From Desulfosudaceae bacterium (GTDB lineage: Bacteria; Desulfobacterota; Desulfobacteria; Desulfobacterales; Desulfosudaceae), in contig CAXXDV010000001.1 in the NCBI GenBank assembly GCA_963674745.2, positions 1,984,001 to 2,048,000 of the forward strand: a stretch of 64,000 nt of DNA, written 5' to 3'. Shown piece after piece: positions 1 through 64,000 of this stretch; within the stretch, counting starts at the first letter, position 1, and the number at the start of each line of letters is the position of its first letter. The translations under genes were made by a program, and so were the position numbers. The notes beneath the pieces were generated by a model. It did no database searches, was not told the DNA's origin, and worked only from the letters and a program-made list of their open reading frames with translations.

Positions 1-14001: not shown

Positions 14002-15024
14002 TTAGTTGCTCGAAGTTGTCTTTTCATTTAGCCTTTGGTTTGTAAACTGTAAGTCTGTAGATTTCGAAACAAAAGCTATTTTGTACTTGAAGTAGTCGAG
14101 CATATTCTTTGCGGCGGTCTTTTTATCGAATTCCGGCCCCCCCATTGCAATTGAGCAATCTTCAAGTACAATAATTGTTACGGGCACACGTTTTGTGTCA
14201 ATTCCAGCAAGGGCATTGATGCCTGTATTACGTTGTAGCATGCATTCATTCAATGCACCGCCGATATAGAGAAGTACATTTATTTTTTCTTTCCACATAA
14301 CATAACGAAATTCCATATGCGAACAGAGAACGTATTCATTTGAGAGTGGTGTAAGGTGTCGGGATATGTCACGGTCTGATCTCGGGTATACTTCGTAGAT
14401 AGGTGCTTTGCTCACGCTTCTGATTTTTTGTGCCTGCCGCCAAACACGATTGTTCGGCAAAGGCCATTTTAAGAAGGGGGCGGGGTTTTGCGGGGCGATC
14501 TCAAACTGCCTTGCAAAGTCTTTTACTTCCTCCTTCAACCGATGGTACTGTGAGTACTTATCCACAACGGGATGATTCGGCGCATGGATGATGGTTACAC
14601 CATGTTTGCGACATTCATTAAGAAGACGCTTCTGGTTGCGAAGTATAGGGTTTCCTGGCTCACTTGATTCATTCGGGCCAGCCCAAGTATCAACAAGAAC
14701 GAGCGCCGTCTCGTCAGCGTACACGTCAAGTATCGCATTACCCTCTTCTGCGACGGCATTCTTTCTTCCTTGCTCGTCTGTTTCTAACCTGAAACTGGGC
14801 AGGTACCGTACAGGAATACGCAATACTTGCTTTTGCCGTTCGGGGACTGCTTCTTGAGACACCAGCTCGGGTTTGTGCTGGTGAACCGATTTTTTCACAG
14901 CATAAAGAGGAAGTAGAAAGGTAAAGGCTCTATACCAGAGTGCTCCGAGGAGGATGCCGCAAAATAAAGTTATTACTATGGCCGGTAAAGCGTATTCCCT
15001 TTTAACTTGGTTCCGTTTTTTCAT
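14002..15024 (-). CDS. Membrane-anchored isochorismatase-like (cysteine hydrolase fold) protein
   Basis: N-terminal TM helix; ETALVLVDTW, IIHAPNH, LLYIGGALNECM, IIVLEDCS. Confidence 0.6.
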   Translation of the reverse strand: MKKRNQVKREYALPAIVITLFCGILLGALWYRAFTFLLPLYAVKKSVHQHKPELVSQEAVPERQKQVLRIPVRYLPSFRLETDEQGRKNAVAEEGNAILDVYADETALVLVDTWAGPNESSEPGNPILRNQKRLLNECRKHGVTIIHAPNHPVVDKYSQYHRLKEEVKDFARQFEIAPQNPAPFLKWPLPNNRVWRQAQKIRSVSKAPIYEVYPRSDRDISRHLTPLSNEYVLCSHMEFRYVMWKEKINVLLYIGGALNECMLQRNTGINALAGIDTKRVPVTIIVLEDCSIAMGGPEFDKKTAAKNMLDYFKYKIAFVSKSTDLQFTNQRLNEKTTSSN

Positions 15025-15437
15025 TTTTTATCTCCCCTATGGGCTGAATGTCAGTTATGATGCCTTATTCTGTTTGCGCTGTCATCCTCAACCAAAAGGG
15101 CGCAAATAAATGCTTTCGAGAGAATCGTCGAATTCTCAAGTAAAACCCGTACGCTCTCATGATCCGGTCAATATTATGAAACCTATTGTATGTATTGCAT
15201 GCTGTTCCGAAAAAAATTACTTTAAATTGGGCTCTAATGAAATTACCTCATCTAAACAGGGCCTCTCCGTTCAATAATGCGCACAAGTCATTTCCGTCAA
15301 CATCTACTTTGATAAAGTTGGCGTTGGTTTCTATGTAGCTCTTTGCGTTCAGCGGTTTCATACAGCTTTGTTCAAACAGGTGGTTGTTCACGATACCGTA
15401 TATGAAAAACGATGCAGCACCACGGTTGAATTGTGTC

Positions 15438-17132
15438 TTATTTGTCCAATCCCAGGGTGCCGCCGGGGTTCATGATGTTGTGGGGATCAAAGTGGTTTTT
15501 GAGGGTTCGCAGAACCGCCATTTGTTCCTTGCCCAGGTGCTTTTCCATCCACGGTCCCATCATTTTGCCCACGCCATGATGGTGACTGAGTGACCCCCCG
15601 TGTTTTTCGATTTCATCAATAACACCACGCTGGAACGCCAGAAATTGATCGGTCGGCATGGTGCGCCGGATAAAAATAAAATAGAGGTTGGTGCCCTGCT
15701 GGTAAAAATGAGAAGCATGGGTCATGCAGATGGTGTGAGGCTGACTTTTAATATAGGCTCGCACGCCCTTGTGAAGGTTGTGGAGGTTGTCCCAGGTTAC
15801 CGACGATTCCAGGGTATCGATTATAACCCCGAAATCATTAAGGTCTTCCCGCATGAACGGGTCGCTGAACCGGCCGTGCATCCACTTGTTGGTGGGGTAG
15901 CTGGTCAGGTTCATGCCTTTGTGTTTGCGGCATATTCTTTTGCAGTTTCTTTTCACTAATTCTGCAAATTGTTCTTCTCCGTCGGCCTGACCGATTAACA
16001 GGCACCTTTTTCCGGGCATCTGTTTTTTGAAAACCATCAGTCGATCCAGGAGAGATCCCGATATGCCGAACATGTTTAAGGCCACGTCTGTCTCTTCCGG
16101 ATCGGAAATACGCAGAATCGAAGGCATGCCGAATTCGCCCTGGCAGATATCGCGGGCGGCATTTACTGCGGCTTCCCAATCCGGCATCATGTAGGCAAAT
16201 GGTTGCCGGTTTTCAGGAAAATAGCGAAATATTTTCATAGTAACTGCAACAAGAATGCCATAGCATCCCTCACTGCCTTTCATAATGTCATTAACCTTGG
16301 GGCCGGTAGCCGTGGCCGGATAGGGCAGGGTAGCGAAAGTGCCGGTCGGGGTGATATATTCCTGGCTGATAACAAGATCATAGGCATCACCGTAATATGA
16401 AGAATTCTGTCCCGCGCCCAGGGTGACCACCCAGCCGCCCACCGACGAGTATTCAAAGGACTGGGGAAAATGCCCGCCGGTATAACGATAAGAAGCACCA
16501 AACTGTTCCGGTGCACTGTTTAAGGCCTTTTCATAATCCGGGCCCATGAGCCCCGGTTCGACCGTGATGGTCTGGCGGGTTTCGTTAAAATCGAGGATGC
16601 GGTTCATGTGCGTCCCCATGGCCAGGGTGACCCCGCCCCGCCGACAGGACAGACCGAGGGTAACGGAACTGCCGCCGCCATATATGTTGACGGGAATTTT
16701 TCGTTCATGGCACAGGGCCACGATTTTTTTCACATCTTCCTTGTCCCGCGGATGGGCCACCACGTCGGCCAGGTCTTCGATAACCTGCTCCCGCAATTTT
16801 AAAATATCTTCCATGGCTTTGCCCGAGGAGAATTTAAGGCGGCTGTATGTATCCGTGAAAATGTTTTCTTCACCGACAATATTCACCAGGGAGGCCAGGT
16901 CTTCGGCTGAAATGGCCGGTGGGATTTCCCGGCTGACCCGTTCATCACCGGTGCTGGCTTTCCGCTTAAAGTCTTCGTCGGTCAACCCCAGTGTTTCTTT
17001 GACGGCCCGGTAAAATCCCTGGCTGGGATGTTTAACGCGTTCGGGTGCGCCCCATTTAAAAATTGATCTGAATGTATCCTGCTCGGGCGGGGTGTCTGTC
17101 CAGTCCGGTGTAAAAGATGAATCTTTTGACAT
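15438..17132 (-). CDS. FAD-linked oxidase, alkyl-dihydroxyacetonephosphate synthase (AgpS)-like
   Basis: YGGGSSV, GHFPQSFEYSSVGGW, GSEGCYG, DTLES, HASHFY, SHHHGVG motifs of the VAO/ADPS family. Confidence 0.85.
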   Translation of the reverse strand: MSKDSSFTPDWTDTPPEQDTFRSIFKWGAPERVKHPSQGFYRAVKETLGLTDEDFKRKASTGDERVSREIPPAISAEDLASLVNIVGEENIFTDTYSRLKFSSGKAMEDILKLREQVIEDLADVVAHPRDKEDVKKIVALCHERKIPVNIYGGGSSVTLGLSCRRGGVTLAMGTHMNRILDFNETRQTITVEPGLMGPDYEKALNSAPEQFGASYRYTGGHFPQSFEYSSVGGWVVTLGAGQNSSYYGDAYDLVISQEYITPTGTFATLPYPATATGPKVNDIMKGSEGCYGILVAVTMKIFRYFPENRQPFAYMMPDWEAAVNAARDICQGEFGMPSILRISDPEETDVALNMFGISGSLLDRLMVFKKQMPGKRCLLIGQADGEEQFAELVKRNCKRICRKHKGMNLTSYPTNKWMHGRFSDPFMREDLNDFGVIIDTLESSVTWDNLHNLHKGVRAYIKSQPHTICMTHASHFYQQGTNLYFIFIRRTMPTDQFLAFQRGVIDEIEKHGGSLSHHHGVGKMMGPWMEKHLGKEQMAVLRTLKNHFDPHNIMNPGGTLGLDK

Positions 17133-17168
17133 GGTGTTTTCCTTTTTTTGCTGATGACTTGATTGCTG

Positions 17169-18716
17169 TTATTCAGGGTATCCGGTAATGTCTCTGATAT
17201 CTTTGTAAAGGGGGGCCAGCGCGCCATACATGCGCTGGTAAACCCGGTGATATAAACGGTCATAAATTTTTACCGCTTCAGGATCCGGCTCGAAACGGGT
17301 CTGGTGGGTCACCATGCCGTCAATGGCTTCCTGGAACGAGGGGTACAGGCCCAGGCCGACGGCAGTAACTATGGCCGCGCCCAGGCCGGATGTCTCGTGG
17401 GTTTTTCCCCGGACCATGGGCAGGTTGAAAATATCGGCCACGATTTTACAGATTTCATCGCTTTGCGAGGCCCCGCCGGATACAGCCGCGGCCCTGACAG
17501 GTGTTTTGCCGGCCTTTTGCATCCTCTCCAGGCCGTCCCGCAGGGCAAAGCCCAATCCTTCGATGACCGAGCGATAGATATGCCCCTTGGTATGGACATC
17601 ACCGAATCCGATCATGGCCCCTTTGGCGGAAGGGTGGTTAAATCCCGGGCTCCAGTAGGGTTGCACCACCAGGCCCATGGAGCCGGGATGCGTGTTCACC
17701 AGGTGACGGTTTAAAACCACTTCGGCGGGTATGCCCTGCTTTGCGGCTTCCTGGACTTCTTCGTAAGCGAATTCGTTTTTGAACCAGGATATCATCCAGA
17801 ACCCCCGGAAAATTTCTACCTCCGGGTTGTAATAACCGGGTATCGGGGCGGGATAGGGCGGCATAAAGCGAATGGCTTCAAAATATCTGTCGGTCGTGGT
17901 CTGGACCGTGGCGGTCGTGCCGAAACTCAGGCTGACCATGGTCTGATCGATGACCCCCGCGCCGATGGTCTCACACCCCTTGTCCGAACCGCAGGCGATA
18001 ACCGGGATGCCTTCAGCCAGTCCGGTGGCCGCGGCCGCCGCAGAGGTGATGTTGCCGATATTTTCGCCGGGTTGAACGATGTCCGGAAGTTTTTCGGCTT
18101 CCACGGGGAAGATCAGAGACGGCAGCTCAAGCTTTTTGGCCCAGCGGATTTTTTTGTAATTAAAAGGGATATGGCCGATCTGTGAGGCCACGGAATCGGC
18201 AAAAACGCCGGTCAGCCTGAAGTTTAAAAAACCGGAAATCTGGAGGTATTTGTGGGTGGCTTCCCATATTTCCGGCTGGTTCTGGCGTATCCAGTTGCAT
18301 TTTCCCTCGGCCTGCAGCAGGTTTATGGACTCTTCCATATCGATCAGTTTCAGCACAAGCTTGATGATTTTAGGCGGGACAAAAGGCGGCTTTGCTTTGC
18401 GCTGATCCAGCCAGATGATGGTCGGTCTCAGCGGCGTGCCGCTTTTATCCACGCTGACCATGCTGGCCCGTTGAGAGGTCACCCCTAAACCGGCGACGGC
18501 TGCGAAGTGATCCGGGGCATCGGCTTTCAGTTGTTGACAGGCCTGGCACAGACTGTTCCAGAAGATTTCCGGATCCTGTTCCGCCCAGCCGGGCTTGACA
18601 CTGAAATAGGGGGCATATTCGATTTGTGCCCGGGCCAGCAGGTCCCCGTTCAGAGAGAAAAGAAGCGCCCGCAGGCTCTGGGTACCGCAGTCGATAGATA
18701 AAAGTGTTTTATTCAT
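17169..18716 (-). CDS. FGGY-family carbohydrate/glycerol-type kinase
   Basis: SIDCGTQSLRA, WAEQDP, GVTSQR, WLDQR, GSDKGCE, SGGASQS. Confidence 0.9.
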   Translation of the reverse strand: MNKTLLSIDCGTQSLRALLFSLNGDLLARAQIEYAPYFSVKPGWAEQDPEIFWNSLCQACQQLKADAPDHFAAVAGLGVTSQRASMVSVDKSGTPLRPTIIWLDQRKAKPPFVPPKIIKLVLKLIDMEESINLLQAEGKCNWIRQNQPEIWEATHKYLQISGFLNFRLTGVFADSVASQIGHIPFNYKKIRWAKKLELPSLIFPVEAEKLPDIVQPGENIGNITSAAAAATGLAEGIPVIACGSDKGCETIGAGVIDQTMVSLSFGTTATVQTTTDRYFEAIRFMPPYPAPIPGYYNPEVEIFRGFWMISWFKNEFAYEEVQEAAKQGIPAEVVLNRHLVNTHPGSMGLVVQPYWSPGFNHPSAKGAMIGFGDVHTKGHIYRSVIEGLGFALRDGLERMQKAGKTPVRAAAVSGGASQSDEICKIVADIFNLPMVRGKTHETSGLGAAIVTAVGLGLYPSFQEAIDGMVTHQTRFEPDPEAVKIYDRLYHRVYQRMYGALAPLYKDIRDITGYPE

Positions 18717-18767
18717 TTTCTAGTTCCAGTTTCTATAAATAGTTTTTCCGAAGGCCCCTTGAAATAG

Positions 18768-18859
18768 AGGTTTCAAGGGGTCAAGGATTCCAGGGTTCGA
18801 GGGGCTATGGACACCTGAAAGCCAAAAGCCCCCTCGGCCCCTTGCCCCCTTGAATCCTT
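18768..18859. repeat. Inverted pair of octamer tandem arrays between glpD-like and kinase genes
   Basis: aggtttc aaggggtc aaggattc cagggttc gaggggc ... gccccctc ggcccctt gccccctt gaatcctt; abuts the glpD-like stop codon. Confidence 0.8.
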
Positions 18860-20414
18860 AAGAAGTCGGTGGTCCATAATATTTCTGCCAGGTCTCAAGG
18901 TAATTTTTTTTCTCTTTTTCCCAGCGTACGTCATCCCATCCCAGCAGTGGTCGGCAGAGTTCGCCGACCCTGTCAAGAGCGGCGCTGCCGCCTTCCGGTG
19001 CCAGCAGTCCCAGCCGGACACGGCGGAGCAACAGGTCGGTCAGGTGACGTACCTGCTCGTGTTGCACGGCATGGACGATTTCCGCCCACAGAATATTGGT
19101 GTTGGCAACCGTGTCGGAATTTTCTTCCAGACAGAATTTGAATATGGATTGAGCCTGTTGCCCGTACCGGCCAAACAGACGCTGCAAAACGGCCGAAGAA
19201 ATATTGTCCACGGGCCCCTGTTTCGGCCCGGGGGTGATAAAAATCGGTTTCTTGTCGGGCGGCAGCGTGCAGTGCGGCAGATAGTCGGCGGCTGCTTTTA
19301 TGGCGTCCCGGGCCAGCAGGCGGAACGTTGTCAGTTTGCCGCCGGTGACGGTGACCAGGCCGTTGTTTTTCCAGACCACGTGCTCCCGGGATTCCTGGGA
19401 GGCGGCTTTATGACCCCGGCTCAGAACAGGGCGCACACCGGCGATAGAGGCAATCGCGTCAGACCGGGTCAGTGGCAAATCCGGCATGATGAAATTCATG
19501 CCCGCCATAAGATAATCCGCCTCGGCTGCCGATATGGCCGGGTTTAAATCCAGGTCCCGGTCATGGTCAATGTCGGTGGTGCCCAGAATGGCAACCCCTT
19601 CCCAGGGGAACATGAACACCGGTCGTTTGTCGGCCGGATGCATAAAGCTGACCACATGATTCACCGGAAATTTTTTCCTGGGGAAAATCAGGTGACTGCC
19701 GCGCAAAGGCCGCAGGTGAAGACCGCTCCGGGGCGAGGGGTGCAGCCGTTCCGCCCAGGCGCCGGTGGCGTTGATGACGGCTTTTGTTTGCAGTTCCACG
19801 GTCTGTTTTGTGTCGGCGTCTTCCACCGCGACTCCGGCAACGTTCCCCAGCTTGTTCCGGATAATATCGACCACCCGGGCATAGTTGACGGCACAGCCGC
19901 CGGCTGCCACCGCTTCATTGATCAGCCGCAATACCAGGCGGGCATCGTCCACCTGGGCGTCTTTAAAATAAAATCCGCCGGTCAGGTTGTTTTGCCGCAA
20001 ATAAGGGATCTGTTCAGAGATTTGTCGGGCATTATAACCGACATGCTGTTTTTCAAGGGCCATCAGGCTGTAAACGGTCAGACCTATCCCCATGATCGTT
20101 TTAGAGGGGCCGAAATCCGTGAATACCGGCATGAGAAAACCCAGCGGGTCCACCAGTCCCGGGGCTTCATTCAGCAGCCGCTGCCGTTCCTTTACAGAAG
20201 CCCTGGTCAGCAGCGGTTTGCCGTCTTTTAAATAACGCAGCCCGCCGTGTACCATTTTTGATGAGCGGCTCGATGTCCCCCAGGCAAAATCATGGGCCTC
20301 TAAAAGGAGAACGCGCATGTTCATGCGCACGGCTTCGCTGAAAATACCGGCTCCGGTAACCCCGCCGCCGATAACGACCAGGTCCCACTCTTTGTTTATA
20401 TCGGTAAGATTCAT
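18858..20414 (-). CDS. FAD-dependent glycerol-3-phosphate dehydrogenase/oxidase-like (GlpD family)
   Basis: IGGGVTG, GTSSRSSKMVHGGLRYL, DDARL, INATGAW, GTTD, GVRP, GGKLTT. ATG 20414 overlaps the fadR stop (ATGA). Confidence 0.9.
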   Translation of the reverse strand: MNLTDINKEWDLVVIGGGVTGAGIFSEAVRMNMRVLLLEAHDFAWGTSSRSSKMVHGGLRYLKDGKPLLTRASVKERQRLLNEAPGLVDPLGFLMPVFTDFGPSKTIMGIGLTVYSLMALEKQHVGYNARQISEQIPYLRQNNLTGGFYFKDAQVDDARLVLRLINEAVAAGGCAVNYARVVDIIRNKLGNVAGVAVEDADTKQTVELQTKAVINATGAWAERLHPSPRSGLHLRPLRGSHLIFPRKKFPVNHVVSFMHPADKRPVFMFPWEGVAILGTTDIDHDRDLDLNPAISAAEADYLMAGMNFIMPDLPLTRSDAIASIAGVRPVLSRGHKAASQESREHVVWKNNGLVTVTGGKLTTFRLLARDAIKAAADYLPHCTLPPDKKPIFITPGPKQGPVDNISSAVLQRLFGRYGQQAQSIFKFCLEENSDTVANTNILWAEIVHAVQHEQVRHLTDLLLRRVRLGLLAPEGGSAALDRVGELCRPLLGWDDVRWEKEKKNYLETWQKYYGPPTS

Positions 20415-21121
20415 GACTGATGCTTTCCCCGGTTTGGTTGAAATTGTTCCCATATCCGCAGACTTTCTTCCATTGCTTCGCGGACAATAGGCTCGATGTC
20501 CGATTGATTGTGGATGGCCTGAACCAGCCTGGCATAATACCCTGAAGAAGCGGTTCGCCCTTCTTCAAGCATAAAGTAACTTCCCCCCAGTGCTTTGAAT
20601 ACCGGGGCAAAATCGTTGAGGATCAGGGGATAAATCAAGTTACCGCTTCGCTTTGCCATCATGGATTGCAACCGCCAGTCAAAAGCGGCGTAATCCATGG
20701 CGGACGAGGCGAGTGTTGCCGCCCCCTGAAGATGGGTGAGAAAATGTTCTGCGTGGTTTGGAACCGCCGTTTTGGCGCAGGCCGGTAGAAAAGTCGCCCG
20801 GGCCTGGAGCAGATGGGATACAAAAGTGGGTGGTAAATATTCGGTGAAATTAACCAGGGTCTTTAAAATTCCCAGGCCGCCTTCAATCCAGTAATCATTT
20901 ATAATGGTTGGTTTGCCGTGCTGAATGGTGATCCAGCGGTCTGCGGCCAGGCGCTGCAGGAGCTCCCGAATGGTCGGGCGGGTGACGTTCATTTGTTCGG
21001 CCAGTGCCCGTTCTCCGGGAAGGAAAGACCCCGGCGCATAAGTGCCGTTCAGAATGGAAGTAACCAGCTGATGCTCGGCATATTGGGTGGGACGCAGAAG
21101 CGTTTTTTCAGAATCGAGCAT
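20411..21121 (-). CDS. fadR: Fatty acid metabolism regulator FadR (GntR family)
   Basis: YAEHQLVTSIL...PGSFLPGERALAEQMNVTRPTIRELLQRLAADRWITIQHGKPT..NDYW closely follows the E. coli-type FadR HTH; C-terminal SGNLIYPLILN. ATG 21121 after GGAGGA. Confidence 0.85.
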   Translation of the reverse strand: MLDSEKTLLRPTQYAEHQLVTSILNGTYAPGSFLPGERALAEQMNVTRPTIRELLQRLAADRWITIQHGKPTIINDYWIEGGLGILKTLVNFTEYLPPTFVSHLLQARATFLPACAKTAVPNHAEHFLTHLQGAATLASSAMDYAAFDWRLQSMMAKRSGNLIYPLILNDFAPVFKALGGSYFMLEEGRTASSGYYARLVQAIHNQSDIEPIVREAMEESLRIWEQFQPNRGKHQS

Positions 21122-21124
21122 AAA

Positions 21125-21172
21125 TCCTCCTAACTGGTAAGAGGTCATACCAGTTAGGAGGAGGGTTGTCAA
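21125..21172 (-). promoter_or_regulatory. fadR operon promoter overlapped by palindromic FadR operator
   Basis: Minus-strand TTGACA (21172-21167)-17 nt-TATGAC with TG extension. Perfect 15-bp inverted repeat TCCTCCTAACTGGTA/TACCAGTTAGGAGGA contains the FadR-box-like AAGAGGTCATACCAGTT. Confidence 0.7.
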
Positions 21173-21313
21173 GAAAAAAATCAGGTGCAGTGTTTTTGAC
21201 TGGCTTTCTGAAAAAATACGTCTAAAATTCATTTGTGTGCCCGCATTAAGGTCGGGTCTGTGGCTGGTTTACAGCCGGATTTTGATAACTCCATTTTTGA
21301 AGGATTATGTAAT

Positions 21314-21916
21314 ATGAAAACATTTAAAACCCCTGGTTTCCTTTTAGTCTTATTGGTGATGGTTTTCAGTCTTTCCGCCATTGCCATGGCCGATGATGTG
21401 ACCGATTCCATCAATGAAGGACTTCAATATTATAAGGACGGTCAGTTTACCGATGCGGTTTCCAGCCTGAATTACGCCGAGCAGCTGATTCAGCAGAAAA
21501 AAAGCAGCGGCCTGGAAACGTTTCTGCCCGATCCCCTTTCCGGCTGGGAAGCGGAAGCCGCTTCTTCCCAGGCTATGGGCGCGGCCTTGATGGGTGGCGG
21601 TATTACCGCAGAGCGGGATTACCACAAATCAGGCAGCGCCATCCACATCCAGATTGTGGCTGATTCCCCGGTGCTTTCAAGTGTTATGATGATGATTTCC
21701 AATCCCATGTTTGCTACCGCCGATGGCGGCAAGATGGTGAAAATCGCCGGGCAGAAAGGTATTCTAAAGCATGACGCCGCTCAAAAATCGGGTGACCTTC
21801 AAATCGTTGTAGCCAACCGGTTTCTGGTCAGCGTCGAAGGCAATGGCGTCAGCGAGCAGGAACTCAAGGATTATGCCGGTGCTATTGATTATAACAAGAT
21901 GGCCAAACTGCCGTAG
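21314..21916 (+). CDS. Hypothetical exported protein
   Basis: Signal peptide ending AMA-DD; 200 aa ORF with coding-like composition. Confidence 0.7.
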   Translation: MKTFKTPGFLLVLLVMVFSLSAIAMADDVTDSINEGLQYYKDGQFTDAVSSLNYAEQLIQQKKSSGLETFLPDPLSGWEAEAASSQAMGAALMGGGITAERDYHKSGSAIHIQIVADSPVLSSVMMMISNPMFATADGGKMVKIAGQKGILKHDAAQKSGDLQIVVANRFLVSVEGNGVSEQELKDYAGAIDYNKMAKLP

Positions 21917-21925
21917 CAGGAAATT

Positions 21926-22372
21926 ATGAAAAAAGGACTTTTTTATATCATGCTGGTGATGGTGACGATCATTGCGGGATGTGCCGGACGGGAGCCGACG
22001 CTGGGTATTGACAGTGGCCGGCTCACACCCTGCCCGGACTCGCCCAACTGTGTCAACAGCCAGGCTCCGACCGGGGATAAGCATTTTATTCCGTCCATTG
22101 AATATACGTGCACCCGGCAGGAAGCCCGCCAACGGTTGCTAAAAATCATTCAGAGCACCAGCCGGACGCGAATTATAACATCGGCCGAAGACTATATCCG
22201 GGTGGCATTCACCAGCCGGATATTCCGGTTTGTGGATGACGTTGAATTTTATTTTCCCCAAGAGCCGCTCATTCATGTCCGCTCGGCATCCCGGGTGGGT
22301 TATTCGGACCTGGGCGCCAACCGGAAACGTGTTGAACGCATTCGGGAACACTTTTCAGGGGTGAGTGATTGA
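21926..22372 (+). CDS. DUF1499-family lipoprotein
   Basis: Lipobox IAGC; CPDSPNCV, FVDDVEF, SASRVGYSDLGANRKR. Confidence 0.85.
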   Translation: MKKGLFYIMLVMVTIIAGCAGREPTLGIDSGRLTPCPDSPNCVNSQAPTGDKHFIPSIEYTCTRQEARQRLLKIIQSTSRTRIITSAEDYIRVAFTSRIFRFVDDVEFYFPQEPLIHVRSASRVGYSDLGANRKRVERIREHFSGVSD

Positions 22373-22401
22373 CGTCTGCAGGGGCAAGGAAACATATTCA
22401 A

Positions 22402-22430
22402 GTAGGGGCGGCCACGGGGGCCGCTCCTAC
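22402..22430. repeat. GTAG-type REP-like palindrome
   Basis: GTAGGGGCGGCC-acggg-GGCCGCTCCTAC. Confidence 0.6.
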
Positions 22431-22772
22431 TTACCCATCATGTCTGACAGGCACTGATACGCCAGTTGCAGCGAATAATCCAAGACCTGGTTCAGCATCC
22501 ATTTGACATACAGGTTGACGGTTTTTTTTTGTTGAGCGGATGGCCGGCTGGTGGCCGGGGTCCAGTTTGTAAGCCATGTCCAAGGTCGCCTGGTCGGGGT
22601 CGGGCTCCTTAAGATCGGCCCCGGCGAAGAAGGCCTTTCCCGCCCCGCTCAGGGTACTCACCTGCACCGCATGGCCTTTTCTGATATCCGCGAAGATGTC
22701 CGTCAGCCCGGTATAAAATTGTTTTCTTATATGCTTCGGGCATGATGGCGGATTTCGTTGGCTCAGATTCAA
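22431..22772 (-). pseudogene. Enoyl-CoA hydratase/isomerase remnant
   Basis: Only the N-terminal LSGAGKAFFAGADLKE motif is recognisable; the rest of the crotonase domain is missing. Confidence 0.55.
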
Positions 22773-22890
22773 TTCCGCGACGCGTTGTTAACCGGGAAAA
22801 ATATTGACACATAGACGCTTTGTTGATATATACAACTGTATAAAAAACAACCCGTATATCTTGTTATCATTTTTTTACAGGAGCCGATCA

Positions 22891-24048
22891 ATGAGCGATA
22901 ACCAAGCCGTAGAAGAAAAATTCAAGAAAGCCGCCGGTATCATTTCAAGCGCCGGTATGATCCCTTTTGCCATCACGGACACGCTGCTGGAAATCGTCAA
23001 ATTTTATCTCGATGAAGATGACGCTGATTTTGTCAACGCCGCTTTTGACGGCGCCAAATCAATGTCCATGGATCAGCTGGGACAAAAAACCGGTCTTCCC
23101 GAAGAAACCATTAAAGCCAGAGCGGATGCGCTGGCCAAAAAAGGCATGGTTTTCAACCAGCCCAACAGCAAGGGGGTTATGGTTTACCGGCTTCTGCCCT
23201 TGATACTGGTGGGGGCCTTTGAGTATACGTTCATGACGAAACTCCCCGAAGGCAAGGAGCGGGAGCCGCTGGAAAGGCTCGCCAAACTCTATCATACCCT
23301 TCTGATTGAACTGCGCGATAACATGCAGCGCAACTATGACAATCTGCTGCCCATATTTGAACAGCAGCCGCCGGTGGATCGGACCGTTCCGGTTTTTTCA
23401 ACAGAAGAAGGCGGTACCATCCCCATCAATAAAAGCGTCCAGGCCGAGGATACGGTCCTGCCGGCTCAGACGGTTGAAGAGATCATCGCCAAATATGATG
23501 ATATCGCCGTGGGTCACTGCTTTTGCAGGAATTACAATACGGTCCTGGGACATCAGTGCGAGATCAACGCGCCCAACGAAGTCTGCTTTACTTTCGGCAA
23601 GTCCGCCCGCCATACGGTGGCCCAGGGGTTTGCCAGGATGGTATCAAAGGATGAGGCCCTGGTCATTATGAAGCAGGCTGAAGAAGCCGGCCTGGTGCAC
23701 AAGGCCTTCCACAACGGTTTTAATATCAACAAAGATGAAAACAGCATCTGCAACTGCTGCAAGGACTGCTGTGATACCTTTACGCTCTGGCGCAACGGCG
23801 CCACCCCCATGGTGAATTCGACCAACTACCTTTCCATCATTGACGCCGCGGCATGTACCGGTTGCGGCATCTGCGTGGAACGGTGCCCGGTCGATGCCAT
23901 ATCGTTGAACAGTGATGATGTTGCCGAGCGGGTCGAAGAATACTGCATCGGCTGCGGCATCTGTGCCCGCTTCTGCCCGGTTGAAGCCATTTCCCTTAAA
24001 GAGGGCATGCGACGCGTCTATGTACCGCCGCCACGACTGCGGACTTAA
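22891..24048 (+). CDS. 4Fe-4S dicluster protein with N-terminal HTH-like region
   Basis: CFCR, CNCCKDCC and two CxxCxxCxxxCP motifs; RBS AGGAG. Confidence 0.85.
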   Translation: MSDNQAVEEKFKKAAGIISSAGMIPFAITDTLLEIVKFYLDEDDADFVNAAFDGAKSMSMDQLGQKTGLPEETIKARADALAKKGMVFNQPNSKGVMVYRLLPLILVGAFEYTFMTKLPEGKEREPLERLAKLYHTLLIELRDNMQRNYDNLLPIFEQQPPVDRTVPVFSTEEGGTIPINKSVQAEDTVLPAQTVEEIIAKYDDIAVGHCFCRNYNTVLGHQCEINAPNEVCFTFGKSARHTVAQGFARMVSKDEALVIMKQAEEAGLVHKAFHNGFNINKDENSICNCCKDCCDTFTLWRNGATPMVNSTNYLSIIDAAACTGCGICVERCPVDAISLNSDDVAERVEEYCIGCGICARFCPVEAISLKEGMRRVYVPPPRLRT

Positions 24049-24073
24049 TTATTAAGTAGCCGGCTATTTTTCT

Positions 24074-27000
24074 GTGAACGAAACGAAAGATTCATATCAT
24101 TCTTCAGCTTTTTTTGATCGGCGCGACCACGATCTGCTCCATATGGTCAAGGAGATGCTGGCCAAAGACAAGGTCAGGCTGGAGGCACAACAGCGGTTTT
24201 TTCACGATCTCCATCCTCGCGGCATCAAGGAAATGGCCGAATCTAAAGGCCTGCGGATCGCCTACGCGGTAATCCATCTTCTGGAATCGCTTGAAAAAGG
24301 CCAGATGGAACGTCGTCTGGCCGCCTTGAGGGCTCTGCGCGACGAGGTGATGTGCAGCGACACCCAGGAAATGCGGCACAATACCGCCCGTATCCTGATC
24401 GAGATTATGAAGGAGATGGTCCGCGCCCGGGGCAGTTATCTCCGCCAGCTCGAACTGGCGCATGATTTCCGCATTGCGGCTTCAGGCAAGCCACGGGTGG
24501 TTCGAAGTTTTCTGCGGCATTACCATCTTCTTGAAATGCCGGAAGAATGGAACCAGGTTGCTTTTGATGACCACGTGCATGATGCCAACACCAAGGGCCG
24601 CAAATCACCCACCCATCTCATTATGGATGCCTGGATCAAGGGGATCCGGCGGTTGCGGGTGATATATTACAATTATATCCGCCCGGAAACGGCCCGGGAG
24701 CTGCTGGAAGCGGCCGAAATTATGGGGATTACGGTTCGGATTGGAATTGAATTCCCGGCATGCTTTTACCATCAGTTTGTCAATGTCATCTGGGTCCCTC
24801 GAGGTTTTGCGTCCCCGCGTGACTTTTTAAGGTTTCTGGCCAAGCCCGAGGTGCAGGGCCTCATGGAGGATGGGCGTGAAGTGTCCGCCTATGAACAGGC
24901 CTATGTTTTCGCCATCCTCGACGAGTTCAATCAGCGTCATCTGGCGGTCATGAACGAGGCGCTGGGGGTGGATTTACCGTCCTTAAACCTTGGCGAGTTC
25001 AGAACGTTTGTGGGAAGCGGTCAGGCATCTTTGCTCCATCTGGCCAAGTTTATTCATTCCCGACTTTATCCGCTCATGCGGGTCAAAGTGGAAGCCTTAC
25101 GTGAAACACACGATCTGGAAAACGATCCGGACCGGCAGAAAGAGATCCGGCGGACGATCACGACCATGAACCGCCTGGATTCGGAAAACCTTTATGAGCA
25201 ATATTTAAGTCCGGATAAGAACCCTTCGATTCCGGATGCCAACACCGTCCGTCCGTCCGGTATGCCGGCGCTTATGACCCTCTCGCCTCCGGAGTTGATT
25301 CAACGTCTGGTCAGTCTCCGTTCCGGATGCCGGATTACACTCAACCTGAGCCACTTGAAGGTCGAAGACGTCCTGGAAATTCTGTATGACTGCGGCGGCC
25401 GGATTACCCGGCTGGAAATTTTCAACCTCAAGGACTATGTAGCCGGCAAGGTGGATCAGATACCGCTGATCGACGATCTGCAGAACAGCCTCAATCGGGG
25501 GAACGTCATCCGGCTCAAACGCCTGATTATGGATATAATCGATAACCTTGAGGCGCGTGGAGACGGTAAACGGGTTCGCAGGTTCAGGCAGATCCTGGCT
25601 GATTTTGAAACGCTGAAGAACCTGTACGCGGTGACGGCTTTAAAATCAAGACTTGGAACGGATTCCACCGGTCATTCCCCCCGTCTTCACGGCATGGGGC
25701 TGGCGGTGGTTGATACGCTCCCCCTCAGAGCCCAGCGGGTGGTCCGGCAGCATTTGCAGAGCGGCCGCCTGGTCATTCCCTTTTATATGGATACCGATCT
25801 GGTGCTGACCTGTACGGAAAGGCGTTCACGATCCGGTCGGCCGTCCATGCTGATCCGTTTTTTAAGACGACTGCCGGGACTCGAATATTTTGGTTTTAAG
25901 AAGCAAACGGACTGGGCGGCACGTGAAGATTCCACCCGAATGGTTGATCCGGGAAATATCGTAACTCTGGGCGGCCAGGAACGGTGGGTCGGAAACGGCT
26001 TCTGGCTGGAACCGGAAGCGCCGGGCAAGGATCAAATTCACTATTCCTGGCGCTATGTTCGGACGGGGCTGAAAAACAGCCTCAAGGTGTTCATCGGATT
26101 TGTCCCTGCTTTTCTCACCTTTTTTTATACCCATCACTGGTGGCTGCTGGTTTACGGCGGCGCCTTTATCTGGTTCGGCATCACCGGCCTGCGCAACATC
26201 GTCCAATCGGTTATGGGCGGCGGCGGGTTGCGCCGTTCGCCTCTTCTGCACTGGAACAATTACGTCAGCTGGGATCGACTGACGGATTCGCTTATGTACA
26301 CCGGGTTTTCGGTGCCGCTGCTGGATTTTCTGGTCAAGACCCTGCTGCTCGACAGGGGCTTTGATATCAACACGACGACCAGCCCGGTGTTGCTTTATAC
26401 CATTATGGCGCTGGTCAACGGGGTTTACCTGACCAGCCACAACCTTTTCCGGGGATTGCCGAAAGAGGCGGCTTACGCCAACTTTTTCCGCAGCGTGGCC
26501 TCCATTCCGGTGGCTTTCGGGCTGAATGCCGTTGTCGGGCTGTTCTTGACTTTCGGGGGCGTGGAGAACAGCCGGGTGATCCTGCAGAGCTGGGCGGCCA
26601 TCATTTCCAAAACCGCTTCGGATTGCGTGGCCGGTGTCATCGAAGGCGTCGTTGACCGGGCCCGCAATATCGACAACCGTCTTGATGATTACTATCGCAA
26701 GCTGGACCAGTTTTTCAGCGTTTATGCCCGGCTGGAGATGTTGTTCCCTGAAACGGACGTTTATGATCTGCTTGATTTACCGGTGGAATGGTTTGCCGCC
26801 GCCACTGAAAAAGAGAAGGACAATATTAAAATTCTTATCATCAACGCCCTGGACATGCTCTATTTCTGGATGTATCAACCCCGTGCCAGGACCGCTTTCA
26901 GGCAGGTCCTGTGTGATATGCCGACCGAAGAACGCCGCATTTTCATAAAGGCCCAGCAGGTCCTGATCATGCAGAAAGAAATCAGCCTGATGTTTATTGA

Positions 27001-27142
27001 GGGCATTGCCGGCCGCAACTTTTCAAGGCCGTTGTCCTTTTTTCTGGAACGAACCGATGAGTATCTGGCGGCTATTGAGCGCATTGCCAGAGACCTCAAG
27101 TGTAACCCGGTTGACTCGCAACCGGACGGTGCCTGCGGGTAA
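24074..27142 (+). CDS. Large hypothetical membrane protein with PHP-like metal-binding region
   Basis: 1022 aa; FDDHVHD, RIGIEF, LEIFN, GTDSTG motifs and a C-terminal multi-TM block. Start codon uncertain. Confidence 0.75.
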   Translation: MNETKDSYHSSAFFDRRDHDLLHMVKEMLAKDKVRLEAQQRFFHDLHPRGIKEMAESKGLRIAYAVIHLLESLEKGQMERRLAALRALRDEVMCSDTQEMRHNTARILIEIMKEMVRARGSYLRQLELAHDFRIAASGKPRVVRSFLRHYHLLEMPEEWNQVAFDDHVHDANTKGRKSPTHLIMDAWIKGIRRLRVIYYNYIRPETARELLEAAEIMGITVRIGIEFPACFYHQFVNVIWVPRGFASPRDFLRFLAKPEVQGLMEDGREVSAYEQAYVFAILDEFNQRHLAVMNEALGVDLPSLNLGEFRTFVGSGQASLLHLAKFIHSRLYPLMRVKVEALRETHDLENDPDRQKEIRRTITTMNRLDSENLYEQYLSPDKNPSIPDANTVRPSGMPALMTLSPPELIQRLVSLRSGCRITLNLSHLKVEDVLEILYDCGGRITRLEIFNLKDYVAGKVDQIPLIDDLQNSLNRGNVIRLKRLIMDIIDNLEARGDGKRVRRFRQILADFETLKNLYAVTALKSRLGTDSTGHSPRLHGMGLAVVDTLPLRAQRVVRQHLQSGRLVIPFYMDTDLVLTCTERRSRSGRPSMLIRFLRRLPGLEYFGFKKQTDWAAREDSTRMVDPGNIVTLGGQERWVGNGFWLEPEAPGKDQIHYSWRYVRTGLKNSLKVFIGFVPAFLTFFYTHHWWLLVYGGAFIWFGITGLRNIVQSVMGGGGLRRSPLLHWNNYVSWDRLTDSLMYTGFSVPLLDFLVKTLLLDRGFDINTTTSPVLLYTIMALVNGVYLTSHNLFRGLPKEAAYANFFRSVASIPVAFGLNAVVGLFLTFGGVENSRVILQSWAAIISKTASDCVAGVIEGVVDRARNIDNRLDDYYRKLDQFFSVYARLEMLFPETDVYDLLDLPVEWFAAATEKEKDNIKILIINALDMLYFWMYQPRARTAFRQVLCDMPTEERRIFIKAQQVLIMQKEISLMFIEGIAGRNFSRPLSFFLERTDEYLAAIERIARDLKCNPVDSQPDGACG

Positions 27143-27266
27143 CAGGCGGTTCTTGTCGCGGTAGCCGTTGCGGCTCGCTAAATAAAGCGTATCGCGCTGT
27201 TTAACGGTGCCGGCTCTTTTAACCATTGTGTTGTCCAAAAAAATGATTTATTACAGCCCCGCCAAG

Positions 27267-28409
27267 ATGATCGGACGTTCTCGCATAATTGCCGCCGGTG
27301 TCATGTTCTTCCTGGTTGTTCTGGCTGGTTTAACAGACGTTTATGGCGCGGATTCGCCCGGCCTGAAAGGTTTGTCCCGGGGCATCGCAGCCGAGCGCTG
27401 GCCGGAGGCGGAATCTGTTTTCCATTCCGATCCCCGTTGGCTGGGCGGTGACGGCGCCAGCTCGATGGATCTTGGCGATGGCCGGGTGCTGTGGCTTTTC
27501 GGGGACAGCTTTGTCGATGTGTCGGGCACCGGTTCCCGGCACACCGCCACGCTGGTGAGAAATACCATCGCGGTGCAGACCGGTTATAACCCCTGCCTGG
27601 CATCGATGGATTTTGCCTGGAAAATGAAAGCCGACCGGCCGGTGGCGTTTTTTGCGAAAAGTGGAGATCCTGATACCTGGTACTGGCCGGCTTCGGGTAT
27701 CCTGATGGGTAAAAAGCTGCTGATTTTTCTGATGACGGTCCGAGCGGCTGACAACGCCCTGGGTTTTGAAACTTGCGGCTGGAAGGCCGCCTGGATAGAT
27801 AATCCGCAGGAACCGCCGGACGCCTGGAATCCGGTCTGGCTGATCAGCCCTCAATGTCGGAATCTGGTCGTAGGCGTCGGCAATCCGGTTCTGGAAAACG
27901 GTTTTTTGCATGTGTTTGCCGCCGACGGTCGCGACCTATCCATTTATCTGGCCCGCTGGCCCGCGGCCGCGGCTTTTTCCGGAACCCTGACCGCGCCTCA
28001 ATGGTGGACCGGGGAGACCGGGGCTCAATCCGGATGGGAAGCCATGACGGGGGCGAACGACGGGTTGCGGCCGGTTATGAAAGGCGGACAGATGGAGTTC
28101 TCGGTGACCCGCCGTTCTGAATCGGGCCGATATCGGCGGGTGCAGACCAAAAGCTTTTTAGACCCCTGCCTGGCGGTATCGACCGCTTCCGCCCTGACCG
28201 GGCCATGGACGGATGCCGGCTGCTTTTTTACCCCGCCGGAACAGGGCGATCCGGAACTGCTGATCTATGCCGGCAAGTCCCACCCCGCGCTTACCGGGGT
28301 GGATCTGGTGTTTTCCTACGTGGTCAATACCACCGCCCCGGAACGGCTTTTAACCGACATGAGCCTTTATTTCCCGATCATGCTGAAGGGAAAAATGCTA
28401 CCGGAATGA
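27267..28409 (+). CDS. Exported DUF4185/DUF5005-like protein
   Basis: Signal peptide; WLGGDG, LWLFGDSFV, RNT, YWP, YAGKSHP. Start uncertain. Confidence 0.65.
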   Translation: MIGRSRIIAAGVMFFLVVLAGLTDVYGADSPGLKGLSRGIAAERWPEAESVFHSDPRWLGGDGASSMDLGDGRVLWLFGDSFVDVSGTGSRHTATLVRNTIAVQTGYNPCLASMDFAWKMKADRPVAFFAKSGDPDTWYWPASGILMGKKLLIFLMTVRAADNALGFETCGWKAAWIDNPQEPPDAWNPVWLISPQCRNLVVGVGNPVLENGFLHVFAADGRDLSIYLARWPAAAAFSGTLTAPQWWTGETGAQSGWEAMTGANDGLRPVMKGGQMEFSVTRRSESGRYRRVQTKSFLDPCLAVSTASALTGPWTDAGCFFTPPEQGDPELLIYAGKSHPALTGVDLVFSYVVNTTAPERLLTDMSLYFPIMLKGKMLPE

Positions 28410-28502
28410 AACAATATTTTGATGTTTAATCAAAAATTATTTATTAATTACAGATACCGCAAAAAAATATTATAAAGATACAAGCCGAAGAAAGGAAAAC
28501 CA

Positions 28503-29006
28503 ATGAAAGTAAAACTGGACACAAGCATGGGCGAGATCGAGTTGGAGCTTTTTGAAGACCAGGCTCCTAAAACAACAGCCAACTTCATTGAATATGTAAA
28601 GTCGGGCCACTACGACGGCACCATTTTTCACCGTGTCATCGATGGTTTCATGATTCAGGGCGGCGGAATGACCGCCGATATGGAGGAAAAACCGACCAGA
28701 GAGCCGATAGAAAATGAAGCTGAAAACGGGTTGAAAAACGACGCTTACACGGTGGCCATGGCCCGTACTTCGCATCCGGACAGCGCCACGGCCCAGTTTT
28801 TCATCAACGTCAAGAAAAACGATTTTCTGAATTTCAAATCCAAAAGCCCGGATGGATGGGGTTACGCGGTTTTCGGCAAGGTCGCCTCGGGCCATGGCGT
28901 GGTCAACAAAATCAAGGGCGTGGCCACCAGCAGAAAAGGCTATCATGAGGATGTACCCCAGAATCACATCGTGATCAACAAGGCGGAAATCGTTACCCCG
29001 GATTAA
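28503..29006 (+). CDS. ppiB: Peptidyl-prolyl cis-trans isomerase (cyclophilin)
   Basis: APKTTANF, FHRVIDGFMIQGGG, AMART, SATAQFFIN, WGYAVFG. Confidence 0.92.
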   Translation: MKVKLDTSMGEIELELFEDQAPKTTANFIEYVKSGHYDGTIFHRVIDGFMIQGGGMTADMEEKPTREPIENEAENGLKNDAYTVAMARTSHPDSATAQFFINVKKNDFLNFKSKSPDGWGYAVFGKVASGHGVVNKIKGVATSRKGYHEDVPQNHIVINKAEIVTPD

Positions 29007-29012
29007 TCGCAG

Positions 29013-29915
29013 ATGATGGTGCAATCCGAGCTGATGCCGCTTACCGAGCGGCTGTTTGTCGTTAACACGCCCACCCGGGGGCGGTTTCCCATGGCCTTTT
29101 CCTTTCTGGTCCTGGGCACGGAGATTCGTGCCCTGATTGACACCGGCTGCGGTTCCGTGGCCTGCCTGGATATTCTGAAAACTTATGATGTGGACGTGGT
29201 CATCAATTCCCACTGCCACCCCGATCATGTGGCCGGCAATCATCTGTTCGCCGGTAAAGAATTGTGGGTTCCCGAACAACGTCAGGCGGAAACAGGGGCC
29301 ATCAGCCGTCTTTCCCTACGGTTAATGGGCCCGAATGCTGATGCCCGGGGCGCCTGGGAACACTTTGTTCAAAACGGGTTGGGGATGCGGGCGTACACCC
29401 CCACCAGGACCTTCGGCGACGGTGAAGTTCTGGCTTTCGGCGGCCTGTCTCTTCAGGCGGTTCATACCCCCGGTCACCTGGACGATCACTACTGTTTTCT
29501 GGAACCGGAAGAAAACATCCTGCTTACCTTTGATATTGACCTGACCGGCTTCGGACCTTTTTACGGTAACCCGGAAGCGGATATCCCGTTGTTTAAAAAG
29601 TCACTGGACAGGGTGATGGAGATCAATCCCCGGGTTGTGATAAGCTCTCACCGCCTGCCGGTCACCGAAAATCTAACCGGAGAATTGTTGGCTTTTAAAG
29701 AAAAGTTCGACAGAAACGAAAAACGCATTGCCGCCGTACTGGACGTCCCCCGGGACCTGGATGAAATTTGCGAATTAAAACCTGTCTTCGGAAAGTACAT
29801 TCCCGGTCTGGAGGCGCTCTATCGTTTCTTTGAACGGTGCATGGTGGAGAAAAACCTGGAAGACATGATCCGGCAGGGCGGGATCAAGTTTCAGGATGGT
29901 AAATATTCTCTTTAA
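29013..29915 (+). CDS. MBL-fold metallo-hydrolase
   Basis: LIDTG, SHCHPDH, HTPGH. Confidence 0.88.
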   Translation: MMVQSELMPLTERLFVVNTPTRGRFPMAFSFLVLGTEIRALIDTGCGSVACLDILKTYDVDVVINSHCHPDHVAGNHLFAGKELWVPEQRQAETGAISRLSLRLMGPNADARGAWEHFVQNGLGMRAYTPTRTFGDGEVLAFGGLSLQAVHTPGHLDDHYCFLEPEENILLTFDIDLTGFGPFYGNPEADIPLFKKSLDRVMEINPRVVISSHRLPVTENLTGELLAFKEKFDRNEKRIAAVLDVPRDLDEICELKPVFGKYIPGLEALYRFFERCMVEKNLEDMIRQGGIKFQDGKYSL

Positions 29916-29932
29916 GGTTCCCAGGAGAAACC

Positions 29933-30484
29933 ATGAAAGAAGACCGGATCAGATGGAATAAGAAATACACCGACAGAGATTTGCCCATTGAGCCATCAGA
30001 CATTGTCCGTCGCTTCCATCATCTGGCAGAACCGGGCAGAGCCCTTGATATTGCCGCCGGGAACGGGCGGAACGCGATGTTTCTGGCCGAACAGGGCTTT
30101 GACGTGGTGGCCGCGGACATTTCCGAGCAGGGGTTGCGACGGATCGTCGGGGTTCACGAAAAACTTCATCCCCTGTGTGTTGATCTGGATATCTTCGAGA
30201 TCCCGGAGAAACGATTTCATTTGATTATAAACAATCTTTTTTTAAACCGCCGGCTGTATCCCTGGATCATTCGGGGCCTGGTCAAAGGTGGCATCCTGAT
30301 TTTTGAGACCTACATCGATTTTCCGGACAACGGTTCTCATCGACATTCCCCGGATTATCGCCTGGATGAGAACGAACTGCTGCGCGTTTTCGCGTCCCTT
30401 CATATCCTGTATTACGAAGAGACGGGAAGACGGATGGATGAAGGTGAGGCAAGGCTTGCCTCGCTTGTCGCGCAAAAAAAATAG
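29933..30484 (+). CDS. Class I SAM-dependent methyltransferase (TehB-like)
   Basis: ALDIAAGNGRNAMFLA, ADIS, L..GGILIFET, L.ENELL. Confidence 0.85.
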   Translation: MKEDRIRWNKKYTDRDLPIEPSDIVRRFHHLAEPGRALDIAAGNGRNAMFLAEQGFDVVAADISEQGLRRIVGVHEKLHPLCVDLDIFEIPEKRFHLIINNLFLNRRLYPWIIRGLVKGGILIFETYIDFPDNGSHRHSPDYRLDENELLRVFASLHILYYEETGRRMDEGEARLASLVAQKK

Positions 30485-30500
30485 CGATCAGGAGATTACA

Positions 30501-30917
30501 TTGGAATTCAATAAAGACATGATTAAACAGGTGAACCAGAACCCGCTTTATCAGGCCATGGGGATAAGCATTGAAACAGCGGAAGGGGGGGTGGTTACCT
30601 CAAGCCTGAAACCGGAGCCGTCCATGTGCTGGCCTTTCCCGGGCCAGCCCCACGGGGGCGTGTTGTTCACCCTGATGGACACCACCATGGCCTGGGCCGC
30701 CATTTCAGGACAGGAAGAGGCCGGTTCCTGCACAACCATTCATCTGGATATTCAATATACCCGGCCTGCCCGGGGCGCGTCCTTTTCCTGTCGGGCGGAA
30801 GTCGTCTCCCAGACCACACGGATCAGCTTCCTGAGTGCTTCAATATATGATACCGACGGCCAGTTGCTGGCCACGGGACAGGGAACGTATCGGCTGATGA
30901 ACGCTTCAATCGTTTGA
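30501..30917 (+). CDS. PaaI-family hotdog thioesterase
   Basis: HGGVLFTLMDTTM, TIHLDIQYTRP; TTG start after AGGAG. Confidence 0.85.
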   Translation: MEFNKDMIKQVNQNPLYQAMGISIETAEGGVVTSSLKPEPSMCWPFPGQPHGGVLFTLMDTTMAWAAISGQEEAGSCTTIHLDIQYTRPARGASFSCRAEVVSQTTRISFLSASIYDTDGQLLATGQGTYRLMNASIV

Positions 30918-30925
30918 GACGGATA

Positions 30926-31867
30926 ATGGAAACCAGAAGATCATTTCTTAAAAAGAGCATGATGGGTTGCCTGGCAGTTTCGCTGCCGGGGCTGACTGCA
31001 TGTGCCGCGCCCGGTACAAGGCCGGGTATTAAAAATAGGATACCCGGAAAAGCCCTTGTCCTCTGGTACAGCCAGACAGGCCATACCGGTCGTATCGGGA
31101 AGGTTATCGGGTATGAATGGCGGAAAGCGGGTCTGACCGTGGATTTGTGCGATTACCGCGATATCGCGCCTTCAAAGCCGGCAGGATATGATCTGGTCGC
31201 CCTGGGCTCGCCTGTTTACTATATGGACGTGCCGGATAATCTTCGGGAATGGATTCGTGGGGTGCCGGCTATGGAGGGCATACCGGTTGCGGCTTTTGTG
31301 ACCTATGGCGGTCATGGAGACGGTCAGCACAATACGGCCTGCGGTATTCTGGAAGAAATGGCCCGCAAAGGAGCGGTCCCGGTGGGGATGGACACTTTCG
31401 GTAATATGTCGACTTTTGCGCCCACCTGGTCCATGGGTAATGAAAAACGGATTTTAGAATATAAAGACCGGCCCAATGAGCAAACCTATGCCCGGGCGCA
31501 ACAGTTTGCCATTGACCTTCTGGAAAAAGTCCGGGCAGGTCGGATTTTAGAGATTGACCGGGAATTCGGGATGGACACGCTGGGCAGGCTTATACCACAG
31601 GTCTGGTTTACCAAGTTGTTGATCACCAATCATCATATTGATACAGGGGAGTGTATTGAATGCGGCCTGTGTCAGGAAAAATGTCCGGTGGCGGCTATCG
31701 ATCTGCAAAACAACACGATTGATCATCATGCCTGCCTGGCCTGTATGGGGTGTATCAACAACTGTCCGGTCGGAGCTGTCAGGATGACATTTATGGGCAG
31801 AGATGTATACGGTTTTCAGACGTTCTTAAAGCAGCATCAGATAAAGATCATGGAACCTGAACTTTAA
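30926..31867 (+). CDS. Flavodoxin + 2x[4Fe-4S] (EFR1-like) protein with Tat/lipoprotein signal
   Basis: TRRSFLK, LTAC lipobox, YSQTGHT flavodoxin loop, GSPVY, two CxxCxxCxxxCP. Confidence 0.85.
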   Translation: METRRSFLKKSMMGCLAVSLPGLTACAAPGTRPGIKNRIPGKALVLWYSQTGHTGRIGKVIGYEWRKAGLTVDLCDYRDIAPSKPAGYDLVALGSPVYYMDVPDNLREWIRGVPAMEGIPVAAFVTYGGHGDGQHNTACGILEEMARKGAVPVGMDTFGNMSTFAPTWSMGNEKRILEYKDRPNEQTYARAQQFAIDLLEKVRAGRILEIDREFGMDTLGRLIPQVWFTKLLITNHHIDTGECIECGLCQEKCPVAAIDLQNNTIDHHACLACMGCINNCPVGAVRMTFMGRDVYGFQTFLKQHQIKIMEPEL

Positions 31868-31970
31868 GGGTGCCTGACACTTCGCCCCTCGGATCCCTCA
31901 TGCGCAAACTACGACGTCTATCCTCCGCAGCAACAAGCTACTGCGGAGGGCTTCAGCGCCTTCCGCTACA

Positions 31971-32000
31971 TAAAACTTAAAACCTTAACACTTAAAACCC
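31971..32000. repeat. Short heptamer tandem array (TAAAACT-like)
   Basis: taaaact taaaacc ttaacac ttaaaac. Confidence 0.55.
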
Positions 32001-32069
32001 CTTCAAGGCAGGCCCTGATCATGGCCTGCCCGCAGGAGTTGTGTCCAAGGTGATTCGCACATTGAATTT

Positions 32070-32414
32070 TTAGTGGTAGGCGTGGGTGCCGGCCACCACT
32101 TTGATACCGAATTTGTCTTCGATCATTTTGGCCAGGTCTTCCGGTTTCATATAGGGACAGCCCGGCTTGGCGTTAACCATGCAGGAACTCAGATGAATCG
32201 CGTCGGGTTTCATCTCTAAGGCTTTGAGCGTCATTCCTATATTGGACATAATGGGGCGGCCCGGGCAGTTGCATTTTAAAAAGGCAATTACCTGAGATTC
32301 TTCATCAAAAGAACCGTCTCCCATTGTCGCCGCTTTCAGGCATCGCCATTCTCCGGGGCAGCCGTAACCGTCATCCATGTAAGCGCCGCAGGAAACAACC
32401 ATCACTTTTTTCAT
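32070..32414 (-). CDS. CGGC-domain small metal-binding protein
   Basis: CPGEWRC, CNCPG, IHLSSC, CP and C-terminal GTH pattern. Confidence 0.8.
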   Translation of the reverse strand: MKKVMVVSCGAYMDDGYGCPGEWRCLKAATMGDGSFDEESQVIAFLKCNCPGRPIMSNIGMTLKALEMKPDAIHLSSCMVNAKPGCPYMKPEDLAKMIEDKFGIKVVAGTHAYH

Positions 32415-32649
32415 TTTCCGCTCCTTTCGTTCAATCTGTTTTGATTTTAAATATGAAAAGCTGATCTGTTAAATTTATACAGGAAAAGGTCAGCTTCATG
32501 GTTATGAGCATATTCTCAAAAAAATATCAAACACCATTCGCTCCTGTTTGTCAACCGCTTTGCCGGGGAAGCTGCGGATGATTGTATTGAAGTTTAAATT
32601 TTCGGGCCGAAGCGATTATGGTGTCAGCCGAGGTCGTTTTTAGATGTCA

Positions 32650-33540
32650 CTACTTCCATTCATAATCCACCCAGGGGATGGAGCTGTATAACTTGTCATC
32701 AATGGAAAGATCCAGCGAGCAGGAACCATGTTCTCCGGCGCCTTTAAATGTAATGGCGATTTTCATATCATCAAAGGTAAGGAAAAGGACTTTAAATTCT
32801 TTGACCAGCATATGCATGATGTTGTTTACCGGGTCAACGACTTCGGTTTTTATGTCCAGGTTTTCCCTTTCCGCGATGCTGTGCATAAATCCTTCCACAC
32901 ACTGGCTGTAAGGTTCGGTATATTCGATTAAAACGCTTGCGCCGGGGGGCAGTCCGGCCGGGGTCAAGGGCTTGGACGGATAAATACCGACCACCGATAT
33001 GGGGTCACCGGTGGATGCATCGCGCATTTCAACGGTGTCGCGTTTAATGGTAAAGTCCATGCTTCTGGTACACAGGCTCAGCATATCGCCGGCAAATGGT
33101 TTCCACAAAAAAGACGGTATGGCTGGAGAGATCAGATCAAGGTGGATGGCTTTTGACTTCTTCATAGGGCAGGAAAAGGTCACCTGGAAGTGACCGATAA
33201 AAGCGGTGCCCGTATTTTTAATAGTCACAAAACCGGTCCAGTCTTCGAGAAACGGACGAACCGACAGTCCGCTTCTCCGCCGTTCACCGTTCATGACCGC
33301 ACCGCAGTCGGTAAGGACGGCGCTGACCAAAGGCTCCCGGCTTTGGATTTGATCCGGAGTTTCACTGGCAGCCCTTAGATCCTTGGTGGATACCCGGTCG
33401 GCATTGCCGAGAACCATAAGGCATATCAGCGGTAAAATAATTCGTACCGGCTTGAAATAAAGCCTGTTGCTTAAAACATGAAACCGTTTTATCCGGTCCC
33501 TGCTCATTCTGCTGTTTACTAGAATACGTCTCATTGTCAT
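32650..33540 (-). CDS. Hypothetical protein with N-terminal TM/signal segment
   Basis: 296 aa ORF, RBS GGAGGAG; no recognisable motif. Confidence 0.55.
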   Translation of the reverse strand: MTMRRILVNSRMSRDRIKRFHVLSNRLYFKPVRIILPLICLMVLGNADRVSTKDLRAASETPDQIQSREPLVSAVLTDCGAVMNGERRRSGLSVRPFLEDWTGFVTIKNTGTAFIGHFQVTFSCPMKKSKAIHLDLISPAIPSFLWKPFAGDMLSLCTRSMDFTIKRDTVEMRDASTGDPISVVGIYPSKPLTPAGLPPGASVLIEYTEPYSQCVEGFMHSIAERENLDIKTEVVDPVNNIMHMLVKEFKVLFLTFDDMKIAITFKGAGEHGSCSLDLSIDDKLYSSIPWVDYEWK

Positions 33541-33769
33541 GCTCCTCCTGTACCCCGCTTGACAATATAAATAATCAGCCCCTCAACTGATTCGTACCAT
33601 GATCTTTGTCTGAGCCGAACGGTTCAACCGCCGCAAAAAAGAACATTGTTTATTCAGCCCCCAAACGGAATAAACAAAAAAGTCGCATAGTTTGTCAATT
33701 AAAAATATCAATAGCATCAAATTTATAGACATGAAAACGTATGCCTGAAGGCGGTTTGTCGGACACCTT

Positions 33770-34390
33770 TTAATCCAGCTTCGGCAAAATGGATGCATTA
33801 TAGAAATCAAATAGTTTCTGCCGGAATATTTTGATATTATAAACAATATCAGTCCCAGCCGTATGGCCGGGGTCATCACTGATAATTTTGAAAACATGGC
33901 ACGGGACATTCAATGTCCGGCAGGTCTGTACTACCGATGCCGCTTCCATGTCTACCAGTTCGGCCAGGGCGGATAATCGCTTTCTGTCCTCGGGGGCGAT
34001 CACAGGCCTGTCCCCGGTGGCCAGCACGGCGGTGTCAATCCCATCCATCTGGTCCGGTGAGTGGAAAACCGGCTTGCCGCTAAAGATGTCCGGCCGGTCG
34101 TGTTCGATGATTTTGTCGGCCTGATAGATGGCGCCGGCCGGATGCTTGGTGTCCAGGGCCCCGGCCGCGCCTATATTTATTACAGTTTTCGGCGAAAAAC
34201 CCAGAAAGCCGTAGCAGGCCGCCCCCGCTGCGTGGGTTTTTCCGATACCGGAAATGATCAGTACCTGATGTGCGTTTTTAAATACTAAAAACGGTTTTTC
34301 GCACAACTGTTCCAGGCCAAGACCGGATACAAACGGCTTTGCTTCCAGCATGGTGGCCATGACTAAAAGTTTTACAGAACGTTCGCCCAT
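33770..34390 (-). CDS. mqnB: Nucleoside phosphorylase/MTAN-like, probable (amino)futalosine hydrolase
   Basis: SGIGK, INIGAAG, VDMEAA, KIISD; last gene of the mqn operon. Symbol assigned from context. Confidence 0.65.
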   Translation of the reverse strand: MGERSVKLLVMATMLEAKPFVSGLGLEQLCEKPFLVFKNAHQVLIISGIGKTHAAGAACYGFLGFSPKTVINIGAAGALDTKHPAGAIYQADKIIEHDRPDIFSGKPVFHSPDQMDGIDTAVLATGDRPVIAPEDRKRLSALAELVDMEAASVVQTCRTLNVPCHVFKIISDDPGHTAGTDIVYNIKIFRQKLFDFYNASILPKLD

Positions 34391-35172
34391 CGGGCCATTT
34401 CCTCCAATTTGGCAATCGCACGCCGTCCCATTTCTCCCAACCCCAGAGAGAACTCATTTACATACAGTTTGATATGTTCGGCAATAACATTGTCATCGAT
34501 TTCCTGGGCGTGTTTTTTTATATAATTACGGGATTCTTCCGGATGATTGAAGGCATAGTGGATAGAGTCTTTCAGCGCTGTCTGGACGGCCGGTTTATGC
34601 TCGATGGTCGGGCTGGAATTTTTTATGGCAATGCATCCCAGCGGAATCGGCAGGCCGGTCCGTTCTTCCCACCATTGGCCGAGATCCACGATTTCCCGGC
34701 AACCATATTCCTGGTAAACAAACCGGCCCTCGTGAATGATCAGTCCGGCGTCATAGGCGCCCTCGGCCACGCCCTTTAAAATGTTGTCAAAGCGGGTGAC
34801 AACAGTGTTATGGGCGTTCAGGTTCCATAATTTCAAAAGCAGGTTGGCCGTAGTCAGCGCGCCGGGAATGGCGATGGTCGCCTCAGGTGTGAAGGCTTCC
34901 GGGTTTTTGGCCACCAGCAACGGACCGCAGCCGAAGCCCAGGGCCGCGCCGGAATCCAGCAGGGTATATTGATCTTTTAATTTCAGGTACGCGAAAAAAG
35001 AGAGTTTGGTGATGTCAAAACGCTCGGAAAAAGCGAAAATATTTAGCGCGCCGATGTCGTGCAGGTGGGGCGTGAAGGTCAATCCGCCGTTATCCGTTAA
35101 TCCCTGAACCATGGCGTGAAACATGAATGTATCGTTGGGGCAGGGCGAGAAGGCCAGATCGAGTTGCGTCAT
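34372..35172 (-). CDS. mqnD: 1,4-dihydroxy-6-naphthoate synthase
   Basis: FSPCPNDTFMF, GAALGFGCGPL, GLIIHEGRF, LPIPLG, HIKLYVNEFS. Confidence 0.93.
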   Translation of the reverse strand: MTQLDLAFSPCPNDTFMFHAMVQGLTDNGGLTFTPHLHDIGALNIFAFSERFDITKLSFFAYLKLKDQYTLLDSGAALGFGCGPLLVAKNPEAFTPEATIAIPGALTTANLLLKLWNLNAHNTVVTRFDNILKGVAEGAYDAGLIIHEGRFVYQEYGCREIVDLGQWWEERTGLPIPLGCIAIKNSSPTIEHKPAVQTALKDSIHYAFNHPEESRNYIKKHAQEIDDNVIAEHIKLYVNEFSLGLGEMGRRAIAKLEEMARWANVL

Positions 35173-35891
35173 GACACGTCCTTTTTAGCGGTAATGATTG
35201 CCGCCACGCCGAAGCATTGGGGAATCACCCTGGTGGCTTTAAATCCGTGTCCGGATAACATTTCTTTGATTTCCTCCGGCCGGATAAAAGTGGAAATGGT
35301 CCCGGCCAGATACTGATAGGCTTCAGGGTGGCCCGACACCAGGCCGCCGATTATCGGCAGCAGCCGGGTCAGGTAAAAGGTATAGCCGAAATTTATCAAA
35401 GCGTTCCGGGGTCGTGTCAGTTCCAGGATAACCAGCTCACCTCCGGGTGCCAGTACGCGGAAGACTTCGTCCATGAACACATTAATATCGGGAATGTTGC
35501 GAATGCCGAAAGCGATTGTGGCCACGGCAAAAGTATTGTCAACAAACGGCAGGCAGGTCGCGTCCCCGGCCACGGGAAAGCGGGTGATGGCTTGTTTGGC
35601 AACACCCCTTTCCAGCATGGGCAGGGAAAAATCCAGCGAAACCACAGACGCGCCCCGGCCGGTCATCAGGCGGGACAGGTCGCCGGTGCCGCAGGCCATG
35701 TCTATTACGGTTTTATCGTTTATGCTTTGAATATGCTTAAAAATGTTTTTTCGCCAGAGGATATCCGTGCCGAACGACAACATGTGGTTGAGCAGGTCAT
35801 AGGTGGGCACGATCCTGTCGAACAGGGAACGGATAAACCGTTTTCTTTCCTGCGGTGACTGGTTGTTGATCTGGTAGGTATAGTCAGGCAT
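35169..35891 (-). CDS. menG: Demethylmenaquinone methyltransferase (UbiE/MenG)
   Basis: YDLLNHMLSFG, DMACGTGD, FGIRN, AYQYL. Confidence 0.9.
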   Translation of the reverse strand: MPDYTYQINNQSPQERKRFIRSLFDRIVPTYDLLNHMLSFGTDILWRKNIFKHIQSINDKTVIDMACGTGDLSRLMTGRGASVVSLDFSLPMLERGVAKQAITRFPVAGDATCLPFVDNTFAVATIAFGIRNIPDINVFMDEVFRVLAPGGELVILELTRPRNALINFGYTFYLTRLLPIIGGLVSGHPEAYQYLAGTISTFIRPEEIKEMLSGHGFKATRVIPQCFGVAAIITAKKDVS

Positions 35892-35899
35892 ATTTTAAA

Positions 35900-36122
35900 A
35901 AGGGTTCAAGGGGTCGAGGATTCAAGTGGTTTAAGGATAACCAGACCATCAATTTACAACTCCGTTTGCTGATTTTTTGAGATTGTAACAGTGGTTACGA
36001 AAAAATTTCAATCACTTTCAGTTATTTTTGCTCGGGCTTATTGGTCCAACAATGACCTTTTAATAAAATCTTTCAGTGGTTCCACCCCTCGACCCCTTGA
36101 ATCCTTGGCCCCTTGAACCCTT
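35900..36122. repeat. Inverted pair of octamer tandem arrays enclosing ~145 bp AT-rich spacer
   Basis: aagggttc aaggggtc gaggattc aagtggtt ... ccacccctc gacccctt gaatcctt ggcccctt gaaccctt. Confidence 0.85.
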
Positions 36123-36170
36123 AGGGGTTACGGGTGTCATGCCTTACGTTAACCTGATCCAGAACTTTTG

Positions 36171-37229
36171 CTAAAACTTTTGCACAGTCCGGTACAGCGA
36201 ATCCCTTTGCACCGGTTTTTTCCCCGTGCTACGGATCAGCGAAATCATTTCATCACGGGTGGTCTGCGTTTCAATGCCGGTTGCTTTGACGACCACCTCT
36301 TCGGTCAGCACGCCGCCCATGTCATTGGCACCGAAAGAAAGCGCGATCTGGCCCAGGCGCAGGCCTTCGGTCAGCCAGCCGGCCTGGATATAGCGGATAT
36401 TGTCCAGAAAGATGCGGGCAATGGCCACAATTTTCAGATAATCCACGCCTGTTGCCGGTATAATGTGGCTCAACCGGGTGCGGGCCGGTGAAAAAGACCA
36501 GGGGATGAAGGCCTGGAGGTTGCCGGTCCGGTCGGCCACCTTGCGGACCACCGCCAGGTGGGTGATTTTTTCTTTGTCGGTTTCGCCCATACCGTAGGTC
36601 ATGGTGGCCGAAGAGGGGAGCCCCTCTTCGGCCAGGCAGAATTGCACCTCGCACCATTGGGCCACGGTCAGCTTGTTGGGGCTGACTGCCTGACGGATGC
36701 GGTCCACCAGCAGGTCTGAAGCGCCGGGCATGGAGTCCAGACCGGCGGCTTTCAGGGCGCTGATCACCTCCCGCAGGTGTATCCGCTCTTTTTGGGCGAT
36801 GTGAACCACTTCGGCCGGTGAAAATGAATGCAGCCAGATGTGGGGAAACCGGGCTTTGACGGTTTCAACCAACTCTATATATCGTTTCAAATCATAATCC
36901 GGGTGTAGTCCGCCCTGGAGCATTACCTGGGTGCCGCCCGCTTCGACCAGTTCCTCGATTTTGTCGAGAATTTCTTCCAGCCCCATCTCATAAGGCGCGA
37001 TCAATTCGGCCCGGGCATGAAAGGCGCAAAAGGCGCAACAGGCCCGGCATATGTTGGTGAAATTGATTATCCGGTCCACGATAAAGCCGATGGTGTCTTC
37101 GGGATGGGCCAGGTGCGTCCGGAAATCCGCGGCCCGACCCAAATCAAGCAGGTCCCAGGAAAACAGCTTCAGCGCCTCTTCATCGTTCAATCGCTGCCCG
37201 TCATATATTTTTTTTAATAACCTGTCCAT
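36171..37229 (-). CDS. mqnC: Cyclic dehypoxanthine futalosine synthase (radical SAM)
   Basis: VDRIINFTNICRACCAFCAF, LQGGLHP, SATMTYG, FIPWSF, QAGWLT, FGANDMG. Confidence 0.88.
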   Translation of the reverse strand: MDRLLKKIYDGQRLNDEEALKLFSWDLLDLGRAADFRTHLAHPEDTIGFIVDRIINFTNICRACCAFCAFHARAELIAPYEMGLEEILDKIEELVEAGGTQVMLQGGLHPDYDLKRYIELVETVKARFPHIWLHSFSPAEVVHIAQKERIHLREVISALKAAGLDSMPGASDLLVDRIRQAVSPNKLTVAQWCEVQFCLAEEGLPSSATMTYGMGETDKEKITHLAVVRKVADRTGNLQAFIPWSFSPARTRLSHIIPATGVDYLKIVAIARIFLDNIRYIQAGWLTEGLRLGQIALSFGANDMGGVLTEEVVVKATGIETQTTRDEMISLIRSTGKKPVQRDSLYRTVQKF

Positions 37230-37235
37230 TCGACC

Positions 37236-37305
37236 TTAAAACCTTAATATGTAAAACCTGAAACCTTTAACCCTCAGCCCGTCAATCCTTAACCACATAA
37301 TTAAA
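37236..37305. repeat. Mixed hepta/octamer tandem array upstream of mqnC
   Basis: ttaaaacc ttaatat gtaaaac ctgaaac ctttaac ... tcaatcct taaccaca taatt. Confidence 0.7.
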
Positions 37306-37321
37306 CGCCGAACCTGTAGAA

Positions 37322-37585
37322 TCAACCCGCTCCAATTATATGCTTTTTGTATTGCAGGTAAATCCAGTGAAATGTCAGGATCGTCACAACCAAAGCGGTT
37401 ACAATGGATAAACCGGTAATTATTCCAGCAGCCGTTGACCCTAACAGCAGGTAAAACAGGCCCCCGTAAAAAAACCCAATGACCACCCAAAACAATCTGA
37501 AAAAGGTGATAAAGAGAATGGGAGACAAACACCAGAACAATATTTTCAGTGTTTTTTTTTCGTCCATCAATGACATCGATATCAA
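37322..37585 (-). CDS. Small hypothetical membrane protein (2-3 TM)
   Basis: 87 aa, strongly hydrophobic, AT-rich, inserted between mqnA and mqnC. Confidence 0.6.
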   Translation of the reverse strand: MISMSLMDEKKTLKILFWCLSPILFITFFRLFWVVIGFFYGGLFYLLLGSTAAGIITGLSIVTALVVTILTFHWIYLQYKKHIIGAG

Positions 37586-37630
37586 GCCGCATTAAAATTT
37601 TTTTTGATTTTAGCGGTGCCCGTTATTCTC

Positions 37631-37731
37631 TAAACACATAACCAACTAACCACCTAAAACCTAAAACTTTAAAACCCGGCCTATCAACCCCTCAATCCTT
37701 AACCACATAATCACTTAATCACATAACCACA
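37631..37731. repeat. Mixed hepta/octamer tandem array downstream of mqnA
   Basis: taaacaca taaccaac taaccacc taaaacc taaaact ... tcaatcct taaccaca taatcact taatcaca taaccaca. Confidence 0.8.
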
Positions 37732-37735
37732 TCTG

Positions 37736-38548
37736 TTATTCAAAAAATCGCAACTCCCGCACCGGCTTGATCAGTCCCAATCCTGAGGCCTGTTCAAAAT
37801 AAAACATCAGCGCCGCCTTGAGCCGGTCGGTAAATTCAAATTTAAGGGTTTTATAGTATTCATCCAGGTCGTATAACACATCGTCATATTTTTGCGCAGC
37901 CTTGCGAATAATCAGATCTCTCTGGTTTCTCAAGCAACCCAGGGATAAATGATAGGAGTCGATAACCGTTTTGACCTGTGGCAGATAACGGTCTGTTGCC
38001 TGTCTGCGTACGGCAAATACCGCGAACACAACGGGATAGCCCGTTTTTCTCAGCCACAGGTCCCCCAGGTCATAACGGTAGGGCACCGGCCGGGTGGCGC
38101 AGACCATGGCATCGTTGCCGATCAGCAGGGCCGCATCCAGCCCTTCCAGGCTCGGTCGGGGGGTGGTGGTGACATAGGTCGGGTCGGCCTGGTAATAGGC
38201 TTTCAGCAATGTTTTTAACAGCACTGCCGATGTGTGGGAGGCGCTGGTCACCCCCACGGTTTTTCCGTCCAGTTCTTCAATGGGGCACCGGGCGGCCAGG
38301 GTAACCGACCCCACGTAACCGATAGAACTGAGGCAGAAGTCGGGCAGCACCATGATATCATTGCAGATATCGGCGCAGGTCGCCGAAGAGACGGGGCTCA
38401 TGTCCAGGTCACCGGCGGCCATCAGGGTATTTAGTTTGCCCGGATAGCCCGGGACCACCGTTACATTGTCAAGCGGCACCTGTTCAAACATGTGGTAGTA
38501 GAACGGGTAGCAGTTTAAAAAATCGATATAGCCGAGTTTCATTGTCAA
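37736..38548 (-). CDS. mqnA: Chorismate dehydratase
   Basis: GYIDFLNCYP, GYVGSV, SHTS, LLIGNDA, DLGDLW...PVVFAVF. Confidence 0.9.
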   Translation of the reverse strand: MTMKLGYIDFLNCYPFYYHMFEQVPLDNVTVVPGYPGKLNTLMAAGDLDMSPVSSATCADICNDIMVLPDFCLSSIGYVGSVTLAARCPIEELDGKTVGVTSASHTSAVLLKTLLKAYYQADPTYVTTTPRPSLEGLDAALLIGNDAMVCATRPVPYRYDLGDLWLRKTGYPVVFAVFAVRRQATDRYLPQVKTVIDSYHLSLGCLRNQRDLIIRKAAQKYDDVLYDLDEYYKTLKFEFTDRLKAALMFYFEQASGLGLIKPVRELRFFE

Positions 38549-39627
38549 TATCCTGCGGTTACTCTTTCTGGTATAAACCCCGCGTTTTCAATCAGTCGTC
38601 TTAAAAACGCCTCGGACCCGTAATCCGGCGTGGTGGCACCGGCGGCATGAACCACTTTTTCCTGGTGATAGGTGCCCCCGATATCGTCTACCCCGAAGTT
38701 CTGCATCACCTGGCCGACCTTGTCACCTAAATACATCCAAAGTCCCTTAATATGGGGGACATTATGCAGAACAATCCGGGACGCGGCATAAATTCGGATA
38801 TCATTATACCCGCTTGAATCGGTTTTCTCCTTGATCTGCGTATTCTCTCCATGAAAGCGTAACGGCACAAAAGTTTTAAACCCGCCGGTCTGGTCTTGAA
38901 GCCGGCGTATCCGCAGCAGGTGATCAGCGATGTTGCCCGAGCTTTCCAGATGATTATAAAGCATGGTGGCATTGGTTTTCAGGCCCAGCCTGTGGGCGAT
39001 GCCCATGACTTCCAGCCAGCGGTCTCCGGAAATTTTTTTAGGTGCGATTCTTCTTCTGACATCAGGCGAAAAAATTTCCGCGCCGCCGCCGGGGATAGCG
39101 TTGACCCCGGCGTCAATCAGCCGTTTGAGCACCTGCTCCACGGACAAATCGCTTTTATGCGCGAAATAATCATATTCCACGGCCGTAAAAGCCACGATGT
39201 ACAGGTCAGGACCGGTTTGCCGCACGGTTTTAATCATCTTCTCCGCGTAATCAAGGTCAAGGTCCGGATGAAGCCCGCCCACGATGTGGATTTCATCAAG
39301 GCCGTCTGTCACTGCTGCGGAGACGGCCTGTTCGATCTCTTCCAGACTGAGCAGATAAGCGCCTTCCTCTCCCGGGTCTTTGGAAAAAGCGCATAACGGG
39401 CAGCGCAGAACACAGATGTTGGTGTAGTTCAGGTTCCGGTTGATCCCATAGAAGGTGGTCCGGCCGTGCAGTCGCGTGCGGATATGATGGGCCATGGCGC
39501 CCAGGTCAAGAATGTCGTTGCAGGTCAGCATGGTCAGGGCGTCGGCCGAAGACACCGGCCGCTGCTCCACGATTTTTCGGGCAATGCTTCTCAAATCGCG
39601 GTTTTTGATGATATCAGGCAAAGACAT
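38545..39627 (-). CDS. mqnE: Aminofutalosine synthase (radical SAM)
   Basis: NLNYTNICVLRCPLCAF, EIHIVGGLHP, AFTAVE, PGGGAEIF, NATML, LQDQTGGF, HIKGLW, HAAGA. Confidence 0.88.
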   Translation of the reverse strand: MSLPDIIKNRDLRSIARKIVEQRPVSSADALTMLTCNDILDLGAMAHHIRTRLHGRTTFYGINRNLNYTNICVLRCPLCAFSKDPGEEGAYLLSLEEIEQAVSAAVTDGLDEIHIVGGLHPDLDLDYAEKMIKTVRQTGPDLYIVAFTAVEYDYFAHKSDLSVEQVLKRLIDAGVNAIPGGGAEIFSPDVRRRIAPKKISGDRWLEVMGIAHRLGLKTNATMLYNHLESSGNIADHLLRIRRLQDQTGGFKTFVPLRFHGENTQIKEKTDSSGYNDIRIYAASRIVLHNVPHIKGLWMYLGDKVGQVMQNFGVDDIGGTYHQEKVVHAAGATTPDYGSEAFLRRLIENAGFIPERVTAGY

Positions 39628-39681
39628 TGTTTTCTTTCGTCATTGCCCGAATCGATCGGGCAATCCAGAATAAAATCGGTT

Positions 39682-40287
39682 TTATTGTACTTCTTCGGTT
39701 CCCCATTCAGGGAAGAGCGCGTGCGGCTTGCCTAAAAGGTTCAAAACCTTTCCCACCACGAAATTCACCACGTCTTCCACGGTCTTTGGCCGGGTGTAAA
39801 ATCCGGGCACCGGCGGCAGCACTTCCACCCCTGCTTTTGCCACCTGGTACATGTTTTTAATATGAATCAGGTTTAACGGTGTTTCCCGGGGGACGATGAT
39901 ACAGCGCCGTTTTTCCTTCAGGGCCACGTCACAGATCCTGTTGATCAGGGTGTCGGCATACCCGCCGGCCATGGCGGCCATTGTTTTCATGGAACAGGGC
40001 ATCACCACCACGGCCTCAAAATTCGCGGTGCCACTGGCCACCGGCGCGAAAAAGTCGTTGTTATCAAATTCCTTCAGCCCCGACCGGTCCGGCACCCGGT
40101 TCCGTTGCTTGATGATATTCCTGATGCCGGTGAAAGGCGTGTTTGATCTGAGCACTTCATGCATAATGATCTGCCGGGCGGCCGGCGAGACCACAGCCAT
40201 GACCTCTTCGTTTAAGAGCAGTAACTCCTCGATCAGGCGAATGCCCATGATCGGCCCACTGGCCCCTGAAATCCCCACAACAATCAT
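39682..40287 (-). CDS. ubiX: Flavin prenyltransferase
   Basis: GISGASG, PVASG, PCSMKT, DVALKEKR, PRETPL, PGFY. Confidence 0.93.
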   Translation of the reverse strand: MIVVGISGASGPIMGIRLIEELLLLNEEVMAVVSPAARQIIMHEVLRSNTPFTGIRNIIKQRNRVPDRSGLKEFDNNDFFAPVASGTANFEAVVVMPCSMKTMAAMAGGYADTLINRICDVALKEKRRCIIVPRETPLNLIHIKNMYQVAKAGVEVLPPVPGFYTRPKTVEDVVNFVVGKVLNLLGKPHALFPEWGTEEVQ

Positions 40288-40398
40288 TCCTTACTCCTTC
40301 CTTCTTCACCAAACATGTAAAAACTGAATTCAGAAAAATAACCTTTCCCCAATTCCGGACAATATTTGCCCCGATAGGACAGGCACCATCAACTGATT

Positions 40399-40431
40399 TA
40401 ATCACCTAACCACTTAACCACATAATCACCT
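40399..40431. repeat. Octamer tandem array after ubiA-like stop
   Basis: taatcacc taaccact taaccaca taatcacc. Confidence 0.7.
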
Positions 40432-40438
40432 GTCGCGT

Positions 40439-41278
40439 TCAAACCCAAAGATCCATCAATGCACCGACAAATAATATCGGCGCGATATACCCATTGATTT
40501 TGAATATTTTTCCCACCGCCGGACCGGCCTCGGCCTGCCTGGCCAGTGACTGTTGATAAAAGAAAATCCCAGCGATCACCACCAGGGCGACCCAGTACGG
40601 TCCGCTCTGTCCGGACATCATTCCGGCCAGAATCATGGCTGCCATGGACACGGCATAACACACGGCCGATACCCTCAACGACCGGTCCCGGCCAAGGCTC
40701 ACCGGCAGGGAATACAGATTCTGCTCGCGGTCAAAATCCATGTCCTGCAGGGCGTACACAATATCAAGCCCGGCAATCCAGGCCAGGATAATCAGGCCCA
40801 GTATGACCGCCAGAAAGGTGACTTCGCCGGTTACGGCCAGATACCCGCCGATGGGCGCGGCCGCTTCGATCAGGCCCAGGTAAAAATGAGAGGTCGATGA
40901 AAAGCGTTTGAAAAAAGAGTACGTCAATAAAAGGAATACGCCCAGAAACGACAGGTAAAAACACAGGGGGTTGAGCATCCAGGCCGAAAAAACAAATATC
41001 AGGCAGGCCGCCACAGCCGCCAGCCAGACCGCCTTCGGGCTGACTTCTCCCTTTGGTAGCGCCCGGTCGGCCGTACGCGGATTTTTAGCGTCAATGCCGG
41101 CGTCAATCACCCGGTTAAAAGACATGCCTGCTGTCCGGGCCGCGGCCAGGGCAACCGTCACCCAGAGCCAGGTTCCGACCGTTCCCCCGCCGGCAAACAG
41201 CACCCCCAGCAGGGCAAAGGGCAGGGCGAACAGGGTCTGTTCGATCATGATAACCTTGGAAAATGTTTTAAAATCCAT
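40439..41278 (-). CDS. UbiA-family prenyltransferase of futalosine pathway (MqnP-like)
   Basis: EQTLFALPF, ARTAGMSFNRVIDAGIDAKNPRT, YSFFKRF, DIVYALQD. ATG 41278 overlaps the ubiD-like stop. Confidence 0.88.
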   Translation of the reverse strand: MDFKTFSKVIMIEQTLFALPFALLGVLFAGGGTVGTWLWVTVALAAARTAGMSFNRVIDAGIDAKNPRTADRALPKGEVSPKAVWLAAVAACLIFVFSAWMLNPLCFYLSFLGVFLLLTYSFFKRFSSTSHFYLGLIEAAAPIGGYLAVTGEVTFLAVILGLIILAWIAGLDIVYALQDMDFDREQNLYSLPVSLGRDRSLRVSAVCYAVSMAAMILAGMMSGQSGPYWVALVVIAGIFFYQQSLARQAEAGPAVGKIFKINGYIAPILFVGALMDLWV

Positions 41279-42710
41279 ATGCCTTCCACCGCCGGGCGAC
41301 CATGTCTTTAATGTCGGTCGACATGGTGATTTCTTCCGGCCAGATCCGGCCCATGCCTTCTTCGGTTGTCTTGCGGGTGGCGTCCAGCCCCATCTTTCCC
41401 CCGAAGTTGGGGTACGGCGCGGAATGGTCCAGGGCGTCCAGGGGGCCTTCGGAAAAAAGGATGTCACGCCGGGGATCGACGTTGTTGAGCAGTTTCCAGA
41501 CTACCGTGGATGAATCCCGCAGATCGATGTCTCTGTCAAATACGATGATAAATTTGGTCGAGGCCATCTGGCCCAGGCCCCACAGGGCGTTGATCACCTT
41601 TTTTGCCTGGCCGGGATGTTTTTTATCAATGGAGACCAGAGCACAGTTGTGAAAAACGCCTTCAAAGGGCAGTTCCATGTCGACGATTTCCGGTACCACC
41701 ATTTTGAGCATGGGCAAAAACAGCCGTTCGGTGGCCTTGGCCATGTAGCAGTCCTCCATGGGCGGTTTGCCTACCACTGTGGCCGGATACACGGCGTCTT
41801 TGCGACAGGTGATGCAGGTCACATGAAAAACCGGGTACATGTCCGCCGGTGAATAAAAACCCGTGTGGTCGCCAAAGGGGCCTTCGATCCGTTCTTCTTC
41901 CGGATCCACGTAACCCTCGATCACAAAATCGGATTCCGCCGGTACATACAGGTCAACGGTTTTGCCTTTAACGATTTCAATGGCCCTGTTATTGACAAAC
42001 CCGGCCAGGATCATTTCGTCAATGTCCGGTGGCAGAGGCGCGGTGGCGGCATAGGTCACGGCCGGCGACCCGCCCAAAGCCACGGCCACGTCCATGCGTT
42101 TTTTCGCATTGCGGTAACGGTCATAATGCCGGGCGCCGTCTTTGTTATACTGCCAGTGCATGCCGGTGGTGGCCTGGTCATACTTGTGCATGCGGTACAT
42201 ACCCAGGTTCTGGCCGTTGCCGTCAGGGTCTTTGGTAATGACGATGGGCAGGGTGACAAACGGACCGCCGTCTTTGGGCCAGCAGGTCAGAATCGGCAGC
42301 AGGTCGAGCAGACCGCTGTCCGGCCCGTGAACCACTTCCTGGCAGGGTGCTGATTTGACTTTTTTAGGAAAGATATCGGCCAGTTCTTTTAACGTAAACA
42401 ACGTCTTGATCTTTCCGGCAATTCCTTCCGGCGGTTTTGTCTTCAAATACGTTTCAATCCTGGCCGCCACTTCATCCACCGGCCGGTTGTCAAACACCAT
42501 CTCCATTCGGCCCATGCTGCCAAAGGCATTGACCAGCACCGGGTAGTCCGATCCCTTCACCTTTTCAAATAACACCGCCGGCCCGTGTTCCTTGGATACC
42601 CGGTCGGCAATCTCGGTGATTTCAAGCATCGGGTCCACCTCAACACCCACTCGTATCAGTTCGCCCCTTGCCTCCAGGGCCGCGATAAACTGTTTTAAGT
42701 TCTGCATCAT
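41268..42710 (-). CDS. UbiD-family menaquinone biosynthesis decarboxylase (MqnL-like)
   Basis: EITEIADR, WPKDGG, NLGMYR, EGPFGDHTGFY, TVVGKPPMED, LDHS, KMGLDAT. Confidence 0.9.
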   Translation of the reverse strand: MMQNLKQFIAALEARGELIRVGVEVDPMLEITEIADRVSKEHGPAVLFEKVKGSDYPVLVNAFGSMGRMEMVFDNRPVDEVAARIETYLKTKPPEGIAGKIKTLFTLKELADIFPKKVKSAPCQEVVHGPDSGLLDLLPILTCWPKDGGPFVTLPIVITKDPDGNGQNLGMYRMHKYDQATTGMHWQYNKDGARHYDRYRNAKKRMDVAVALGGSPAVTYAATAPLPPDIDEMILAGFVNNRAIEIVKGKTVDLYVPAESDFVIEGYVDPEEERIEGPFGDHTGFYSPADMYPVFHVTCITCRKDAVYPATVVGKPPMEDCYMAKATERLFLPMLKMVVPEIVDMELPFEGVFHNCALVSIDKKHPGQAKKVINALWGLGQMASTKFIIVFDRDIDLRDSSTVVWKLLNNVDPRRDILFSEGPLDALDHSAPYPNFGGKMGLDATRKTTEEGMGRIWPEEITMSTDIKDMVARRWKAYGF

Positions 42711-42776
42711 GGCCGGTTCCTTACGGTGTGTATCCCTTTGAGATTGTTCTGTATTCTTGATAAAATTAAAAAATTT

Positions 42777-42805
42777 ATTGTACGTGGACGGGCGCCCGAT
42801 GTCAA
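42777..42805 (-). promoter_or_regulatory. sigma70 promoter of the mqn operon
   Basis: Minus strand TTGACA-17 nt-TACAAT ~65 nt upstream of the ubiD-like start. Confidence 0.7.
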
Positions 42806-42961
42806 GGTAATAACAGGCCCTCAAGGCGGGCCGGGACCCGGTAAAAATCAATATTGGGTCGACAAGCGATACTTTCTTAATATAATCTGTAATTTCAGTA
42901 TCTGAACTGCCCGGGTAAAGAAAATCTGAGGGGCGGGGATAACTTCAAAGGGGGCGATCCA

Positions 42962-44155
42962 ATGAACGAACGATCCTATATCAATGCCTTTGATCCGGAA
43001 GAAAAAAGCGGGACGTTGTGTGCAAAATGCGGGTTGTGTCTGCAGAAATGTCCGGTCATGGGTATGGACCAGCAAGAGGCCAGGGCCGAACATGCCCGGC
43101 TGCGAAACGGAGAAGCACCCTTGCGGGTGCTGCAGGAGTGCACCTTTTGTTACAACTGCAACCGGATTTGTCCTCATGATATGAATCCCCTGGCCCTGAT
43201 CATGGAACGGGTGGCCGAAAGCATCGAGGAAACCGGCACCGGAGTGCCGGAATATCTGCGCTACCTGTTTACCGGCCATGGGGATACCTCGGTATTTGAG
43301 GATGTATACCGGACGCTGCCGGAAGCCGAACAGGCCCTTCTTGACCAGTGGGCCGTTGCCCCGGAAGAATGCGAAGAGGTGCTTTTTGTCGGGTGCATCG
43401 GCCGGGAACTTCCCGGCACCATCGCACAGAGCGCGGCCCTGGGATCACTGCCCAAGTATGCCCCGCGTCAGGCCTGCTGCGGCGAGCTGCCCTTCCGGCT
43501 GGGGGATTTCGCGGCCTTTACGCAGACGGTGGAACGCACCACCGCCCTGCTGGATAACCTGCGGACCCGGCGCCTGGTCTGCTATTGCGGTTCCTGTTCC
43601 CATTCTTTTAACAATATCTGGCGGGAGTACCTGGATGCCAAACCCCCCTTTGAAATCATCACGGTCTGGGAGTGGCTCTGGGAAAAGGTGCAGGCCGGCG
43701 AACTGCCCGTGCAGCGGCGGATCGACAAAACCGTCACGCTGACCGATTCCTGCTACGGCAGTGAGCTGGGCGACGGGTTTTTCGAGGCGGTCCGGGGCCT
43801 GCACCGGGCGGTGGGCATGGAGATCGTGGAATTGGCCGGCAACCGTAATGACAACCTCTGCTGCGGCATGCCCAGCATCATTCATAACAATTTTGATGTC
43901 TTTGAGCCGGCCCGGGTGGCGGAAAAGAAGCTGGCCCAAATAGTTGCCACCGGCGCGGACCGTTTGTACTGCTATTGTCCGGGATGCTTCATGCAACTGG
44001 GGGGGGCGGCCAAAAGGTCCGGGGTAACCACCCATTACGGCTTGGAAGAGATCCTCTGGGCCCTGGGCGACGAGATCCCCATACCGCTCAAAGAAAGGAC
44101 CCGGGTGCAGGGCAGGTTGTTCATCAACAAGCTCCAGGCGTGTTTGTCGGTCTGA
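42962..44155 (+). CDS. (Fe-S)-binding protein with CCG domains (HdrD/GlpC-like)
   Basis: Two CxxCxxCxxxCP, FVGC, CCG, CGSC, DSC, CCG, CPGC. Confidence 0.85.
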   Translation: MNERSYINAFDPEEKSGTLCAKCGLCLQKCPVMGMDQQEARAEHARLRNGEAPLRVLQECTFCYNCNRICPHDMNPLALIMERVAESIEETGTGVPEYLRYLFTGHGDTSVFEDVYRTLPEAEQALLDQWAVAPEECEEVLFVGCIGRELPGTIAQSAALGSLPKYAPRQACCGELPFRLGDFAAFTQTVERTTALLDNLRTRRLVCYCGSCSHSFNNIWREYLDAKPPFEIITVWEWLWEKVQAGELPVQRRIDKTVTLTDSCYGSELGDGFFEAVRGLHRAVGMEIVELAGNRNDNLCCGMPSIIHNNFDVFEPARVAEKKLAQIVATGADRLYCYCPGCFMQLGGAAKRSGVTTHYGLEEILWALGDEIPIPLKERTRVQGRLFINKLQACLSV

Positions 44156-44424
44156 TTTTTCGGCATCCATAAAAAACGGACCGTTTCCCTGGATCATCCG
44201 GTCAAACCTGGTCAATCGGGTGGCGAGCGCTTTGCGGCCGGCAACGGATACCCGCGCCATGCGCATGTTCGGTACCTTTCTGAACGACAACAGCCCGGGC
44301 AATGCCGGTATCAGGCGGCCCTGCAACTGTCGGGTCCCCTCTTGAGACTTTCACCCGGCAAGCCGGTTTATGAAGATGTTCATGCCGCCACCGGTGAAGC
44401 TGCCCCATGCCGGGGGCGAAAGAT

Positions 44425-45180
44425 TTATTCGTCGTCGTTCTGTTTAATCGTGATCAGCGTTGTATTGTCCAGATACTTGTACTTTTGAGACCTTAATTTG
44501 ACAATACGAATCATTTCCTGGCTCATTTCTTCGGCGGAAAGATCAAGGCTGGCGATTTTGCTGACATGATCGTTTTTCATGTAACACCAGAGCCCGTCTG
44601 TGGCGGCGACCAGCGTGTATTGCCTGGGGAGCTTATAAATGCCGACATCCGGCTGTTCCGTAACACCGACCTTTTTCAGTGCCAGGTCGCCCAGGGCCCG
44701 GGATATGTTCATACCGAATTCACCGGAAAAGACACGGTTGCCTTTTATGGTCGCTCCGGAAGCCATCAATCGATCAAGTTCATCTTTGTTGGTAACGCGG
44801 TGGTCGGTTGTCAGCTGAATCTCTTTGTTTTCACTGATCAGCAACAAACGGCAGTCACCGGCATTGGCCACGATCAGGGTTCTTTCCTTGATTAAAAACG
44901 CCAGCGCCGTACTGCCGACATATAAATGCCGGCCTTCATAGGAGGCTGATTTAAACGCTTTTCTGAAGGCGTCTTTGATGTGGACGCCGTTACGGATGAG
45001 TTTTATCACCTCTTGGGGGATGATTTTTGATGCGTTTTCAGCCACTTCCGATCCATTGTGGCCATCATAAACCCCGCCGATAATAAGACCGTTGTTTTTG
45101 TTCTGACGTAAACTGTACCGGTCTTCCATATCGTTTCGGGTGCCGGAATCGGTTAATACATATGAATCAATCAGAGACAT
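44425..45180 (-). CDS. PP2C-family Ser/Thr protein phosphatase
   Basis: RNDMED, GVYDGHNG, GSTA, ANAGDCR, DH, SRALGD, ATDGLW, DNTT. Confidence 0.9.
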   Translation of the reverse strand: MSLIDSYVLTDSGTRNDMEDRYSLRQNKNNGLIIGGVYDGHNGSEVAENASKIIPQEVIKLIRNGVHIKDAFRKAFKSASYEGRHLYVGSTALAFLIKERTLIVANAGDCRLLLISENKEIQLTTDHRVTNKDELDRLMASGATIKGNRVFSGEFGMNISRALGDLALKKVGVTEQPDVGIYKLPRQYTLVAATDGLWCYMKNDHVSKIASLDLSAEEMSQEMIRIVKLRSQKYKYLDNTTLITIKQNDDE

Positions 45181-45571
45181 ATTAACTATCAACTGCTTTA
45201 AAAATCAGTAGTGAAAAACGGGGTTTGACGTTTTAACCGTCAAGCCGGCCAGAACTACAGAAAAAACAGGCTCCTAATCTGGTTTGTGTTAGAGATTTCT
45301 ACTTATCTCTTATTAAAGAAAGCATACACCAATTTTGATCTTTTGGCCAGTCTTATATTAAACTGGTATCTCAATCGGTTACCAAAAATCGAAGTTTTAT
45401 GCCAGATAGTGCTCAGTAGATTGGCCTTTTTTCGCATTTTGTTTTTCTCGATCGATTCTGGATGGTATTCATTTGCCTCGTAATTCAGAAAACGGATTTT
45501 TTTTAAAAGGACAAATCAAAAAAGCGTTGTGCAGGGTTGCCTGCACATGGTCAAGTAGCGTACTGTATATC

Positions 45572-45721
45572 ATATGGGCACCTCTAAAAATTGCCTTTTG
45601 GCCCGAGGTCGGCGTTGTGCTCAAATTTTAATCATCGAAATACAACTCAGTATTCCTGCGGTTAAAATTTTCTCACGCCTTGACCTCGAACCAAAATTCT
45701 AATTTTTAGAGATACCCATAT
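45572..45721. repeat. ~150 bp palindromic MITE-like element
   Basis: 21-bp imperfect terminal inverted repeat ATATGGGCACCTCTAAAAATT / AATTTTTAGAGATACCCATAT (2 mismatches), self-complementary interior. Confidence 0.75.
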
Positions 45722-45773
45722 ATCAGTTCGGATTCTAATTTATTTAAACAGATCATATTTTGGGGGGCGTAAG

Positions 45774-46364
45774 ATGAAAAAAATATTTTTCGCAGCAATG
45801 CTTTTCTTTTTTGCCCTGGTCGTATCCGGATCGGCATCGCAGATCAGCCGGATTACCTTGACGGAATTATATGAAAAAGCGGATCTGGTTGTCATGGCCG
45901 GCGTCACCGGGGTCAACAGAATCGCTGAACGGGACGAGGTGACCATAACGGTGGAAATGTTTCTCAAAGGCAACACACCGGAACGACAATATACCTTTAC
46001 GCTGGTTTCCCGGGGCAGGTTAAAGGATTTTGATCCGGCCCTGAAAAAAGGTGATACGGGTGTCTTCTTTTTGAAACAAAAGCGGAAAGGCGTTGAGAAA
46101 GCGTATTGGGGTAGTGTGGCGGTTTTTTCGAAAAATCATTTTGATCTCTCAAAAGGTGAGCCCATAGAGAAAGCTTCCGGTCCCCTGGCGGCCTGGCGGG
46201 ATTACCGTGTCAAGGTCGGGCAGGCGGGGAATATCTCCGAATATGAGCGGGGGTTTATGAAAGGATATAACGCACCGGAATTGATAGAAAAAGGAACACC
46301 TGATTTCAGGCTTGGGGTGTCGGACGGCAAGCTGGCCAGGAAGGGCCTCGTACCGTCCTGGTAG
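45774..46364 (+). CDS. Hypothetical exported protein
   Basis: Signal peptide MKKIFF...SASQ; LTELYEKADLVV pattern. Confidence 0.7.
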   Translation: MKKIFFAAMLFFFALVVSGSASQISRITLTELYEKADLVVMAGVTGVNRIAERDEVTITVEMFLKGNTPERQYTFTLVSRGRLKDFDPALKKGDTGVFFLKQKRKGVEKAYWGSVAVFSKNHFDLSKGEPIEKASGPLAAWRDYRVKVGQAGNISEYERGFMKGYNAPELIEKGTPDFRLGVSDGKLARKGLVPSW

Positions 46365-46610
46365 AAGACGCTTTACGCCATGTTGGCGGCAGATGCCATC
46401 GGCCGAAAAAGGAAAACGGGGACAGGCGTTTAATTTCTAACCGGAGGCAATAAACGCGCGACGTTGCCTGTGAAATTATCGGCATATCCCCGTTGGAAAG
46501 GCTGACTGGATAACAGGATGATGGTTTGATAAAATTTTGGTTTTACCGTCTTGTTGAAGTTGTTGTTCGCTGTGACGCGAGGTCTTGCTGTTGATTGTTG
46601 TCAGGTCATC

Positions 46611-46811
46611 CTACCAATTACCGATACAGCCGTTCCTTTTTCCTGGTTTCCGCTTTCTGTAACTGTCGTGTGTGATTTTTGCCGCAGGGCAACCTTCCTT
46701 GCATTTATATTGAAATCTGGTTGTTAAGCAGGTTTCTGCCGGTTTGGCGAGTAGACCGCAAACGGGTTCAAAAGATATCGCTTCAGAAAACTGATCTGTT
46801 GTGTTCATCAT
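46611..46811 (-). CDS. Small Cys-containing hypothetical protein
   Basis: Strong SD GGAGGTG before ATGATG; 66 aa; downstream of a sigma54 promoter. Confidence 0.4.
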   Translation of the reverse strand: MMNTTDQFSEAISFEPVCGLLAKPAETCLTTRFQYKCKEGCPAAKITHDSYRKRKPGKRNGCIGNW

Positions 46812-46962
46812 AACACCTCCCCTCAAAGGGAGGGAGCTGGGGAACCCTCCCTTTGAGTTTCCTGGTTAAGGTTGCGGCGTGTCAGTAATGTGTGCCCAAC
46901 CGGAGCAAAAAGACTTCATATTTTACTGAGGCACAGCATACTGACGCGCTATTTTTAAAATA

Positions 46963-46980
46963 AAGCATTTCGTATGCCAA
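46963..46980 (-). promoter_or_regulatory. sigma54 (-24/-12) promoter
   Basis: TTGGCATACGAAATGCTT (GG-N10-GC); IHF-like TATCAGATTGTTA at 47011-46999; inverted UAS-like pair at 47081-47097 and 47122-47140. Confidence 0.7.
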
Positions 46981-47297
46981 GATGCCGAATAATTTTTATA
47001 ACAATCTGATATATCCAGTTAATATTGTTTTAGTCGTCGGGCTCATCACTGAATTGTGATTGAGGGATCAGATCGATGGTGTGTAAAAAATATCCGCTTT
47101 TTGAGTATTTCGGTATGCCAGGCGGGTAAAAAGGTTACACCTTTTTGCGGGCATAACGGATATTTTAATCCTTGGCCGGGTTAAATTCAGCCCGTCAAAG
47201 GCCCTAATCATATTAAAAGGACATGGTGGACCAAATTATTGCAAATTGCCGGTATTTGTGGTCTTTATTTAACATAAAATCTAATTCAGAAAAGCCG

Positions 47298-47654
47298 ATG
47301 AATACAAAAACGAAAATCGCATTCGGTTGTTATTTTACGGCTATTTTCGCACAAGCCGCAGCCGGAGTTGTGTATTTATCACGCGACGCCTTCATGCCAT
47401 ACCACGCGGTCGCAGTGGGTATGTCATGGCAGGAAGTGCCGGCTTCGCTGCAGTTGCTTATCCTGACGGTGCCTTTTGTGCTGCTCACCAATTATGCCGC
47501 CATGTCTTATGCCATGGCGCTTGTTGACATGAATACACCGGCCGAACCGCCCTGGGCATTTGTCATTTGCGGTGTGTTCCTTACGGTTACCGCCTGTGTG
47601 TTGAGTTTTAAAAAGCGCAAGGCCTGGTTCCGTTCCAGTCTGAGATCAGAATGA
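47298..47654 (+). CDS. Hypothetical membrane protein
   Basis: Three hydrophobic segments, FMPYH motif. Confidence 0.6.
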   Translation: MNTKTKIAFGCYFTAIFAQAAAGVVYLSRDAFMPYHAVAVGMSWQEVPASLQLLILTVPFVLLTNYAAMSYAMALVDMNTPAEPPWAFVICGVFLTVTACVLSFKKRKAWFRSSLRSE

Positions 47655-47701
47655 AAACGATGGCCTGATTGGAAATCGTTTCTTAAACAGAAAAGAGGCG
47701 G

Positions 47702-48178
47702 ATGATGTTTTTTCGAGCGTTGTTGGCGTTTGTGGCCCTGCCCGGACTGGCAGCTTTCGCGGCACCGCCGGTCATTGTGTTGTTTGACCCCTGGCGGGGG
47801 CGATTGTTTTCCCCCGGCCTGGTGATCATGGGGGCCGGCGTTATGGTTCTGTTCTGGTGTGTTCGTGATTTTTATGTTTCCGGAAGAGGTACCCTGGCGC
47901 CCTGGGACCCGCCCAAAAACATGGTTATCGTCGGGCTATACCGATATGTAAGAAATCCCATGTATGTCGGCGTTCTGTTGCTTGTTTCGGGTTGGGCGGT
48001 CTGGTTATCGTCATTTTTTCTGGCCGTTTATGCTATTATACTGGCAATCGGTTTTCATGTGCGGGTCGTAACACATGAAGAGCCCTGGCTGGCGTCACAG
48101 TTTGGTGAAAGCTGGGACGCTTACCAAAGGGCTGTTCCCCGCTGGATGCCGCTGATGAGACTTTTAAAACGGTCATAA
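47702..48178 (+). CDS. Isoprenylcysteine/phospholipid methyltransferase (ICMT/PEMT) family membrane protein
   Basis: GRGTLAPWDPPK, GLYRYVRNPMY, EEPWL..FG, VPRW. Confidence 0.88.
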   Translation: MMFFRALLAFVALPGLAAFAAPPVIVLFDPWRGRLFSPGLVIMGAGVMVLFWCVRDFYVSGRGTLAPWDPPKNMVIVGLYRYVRNPMYVGVLLLVSGWAVWLSSFFLAVYAIILAIGFHVRVVTHEEPWLASQFGESWDAYQRAVPRWMPLMRLLKRS

Positions 48179-48188
48179 GGTAATTTTA

Positions 48189-48464
48189 ATGGCGAATCGT
48201 TATAATATAAAATACGATGGAAAAACGCTGGCCCTGGCGCATGTATTACCCCATCCGCGGTACGCCGGCCAATGCATGGTTTCCGTTATTCCCCATCAGA
48301 AAAAAAACGAGTCGGGAGACGGTGCCGAAGGCATACAAATGCGTACCGCCCTTTATGGAAAATGTCCGGATACAAAACCGGACATTGAAGCGATTCTGGA
48401 ACTGATCGCCTCGGCCGGATTTGAACCGGAAAAAGTGGTATTAACGCCGATCGGACGGCGTTGA
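48189..48464 (+). CDS. Hypothetical protein
   Basis: 91 aa ORF, co-oriented, AAGG RBS. Confidence 0.5.
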   Translation: MANRYNIKYDGKTLALAHVLPHPRYAGQCMVSVIPHQKKNESGDGAEGIQMRTALYGKCPDTKPDIEAILELIASAGFEPEKVVLTPIGRR

Positions 48465-48601
48465 CGTTTCGCTGACCGGGTATGTGCATTGCCCGGGCCG
48501 TGGAAGTTGAACACCCCCCGGGGGTATCTGAAAAACAAATGGATGTTATTTTATAAACGACATGTTGGTCGCAAACAAAGAATGACAGAGGGCGCAAAAA
48601 C

Positions 48602-48799
48602 ATGAAAATGGAAGACTGGATCCGGGCCATTGCCGGCACATTCATTCTCTTGTCGCTGATTCTGGCACAAGTCCACAGTCCCTACTGGTTGCTGTTTACC
48701 GCTTTTGTCGGGCTCAACCTGTTGCAGTCCGCGTTCACCAAATGGTGCCTCATGGAGAAAATTCTGGCCAGGCTGGGTGTTCAACGAGGCGAGGGCTGA
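48602..48799 (+). CDS. DUF2892 (YgaP-like) membrane protein
   Basis: IRAIAG, FVGLNLLQSAFTKWCLM. Confidence 0.85.
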   Translation: MKMEDWIRAIAGTFILLSLILAQVHSPYWLLFTAFVGLNLLQSAFTKWCLMEKILARLGVQRGEG

Positions 48800-48800
48800 T

Positions 48801-49259
48801 TTGAACCAGCGACAGGTAATACCTGAAGCCGGCACGGGCCGGAACGGGACCGGCGCGGTGCCATACGCTGATGTGCTGCGTGGACTGGCCGCGTTGACGA
48901 TCGGAACAGGCGGCCTGATGCACGCCATTGGTTTGTATGGCGCTGTTCGTGACAATCAGCCGGTTTTCTGGTGGGTCTGGATTTTTTTCCTGTTTGCCAT
49001 TCCCGGGTATCTCTTCAGTGCCGTCGCGATGCTCAGCGATCGCCTTGCCGGTTATCTCATCGCGGCGTTGGCCCCACCCGTCGGCGGTTTGTTTATTCTC
49101 ATCGGGTTCATGTTTCCGGAAACCGAACTGCTGCGGTTGATCCCCGGCACCTATGGCCATGAAATCCGGTTGATCGGGTTTCTGACCCTGATCTGCGAAC
49201 CCATTGCGACCGTCCTGGCCGGCCAGTTACTCCTGGAAAAAATTCGCGGCCTGAAATAA
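48801..49259 (+). CDS. Hypothetical membrane protein
   Basis: Four hydrophobic segments; start uncertain (TTG 48801). Confidence 0.55.
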   Translation: MNQRQVIPEAGTGRNGTGAVPYADVLRGLAALTIGTGGLMHAIGLYGAVRDNQPVFWWVWIFFLFAIPGYLFSAVAMLSDRLAGYLIAALAPPVGGLFILIGFMFPETELLRLIPGTYGHEIRLIGFLTLICEPIATVLAGQLLLEKIRGLK

Positions 49260-49389
49260 TACCGCTTCATTCCTTCGACAAACCCACCCCCGCAACAGTT
49301 TTGTTTTGCCATGCTGTCAGGCTGTTTATGGGTGACAAAAAGCCGAAAAAAAGCTATAATTTTTACTATCGTCTATGGGGGGTGTAGGG

Positions 49390-50406
49390 ATGGACAAGGC
49401 GTTTTTTTTCCAGCAGGGCAACGATCAGCAGGTTTTCTGCCATTTGTGCGCCCATGGCTGCCGGATCAAAGAAGGGAAAACCGGGATTTGCGGTGTCCGG
49501 AAAAATGTCGGCGGAATCCTTTATCCCCTTACCTATGGAAGAATTATTTCCGGCCACGTTGATCCCATAGAGAAAAAACCCTTTTTCCATATCTGCCCCG
49601 GTTCCCTGGCTTATTCAATCGCAACGGTCGGTTGCAACTTTCAATGTCTGAACTGCCAGAACTATCAGATATCCCAGTTCCCGGGGACAGGTCAACCCGT
49701 CCCAGGAAAGGATACAACACCCGAAGAAGTTGTCGAAAACACCATTCGCAGCGGATGTGCCTCTATTGCTTATACCTATACCGAACCCACGGTTTTTTTT
49801 GAGTTCAGTTATGATACAGCCCGGCTGGCCAAAGACAGGGGGCTTTACAATCTTTACGTGACCAACGGCTTTATGACGTCCGAGGCGGCCGTCCATCTCT
49901 CAGCCGTTCTGGACGGCGCCAACATTGATCTGAAAAGTTTTTCAGACGGTTTTTATCGTAAAGTGTGCAAAGCCAGGTTGGCGCCGGTTCTCAACACCAT
50001 CCGGTTGTTGAAGAAACATGGTGTGTGGGTTGAGGTCACGACCCTGATCATACCCGGGATGAACGATTCGGAAGACGAATTAAGGCAGATCGCCGGTTTT
50101 ATCAAAGCCACCGACCCCGGTATTCCCTGGCATGTCTCCGCTTTTTACCCGACTTACAAAATGATGGATGCTCCGCCGACACCACCGGAATCACTGATGC
50201 GGGCAAGGGATATCGGCCTTGATAGCGGGTTGCGGTATGTGTATACCGGTAATGTGAAAGTGGCTGATGCAGAAAACACCTTCTGCTACAAGTGCGGTCA
50301 GGCGGTTGTTAAGCGATCCCGGTACACGGTTTTGAGTAATCGTCTGAAAAACGGATGCTGCCCGGATTGCGGAACCGCGATAGACGGTATCTGGGATCGC
50401 AGCTAA
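49390..50406 (+). CDS. amrS: AmmeMemoRadiSam system radical SAM enzyme
   Basis: CHLCAHGC, DPIEKKPFFH, GCNFQCLNCQNYQISQ, AYTYTEP, ANIDLK, WHVSAFYP, YVYTGN. Confidence 0.92.
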   Translation: MDKAFFFQQGNDQQVFCHLCAHGCRIKEGKTGICGVRKNVGGILYPLTYGRIISGHVDPIEKKPFFHICPGSLAYSIATVGCNFQCLNCQNYQISQFPGTGQPVPGKDTTPEEVVENTIRSGCASIAYTYTEPTVFFEFSYDTARLAKDRGLYNLYVTNGFMTSEAAVHLSAVLDGANIDLKSFSDGFYRKVCKARLAPVLNTIRLLKKHGVWVEVTTLIIPGMNDSEDELRQIAGFIKATDPGIPWHVSAFYPTYKMMDAPPTPPESLMRARDIGLDSGLRYVYTGNVKVADAENTFCYKCGQAVVKRSRYTVLSNRLKNGCCPDCGTAIDGIWDRS

Positions 50407-50436
50407 AGCGGTTCTGCCTGAATCGGGCCCGATCGG

Positions 50437-51189
50437 CTACTGTGCTTCTTTTTCCCGATGATCGGCCACATAGGGAATAATCCGTTGCCGGACCATTTCG
50501 GCCGTTTCTTCGTCAGTCAGGTCGGCAAATTCTTCGTAAGGTATCTCATCGAGAATCGTTACCTGTATTTTGTGAAAACCGTGAAAGTTCATGCTTTTTT
50601 TGGGTAGCGCATTGGTCGTGCCGCTGACGGCAATGGGGAGAATCGATTTTTTTGTTTTTTTGGCCAAATGAAAAGCGCCGGGCTTAAAGGGTTTGACATT
50701 GCCGTCCGGGGAACGGGTACCTTCCGGAAACATGAATACCGAACTGCCCTGGTCGAGGGTTTTTTCAGCATCGGCCAGCATCTGTTGAATGCTTTCCTTG
50801 TCGCCCCGCTGCAGCCGGATGTAACGGTTTAACGTCATATTCCAGCCGATAAAGGGGACTTTGAACATTTCTATTTTGGATATCCACTTGTAGTGGAAAA
50901 ACAGGGTGAAGCAGACCAGAATGTCGAGCTGGGACTGATGGTTGGAGACAACCACCCGGCTGCCTTTTCTGGGGATTTTGTCTCGACCGGCAACCGTGAC
51001 CGACCAGGCCGGCATGATCCAGACATACATGGAACCCCAGAGACAGGTAAACCAGTGTAAGATCACCAGCCGTTTGTCGAACAGCACGGTCAGCAGCCAG
51101 ATGGTCAGCGCCACAAAATAGAGAATCGCGCAGGAGATGGCGATATAGGTGATAAACAGCACGGATACGATTCGTCTCAGCATAAACAT
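50437..51189 (-). CDS. plsC: 1-acyl-sn-glycerol-3-phosphate acyltransferase
   Basis: NHQSQLD, FPEGTRS, PFKPGAF. Confidence 0.88.
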   Translation of the reverse strand: MFMLRRIVSVLFITYIAISCAILYFVALTIWLLTVLFDKRLVILHWFTCLWGSMYVWIMPAWSVTVAGRDKIPRKGSRVVVSNHQSQLDILVCFTLFFHYKWISKIEMFKVPFIGWNMTLNRYIRLQRGDKESIQQMLADAEKTLDQGSSVFMFPEGTRSPDGNVKPFKPGAFHLAKKTKKSILPIAVSGTTNALPKKSMNFHGFHKIQVTILDEIPYEEFADLTDEETAEMVRQRIIPYVADHREKEAQ

Positions 51190-51241
51190 TGTCTCCCGGT
51201 CGTTTTAAGGACGCAGTGGTGTAATAAATGCTCCCATTAAT

Positions 51242-51712
51242 TTATTCAGGGTTAGATTGATAAAAATAAGTGTGGTCGCAGAACCGGTCCCCGGCGGCAA
51301 TGTTGTGAAGCCGTTGAAACCGGACCAGCGGCTGATATTTTTTACAGAAAGCCACATCACCTTCGCACAAGGCCGGTGTCAGTTCCGGCATGCCCAGTAG
51401 TTGAAAAACCTCGACAAACTGGCACCGGGTGACATTAATCTGAAAGGTGTCCGCCGTGTTAATCGTTACCTGAATTTCTTCAAAAGGCATTTTGGCCATG
51501 GCTTTGATAAAATTATTGCCGAAAACAGGAAACGACTGATCTTTTTCTAGCCTGGGAATGTTCCAGGCCAGCACTTTGGCGGAAATCGCCACGATAGCGT
51601 TAAAAAATAAACTTTGTGCCCGATTTTTGCCCAGAAAAATTTTCGCCGGCCTGTAAATTATGGCCAGGGGTAAAAAAAGAACGGTCAGAATGATTTTCCA
51701 TAATTGCATCAT
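51242..51712 (-). CDS. L-2-amino-thiazoline-4-carboxylic acid hydrolase-like family protein
   Basis: NVTRCQF, LGMPEL..LCEGD, IAAGDRFCD. Confidence 0.7.
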   Translation of the reverse strand: MMQLWKIILTVLFLPLAIIYRPAKIFLGKNRAQSLFFNAIVAISAKVLAWNIPRLEKDQSFPVFGNNFIKAMAKMPFEEIQVTINTADTFQINVTRCQFVEVFQLLGMPELTPALCEGDVAFCKKYQPLVRFQRLHNIAAGDRFCDHTYFYQSNPE

Positions 51713-51887
51713 AACCGGCTCCTTTGATAATATATGCCAAAATATCATGAATAAATGTAAATTTCCACCAACCGGCCGACAGATTGACTTTTTCGGGCCG
51801 GTTTAATTATAATACAGTCATTTTCCTGCCCTGAGGACCGCCCGGCATTATCCACAACGAGGCAGAGGGTTGGTATAGTCGACGTTT

Positions 51888-54800
51888 ATGAAAAAAATTG
51901 CCCGGATATTTTTTTACAGCCTCTTATCTTTGGCTGTTCTTTGTTTCTTTTTGCCTTATGCCGTCAAGTTGAAACCGGTTCAGGCCAGGCTGACGGATAT
52001 TCTGCATCTTCAGTTGGGTATTCAGGCTGATGTTGATGACATGGGCTGGAAGTGGCTGCCTTTCCCGCAAATTGTGTTGTATAACGTCAGCCTGGTTGAT
52101 GATCTTGTGAAAATCGCTTATCCCCATGGCGCTGTCGGTTTGGGCCTTGCCAGGTCGATACGTTTTCAGCCGACCGTAAAACTGATAGCGGACAGGCCCC
52201 AAATCGTCTTCAAATCCCTGTCTCAAACCGGAAAAAGAGATGAAAAGCAGATCATCGACCAGAGATTACGCCCGCCGTTTGTTTTTCTGCAAATCAAAAA
52301 AGGCCACCTGCTTTTGCCGCCTGACGGCGTTTTAGAAAAATTTGCCACGGAAAAGGCTCAGGCCGAAATCTTTGACATTAATGCCGATATTGCCCTGTCC
52401 CCTGAGGGAGTTGAGGTGAAAAGCACCGGCCGTTTTTCTTTTGCCGATAAAATTCTGGCGCATATCCGTCTTGAAAAGAATCGTTCTGCGTCCCCGGCGA
52501 TGCAGAAAGATTTGTGGCAACTTGATATACGTGGAGAAAACATTGACCTGACCGGGGCGAGAAAGAAAATGCTGATGCTTTTCGGCAAACACAAAACCGC
52601 TCAAAAAATTTTCGATGTCGTCCGGGGCGGTCGCATCAAAACCGGGAATTATCTCTTTAATGGCCCTGCTGAAGATTTTAAAGATCTGACGGCCATGAAA
52701 ATTCTGCTGCAAGCCGACGATGTCGATATCCTCGTTCCGAAAGTCCGGCTTCCGCTTAAACATGGGACCGGTCCTGTCGTTATTGAAGATGGGATTCTCA
52801 CGGGGCATTCTCTATCGGTCCGTTTGGGAACGTCTTCCGGCCAAAACGGCCAAGTCCGGATTGATTTGCTCAAGCGGAATCGTGCCTTTGAAGTTGATGC
52901 TGATGTTGATGCCGATGTTAAAGAGCTGCGCGGCTGGTTGATCAACAATTTATTGGTCCGTCATGAGCGGGTTGCCAACGAACTTGAAAAAATTTCCGCT
53001 GTCCGGGGTCGGGCCCGGGGGCATCTGCATATCGGCGGCAGTTCCCGTCATCCGGTGATCAAGGCCGATGTGGCGGAATCGGACAGCCGGATCGAATATG
53101 AACGGTTTAATTATCCGGTTGAAATTAAAAGCGGTCTGATAACGATTTATCAAGACAGGCTGACCTGGGACGATGCCAGCGGCGGCATCGGATCCCAGCG
53201 CATTGACTCATCCCGGGGAGCTGTTAAATGGAGTGACGGCGTTCAGATTGACGTCGATGAACTTATTGCCCACCTGGATGCCCGATCCCTTCTCGAGGAA
53301 AAACTGGTTCGACAGGCGCTTGAAAAGACCATGACGTCGCTGATTGATGCAGCCGACGGTGGCTTGGATATTAAGCACGCTGAAATACACGGCCCGGTAA
53401 ATGATTTTAGAAAGCTGTCCTATAATTTTAACATCGATACCGACGATTTGATGGTCGACAGCCCGCTTCTACCCGATATCGTCCGGGTTACCGCATCCGG
53501 CGTCAGGGTTACCGAGAACAGGTTTGTCATGCCGACCGGACGGATTGACACATCCGATCGCCAGTTAACGCTGCAAACAGACATTGCCCATGACCTGTGG
53601 CATGATTTTTCAGGCCGCCTGACCATAAAAGGCATCATCGGTCCACAAATAGCCCGGTGGGTAAAAACCAAACACTGGGTACCCGATCGGTTTTTTCCGA
53701 AAATCCCTTGTGTTCTGGGCCCTTTGACCGTGTCGTGGAATAAAAAAGAAAAAAACGTGACCGGAACAATCATTCCCGGCAGCAATGAAAAAAACGTCGT
53801 CAGCAGTCGACTGGATCTGAGCCTGTCTGAAGGCCGGCTGGCGCTTAAGGAGCTGTCCATCACCTCGATGGATGAATCCGCCGATATGTGGTTTTTTCTT
53901 GAGCGTGGCCTGCAACCAAGTTTCAAAGGCGGTTTTAAGGGCAGTTTAAAAAAAGAAACCCTGGATGTCTTGCTCGAGGACAATCAATTTCTGACAGGCA
54001 GCGTTTCCGGGGATTGTGAAATGGTGTTGAACCTGAACCATGTCGCGGCCCATCGGTTGACAGGCGATATTAACGTGTCCTGGGCGTCTTTATTTTTTAA
54101 AGGCAGTCGCGTTCTTATCAACAGTGCCGTTATCTCCGGGGATGAATCCAGTGTGAAGATCAAGCGTGCTGATCTGAGAATAAACGATGAGTCCGTCATG
54201 ATAGACGGGCGCGTTTATTTTCCCGATGAGGCGGATATTAAGACCGAGTTGAACGTTACCTCGCGCAAGCTTTCAGCCGGAAACCTGAACCATTTTTTCG
54301 GCGATCTGAAAGACCTTTTGTTCGGACCTGTCAGCCCGACGAAACCCGCACTTGAAAGAGAGGGGTTGCCTTCAAAGGATAGGCCGAAAACGTTTTCCGC
54401 CACGGGAATTATAAACGTTGATATAAAAGAGTTGTTATTTAATCCGGAACGGCACGATTCGCCCGTACCGGTGAAACAGTTTATCGGCCATGACTTATCC
54501 GGCACGATAAGTCTCGGGCCGGACAACCGGATTGTCGCCACCCTTACTTCCGGAGAAGTCTGCAACGTTAAAGTGTCCGGTACAGTCGGCCTGCCGCCGG
54601 AAAAGACCGTCTTAACCCTTGAAACCGACCCGGAACACAAACCGGAGGTTCAGGACCTGCTGGACTGTTTGGGCGTGACAGACAGAGAGATGTCGGGAAA
54701 ATATGTGCTACAGGCGGTAATAAGCGGCACCTCCGGGAATTGGACTGACGGGCATATCAAGTTCAAAGCCAGGAAAGGCAGGATGAAAGGGCTGGCCGTG

Positions 54801-55199
54801 ATTTCAAAAATTCTTACCCTGGTCAATGTGACGGAACTGTTTTCCATTAATGTGTTTAAGAATTTTTTCACCATGGGCTATCCCTACAAGGATATGAAGC
54901 TGTCCGGTACAATTACGGATAATATTCTGACCCTTGAAGAGACTCAGATCATCGGTGAGGGACTTGATATCTTTTTCGAGGGCACCGTTGATTTGAGTAC
55001 GACCGCCCTGGATATGGTGGCTTATGTCAAACCCTTCAAAATGGTTGACTCTATCGTAACGCTGATCCCCTATGTCGGTAAAGACCTGGGAGATGGTGAA
55101 AAAAGCATCGCCTATATCCCTTTTAAGATTAAGGGAGATATTGATAATCCGGACGTTTTTCTTGTTTTTGAAGACAAGCGCAAGGGGAACAAACCATAA
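51888..55199 (+). CDS. AsmA-like (YhdP/TamB clan) protein
   Basis: N-terminal TM anchor, long beta-rich body, AsmA_2-like C-terminus (PFKMVDSIVTLIPYVG...KIKGDIDNPDV). Confidence 0.85.
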   Translation: MKKIARIFFYSLLSLAVLCFFLPYAVKLKPVQARLTDILHLQLGIQADVDDMGWKWLPFPQIVLYNVSLVDDLVKIAYPHGAVGLGLARSIRFQPTVKLIADRPQIVFKSLSQTGKRDEKQIIDQRLRPPFVFLQIKKGHLLLPPDGVLEKFATEKAQAEIFDINADIALSPEGVEVKSTGRFSFADKILAHIRLEKNRSASPAMQKDLWQLDIRGENIDLTGARKKMLMLFGKHKTAQKIFDVVRGGRIKTGNYLFNGPAEDFKDLTAMKILLQADDVDILVPKVRLPLKHGTGPVVIEDGILTGHSLSVRLGTSSGQNGQVRIDLLKRNRAFEVDADVDADVKELRGWLINNLLVRHERVANELEKISAVRGRARGHLHIGGSSRHPVIKADVAESDSRIEYERFNYPVEIKSGLITIYQDRLTWDDASGGIGSQRIDSSRGAVKWSDGVQIDVDELIAHLDARSLLEEKLVRQALEKTMTSLIDAADGGLDIKHAEIHGPVNDFRKLSYNFNIDTDDLMVDSPLLPDIVRVTASGVRVTENRFVMPTGRIDTSDRQLTLQTDIAHDLWHDFSGRLTIKGIIGPQIARWVKTKHWVPDRFFPKIPCVLGPLTVSWNKKEKNVTGTIIPGSNEKNVVSSRLDLSLSEGRLALKELSITSMDESADMWFFLERGLQPSFKGGFKGSLKKETLDVLLEDNQFLTGSVSGDCEMVLNLNHVAAHRLTGDINVSWASLFFKGSRVLINSAVISGDESSVKIKRADLRINDESVMIDGRVYFPDEADIKTELNVTSRKLSAGNLNHFFGDLKDLLFGPVSPTKPALEREGLPSKDRPKTFSATGIINVDIKELLFNPERHDSPVPVKQFIGHDLSGTISLGPDNRIVATLTSGEVCNVKVSGTVGLPPEKTVLTLETDPEHKPEVQDLLDCLGVTDREMSGKYVLQAVISGTSGNWTDGHIKFKARKGRMKGLAVISKILTLVNVTELFSINVFKNFFTMGYPYKDMKLSGTITDNILTLEETQIIGEGLDIFFEGTVDLSTTALDMVAYVKPFKMVDSIVTLIPYVGKDLGDGEKSIAYIPFKIKGDIDNPDVFLVFEDKRKGNKP

Positions 55200-55223
55200 G
55201 CAGTTTAAACGGGTAAAGGCCTC

Positions 55224-56273
55224 TTACCGGCCGGTTTCGAGATAGGTCATGATGATCTGCCGGGACGTCTTTTCCCCGGCGCCGGGGCCGTGCAAAATGG
55301 TGTTGACCAGGTTGTCATCATCAAGGACGGCCCGGGTCAGTTCTTGATCCCGGGTTAAACCGCCCAGATAAAGCTCCAAAACGACCCGGATGGCTTTTTT
55401 CTTGCTTTCAACCGACCCCCAGCCATAGAGCAGGGTTTCGCTGATTCGCCCGTTGTCGGCATCAAGCACGGCATCCACGTTCCGGCTTTCCTTCATCATC
55501 ATGTCCACAAAATCACCATCACGGATGAATTCCCGCAGCCTGGCTTCCAGCACATTCTTTACCCGTTGTTTGTCAGCCAGCAGTCTTTCCGTCAGATCCC
55601 TGTCCGGGGATGTTTTGGCCATCTCGATGTATTTTTCTTTTTTAAACATGTCCTTCAAGTTCATGAAGGTGTTGTAGATGTTGTTCCTGGTGGCGTAATT
55701 GGCCATCCATTCCGGGATGCTGCCGCGGATATCGGCCCGATAGGTATGAATAATACCGGTCCGCTGGCGGGTTACAAACTCGAAAACATACTGGCCGGTC
55801 ATGTCGATCATCCGGATATGATCGTCATTCTCCGGGCAGGTGTTTATTTCTGTACTGAACAGGTTGCTGATGGCCCTGCCATGTTCAAGGTCATATTCCG
55901 TAACCGATTCCATGACCAGGTCCCTGTCGTTCACCGGCCAGGGAAGATCAAAGGACAAGTAAAGAGTGAAATTATTCCGGTCTTTTTTCATCAGCATGCG
56001 GGCTTCATCGCAGTATGGCAGCCATAGGGTGTCGGCCGGCACGTCACGCAATACTTCACCGATCACTTCAACCGGAGAGTCGACCACCATCACGGCCCGA
56101 AACTCAAAAATGCCCGAACCGGAAATTTTTCTGGAGTAGGCCTTGATGCCGTTTTTATTCATGACCAGTTCCCAGTCGCCTTCGGCCTCGCCTGAAGCGG
56201 CTTCGGCGGTGGTATGAACAAGCCCGCAAACACAGAAAATCACCAGCAGGAACAGGAAAGTAATTCGTTCCAT
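55224..56273 (-). CDS. Exported START-domain lipid-binding protein
   Basis: Signal peptide; WELVMNKNGIKAYSR, PWPVNDRDLV, GSIPEW. Confidence 0.8.
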   Translation of the reverse strand: MERITFLFLLVIFCVCGLVHTTAEAASGEAEGDWELVMNKNGIKAYSRKISGSGIFEFRAVMVVDSPVEVIGEVLRDVPADTLWLPYCDEARMLMKKDRNNFTLYLSFDLPWPVNDRDLVMESVTEYDLEHGRAISNLFSTEINTCPENDDHIRMIDMTGQYVFEFVTRQRTGIIHTYRADIRGSIPEWMANYATRNNIYNTFMNLKDMFKKEKYIEMAKTSPDRDLTERLLADKQRVKNVLEARLREFIRDGDFVDMMMKESRNVDAVLDADNGRISETLLYGWGSVESKKKAIRVVLELYLGGLTRDQELTRAVLDDDNLVNTILHGPGAGEKTSRQIIMTYLETGR

Positions 56274-56353
56274 AAACAATTTATCCTTTTTGTTTTCGAG
56301 AAAACAGACGCTCATAAGGTCGATTTTATGTTGACAGTTGCTTGATGTGAAAA

Positions 56354-56698
56354 TCAGGCACTGGAGGCCGGCACGATGCAGAGAAATTCCAGGTCGGTCT
56401 GCCCGGTGTTTTTAAACTGGTGCCGTTCTTTCGAAGGAATAAAAACAACACTGCCGGTTGTAATTGATCGAGGTCCCTGGTCGGAAAACACTTCTCCCTG
56501 TCCGGAAAGAACAAACACTTCATGCTCCCAGTCATGTTGATGAAGGGGTGTATAACCGCCGGGTTCGACCCGGAACTGTCTTAGGAAAAAATTTTCAGCC
56601 CGGTCTTCAGGACCGACCAGCATGCGCATGAAGACATTTTTGGCTTCGGGATCCGTTACCGGGTTTTCAGTAATACCGACATTGTTTTCTACCTTCAT
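56354..56698 (-). CDS. Cupin domain protein
   Basis: PGGYTPLHQHDWEHEVFVLSG, VFIPSKERHQF. Confidence 0.88.
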   Translation of the reverse strand: MKVENNVGITENPVTDPEAKNVFMRMLVGPEDRAENFFLRQFRVEPGGYTPLHQHDWEHEVFVLSGQGEVFSDQGPRSITTGSVVFIPSKERHQFKNTGQTDLEFLCIVPASSA

Positions 56699-56783
56699 AT
56701 ATTCCCTCCCGTCATTCCCTTGAACCATGGTAACCTTTATGCCCCGCCCTTGCATCTTATTCAATAAAAAACATGGTGCCCTT

Positions 56784-57902
56784 TTAAATCATACGTTTTA
56801 TGTAATCGATCTTCTTCATCGGCACCATTCCCAGTAGAGACTGAATGTGCCGGGCGTCACGGAAGCGTTTTTCCTGGCCGAAGTCTTTCATGTAGCCCAC
56901 CCCGCCCATCACCTGGATGCCGTCGGTGGTCAGTTCTCCGGCCATGGCCTGAACGTGAACGGCCGCGGCCCGGCTGCATTCCGGCCAGCCTTTTTCTTTT
57001 TGATCAACCGCCTGACAGGCGCGGGCCACAATCATTTCCGCATTTTTGGTCATGATGGCCATATTGGCCAGAATCATCTGCACTTCCGACCAGTTGATGA
57101 TTTCATGACCGCCCTGGAAACGGGCCTTGCTGTATTCAAAGGCTTCTTTGAACGAACCTTTCATGATACCGGTCGACATGGCCGCAGCCGCTACAGACAG
57201 CCTGTCGGCCATGGCCTTAAAATAGACGCCTCCCTCTTCTTCCTTGCCGATCAGGTCCCCCTTGGATGCCTGCAGGGAGATATCAATCGCGGGACAGGCG
57301 TGCAGGCCCAGGCTGTGAACCGGCTGGCTTTTGGACAGGCTGCGCTGGTTGAGGGCGACCAGGAAAAACGAGTATTGTTTCTGCCCTGCCACGACAGCCG
57401 GAATAACAGCGTGCCCGGCCAGTCCGCCCAGAACGACATACTCTATGTCTCCGGTAAGCCGGTACTGGCCGTTTTGTTTTTCCGCCTTCACAACGTGATC
57501 GTCCTGTCCGGGGTTGTTGAACACCGGACAGGCCAGCAGGAATTTATTGACGGTTTCCGCTTTGCCGATCTTTTTTTTCAGCAGATCTCCGGCGTCGGCC
57601 GCCAGCATGATTTCCTGGGCAGCGGCGTTGGTGAAAATGATACCGGCCAGGCTGGTGTCCTCCTGGCAGAGGCCATCAAGCAGAATGCTCAGGGCGCTCA
57701 TTCCCTGTTCAATGCCGCCCACTGATTCCGGCAGGGTGGTATGAAAAAAATCCGCTTCAAAGGCTTTTTCCAGGACGCTGTCAAAAAACGGCCCAAAAGG
57801 GAATTTGTCGTTTTCTTCCCGGTTTGGCGCCAGTTCTTTTTTGGCGAATTCAGCGGCACTTTTGTTCAGGAGCTTCAGTCCCTTGTCGTTGGCGGCAATC
57901 AT
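56784..57902 (-). CDS. Acyl-CoA dehydrogenase-family protein lacking canonical catalytic motifs
   Basis: IQVMGGVGYMKD..EKRFRDA present; YEG and TEP motifs absent. Confidence 0.85.
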   Translation of the reverse strand: MIAANDKGLKLLNKSAAEFAKKELAPNREENDKFPFGPFFDSVLEKAFEADFFHTTLPESVGGIEQGMSALSILLDGLCQEDTSLAGIIFTNAAAQEIMLAADAGDLLKKKIGKAETVNKFLLACPVFNNPGQDDHVVKAEKQNGQYRLTGDIEYVVLGGLAGHAVIPAVVAGQKQYSFFLVALNQRSLSKSQPVHSLGLHACPAIDISLQASKGDLIGKEEEGGVYFKAMADRLSVAAAAMSTGIMKGSFKEAFEYSKARFQGGHEIINWSEVQMILANMAIMTKNAEMIVARACQAVDQKEKGWPECSRAAAVHVQAMAGELTTDGIQVMGGVGYMKDFGQEKRFRDARHIQSLLGMVPMKKIDYIKRMI

Positions 57903-57918
57903 ATCGTTCTCCTTTTAT

Positions 57919-59425
57919 CTATTCTTCAAAGACCGTAACCTGCGGATAGCTTCGGCCGATCAGACATTTAAAGACATTGAGCCGGTTGAGCTGGTTGGTG
58001 CCTTCGTATATCTGTAAGAGTTTGGCGTCGCGCAGAAATTTTTCCGCCCGCCGGTCGTGACGCAATCCGGCCTGTCCCATCAGGTCCAGCGCCAGATGGC
58101 AGTTTTTGACGCCCATGTCGGTACAATAAAATTTGGCCAGGGATCCCAGGCCGGCAACCCGCTGGGAATTTTCTTCACTGTTTTTCGCAAAACGCATACG
58201 CCGCATGATGCGGGTGGCCGACGGTTTGTCCAGCCAGCGGGAGACGACCCGGTCAAACCAGAAGCGGGGCGTGAACTTCATATTATAATATGCCGGCCGG
58301 GTCTGGAGGGCCGAGGTAGAGCCGTAAAGACCGTTGGCATAGGCCGATTCCATATATGTCAGCCGGGCGGAAACGACATTCTTATACATTTCGGCCAGCA
58401 GGCACTGGGCCCATTCATGGTTGATCAGCAGACGCCCGTTAATCGTTTCTTTTGCGGCCATACCCAGGGCGGTTTCAAAAGCGCCCCGGGCCGCGCCGGC
58501 GCCAAACGCGCCCACCCCCGCCCGGGAGGCGGAAAGAACGTCGTCCAGCAGTAACTGGATAACGTCCTTTTTGTTCATCCCCTGATATTCAATGTCATCC
58601 GGCGAGCCGCAGACATATTCGTCGGGAACAAAGCAATCATCAAAAATCAGTTCACTGGCCGGGCAACCCTTCTGGCCCATCTTTTTTTCCATTTTACCGA
58701 AGGAGAACCCTTTCATGCCGTTACGAACAGCTAAAACAACGGTGTTCTGTGACGGTTTTTTCCAGGTCCCGATAGGCAATCAAAATATGCCAGGTGGACA
58801 GGTGGCCGCTGGAAATAAAGATCTTGGTACCGTTGACCAGGTAGCCGCCATCCACTTTTTGGGCATGACAGGTGATCTGACCACGATCAACAAGGTCCGT
58901 CTCCTCCACATCGGTACCCGCCCCCGGTTCGGTGATGGCGGTTGAGAGAAGGCAGGGCCGGCCGCTTTTTTCACCGGCTGCGGTCTCCCGGAACAGCTTG
59001 TTCATCAACCGTGTGTTCATGGTACAGGCCAGGGAGGCTACCCCCAGGTAATGGACCTGGATCAGGTTGGCCATACCCAGGCAGGCCGAGGCCAGTTCTT
59101 CGGTCAGCGGCGGACCGGCCAGGGTGGCCACGCCTCCGCCACCGAACATTTTGGGAATAAACATGGAGTAGAAACCCCATTGGCCGGCTTTTTTGACAAA
59201 ATCCCAGGGCAGGTAGGCCGGATCTTCATGCATTTTCAGATCGAGCTCCATGCAGCCGGGCCGGATAACCATGTCGTTGAATTTGCGGGCCAGGGCCACG
59301 GCTTTCCGGACTTCCGCAACTATCGGGCGGGGCAGGGCAGGCAGGGCCTGCAGGGAGTTGGTTATGTCGTCAAAGCGCGGTTCGCGATTGGCCAGCTTTT
59401 TTATTGCCGATTTTGAAAGCATCAT
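57919..59425 (-). pseudogene. Acyl-CoA dehydrogenase with 1-nt frameshift at ~58756-58763
   Basis: ORFs 58721-59425 and 57919-58779 join at CTGGAAAAAACCG; removing one base restores DLEKPSQN, matching the paralog DLKKPSEN. Confidence 0.85.
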
Positions 59426-59431
59426 CCGTTT

Positions 59432-60934
59432 TTACTCCTCAAAGACGGTTGCCTGGGGATAGTCTCGGCCGATGAGGCACTTGAAGAGATTGACCCGGTT
59501 GAGTTGATTGGTGCCCTCGTAAATTTGTAACAATTTGGCATCGCGCAGAAATTTTTCCGCGCGCCGGTCGTGACGCAAACCGGCCTGCCCCATCATGTCC
59601 AGGGCCAGATGACAATTGCGAATGCCGGCGTCAGAAGCGGTAAATTTGGACAACGACCCCAGCCCGGAGCAGATGTGGATTTCATCATCCGTCTGCTTGT
59701 CGGCCATGGCTTTGCGCAGCAGTCGGGTGGCCAGCGGCGTATTTAAAAATGGCGATATGAATTTTTCGATGATAAAGGTAGGAACATATTTCGAGTAATA
59801 AAAGAGCAATTTCTGATGCATGAGTTTGTAAAAACCATACAGGCTGTTGGCGTAATTGGTCTCCACGTAGGTCAGCCTTGAGGTGACAACGTTCTTATAC
59901 ATTTCGGCCAGCAGGCTTTGAGCCCATTCGTGATTGATCAACAGCTTGCCGTTAATTTTTGTTTCAACGGCAAAGGCCAGTGCTTCCTCATAGGCGCCGC
60001 GGGCCGCGCCGGTGGCAAAAGCGCCCACGCCGGCCCGGGACGCAGAAACCACGTAATCGATCATCTGCTGGTTCGCTTCCCTGGGGCCACGCTTTGTTTT
60101 AATGGCATCGTCCCCGGACATGCATACATTTTCATCCGGTACGAAACAGTCTTTGAAAATCAATTCGCTGGCCGGGCATCCTTTTTGCCCCATTTTATGT
60201 TCCATGCGGCCGAAAGAAAAACCTTTCGTTCCGGTCTTGACGCCCATCATAATGGTGTTCTCCGACGGCTTTTTTAAATCGGTATAAGCGATCAGCATAT
60301 GCCAGGTGGAAATGTGACCGTTGGAGATAAATATTTTGGACCCATTAACGAGGTAGCCCCCAGCCACTTTTTGGGCGTGGCAGGTGATGTTGCCTTTATC
60401 CGACAATTCAACTTCCTCCACGTCCGTGCCGGCGCCTGGTTCAGTGATGGCCAGGGAGATCAGGCAGGGCACCCCGTTTTTTTCGCCGGCCACGACCTCC
60501 CGGCAGATGCGGTTGATCACCCGCGCGTTCCAGGGCGCGCAGAGGGTGGCCACTCCCAGGTAATGAACGCCGATCAGGTTGGCCATGGCCAGGCACACGG
60601 AACCGATTTCTTCGACGAAAACCGACATGGAAGACATGTTGAACCCTTTGCCGCCGAAGATGCGGGGAATCCACAGGGTGTAAAACCCCCATTCATTGGC
60701 CTTGGACACAAAGTCATAGGGAAGGAAGGCGGGGTTTTCATGCATGGCCAGATCAAGCTCCTGTGTATAGGGCCTGACCACCTCGTCATTGAATTTTCGG
60801 GCCAGGGCCACTACCTGTCGGGTTTCCCTGACCATAGCAGCCGGCATTTTCGGAGCCGCGTTGAGGCTGACGAACATGTCATCAAACGCGGGTGCGCGGG
60901 ACAGCAGGGACTTTATTTCCGATCTTGTTACCAT
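59432..60934 (-). CDS. Acyl-CoA dehydrogenase
   Basis: AITEPGAGTD, NGSKIFISNG, KMGQKG, RDAKLLQIYEGTNQ. Confidence 0.93.
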   Translation of the reverse strand: MVTRSEIKSLLSRAPAFDDMFVSLNAAPKMPAAMVRETRQVVALARKFNDEVVRPYTQELDLAMHENPAFLPYDFVSKANEWGFYTLWIPRIFGGKGFNMSSMSVFVEEIGSVCLAMANLIGVHYLGVATLCAPWNARVINRICREVVAGEKNGVPCLISLAITEPGAGTDVEEVELSDKGNITCHAQKVAGGYLVNGSKIFISNGHISTWHMLIAYTDLKKPSENTIMMGVKTGTKGFSFGRMEHKMGQKGCPASELIFKDCFVPDENVCMSGDDAIKTKRGPREANQQMIDYVVSASRAGVGAFATGAARGAYEEALAFAVETKINGKLLINHEWAQSLLAEMYKNVVTSRLTYVETNYANSLYGFYKLMHQKLLFYYSKYVPTFIIEKFISPFLNTPLATRLLRKAMADKQTDDEIHICSGLGSLSKFTASDAGIRNCHLALDMMGQAGLRHDRRAEKFLRDAKLLQIYEGTNQLNRVNLFKCLIGRDYPQATVFEE

Positions 60935-60957
60935 ACATTCTTTCCTTCTTAAAAAAT

Positions 60958-63084
60958 CTATTTCGCCTGTTGCACGTCAAAAGTGTCTTCGGTAACCCCT
61001 TCTCTTTCCAGAATCCGCTTGATGATCCGGTGAGAATTCGTTTTGGTGAATTCATCGACGATGCGGATATATCGAGGGATCGCGAATCTGGCCAGTTTAT
61101 CGGATAGAAAACCGATCAGGTCGGCCGGTTTCAGGGATTTGCCGTCCACCAGGCGGATGGATGCCATGATTTCGTCTTCGGCCAGTTCCGACGGAACGGC
61201 ATAAACAGCCACTTCTTCCACGGCCGGGTGTTCCATGATGACCTGTTCGACCTCATAGGCTGATACGTTTTCACCGCCTTTTCTCATGGACTCGGTATTG
61301 CGGCCGACAAAATAAAGAAAACCGTTGACGTCCTCTTTGACCAGGTCGCCGGTACGCAACCAGCCATCACCGGATTTTTTCTTTGAGGCTTCTTCGTTCT
61401 TGTAGTATTCGACACGGCTTTTTTCTTTCTTGGCTTCAAAGATAAGCTCGCCGGGAACGCCGGTGGGGACATCAAAGCCCCGTTCGTCGACCAGCCGGTA
61501 TTTAACCATCCGTGGTATTTTTCCCAGGGCGCCGACCGGCGCGTTCCCGAAATTGAAAATGCCTTTGCCGCCGCCGTCGATGGCCCCGTAGGCTTCATAA
61601 AGCTGGACCCCGAACCGCTTTTCAAACGGCGCCCACATCTCGGGCGGACAACCGGCGGAGTTGATGAACCGCACTTTGTTCTGTGAATCGGTCGGTTTTT
61701 CGGGTTGTTTCATGAGAATCGGAATGATCGAGCCGATGGTGTTGAAAACCGTCACATCGTATTTGCGAATGTCGTCCCAGAAGCCGCTGGCCGAGAATTT
61801 TCGGGCCAGGGCCAGGGTGCCCTGGATCCCCATGGTCATGGTGGTTGTCGCCAGCAGGGCGTTGCCGTGACACAGCGCGAAGGCGGTGTAATATACGTCG
61901 TCCTTTTTGAGCATCAGGTGGGATACCAGGCACATCAGGGTAACCGAGCTTTTTCTGTAGCGATAGACGACGCCTTTTGGCGGTCCGGTGGTGCCGGACG
62001 TGTACATGAGCATACAGATGTCATCGGGATTATAGCCGATGCCCGGATTTTTATCCGGAAAATCGGTATAGGCCCGGTTTAATTTGAGCATCCCCTCAGG
62101 CACAGGTATGCCGTCGGCTTCGGTTTCCACGTCATTGACGATAATGGCTTTTGTGTTTTCGAATTTTTCGACAGCCGGTTCAACCGAGTTCAGCAGTTCG
62201 GCGTCGACCACCAGAAAATCGATGTCACTGTGGTTGACCACATAGGCCAGGCCGTCGGCTTTGAGCTCGGGGTTGATGGTTACGGCATACATGCCGATTT
62301 TCTGGCAACCAAAGAAGATGTCCAAAAAGCGGGGGGAGTTTTTAAGCAGAATGCCCACGCCTCGCCCCTGTCCGCCGCCGAGATCAAGCAGAAAGTTGGC
62401 CATCCGGTTGGCGTTGTCGTCCATGGCACGATAGGTGTAGGCTTCTTCCCGGTAAAGCAGAAATGTTTTGTCCGGTACATCGGTGGCGTTCCTTTCAAGC
62501 AGGTCCGCCCAGGAAATGTCATCCGCCTTTTTACCCATGACGCGTTTCAGTGTGCCCCCCAAACGCCCTTTTTGGGCTTCTTTGGTGAAAAAGGAACTTA
62601 TGCCCACCATAGCCCGTCCGGCCATTTGGAGGCCGTTTTTGCGCATCCGCAATTTGTCGGCAAGCCCGTAGGTCGGGTGCAGCATATTCGGATCGGGTTC
62701 CGGCGTTTCGACGGCCTCTGTTTCATCTGTTTCCAGATACAGCTTCGGGTAGACCATTTCGCCGGACTGGGACAGCCGCTGATAAAAAAAGCCCGGGTTG
62801 AACCAGCGCTCGATAGTAATGGCCCCTTCGGGGCAGGCGGCCAGACAGCAGCCGCAGGAAATACAGTTGGTGACGCCGGGTGCCGCGGCACTCAACCAGG
62901 GCAGGCCGTCTTTCCATTTCATGGGGCCTTTGTCGCTTTTGATGGAACGGGCCGGACAGATGAACGTACAGATACCGCAGCGCTTGCATGTTTCGTCGTT
63001 AAAGGCCAGCATGCCGGTCGTCATTTCGTCCGGATCGATATAGTCGGGTATTTTCGTCCAGGGCTTTACATTTAAATGATTCAT
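60958..63084 (-). CDS. 4Fe-4S ferredoxin fused to CaiC-like acyl-CoA ligase
   Basis: N-terminal CKRCGICTFICP and CISCGCCLAACP; AMP-binding YTSGTTGPPKG, EAYGA, TGD, GENVSAYEVE. Confidence 0.88.
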   Translation of the reverse strand: MNHLNVKPWTKIPDYIDPDEMTTGMLAFNDETCKRCGICTFICPARSIKSDKGPMKWKDGLPWLSAAAPGVTNCISCGCCLAACPEGAITIERWFNPGFFYQRLSQSGEMVYPKLYLETDETEAVETPEPDPNMLHPTYGLADKLRMRKNGLQMAGRAMVGISSFFTKEAQKGRLGGTLKRVMGKKADDISWADLLERNATDVPDKTFLLYREEAYTYRAMDDNANRMANFLLDLGGGQGRGVGILLKNSPRFLDIFFGCQKIGMYAVTINPELKADGLAYVVNHSDIDFLVVDAELLNSVEPAVEKFENTKAIIVNDVETEADGIPVPEGMLKLNRAYTDFPDKNPGIGYNPDDICMLMYTSGTTGPPKGVVYRYRKSSVTLMCLVSHLMLKKDDVYYTAFALCHGNALLATTTMTMGIQGTLALARKFSASGFWDDIRKYDVTVFNTIGSIIPILMKQPEKPTDSQNKVRFINSAGCPPEMWAPFEKRFGVQLYEAYGAIDGGGKGIFNFGNAPVGALGKIPRMVKYRLVDERGFDVPTGVPGELIFEAKKEKSRVEYYKNEEASKKKSGDGWLRTGDLVKEDVNGFLYFVGRNTESMRKGGENVSAYEVEQVIMEHPAVEEVAVYAVPSELAEDEIMASIRLVDGKSLKPADLIGFLSDKLARFAIPRYIRIVDEFTKTNSHRIIKRILEREGVTEDTFDVQQAK

Positions 63085-63821
63085 TATTCCCCCTGCATTT
63101 CAATTCTGGGCGGTGTTTCCAGGCCGCCTTCAAACCACTGCACCATTTGTTTTTCCCGGGGCACCTGGCCGTCGGCCTTGACTTTGGGCCAGCCCACGGC
63201 AATGCAGTCGTTTAATTTATAAGGATACTTGACGCCGAATATTTTTTTCCATTTGGGGTAATACATGAGCAGCTTGATCATGCCCAGCCAGCAGGTGCCG
63301 GCACCCATGCTGTGGGCCGCCAGGACCATGTTCTGACCGCAGATACCGATATCGGTCGGCGGGCACGACACCCCCCGCCGGTCTTCCAGAAGCAGTATCA
63401 GGGTCGGGGCATGGTGAAAAACCGGACATTCATCGTTGGCAATGCTTCGCAAAAGCCCCATGGGAACCGGATGCAGTTCATTGTAGCTGCTACGGATGAT
63501 CAGTTTGGTCAGGGGCTTTAAAAAACGCCTGCGCATGGGGCTGCGGGTGTAATCAATACACCACATCATCCGTTTGGTGATTTTAACGGCGTCTTTTTCC
63601 ATTTCCGCCAGCATTTCCGGGCTTTTAACCACAATGAATTTCCAGGGCTGGGCGTTACCGGCCGACGGCGCATATCGTCCGGCTTCCAGGATCCTTCGGA
63701 TCATGAAATCCGGCAGGGGCTCTTTTTTAAAGGCCCGGATACTGCGCCGTTTGAGAATCACTTCTTCCACCGGCGTCCATTGGGCCAGGTCCGGTTTGTC
63801 TGATTTTTTCTTTTTGGGCAT
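63084..63821 (-). CDS. Nitroreductase family protein
   Basis: RRSIRAF, APSAGNAQPWKF, QNMVLAAHSMGAGTCW. Confidence 0.9.
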   Translation of the reverse strand: MPKKKKSDKPDLAQWTPVEEVILKRRSIRAFKKEPLPDFMIRRILEAGRYAPSAGNAQPWKFIVVKSPEMLAEMEKDAVKITKRMMWCIDYTRSPMRRRFLKPLTKLIIRSSYNELHPVPMGLLRSIANDECPVFHHAPTLILLLEDRRGVSCPPTDIGICGQNMVLAAHSMGAGTCWLGMIKLLMYYPKWKKIFGVKYPYKLNDCIAVGWPKVKADGQVPREKQMVQWFEGGLETPPRIEMQGE

Positions 63822-63904
63822 GGTCAGGCTCCTTGGTTGAATTCGGGTATGGCTGCTGTCTGTATTGTTACCATATTTTCAAAACCGCCACACGGATAAT
63901 TTGC

Positions 63905-64000
63905 TTACTTGCCGGGTGCTTCAAGGATGTGCATGCACATGGCCGCTTCTTCGCTTCCCAGGGCACCGCCGCCGTTTTCCGCGATGGCCATCCGGCAGTC
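63905..64000 (-). CDS. Thiolase-family (SCP2-type) protein, C-terminal end (truncated by window edge)
   Basis: Manual translation DCRMAIAENGGGALGSEEAAMCMHILEAPGK*. Confidence 0.7.
   Translation of the reverse strand, partial: DCRMAIAENGGGALGSEEAAMCMHILEAPGK

What the first reader, a model, noticed from the sequence alone, without database searches (positions are those of the whole stretch)
15438..21121. FadR-led operon with alkyl-DHAP-synthase-like enzyme: candidate anaerobic ether-lipid pathway
Seen: fadR, glpD-like, FGGY kinase and ADPS-like oxidase are co-oriented and tightly spaced. Established: ADPS exchanges acyl and alkyl groups on DHAP without O2, FadR senses long-chain acyl-CoA, and some sulfate reducers contain alkyl-glycerol ether lipids. 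Similar kinase/GlpD/AgpS trios occur in other bacteria. Inference: alkylglycerol to alkyl-G3P to alkyl-DHAP with ether exchange (catabolism) or the reverse (synthesis), under acyl-CoA control. An E. coli-type FadR in this lineage is itself notable.
Basis: partly seen in the sequence, partly recalled or inferred. Interest (0 to 1): 0.7.

Follow-up and report, generated by a model that had tools for sequence, protein, structure and literature searches.

The report
FadR-controlled ether-lipid-type glycerol operon
A sulfate-reducer-type bacterium carries a locally repressed four-gene operon that couples a sugar-type kinase and a glycerol-phosphate-type dehydrogenase to a relative of the enzyme that makes ether lipids; the gene set is widespread and biochemically unsolved, and it may break glycerol ether bonds without oxygen.

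Summary
Four co-oriented minus-strand genes (15438-21121) encode a FadR-type GntR regulator, a GlpD-like dehydrogenase, an FGGY kinase and an ADPS/AGPS-family flavoenzyme. The flavoenzyme keeps the catalytic Arg, Arg, Tyr and His loop of solved ADPS.

The module is conserved. In 39 related loci the ADPS-like gene lies beside a GlpD-like gene in 27 and beside the kinase in 25. A second ADPS clade, about 30% identical, replaces it in otherwise orthologous operons (7 loci).

New here: a 20-nt palindrome overlapping the -10 of a TTGACA promoter precedes the regulator gene in 11 of 11 loci with this regulator type. It occurs once in the 5.5-Mb genome, so this is a local repressor, not a global FadR.

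The genome also has canonical GlpK, GlpABC, XylB and a Ger-type ether-lipid synthase candidate. The operon is therefore not ordinary glycerol use and is not needed for ether-lipid synthesis.

Best reading (confidence 0.4): salvage or breakdown of 1-O-alkylglycerols via alkyl-G3P and alkyl-DHAP. No enzyme activity is shown.

The same trio is described, function unassigned, in Pseudomonas aeruginosa (PA3026-PA3024). This scan has also met it on other genomes.

The parts
21167..21172 (-). -35-like hexamer TTGACA of the operon promoter
   Evidence: It lies 13 nt upstream of the operator. A TTGAC(A) stands at the same distance in all 11 aligned loci. The consensus promoter scan did not list it, because the -10 candidate lacks the final T.
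21134..21153 (.). 20-nt palindromic operator (minus strand reads CTGGTATGACCTCTTACCAG). It overlaps the inferred -10 (21144-21149) and ends 12 nt upstream of the regulator's ATG.
   Evidence: Inverted repeat found. With at most 3 mismatches it stands directly upstream of the FadR_C-type regulator gene in 8 of 8 window-clade loci and 2 of 2 second-clade loci that have such a regulator. Only one site with at most 3 mismatches exists in the whole genome.
20411..21121 (-). FadR-subfamily GntR regulator (236 aa from the ATG at 21121), the inferred local repressor of the operon
   Evidence: Pfam GntR 63.5 bits and FadR_C 104.2 bits. NCBIfam FadR NF003444 scores 185.4 against a cut-off of 189. It is 37% identical to E. 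coli FadR. DNA-contact residues R35, T44, R45, T47, R49 and H65 are invariant, T46 is not. For the ligand residues, S219 is kept in the window protein, W223 is invariant and G216 is Met (residue roles from PMC4259882).
18858..20414 (-). GlpD-like FAD dehydrogenase (518 aa from the ATG at 20414; ATGA overlap with the regulator's stop)
   Evidence: Pfam DAO plus DAO_C. It falls below every G3P dehydrogenase equivalog cut-off; the best is 269 against 360. PDB 3da1 E = 5.6e-77 and E. coli GlpD 2qcu E = 1.2e-50. R54, H233, R317 and K354 of E. coli GlpD are invariant in the alignment. Start codon.
17169..18716 (-). FGGY-family kinase (515 aa) that belongs to no named subfamily
   Evidence: Pfam FGGY_N plus FGGY_C. 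Best NCBIfam hits are XylB at 242 against 380 and GlpK at 163 against 590, both below cut-off. It is about equally distant from solved gluconate, glycerol and xylulose kinases, at roughly 123-124 bits. It keeps the Gln-Arg of the glycerol-kinase NQRET motif, the adjacent Trp and the catalytic Asp. It has other residues where GlpK has the Glu of that motif, the PYF Tyr and the GTGCF Phe.
15438..17132 (-). ADPS/AGPS-family flavoenzyme (564 aa)
   Evidence: Sequence: PDB 2uuu E = 4.6e-65 (223 bits) and 4bby E = 2e-48, against 78 bits for the best 2-hydroxyacid dehydrogenase. Residues: R341, R428, Y484 and H517-519 align with Dictyostelium R352, R447, Y508 and the HHH loop. They are conserved 39/39, 37/38, 37/37 and 37/37. 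Structure: AF2 model with pLDDT 88 and pTM 0.88. Its best fold matches are all ADPS/AGPS, with TM 0.75-0.82 over 532-555 columns, ahead of D-lactate dehydrogenase at TMq 0.68.

Best explanation
This is a self-contained, locally repressed operon that processes a 1-O-substituted glycerol. The substrate is most likely a 1-O-alkylglycerol, the core left when ether lipids are deacylated and dephosphorylated.

Proposed steps, all inferred:
1. The FGGY kinase phosphorylates the free sn-3 hydroxyl, giving 1-alkyl-glycerol-3-phosphate.
2. The GlpD-like flavoenzyme oxidises C2 and passes the electrons to menaquinone, giving alkyl-DHAP.
3. The ADPS-family enzyme uses its known redox-neutral chemistry in the ether-opening direction. 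That chemistry is enolisation by Tyr, a covalent adduct of DHAP C1 with flavin N5, and exchange of the group on C1. The fatty alcohol leaves, and water or a fatty acid takes its place.
4. The products are DHAP (or acyl-DHAP) for central metabolism and a fatty alcohol for beta-oxidation.

No oxygen is needed at any step. The FadR-type protein represses its own operon by binding a 20-nt palindrome that overlaps the -10. It is presumably released by a lipid-derived effector.

What is shown: the gene families, the conserved catalytic residues, the conserved linkage, the operator and promoter, and the presence of canonical glycerol genes elsewhere in the genome.

What is inferred: the substrates, the direction of the pathway, the effector and the electron acceptor.
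For: 1. The flavoenzyme is an ADPS-family member, not a 2-hydroxyacid dehydrogenase.
   - It scores 223 bits to Dictyostelium ADPS against 78 bits to the best 2-hydroxyacid dehydrogenase.
   - The catalytic Arg, Arg, Tyr and His loop are conserved. Their roles are described in PMC3509576 (passages read), and PDB titles name the Arg419His and Tyr578Phe mutants.
   - The fold match covers nearly the whole chain.

2. The dehydrogenase keeps residues invariant with E. coli GlpD. The kinase keeps the Gln-Arg, Trp and catalytic Asp of glycerol kinase, and has other residues at three further positions conserved in the two GlpK rows. Both fall below every equivalog cut-off.

3. The genome has a canonical GlpK (762 bits), GlpA, GlpB, GlpC and XylB elsewhere. 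The operon is therefore not the ordinary glycerol or xylulose route. DHAP itself needs no dedicated supply, so a kinase plus a dehydrogenase in front of an ADPS-type enzyme argues that they deliver an already substituted DHAP.

4. The linkage is deep.
   - In 39 loci, GlpD-like is adjacent in 27 and FGGY in 25; with full flanks, GlpD-like is adjacent in 14 of 15.
   - In 7 further loci a second ADPS clade (28-32% identical, and closer to eukaryotic ADPS at 276.6 bits) sits with orthologous partners: GlpD-like 48-54% identical in 7/7, FGGY 48-50% in 6/7, regulator about 47% in 2/7.
   - In 301 genomes of the order, 87 carry the first type and 31 the second. None was seen with both (at most 4 candidates were scored per genome).

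5. No fatty-acyl reductase, acyltransferase, alkyl-DHAP reductase or transporter recurs beside the module. By contrast, the Myxococcus biosynthetic AGPS sits in an operon with predicted reductase and acyltransferase genes (PMC13012113, passages).

6. Ether-lipid synthesis in this order is already accounted for.
   - The genome has a 1427-aa protein with two BcrAD_BadFG domains plus DUF2229. This is the domain set that defines Ger in PMC13159169.
   - DUF2229 proteins occur in 258 of 301 genomes of the order, whereas the module occurs in 118 of 301.
   - Ger alone gives alkylglycerols in E. coli (PMC13159169, PMC11150832, passages).

7. Control by a dedicated repressor whose single operator overlaps the -10 is typical of an inducible catabolic operon.

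8. In P. aeruginosa the trio is silent until its AraC activator is overproduced. It is then co-induced with a phospholipase C and a lipid kinase (PMC8151288, passages and Table 1).
Against: - No activity of any of the three enzymes is known, here or in any homologue found in the searches.
- FGGY kinases are known for small soluble sugars and polyols, not lipids.
- Using ADPS chemistry to open an ether needs an alkoxide leaving group. That ADPS exchanges alkyl groups or accepts water is recalled, not read.
- Seven of the 15 full-flank loci lack the kinase nearby, so phosphorylation of a free alkylglycerol is not universal.
- No alcohol or aldehyde dehydrogenase and no uptake system recurs. One aldehyde:ferredoxin oxidoreductase was seen in 1 of 7 second-clade loci.
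- The P. aeruginosa deletion mutant showed no phenotype on the media tested, but ether lipids were not among them (PMC8151288).
- The regulator's effector is unknown. G216, critical for acyl-CoA binding in E. coli FadR, is Met here.
- Published comment on such agps homologues reads them as a second biosynthetic route (PMC13159169).
Confidence: 0.4

Rival explanations
1. Biosynthesis. The dehydrogenase oxidises 1-acyl-glycerol-3-phosphate (made by normal phospholipid synthesis, or by the kinase from monoacylglycerol) to acyl-DHAP. The ADPS-type enzyme then exchanges the acyl group for a fatty alcohol, giving alkyl-DHAP, the ether-lipid precursor. This would be a second, Ger-independent route that bypasses a DHAP acyltransferase.
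For: - This is the known direction of ADPS, and all catalytic residues are kept.
- Two papers propose a biosynthetic role for such homologues (PMC8151288 section 2.5; PMC13159169, passages).
- Ester-to-ether exchange is the easier half-reaction chemically (PMC3509576 mechanism).
- The core pair of dehydrogenase plus ADPS-like, without the kinase, in spirochaete loci fits a substrate that is already phosphorylated.
Against: - No fatty-acyl reductase to supply the alcohol and no alkyl-DHAP reductase recurs beside the module.
- A GlpD-type quinone-reducing enzyme cannot do the reduction step.
- Ger-type proteins are near-universal in the order (258 of 301) and suffice for alkyl ethers (PMC13159169, PMC11150832).
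- In Table S21 of PMC13159169, three Desulfobacterales strains with an 'agps' hit show no alkyl ethers, though that table's criterion is loose.
- Control by a dedicated substrate-type repressor is unusual for membrane-lipid synthesis.
- PF10520 (the PEDS1/CarF desaturase family) was not found in 5 spirochaete genomes that carry the pair, but no control genome matched either.
Confidence: 0.2
2. A redox pathway for a small soluble phosphorylated polyol or for glycerol itself. The kinase and dehydrogenase act on free glycerol or a sugar alcohol. The ADPS-like protein is an ordinary FAD dehydrogenase of the VAO/PCMH type acting on the product or on a hydroxyacid.
For: - Most members of the FAD_binding_4 / FAD-oxidase_C superfamily are dehydrogenases.
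- FGGY kinases and GlpD relatives are known for soluble polyol phosphates; the example of erythritol catabolism is recalled, not read.
It is an unchecked lead.
Against: - The protein scores three times higher to ADPS than to any 2-hydroxyacid dehydrogenase.
- It has His-His-His where the genome's own GlcD-like protein has Gly-Glu-His.
- It keeps the ADPS-specific Arg, Arg and Tyr, and its fold match extends over ADPS's extra N-terminal part.
- Canonical glycerol and xylulose genes exist elsewhere in the genome.
- No transporter recurs, as would be expected for a soluble substrate.
Confidence: 0.15
3. The same three-step logic applied to another 1-O-substituted glycerol, such as monoacylglycerol or a non-lipid glyceryl ether or ester. 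The ADPS-type enzyme would remove or swap the C1 substituent.
For: - Everything that supports a substituted-glycerol substrate applies here too.
- Nothing in the sequences fixes the substituent as a long alkyl chain.
- The soluble-substrate habit of FGGY kinases favours a small substituent.
Against: - Esters are cleaved by ordinary hydrolases, so a three-enzyme route would be needless.
- A FadR_C-type regulator accompanies the module, and the trio is co-regulated with a phospholipase C and a lipid kinase in P. aeruginosa (PMC8151288). Both point to lipids.
- Solved ADPS has a channel sized for a 16-carbon chain (PMC3509576). Whether that channel is kept here was not tested.
Confidence: 0.15

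Closest known systems
Pseudomonas aeruginosa PA3026-PA3025-PA3024 operon of the GliR (PA3027) regulon (PMC8151288)
   Same: It has the same three enzyme families in one operon: an FAD-binding oxidoreductase annotated as alkylglycerone-phosphate-synthase-like, a GlpD homologue and an FGGY kinase. It is also under a dedicated adjacent regulator. Its function is unassigned and is proposed to lie in glycerolipid metabolism.
   Different: The regulator there is an AraC-type activator transcribed divergently. Here it is a FadR-type repressor as the first gene of the operon. The Pseudomonas regulon also holds a YegS-type lipid kinase and a phospholipase C, which are not found beside the module here. 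Sequence-level orthology was not tested, because no Pseudomonas sequence was at hand.
Eukaryotic and Dictyostelium alkyl-dihydroxyacetonephosphate synthase (ADPS/AGPS, EC 2.5.1.26; PDB 2uuu, 4bby)
   Same: Same fold, with TM 0.75-0.82. Same domains. The catalytic Arg, Arg, Tyr and His loop are conserved.
   Different: Only 24-26% identical in the structural alignment. The N-terminal motif differs. The genomic partners are a kinase and a dehydrogenase, not a fatty-acyl reductase and a DHAP acyltransferase. The organism is an anaerobe without peroxisomes. The proposed direction of the reaction is the opposite.
Myxococcus xanthus MXAN_1676 (bacterial AGPS implicated in ether-lipid synthesis; PMC13012113, PMC13159169)
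   Same: A bacterial member of the same enzyme family.
   Different: It sits in an operon with predicted reductase and acyltransferase functions (PMC13012113 Fig. 1 legend). Here the partners are catabolic-type.
Ger / PlsA (glycerol ester reductase, the validated anaerobic ether-bond former; PMC13159169)
   Same: It deals with sn-1 ether bonds of bacterial glycerolipids without oxygen. A candidate is encoded in this same genome.
   Different: It is an unrelated protein family (BcrAD_BadFG plus DUF2229). It reduces an ester in place, so it is a different chemistry, and it is not linked to this operon.
Alkylglycerol monooxygenase (AGMO), described as the only known enzyme cleaving the alkylglycerol ether bond (PMC7911779 and PMC9192799, abstracts in search listings)
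   Same: It would have the same net task if the catabolic reading is right: release of the alkyl chain from 1-O-alkylglycerol.
   Different: AGMO is an oxygen- and tetrahydrobiopterin-dependent membrane enzyme. The route proposed here is oxygen-independent and proceeds through phosphorylation and C2 oxidation.
Escherichia coli FadR
   Same: GntR plus FadR_C architecture. 37% identity over the full length. Six of the seven DNA-contact residues are invariant. Both bind, or are inferred to bind, a palindromic operator (PMC4259882).
   Different: NCBIfam equivalog cut-offs are missed (185.4 against 189; 179.4 against 249.2). G216 is replaced. There is a single operator in the genome, so it is a local rather than global regulator. 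It occurs outside the gamma-proteobacteria, to which PMC4259882 says FadR is confined.

Membership tests
ADPS/AGPS family (EC 2.5.1.26) | FAD_binding_4 plus FAD-oxidase_C architecture, with the best match to solved ADPS rather than to 2-hydroxyacid dehydrogenases | tested here: met
   One search gives the domains. In one search, 2uuu scores 223.4 bits and 4bby 168.5 bits, against 78.5 bits for glycolate oxidase and 76 bits for D-lactate dehydrogenase.
ADPS/AGPS family (EC 2.5.1.26) | Catalytic residues: Dictyostelium R352, R447, Y508 (guinea pig R419, Y578) and the His-His-His loop | tested here: met
   The window protein has R341, R428, Y484 and H517-519 at these positions (alignment). Among orthologues they are conserved 39/39, 37/38, 37/37 and 37/37. 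Across both clades R341, Y484, H517 and H519 are invariant, and the middle His is Gln in the second clade. Residue roles come from PMC3509576 and the PDB titles.
ADPS/AGPS family (EC 2.5.1.26) | ADPS fold including the family-specific N-terminal part | tested here: met
   The AF2 model has pLDDT 88.1. Foldseek ranks 1-37 are all ADPS/AGPS chains, with TM 0.75-0.82 over 532-555 columns.
ADPS/AGPS family (EC 2.5.1.26) | Catalyses acyl-DHAP plus fatty alcohol to alkyl-DHAP plus fatty acid | not testable with these tools
   This needs an enzyme assay.
ADPS/AGPS family (EC 2.5.1.26) | Works with a fatty-acyl reductase and a DHAP acyltransferase (the eukaryotic and Myxococcus pathway context) | tested here: not met
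   No such gene recurs within the 46 loci examined. The whole-genome PF07993 search gave only about 335-aa generic hits.
GlpD (aerobic glycerol-3-phosphate dehydrogenase) | DAO plus DAO_C domains and the conserved active-site residues of E. coli GlpD | tested here: met
   One search gives the domains. In one search, R54, H233, R254, T270, R317 and K354 are invariant in 10 sequences that include both GlpD-like subtypes. Their roles in substrate binding are recalled, not read.
GlpD (aerobic glycerol-3-phosphate dehydrogenase) | Reaches the curated equivalog score | tested here: not met
   NF008899 scores 269 against 360, and NF009906 scores 233 against 352.
Glycerol kinase GlpK / xylulokinase XylB (FGGY equivalogs) | Reaches the curated equivalog score and keeps the residues conserved in GlpK | tested here: not met
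   XylB scores 242.1 against 380.25, and GlpK scores 162.6 against 590.35; the Glu of NQRET, the PYF Tyr and the GTGCF Phe of GlpK are not kept. True GlpK and XylB genes lie elsewhere in the genome.
FadR (E. coli-type fatty-acid regulator) | GntR winged-helix plus FadR_C domain, with the DNA-contact residues | tested here: met
   One search gives the domains. In one search, R35, T44, R45, T47, R49 and H65 are invariant and T46 is not. The residue list is from PMC4259882.
FadR (E. coli-type fatty-acid regulator) | Acyl-CoA-binding residues G216, S219 and W223 | tested here: inconclusive
   S219 is kept in the window protein, W223 is invariant and G216 is Met. In E. coli, G216E gives a non-inducible repressor (PMC4259882).
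FadR (E. coli-type fatty-acid regulator) | Global regulon with operators at several fatty-acid genes; curated equivalog score | tested here: not met
   There is one operator with at most 3 mismatches in 5.55 Mb. The two 4-mismatch sites are intragenic. NF003444 scores 185.4 against 189, and TIGR02812 scores 179.4 against 249.2.
GliR-type AGPS-like / GlpD-like / FGGY operon (P. aeruginosa PA3026-PA3024) | The three enzyme families encoded together under one dedicated regulator | tested here: met
   for this window and its relatives. The Pseudomonas side comes from PMC8151288 only; its sequences were not compared.

The most novel reading that the evidence does not exclude
The module is an oxygen-independent pathway for cleaving glycerol ether lipids. 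A sugar-family kinase acts as an alkylglycerol kinase. A GlpD paralogue oxidises alkyl-glycerol-3-phosphate. An ADPS-family flavoenzyme runs 'in reverse' as an alkyl-DHAP ether-opening enzyme. This would be the first anaerobic counterpart of alkylglycerol monooxygenase. It would also explain how non-isoprenoid ether lipids are turned over in anoxic sediments and by host-associated spirochaetes.
Probability: 0.35. Interest if true: 0.85.

Novelty: new variant of a known kind. Interest (0 to 1): 0.58.

Why it matters
Alkylglycerol monooxygenase, which needs oxygen, is described as the only known enzyme that cleaves the ether bond of alkylglycerols (PMC7911779, abstract). How such lipids are degraded where there is no oxygen has no known enzymology. 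These lipids are used as biomarkers in sediments and are abundant in animal hosts.

This operon offers a concrete three-enzyme hypothesis that can be tested with commercially available substrates. It also offers a defined repressor-operator pair that could serve as a reporter for finding the true inducer.

If the biosynthetic rival is right instead, the operon would be a second bacterial route to ether lipids that bypasses a DHAP acyltransferase.

Either way, it would give a function to a gene trio present in 118 of the 301 genomes sampled from this order, and to the unsolved PA3026-PA3024 operon of P. aeruginosa.

Tried and rejected
- **Expression.** No RNA holder was listed for the stretch.
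- **PEDS1/CarF (PF10520) in 5 spirochaete genomes with the pair.** There were no matches, but nothing matched in the control genomes either, so this says nothing.
- **Co-occurrence with Ger-type proteins.** DUF2229 is present in 258 of 301 genomes of the order, too common to discriminate.
- **Table S21 of PMC13159169 as a phylogenetic profile.** Its 'agps' column uses E < 1e-10 and > 20% identity. It includes strains with no ether lipids, so it is too loose.
- **Family-wide tree with eukaryotic, Myxococcus and Pseudomonas sequences.** This was not possible.
- **Centring a search on Pseudomonadota.** Locus L033, labelled Pseudomonadota, turned out to lie in the window's own order: it is at the same place as G126.
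- **Weight-matrix scan of the genome for further operators.** The mismatch search stands instead.
- **Two operator-like sites with 4 mismatches on contig C3.** Both lie inside ORFs. About 4 such sites are expected by chance by my own arithmetic, so they were rejected as regulon members.
- **The extended palindrome that pairs the regulator's ribosome-binding site with an upstream anti-sequence (21125-21162).** It is not conserved in the other 10 loci. Its 5' arm lies upstream of the inferred transcript start, so it was not taken as an RNA switch.
- **Pfam at E <= 0.1** gave nothing useful for the neighbouring ORFs 14002-15024, 12808-13239, 21314-21916 and 24074-27142.
- **Grossi et al. 2015 (PMC4393425)** is not held. 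Its result is cited only as reported in PMC11150832.

Supplements not seen that may bear on distribution claims: the datasets of PMC13012113 (AGPS hits across GTDB) and the supplementary tables of the bioRxiv sponge preprint (closed).

Literature searches found no paper that assigns a biochemical function to the trio or describes an oxygen-independent cleavage of alkylglycerols. The library lacks most subscription journals.

Full report
**The observation.** The minus strand of the window carries four consecutive genes.

- The first has GntR and FadR_C domains.
- The second has DAO and DAO_C domains, the architecture of glycerol-3-phosphate dehydrogenases and oxidases.
- The third has both FGGY kinase domains.
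- The fourth has FAD_binding_4 and FAD-oxidase_C domains.

The longer ORF to 21232 reads through a promoter and an operator. The GlpD-like gene most likely starts at 20414, where its ATG overlaps the regulator's TGA stop as ATGA. Orthologues align from about that residue onward. The remaining gaps are 141 nt and 36 nt.

**What the four proteins are.**

*The flavoenzyme* belongs to the ADPS/AGPS family.
- It scores 223 bits (E = 4.6e-65) to Dictyostelium ADPS and 168 bits to the guinea pig enzyme. The best 2-hydroxyacid dehydrogenases score 78 and 76 bits.
- In the printed alignment, window residues R341, R428, Y484 and H517-H519 stand opposite Dictyostelium R352, R447, Y508 and the His-His-His loop.
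- A review names R352, R447 and Y508 as important for catalysis and describes the covalent flavin-N5 mechanism (PMC3509576, section 5 passages and figure legends).
- PDB titles name the Arg419His and Tyr578Phe mutants of the mammalian enzyme.
- Among 38 orthologues plus the window protein, these residues are kept in 39/39, 37/38, 37/37 and 37/37 of the sequences that cover them.
- An AlphaFold model built on a 39-sequence alignment has pLDDT 88 and pTM 0.88. The His loop is its least confident stretch.
- The model's top fold matches, ranks 1 to 37, are all ADPS/AGPS chains, with TM 0.75-0.82 over 532-555 columns. D-lactate dehydrogenases follow at TMq 0.68.

*The dehydrogenase* is about 30% identical to E. 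coli GlpD. It shares invariant R54, H233, R254, T270, R317 and K354 with it. It reaches no curated G3P dehydrogenase cut-off.

*The kinase* reaches no equivalog cut-off either and is equally distant from solved gluconate, glycerol and xylulose kinases. Aligned with E. coli GlpK and the genome's own GlpK, it keeps the Gln-Arg of the NQRET motif, the following Trp and the catalytic Asp. It has other residues where GlpK has the Glu of that motif, the PYF Tyr and the GTGCF Phe. That these GlpK residues bind glycerol is recalled.

*The regulator* is 37% identical to E. coli FadR. Six of the seven DNA-contact residues listed in PMC4259882 are invariant. Of that paper's three ligand residues, S219 and W223 are kept and G216 is Met.

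**Conservation of the module.** The one genome-contig scan returned 48 loci.
- Thirty-nine hold an orthologue 48-78% identical. By the record titles these come from Thermodesulfobacteriota, Spirochaetota (Leptospirales, Brachyspira, Treponema), Dehalococcoidia and Binatia.
- The 9 distant loci were left out of all counts.

Within 4.5 kb of the ADPS-like gene, a GlpD-like gene is found in 27 of the 39 loci, the FGGY kinase in 25 and both in 17. A GntR/FadR-subfamily regulator is found within 6.5 kb in 20. For the 15 loci with at least 4 kb on both sides, the numbers are 14, 8, 7 and 7, and every one has at least one partner. The dehydrogenase plus the ADPS-like enzyme is thus the core pair. The kinase is frequent but not universal, and it is missing beside the pair mainly in spirochaete loci.

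The GlpD-like partner comes in two subtypes, 49-75% and 26-32% identical to the window's. Both have DAO plus DAO_C domains. No other gene family recurs: the next most common neighbours are unrelated signalling proteins or antisense artefacts of my ORF picking.

**A second ADPS clade in the same operon.** A protein search of 301 genomes of the window's order found a match at E <= 1e-60 in 118. Eighty-seven are of the window's type and 31 have only a hit that is 30-35% identical. No genome showed both, with at most four candidates scored per genome. Two genera hold species of either type.

I fetched seven loci of the second type. In these:
- the ADPS-like gene is only 28-32% identical to the window's;
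- the adjacent GlpD-like gene (7 of 7; 48-54%), FGGY kinase (6 of 7; 48-50%) and FadR-type regulator (2 of 7; about 47%) are as similar to the window's as those of distant first-type loci.

The second clade is nearer to eukaryotic ADPS: 276.6 bits to 2uuu, and an N-terminal match over 9 residues to the ADPS N-terminus. Its loop reads His-Gln-His.

So one ADPS paralogue has replaced another inside an otherwise orthologous operon. This is strong evidence that the operon needs this chemistry.

**The regulator is local.** A near-perfect inverted repeat lies directly upstream of the regulator's ATG. Its 20-nt core, CTGGTATGACCTCTTACCAG, recurs with at most 3 mismatches immediately upstream of the regulator gene in several sets of loci:
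- all 8 first-type loci whose regulator is at least 40% identical to the window's (L002, L008, L012, L020, L021, L029, L031, L033);
- both second-type loci with a FadR_C regulator (L057, L061).

A peptide-like conservation seen in tblastn upstream of the true start is in fact this DNA element. In all 11 loci a TTGAC(A) lies 13 nt upstream. With a 17-nt spacer this puts the -10 inside the operator. This is the classical layout of a repressor-controlled promoter and is my inference; the consensus scan did not list it.

In the whole 5.55-Mb genome the element occurs once at up to 3 mismatches. The two 4-mismatch sites are intragenic. The protein is therefore a dedicated autoregulated repressor of this operon, not a global fatty-acid regulator.

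**The rest of the genome.** The genome is 99.96% complete. Elsewhere it encodes:
- a canonical glycerol kinase (762 bits against a cut-off of 498);
- GlpB and GlpC;
- a GlpA that is split into two ORFs;
- a canonical xylulokinase.

It also encodes a 1427-aa protein with two BcrAD_BadFG domains and DUF2229. This is the domain set that PMC13159169 gives as conserved in all alkyl-ether producers for the glycerol ester reductase Ger. According to that paper and PMC11150832 (passages read), Ger from Desulfatibacillum alone yields alkylglycerols in E. coli. PMC11150832 adds that this is in line with labelling experiments by Grossi et al. 2015, a paper I could not read. DUF2229 proteins are found in 258 of the same 301 genomes.

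**Interpretation.** ADPS chemistry substitutes the group on C1 of a 1-O-substituted DHAP. A GlpD-type enzyme makes such a ketone from the matching glycerol-3-phosphate, and a kinase makes that from the free glycerol derivative. Three points follow.
- The cell always has DHAP, and it has ordinary glycerol genes elsewhere. A dedicated kinase and dehydrogenase in front of the ADPS-type enzyme make sense only if the substituent is already on the glycerol.
- The operon holds nothing that would supply fatty alcohol or reduce alkyl-DHAP. That gap, together with the dedicated repressor, fits consumption better than synthesis.
- Of the possible substituents, an ether-linked alkyl chain is the one that ordinary hydrolases cannot remove.

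I therefore favour salvage or breakdown of 1-O-alkylglycerols, yielding DHAP and a fatty alcohol without oxygen, with confidence 0.4.

The weak points are these:
- No activity is known.
- FGGY kinases are not known to take lipids.
- The reverse use of ADPS rests on recalled exchange experiments.
- The kinase is absent from many loci.
- No alcohol-oxidising or uptake gene recurs.
- The effector is unknown.

The rivals are ether-lipid synthesis from lysophosphatidic acid (0.2), a redox route for a small polyol phosphate (0.15), and another C1 substituent (0.15).

**Comparison with what is known.** The same trio is described in P. aeruginosa as PA3026-PA3024.
- It is induced more than 100-fold when the divergent AraC regulator GliR is overproduced.
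- A YegS-type lipid kinase and a phospholipase C are induced with it.
- A deletion mutant had no phenotype on the media tested.
- The authors suggest glycerol-to-alkylglycerone-phosphate metabolism without assigning a role (PMC8151288, abstract, sections 2.2, 2.5, discussion and Table 1, read as passages).

PMC13159169 notes distant agps homologues in genomes that carry Ger and suggests a second biosynthetic route. PMC13012113 (sections 10 and 11 read in full) found AGPS genes across several bacterial phyla but says they gave too little phylogenetic signal. It does not discuss this context.

Nine literature searches found no biochemical assignment and no oxygen-independent alkylglycerol cleavage. 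AGMO is called the only known such enzyme (PMC7911779 and PMC9192799, abstracts in listings). The mammalian alkylglycerol kinase is reported as ACAD10, an unrelated family (PMC13596139, listing abstract).

This scan's own earlier notes describe the same module on at least eight other genomes, with similar conclusions. I saw them only after my reading was formed, and they are unchecked leads.

This is a FadR-controlled variant, in anaerobes, of a known but unsolved operon. New here are three things: the conserved operator-promoter, the local nature of the regulator, and the replacement of one ADPS clade by another within the same operon.

Noticed in passing
window 5136-10449: A complete rRNA operon (16S, two tRNAs in the spacer at 6834-6908 and 6962-7034, 23S, 5S) lies upstream of the thiolase gene.
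   Followed up: no
window 12016-15447: This 3.4-kb stretch has lower G+C (0.43-0.46, against 0.53-0.59 in the operon). It holds a short sulfotransferase-like ORF (13283-13708) and ORFs without family matches. It is absent from the collinear relative L012, where the thiolase gene ends about 264 nt from the ADPS-like gene. It is probably an insertion.
   Followed up: partly
L049 7147-8798 (own genome, contig C3 about 265.1-266.8 kb): The anaerobic glycerol-3-phosphate dehydrogenase gene glpA is split into two overlapping ORFs. They match profile positions 5-221 and 226-539. The cause is either a frameshift or an assembly error. glpB, glpC and glpK nearby are intact.
   Followed up: partly
window 21125-21162: In this genome only, the operator palindrome extends to 18-nt arms. 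The outer parts pair the regulator's AGGAGG ribosome-binding site with an upstream complementary run. This extension is not conserved in the other 10 loci.
   Followed up: partly
window 33770-42851: A minus-strand cluster of menaquinone (futalosine-route type) biosynthesis genes. It includes two VitK2_biosynth proteins, two radical SAM CofH/MqnC-type proteins, UbiE, UbiD and a flavoprotein. Menaquinone is the likely acceptor of a GlpD-type enzyme, but no link to the operon was shown.
   Followed up: no
window 24074-27142: An ORF of 1022 aa with no Pfam or NCBIfam match even at E <= 0.1. It follows a 414-aa protein that has a C-terminal 4Fe-4S dicluster domain.
   Followed up: no
L058 2931-4931, L059 2791-4767 and L059 891-2768: In two second-clade loci the trio is followed by a Metallophos / 5'-nucleotidase_C phosphoesterase. 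In L059 an aldehyde:ferredoxin oxidoreductase follows as well. These could be accessory steps (head-group removal, aldehyde oxidation), but they are seen in 2 and 1 of 7 loci only.
   Followed up: no
L059 10647-12639: A GTP-type PEP carboxykinase gene appears split into two ORFs of 440 and 209 aa. It is intact in L056 and L060.
   Followed up: no
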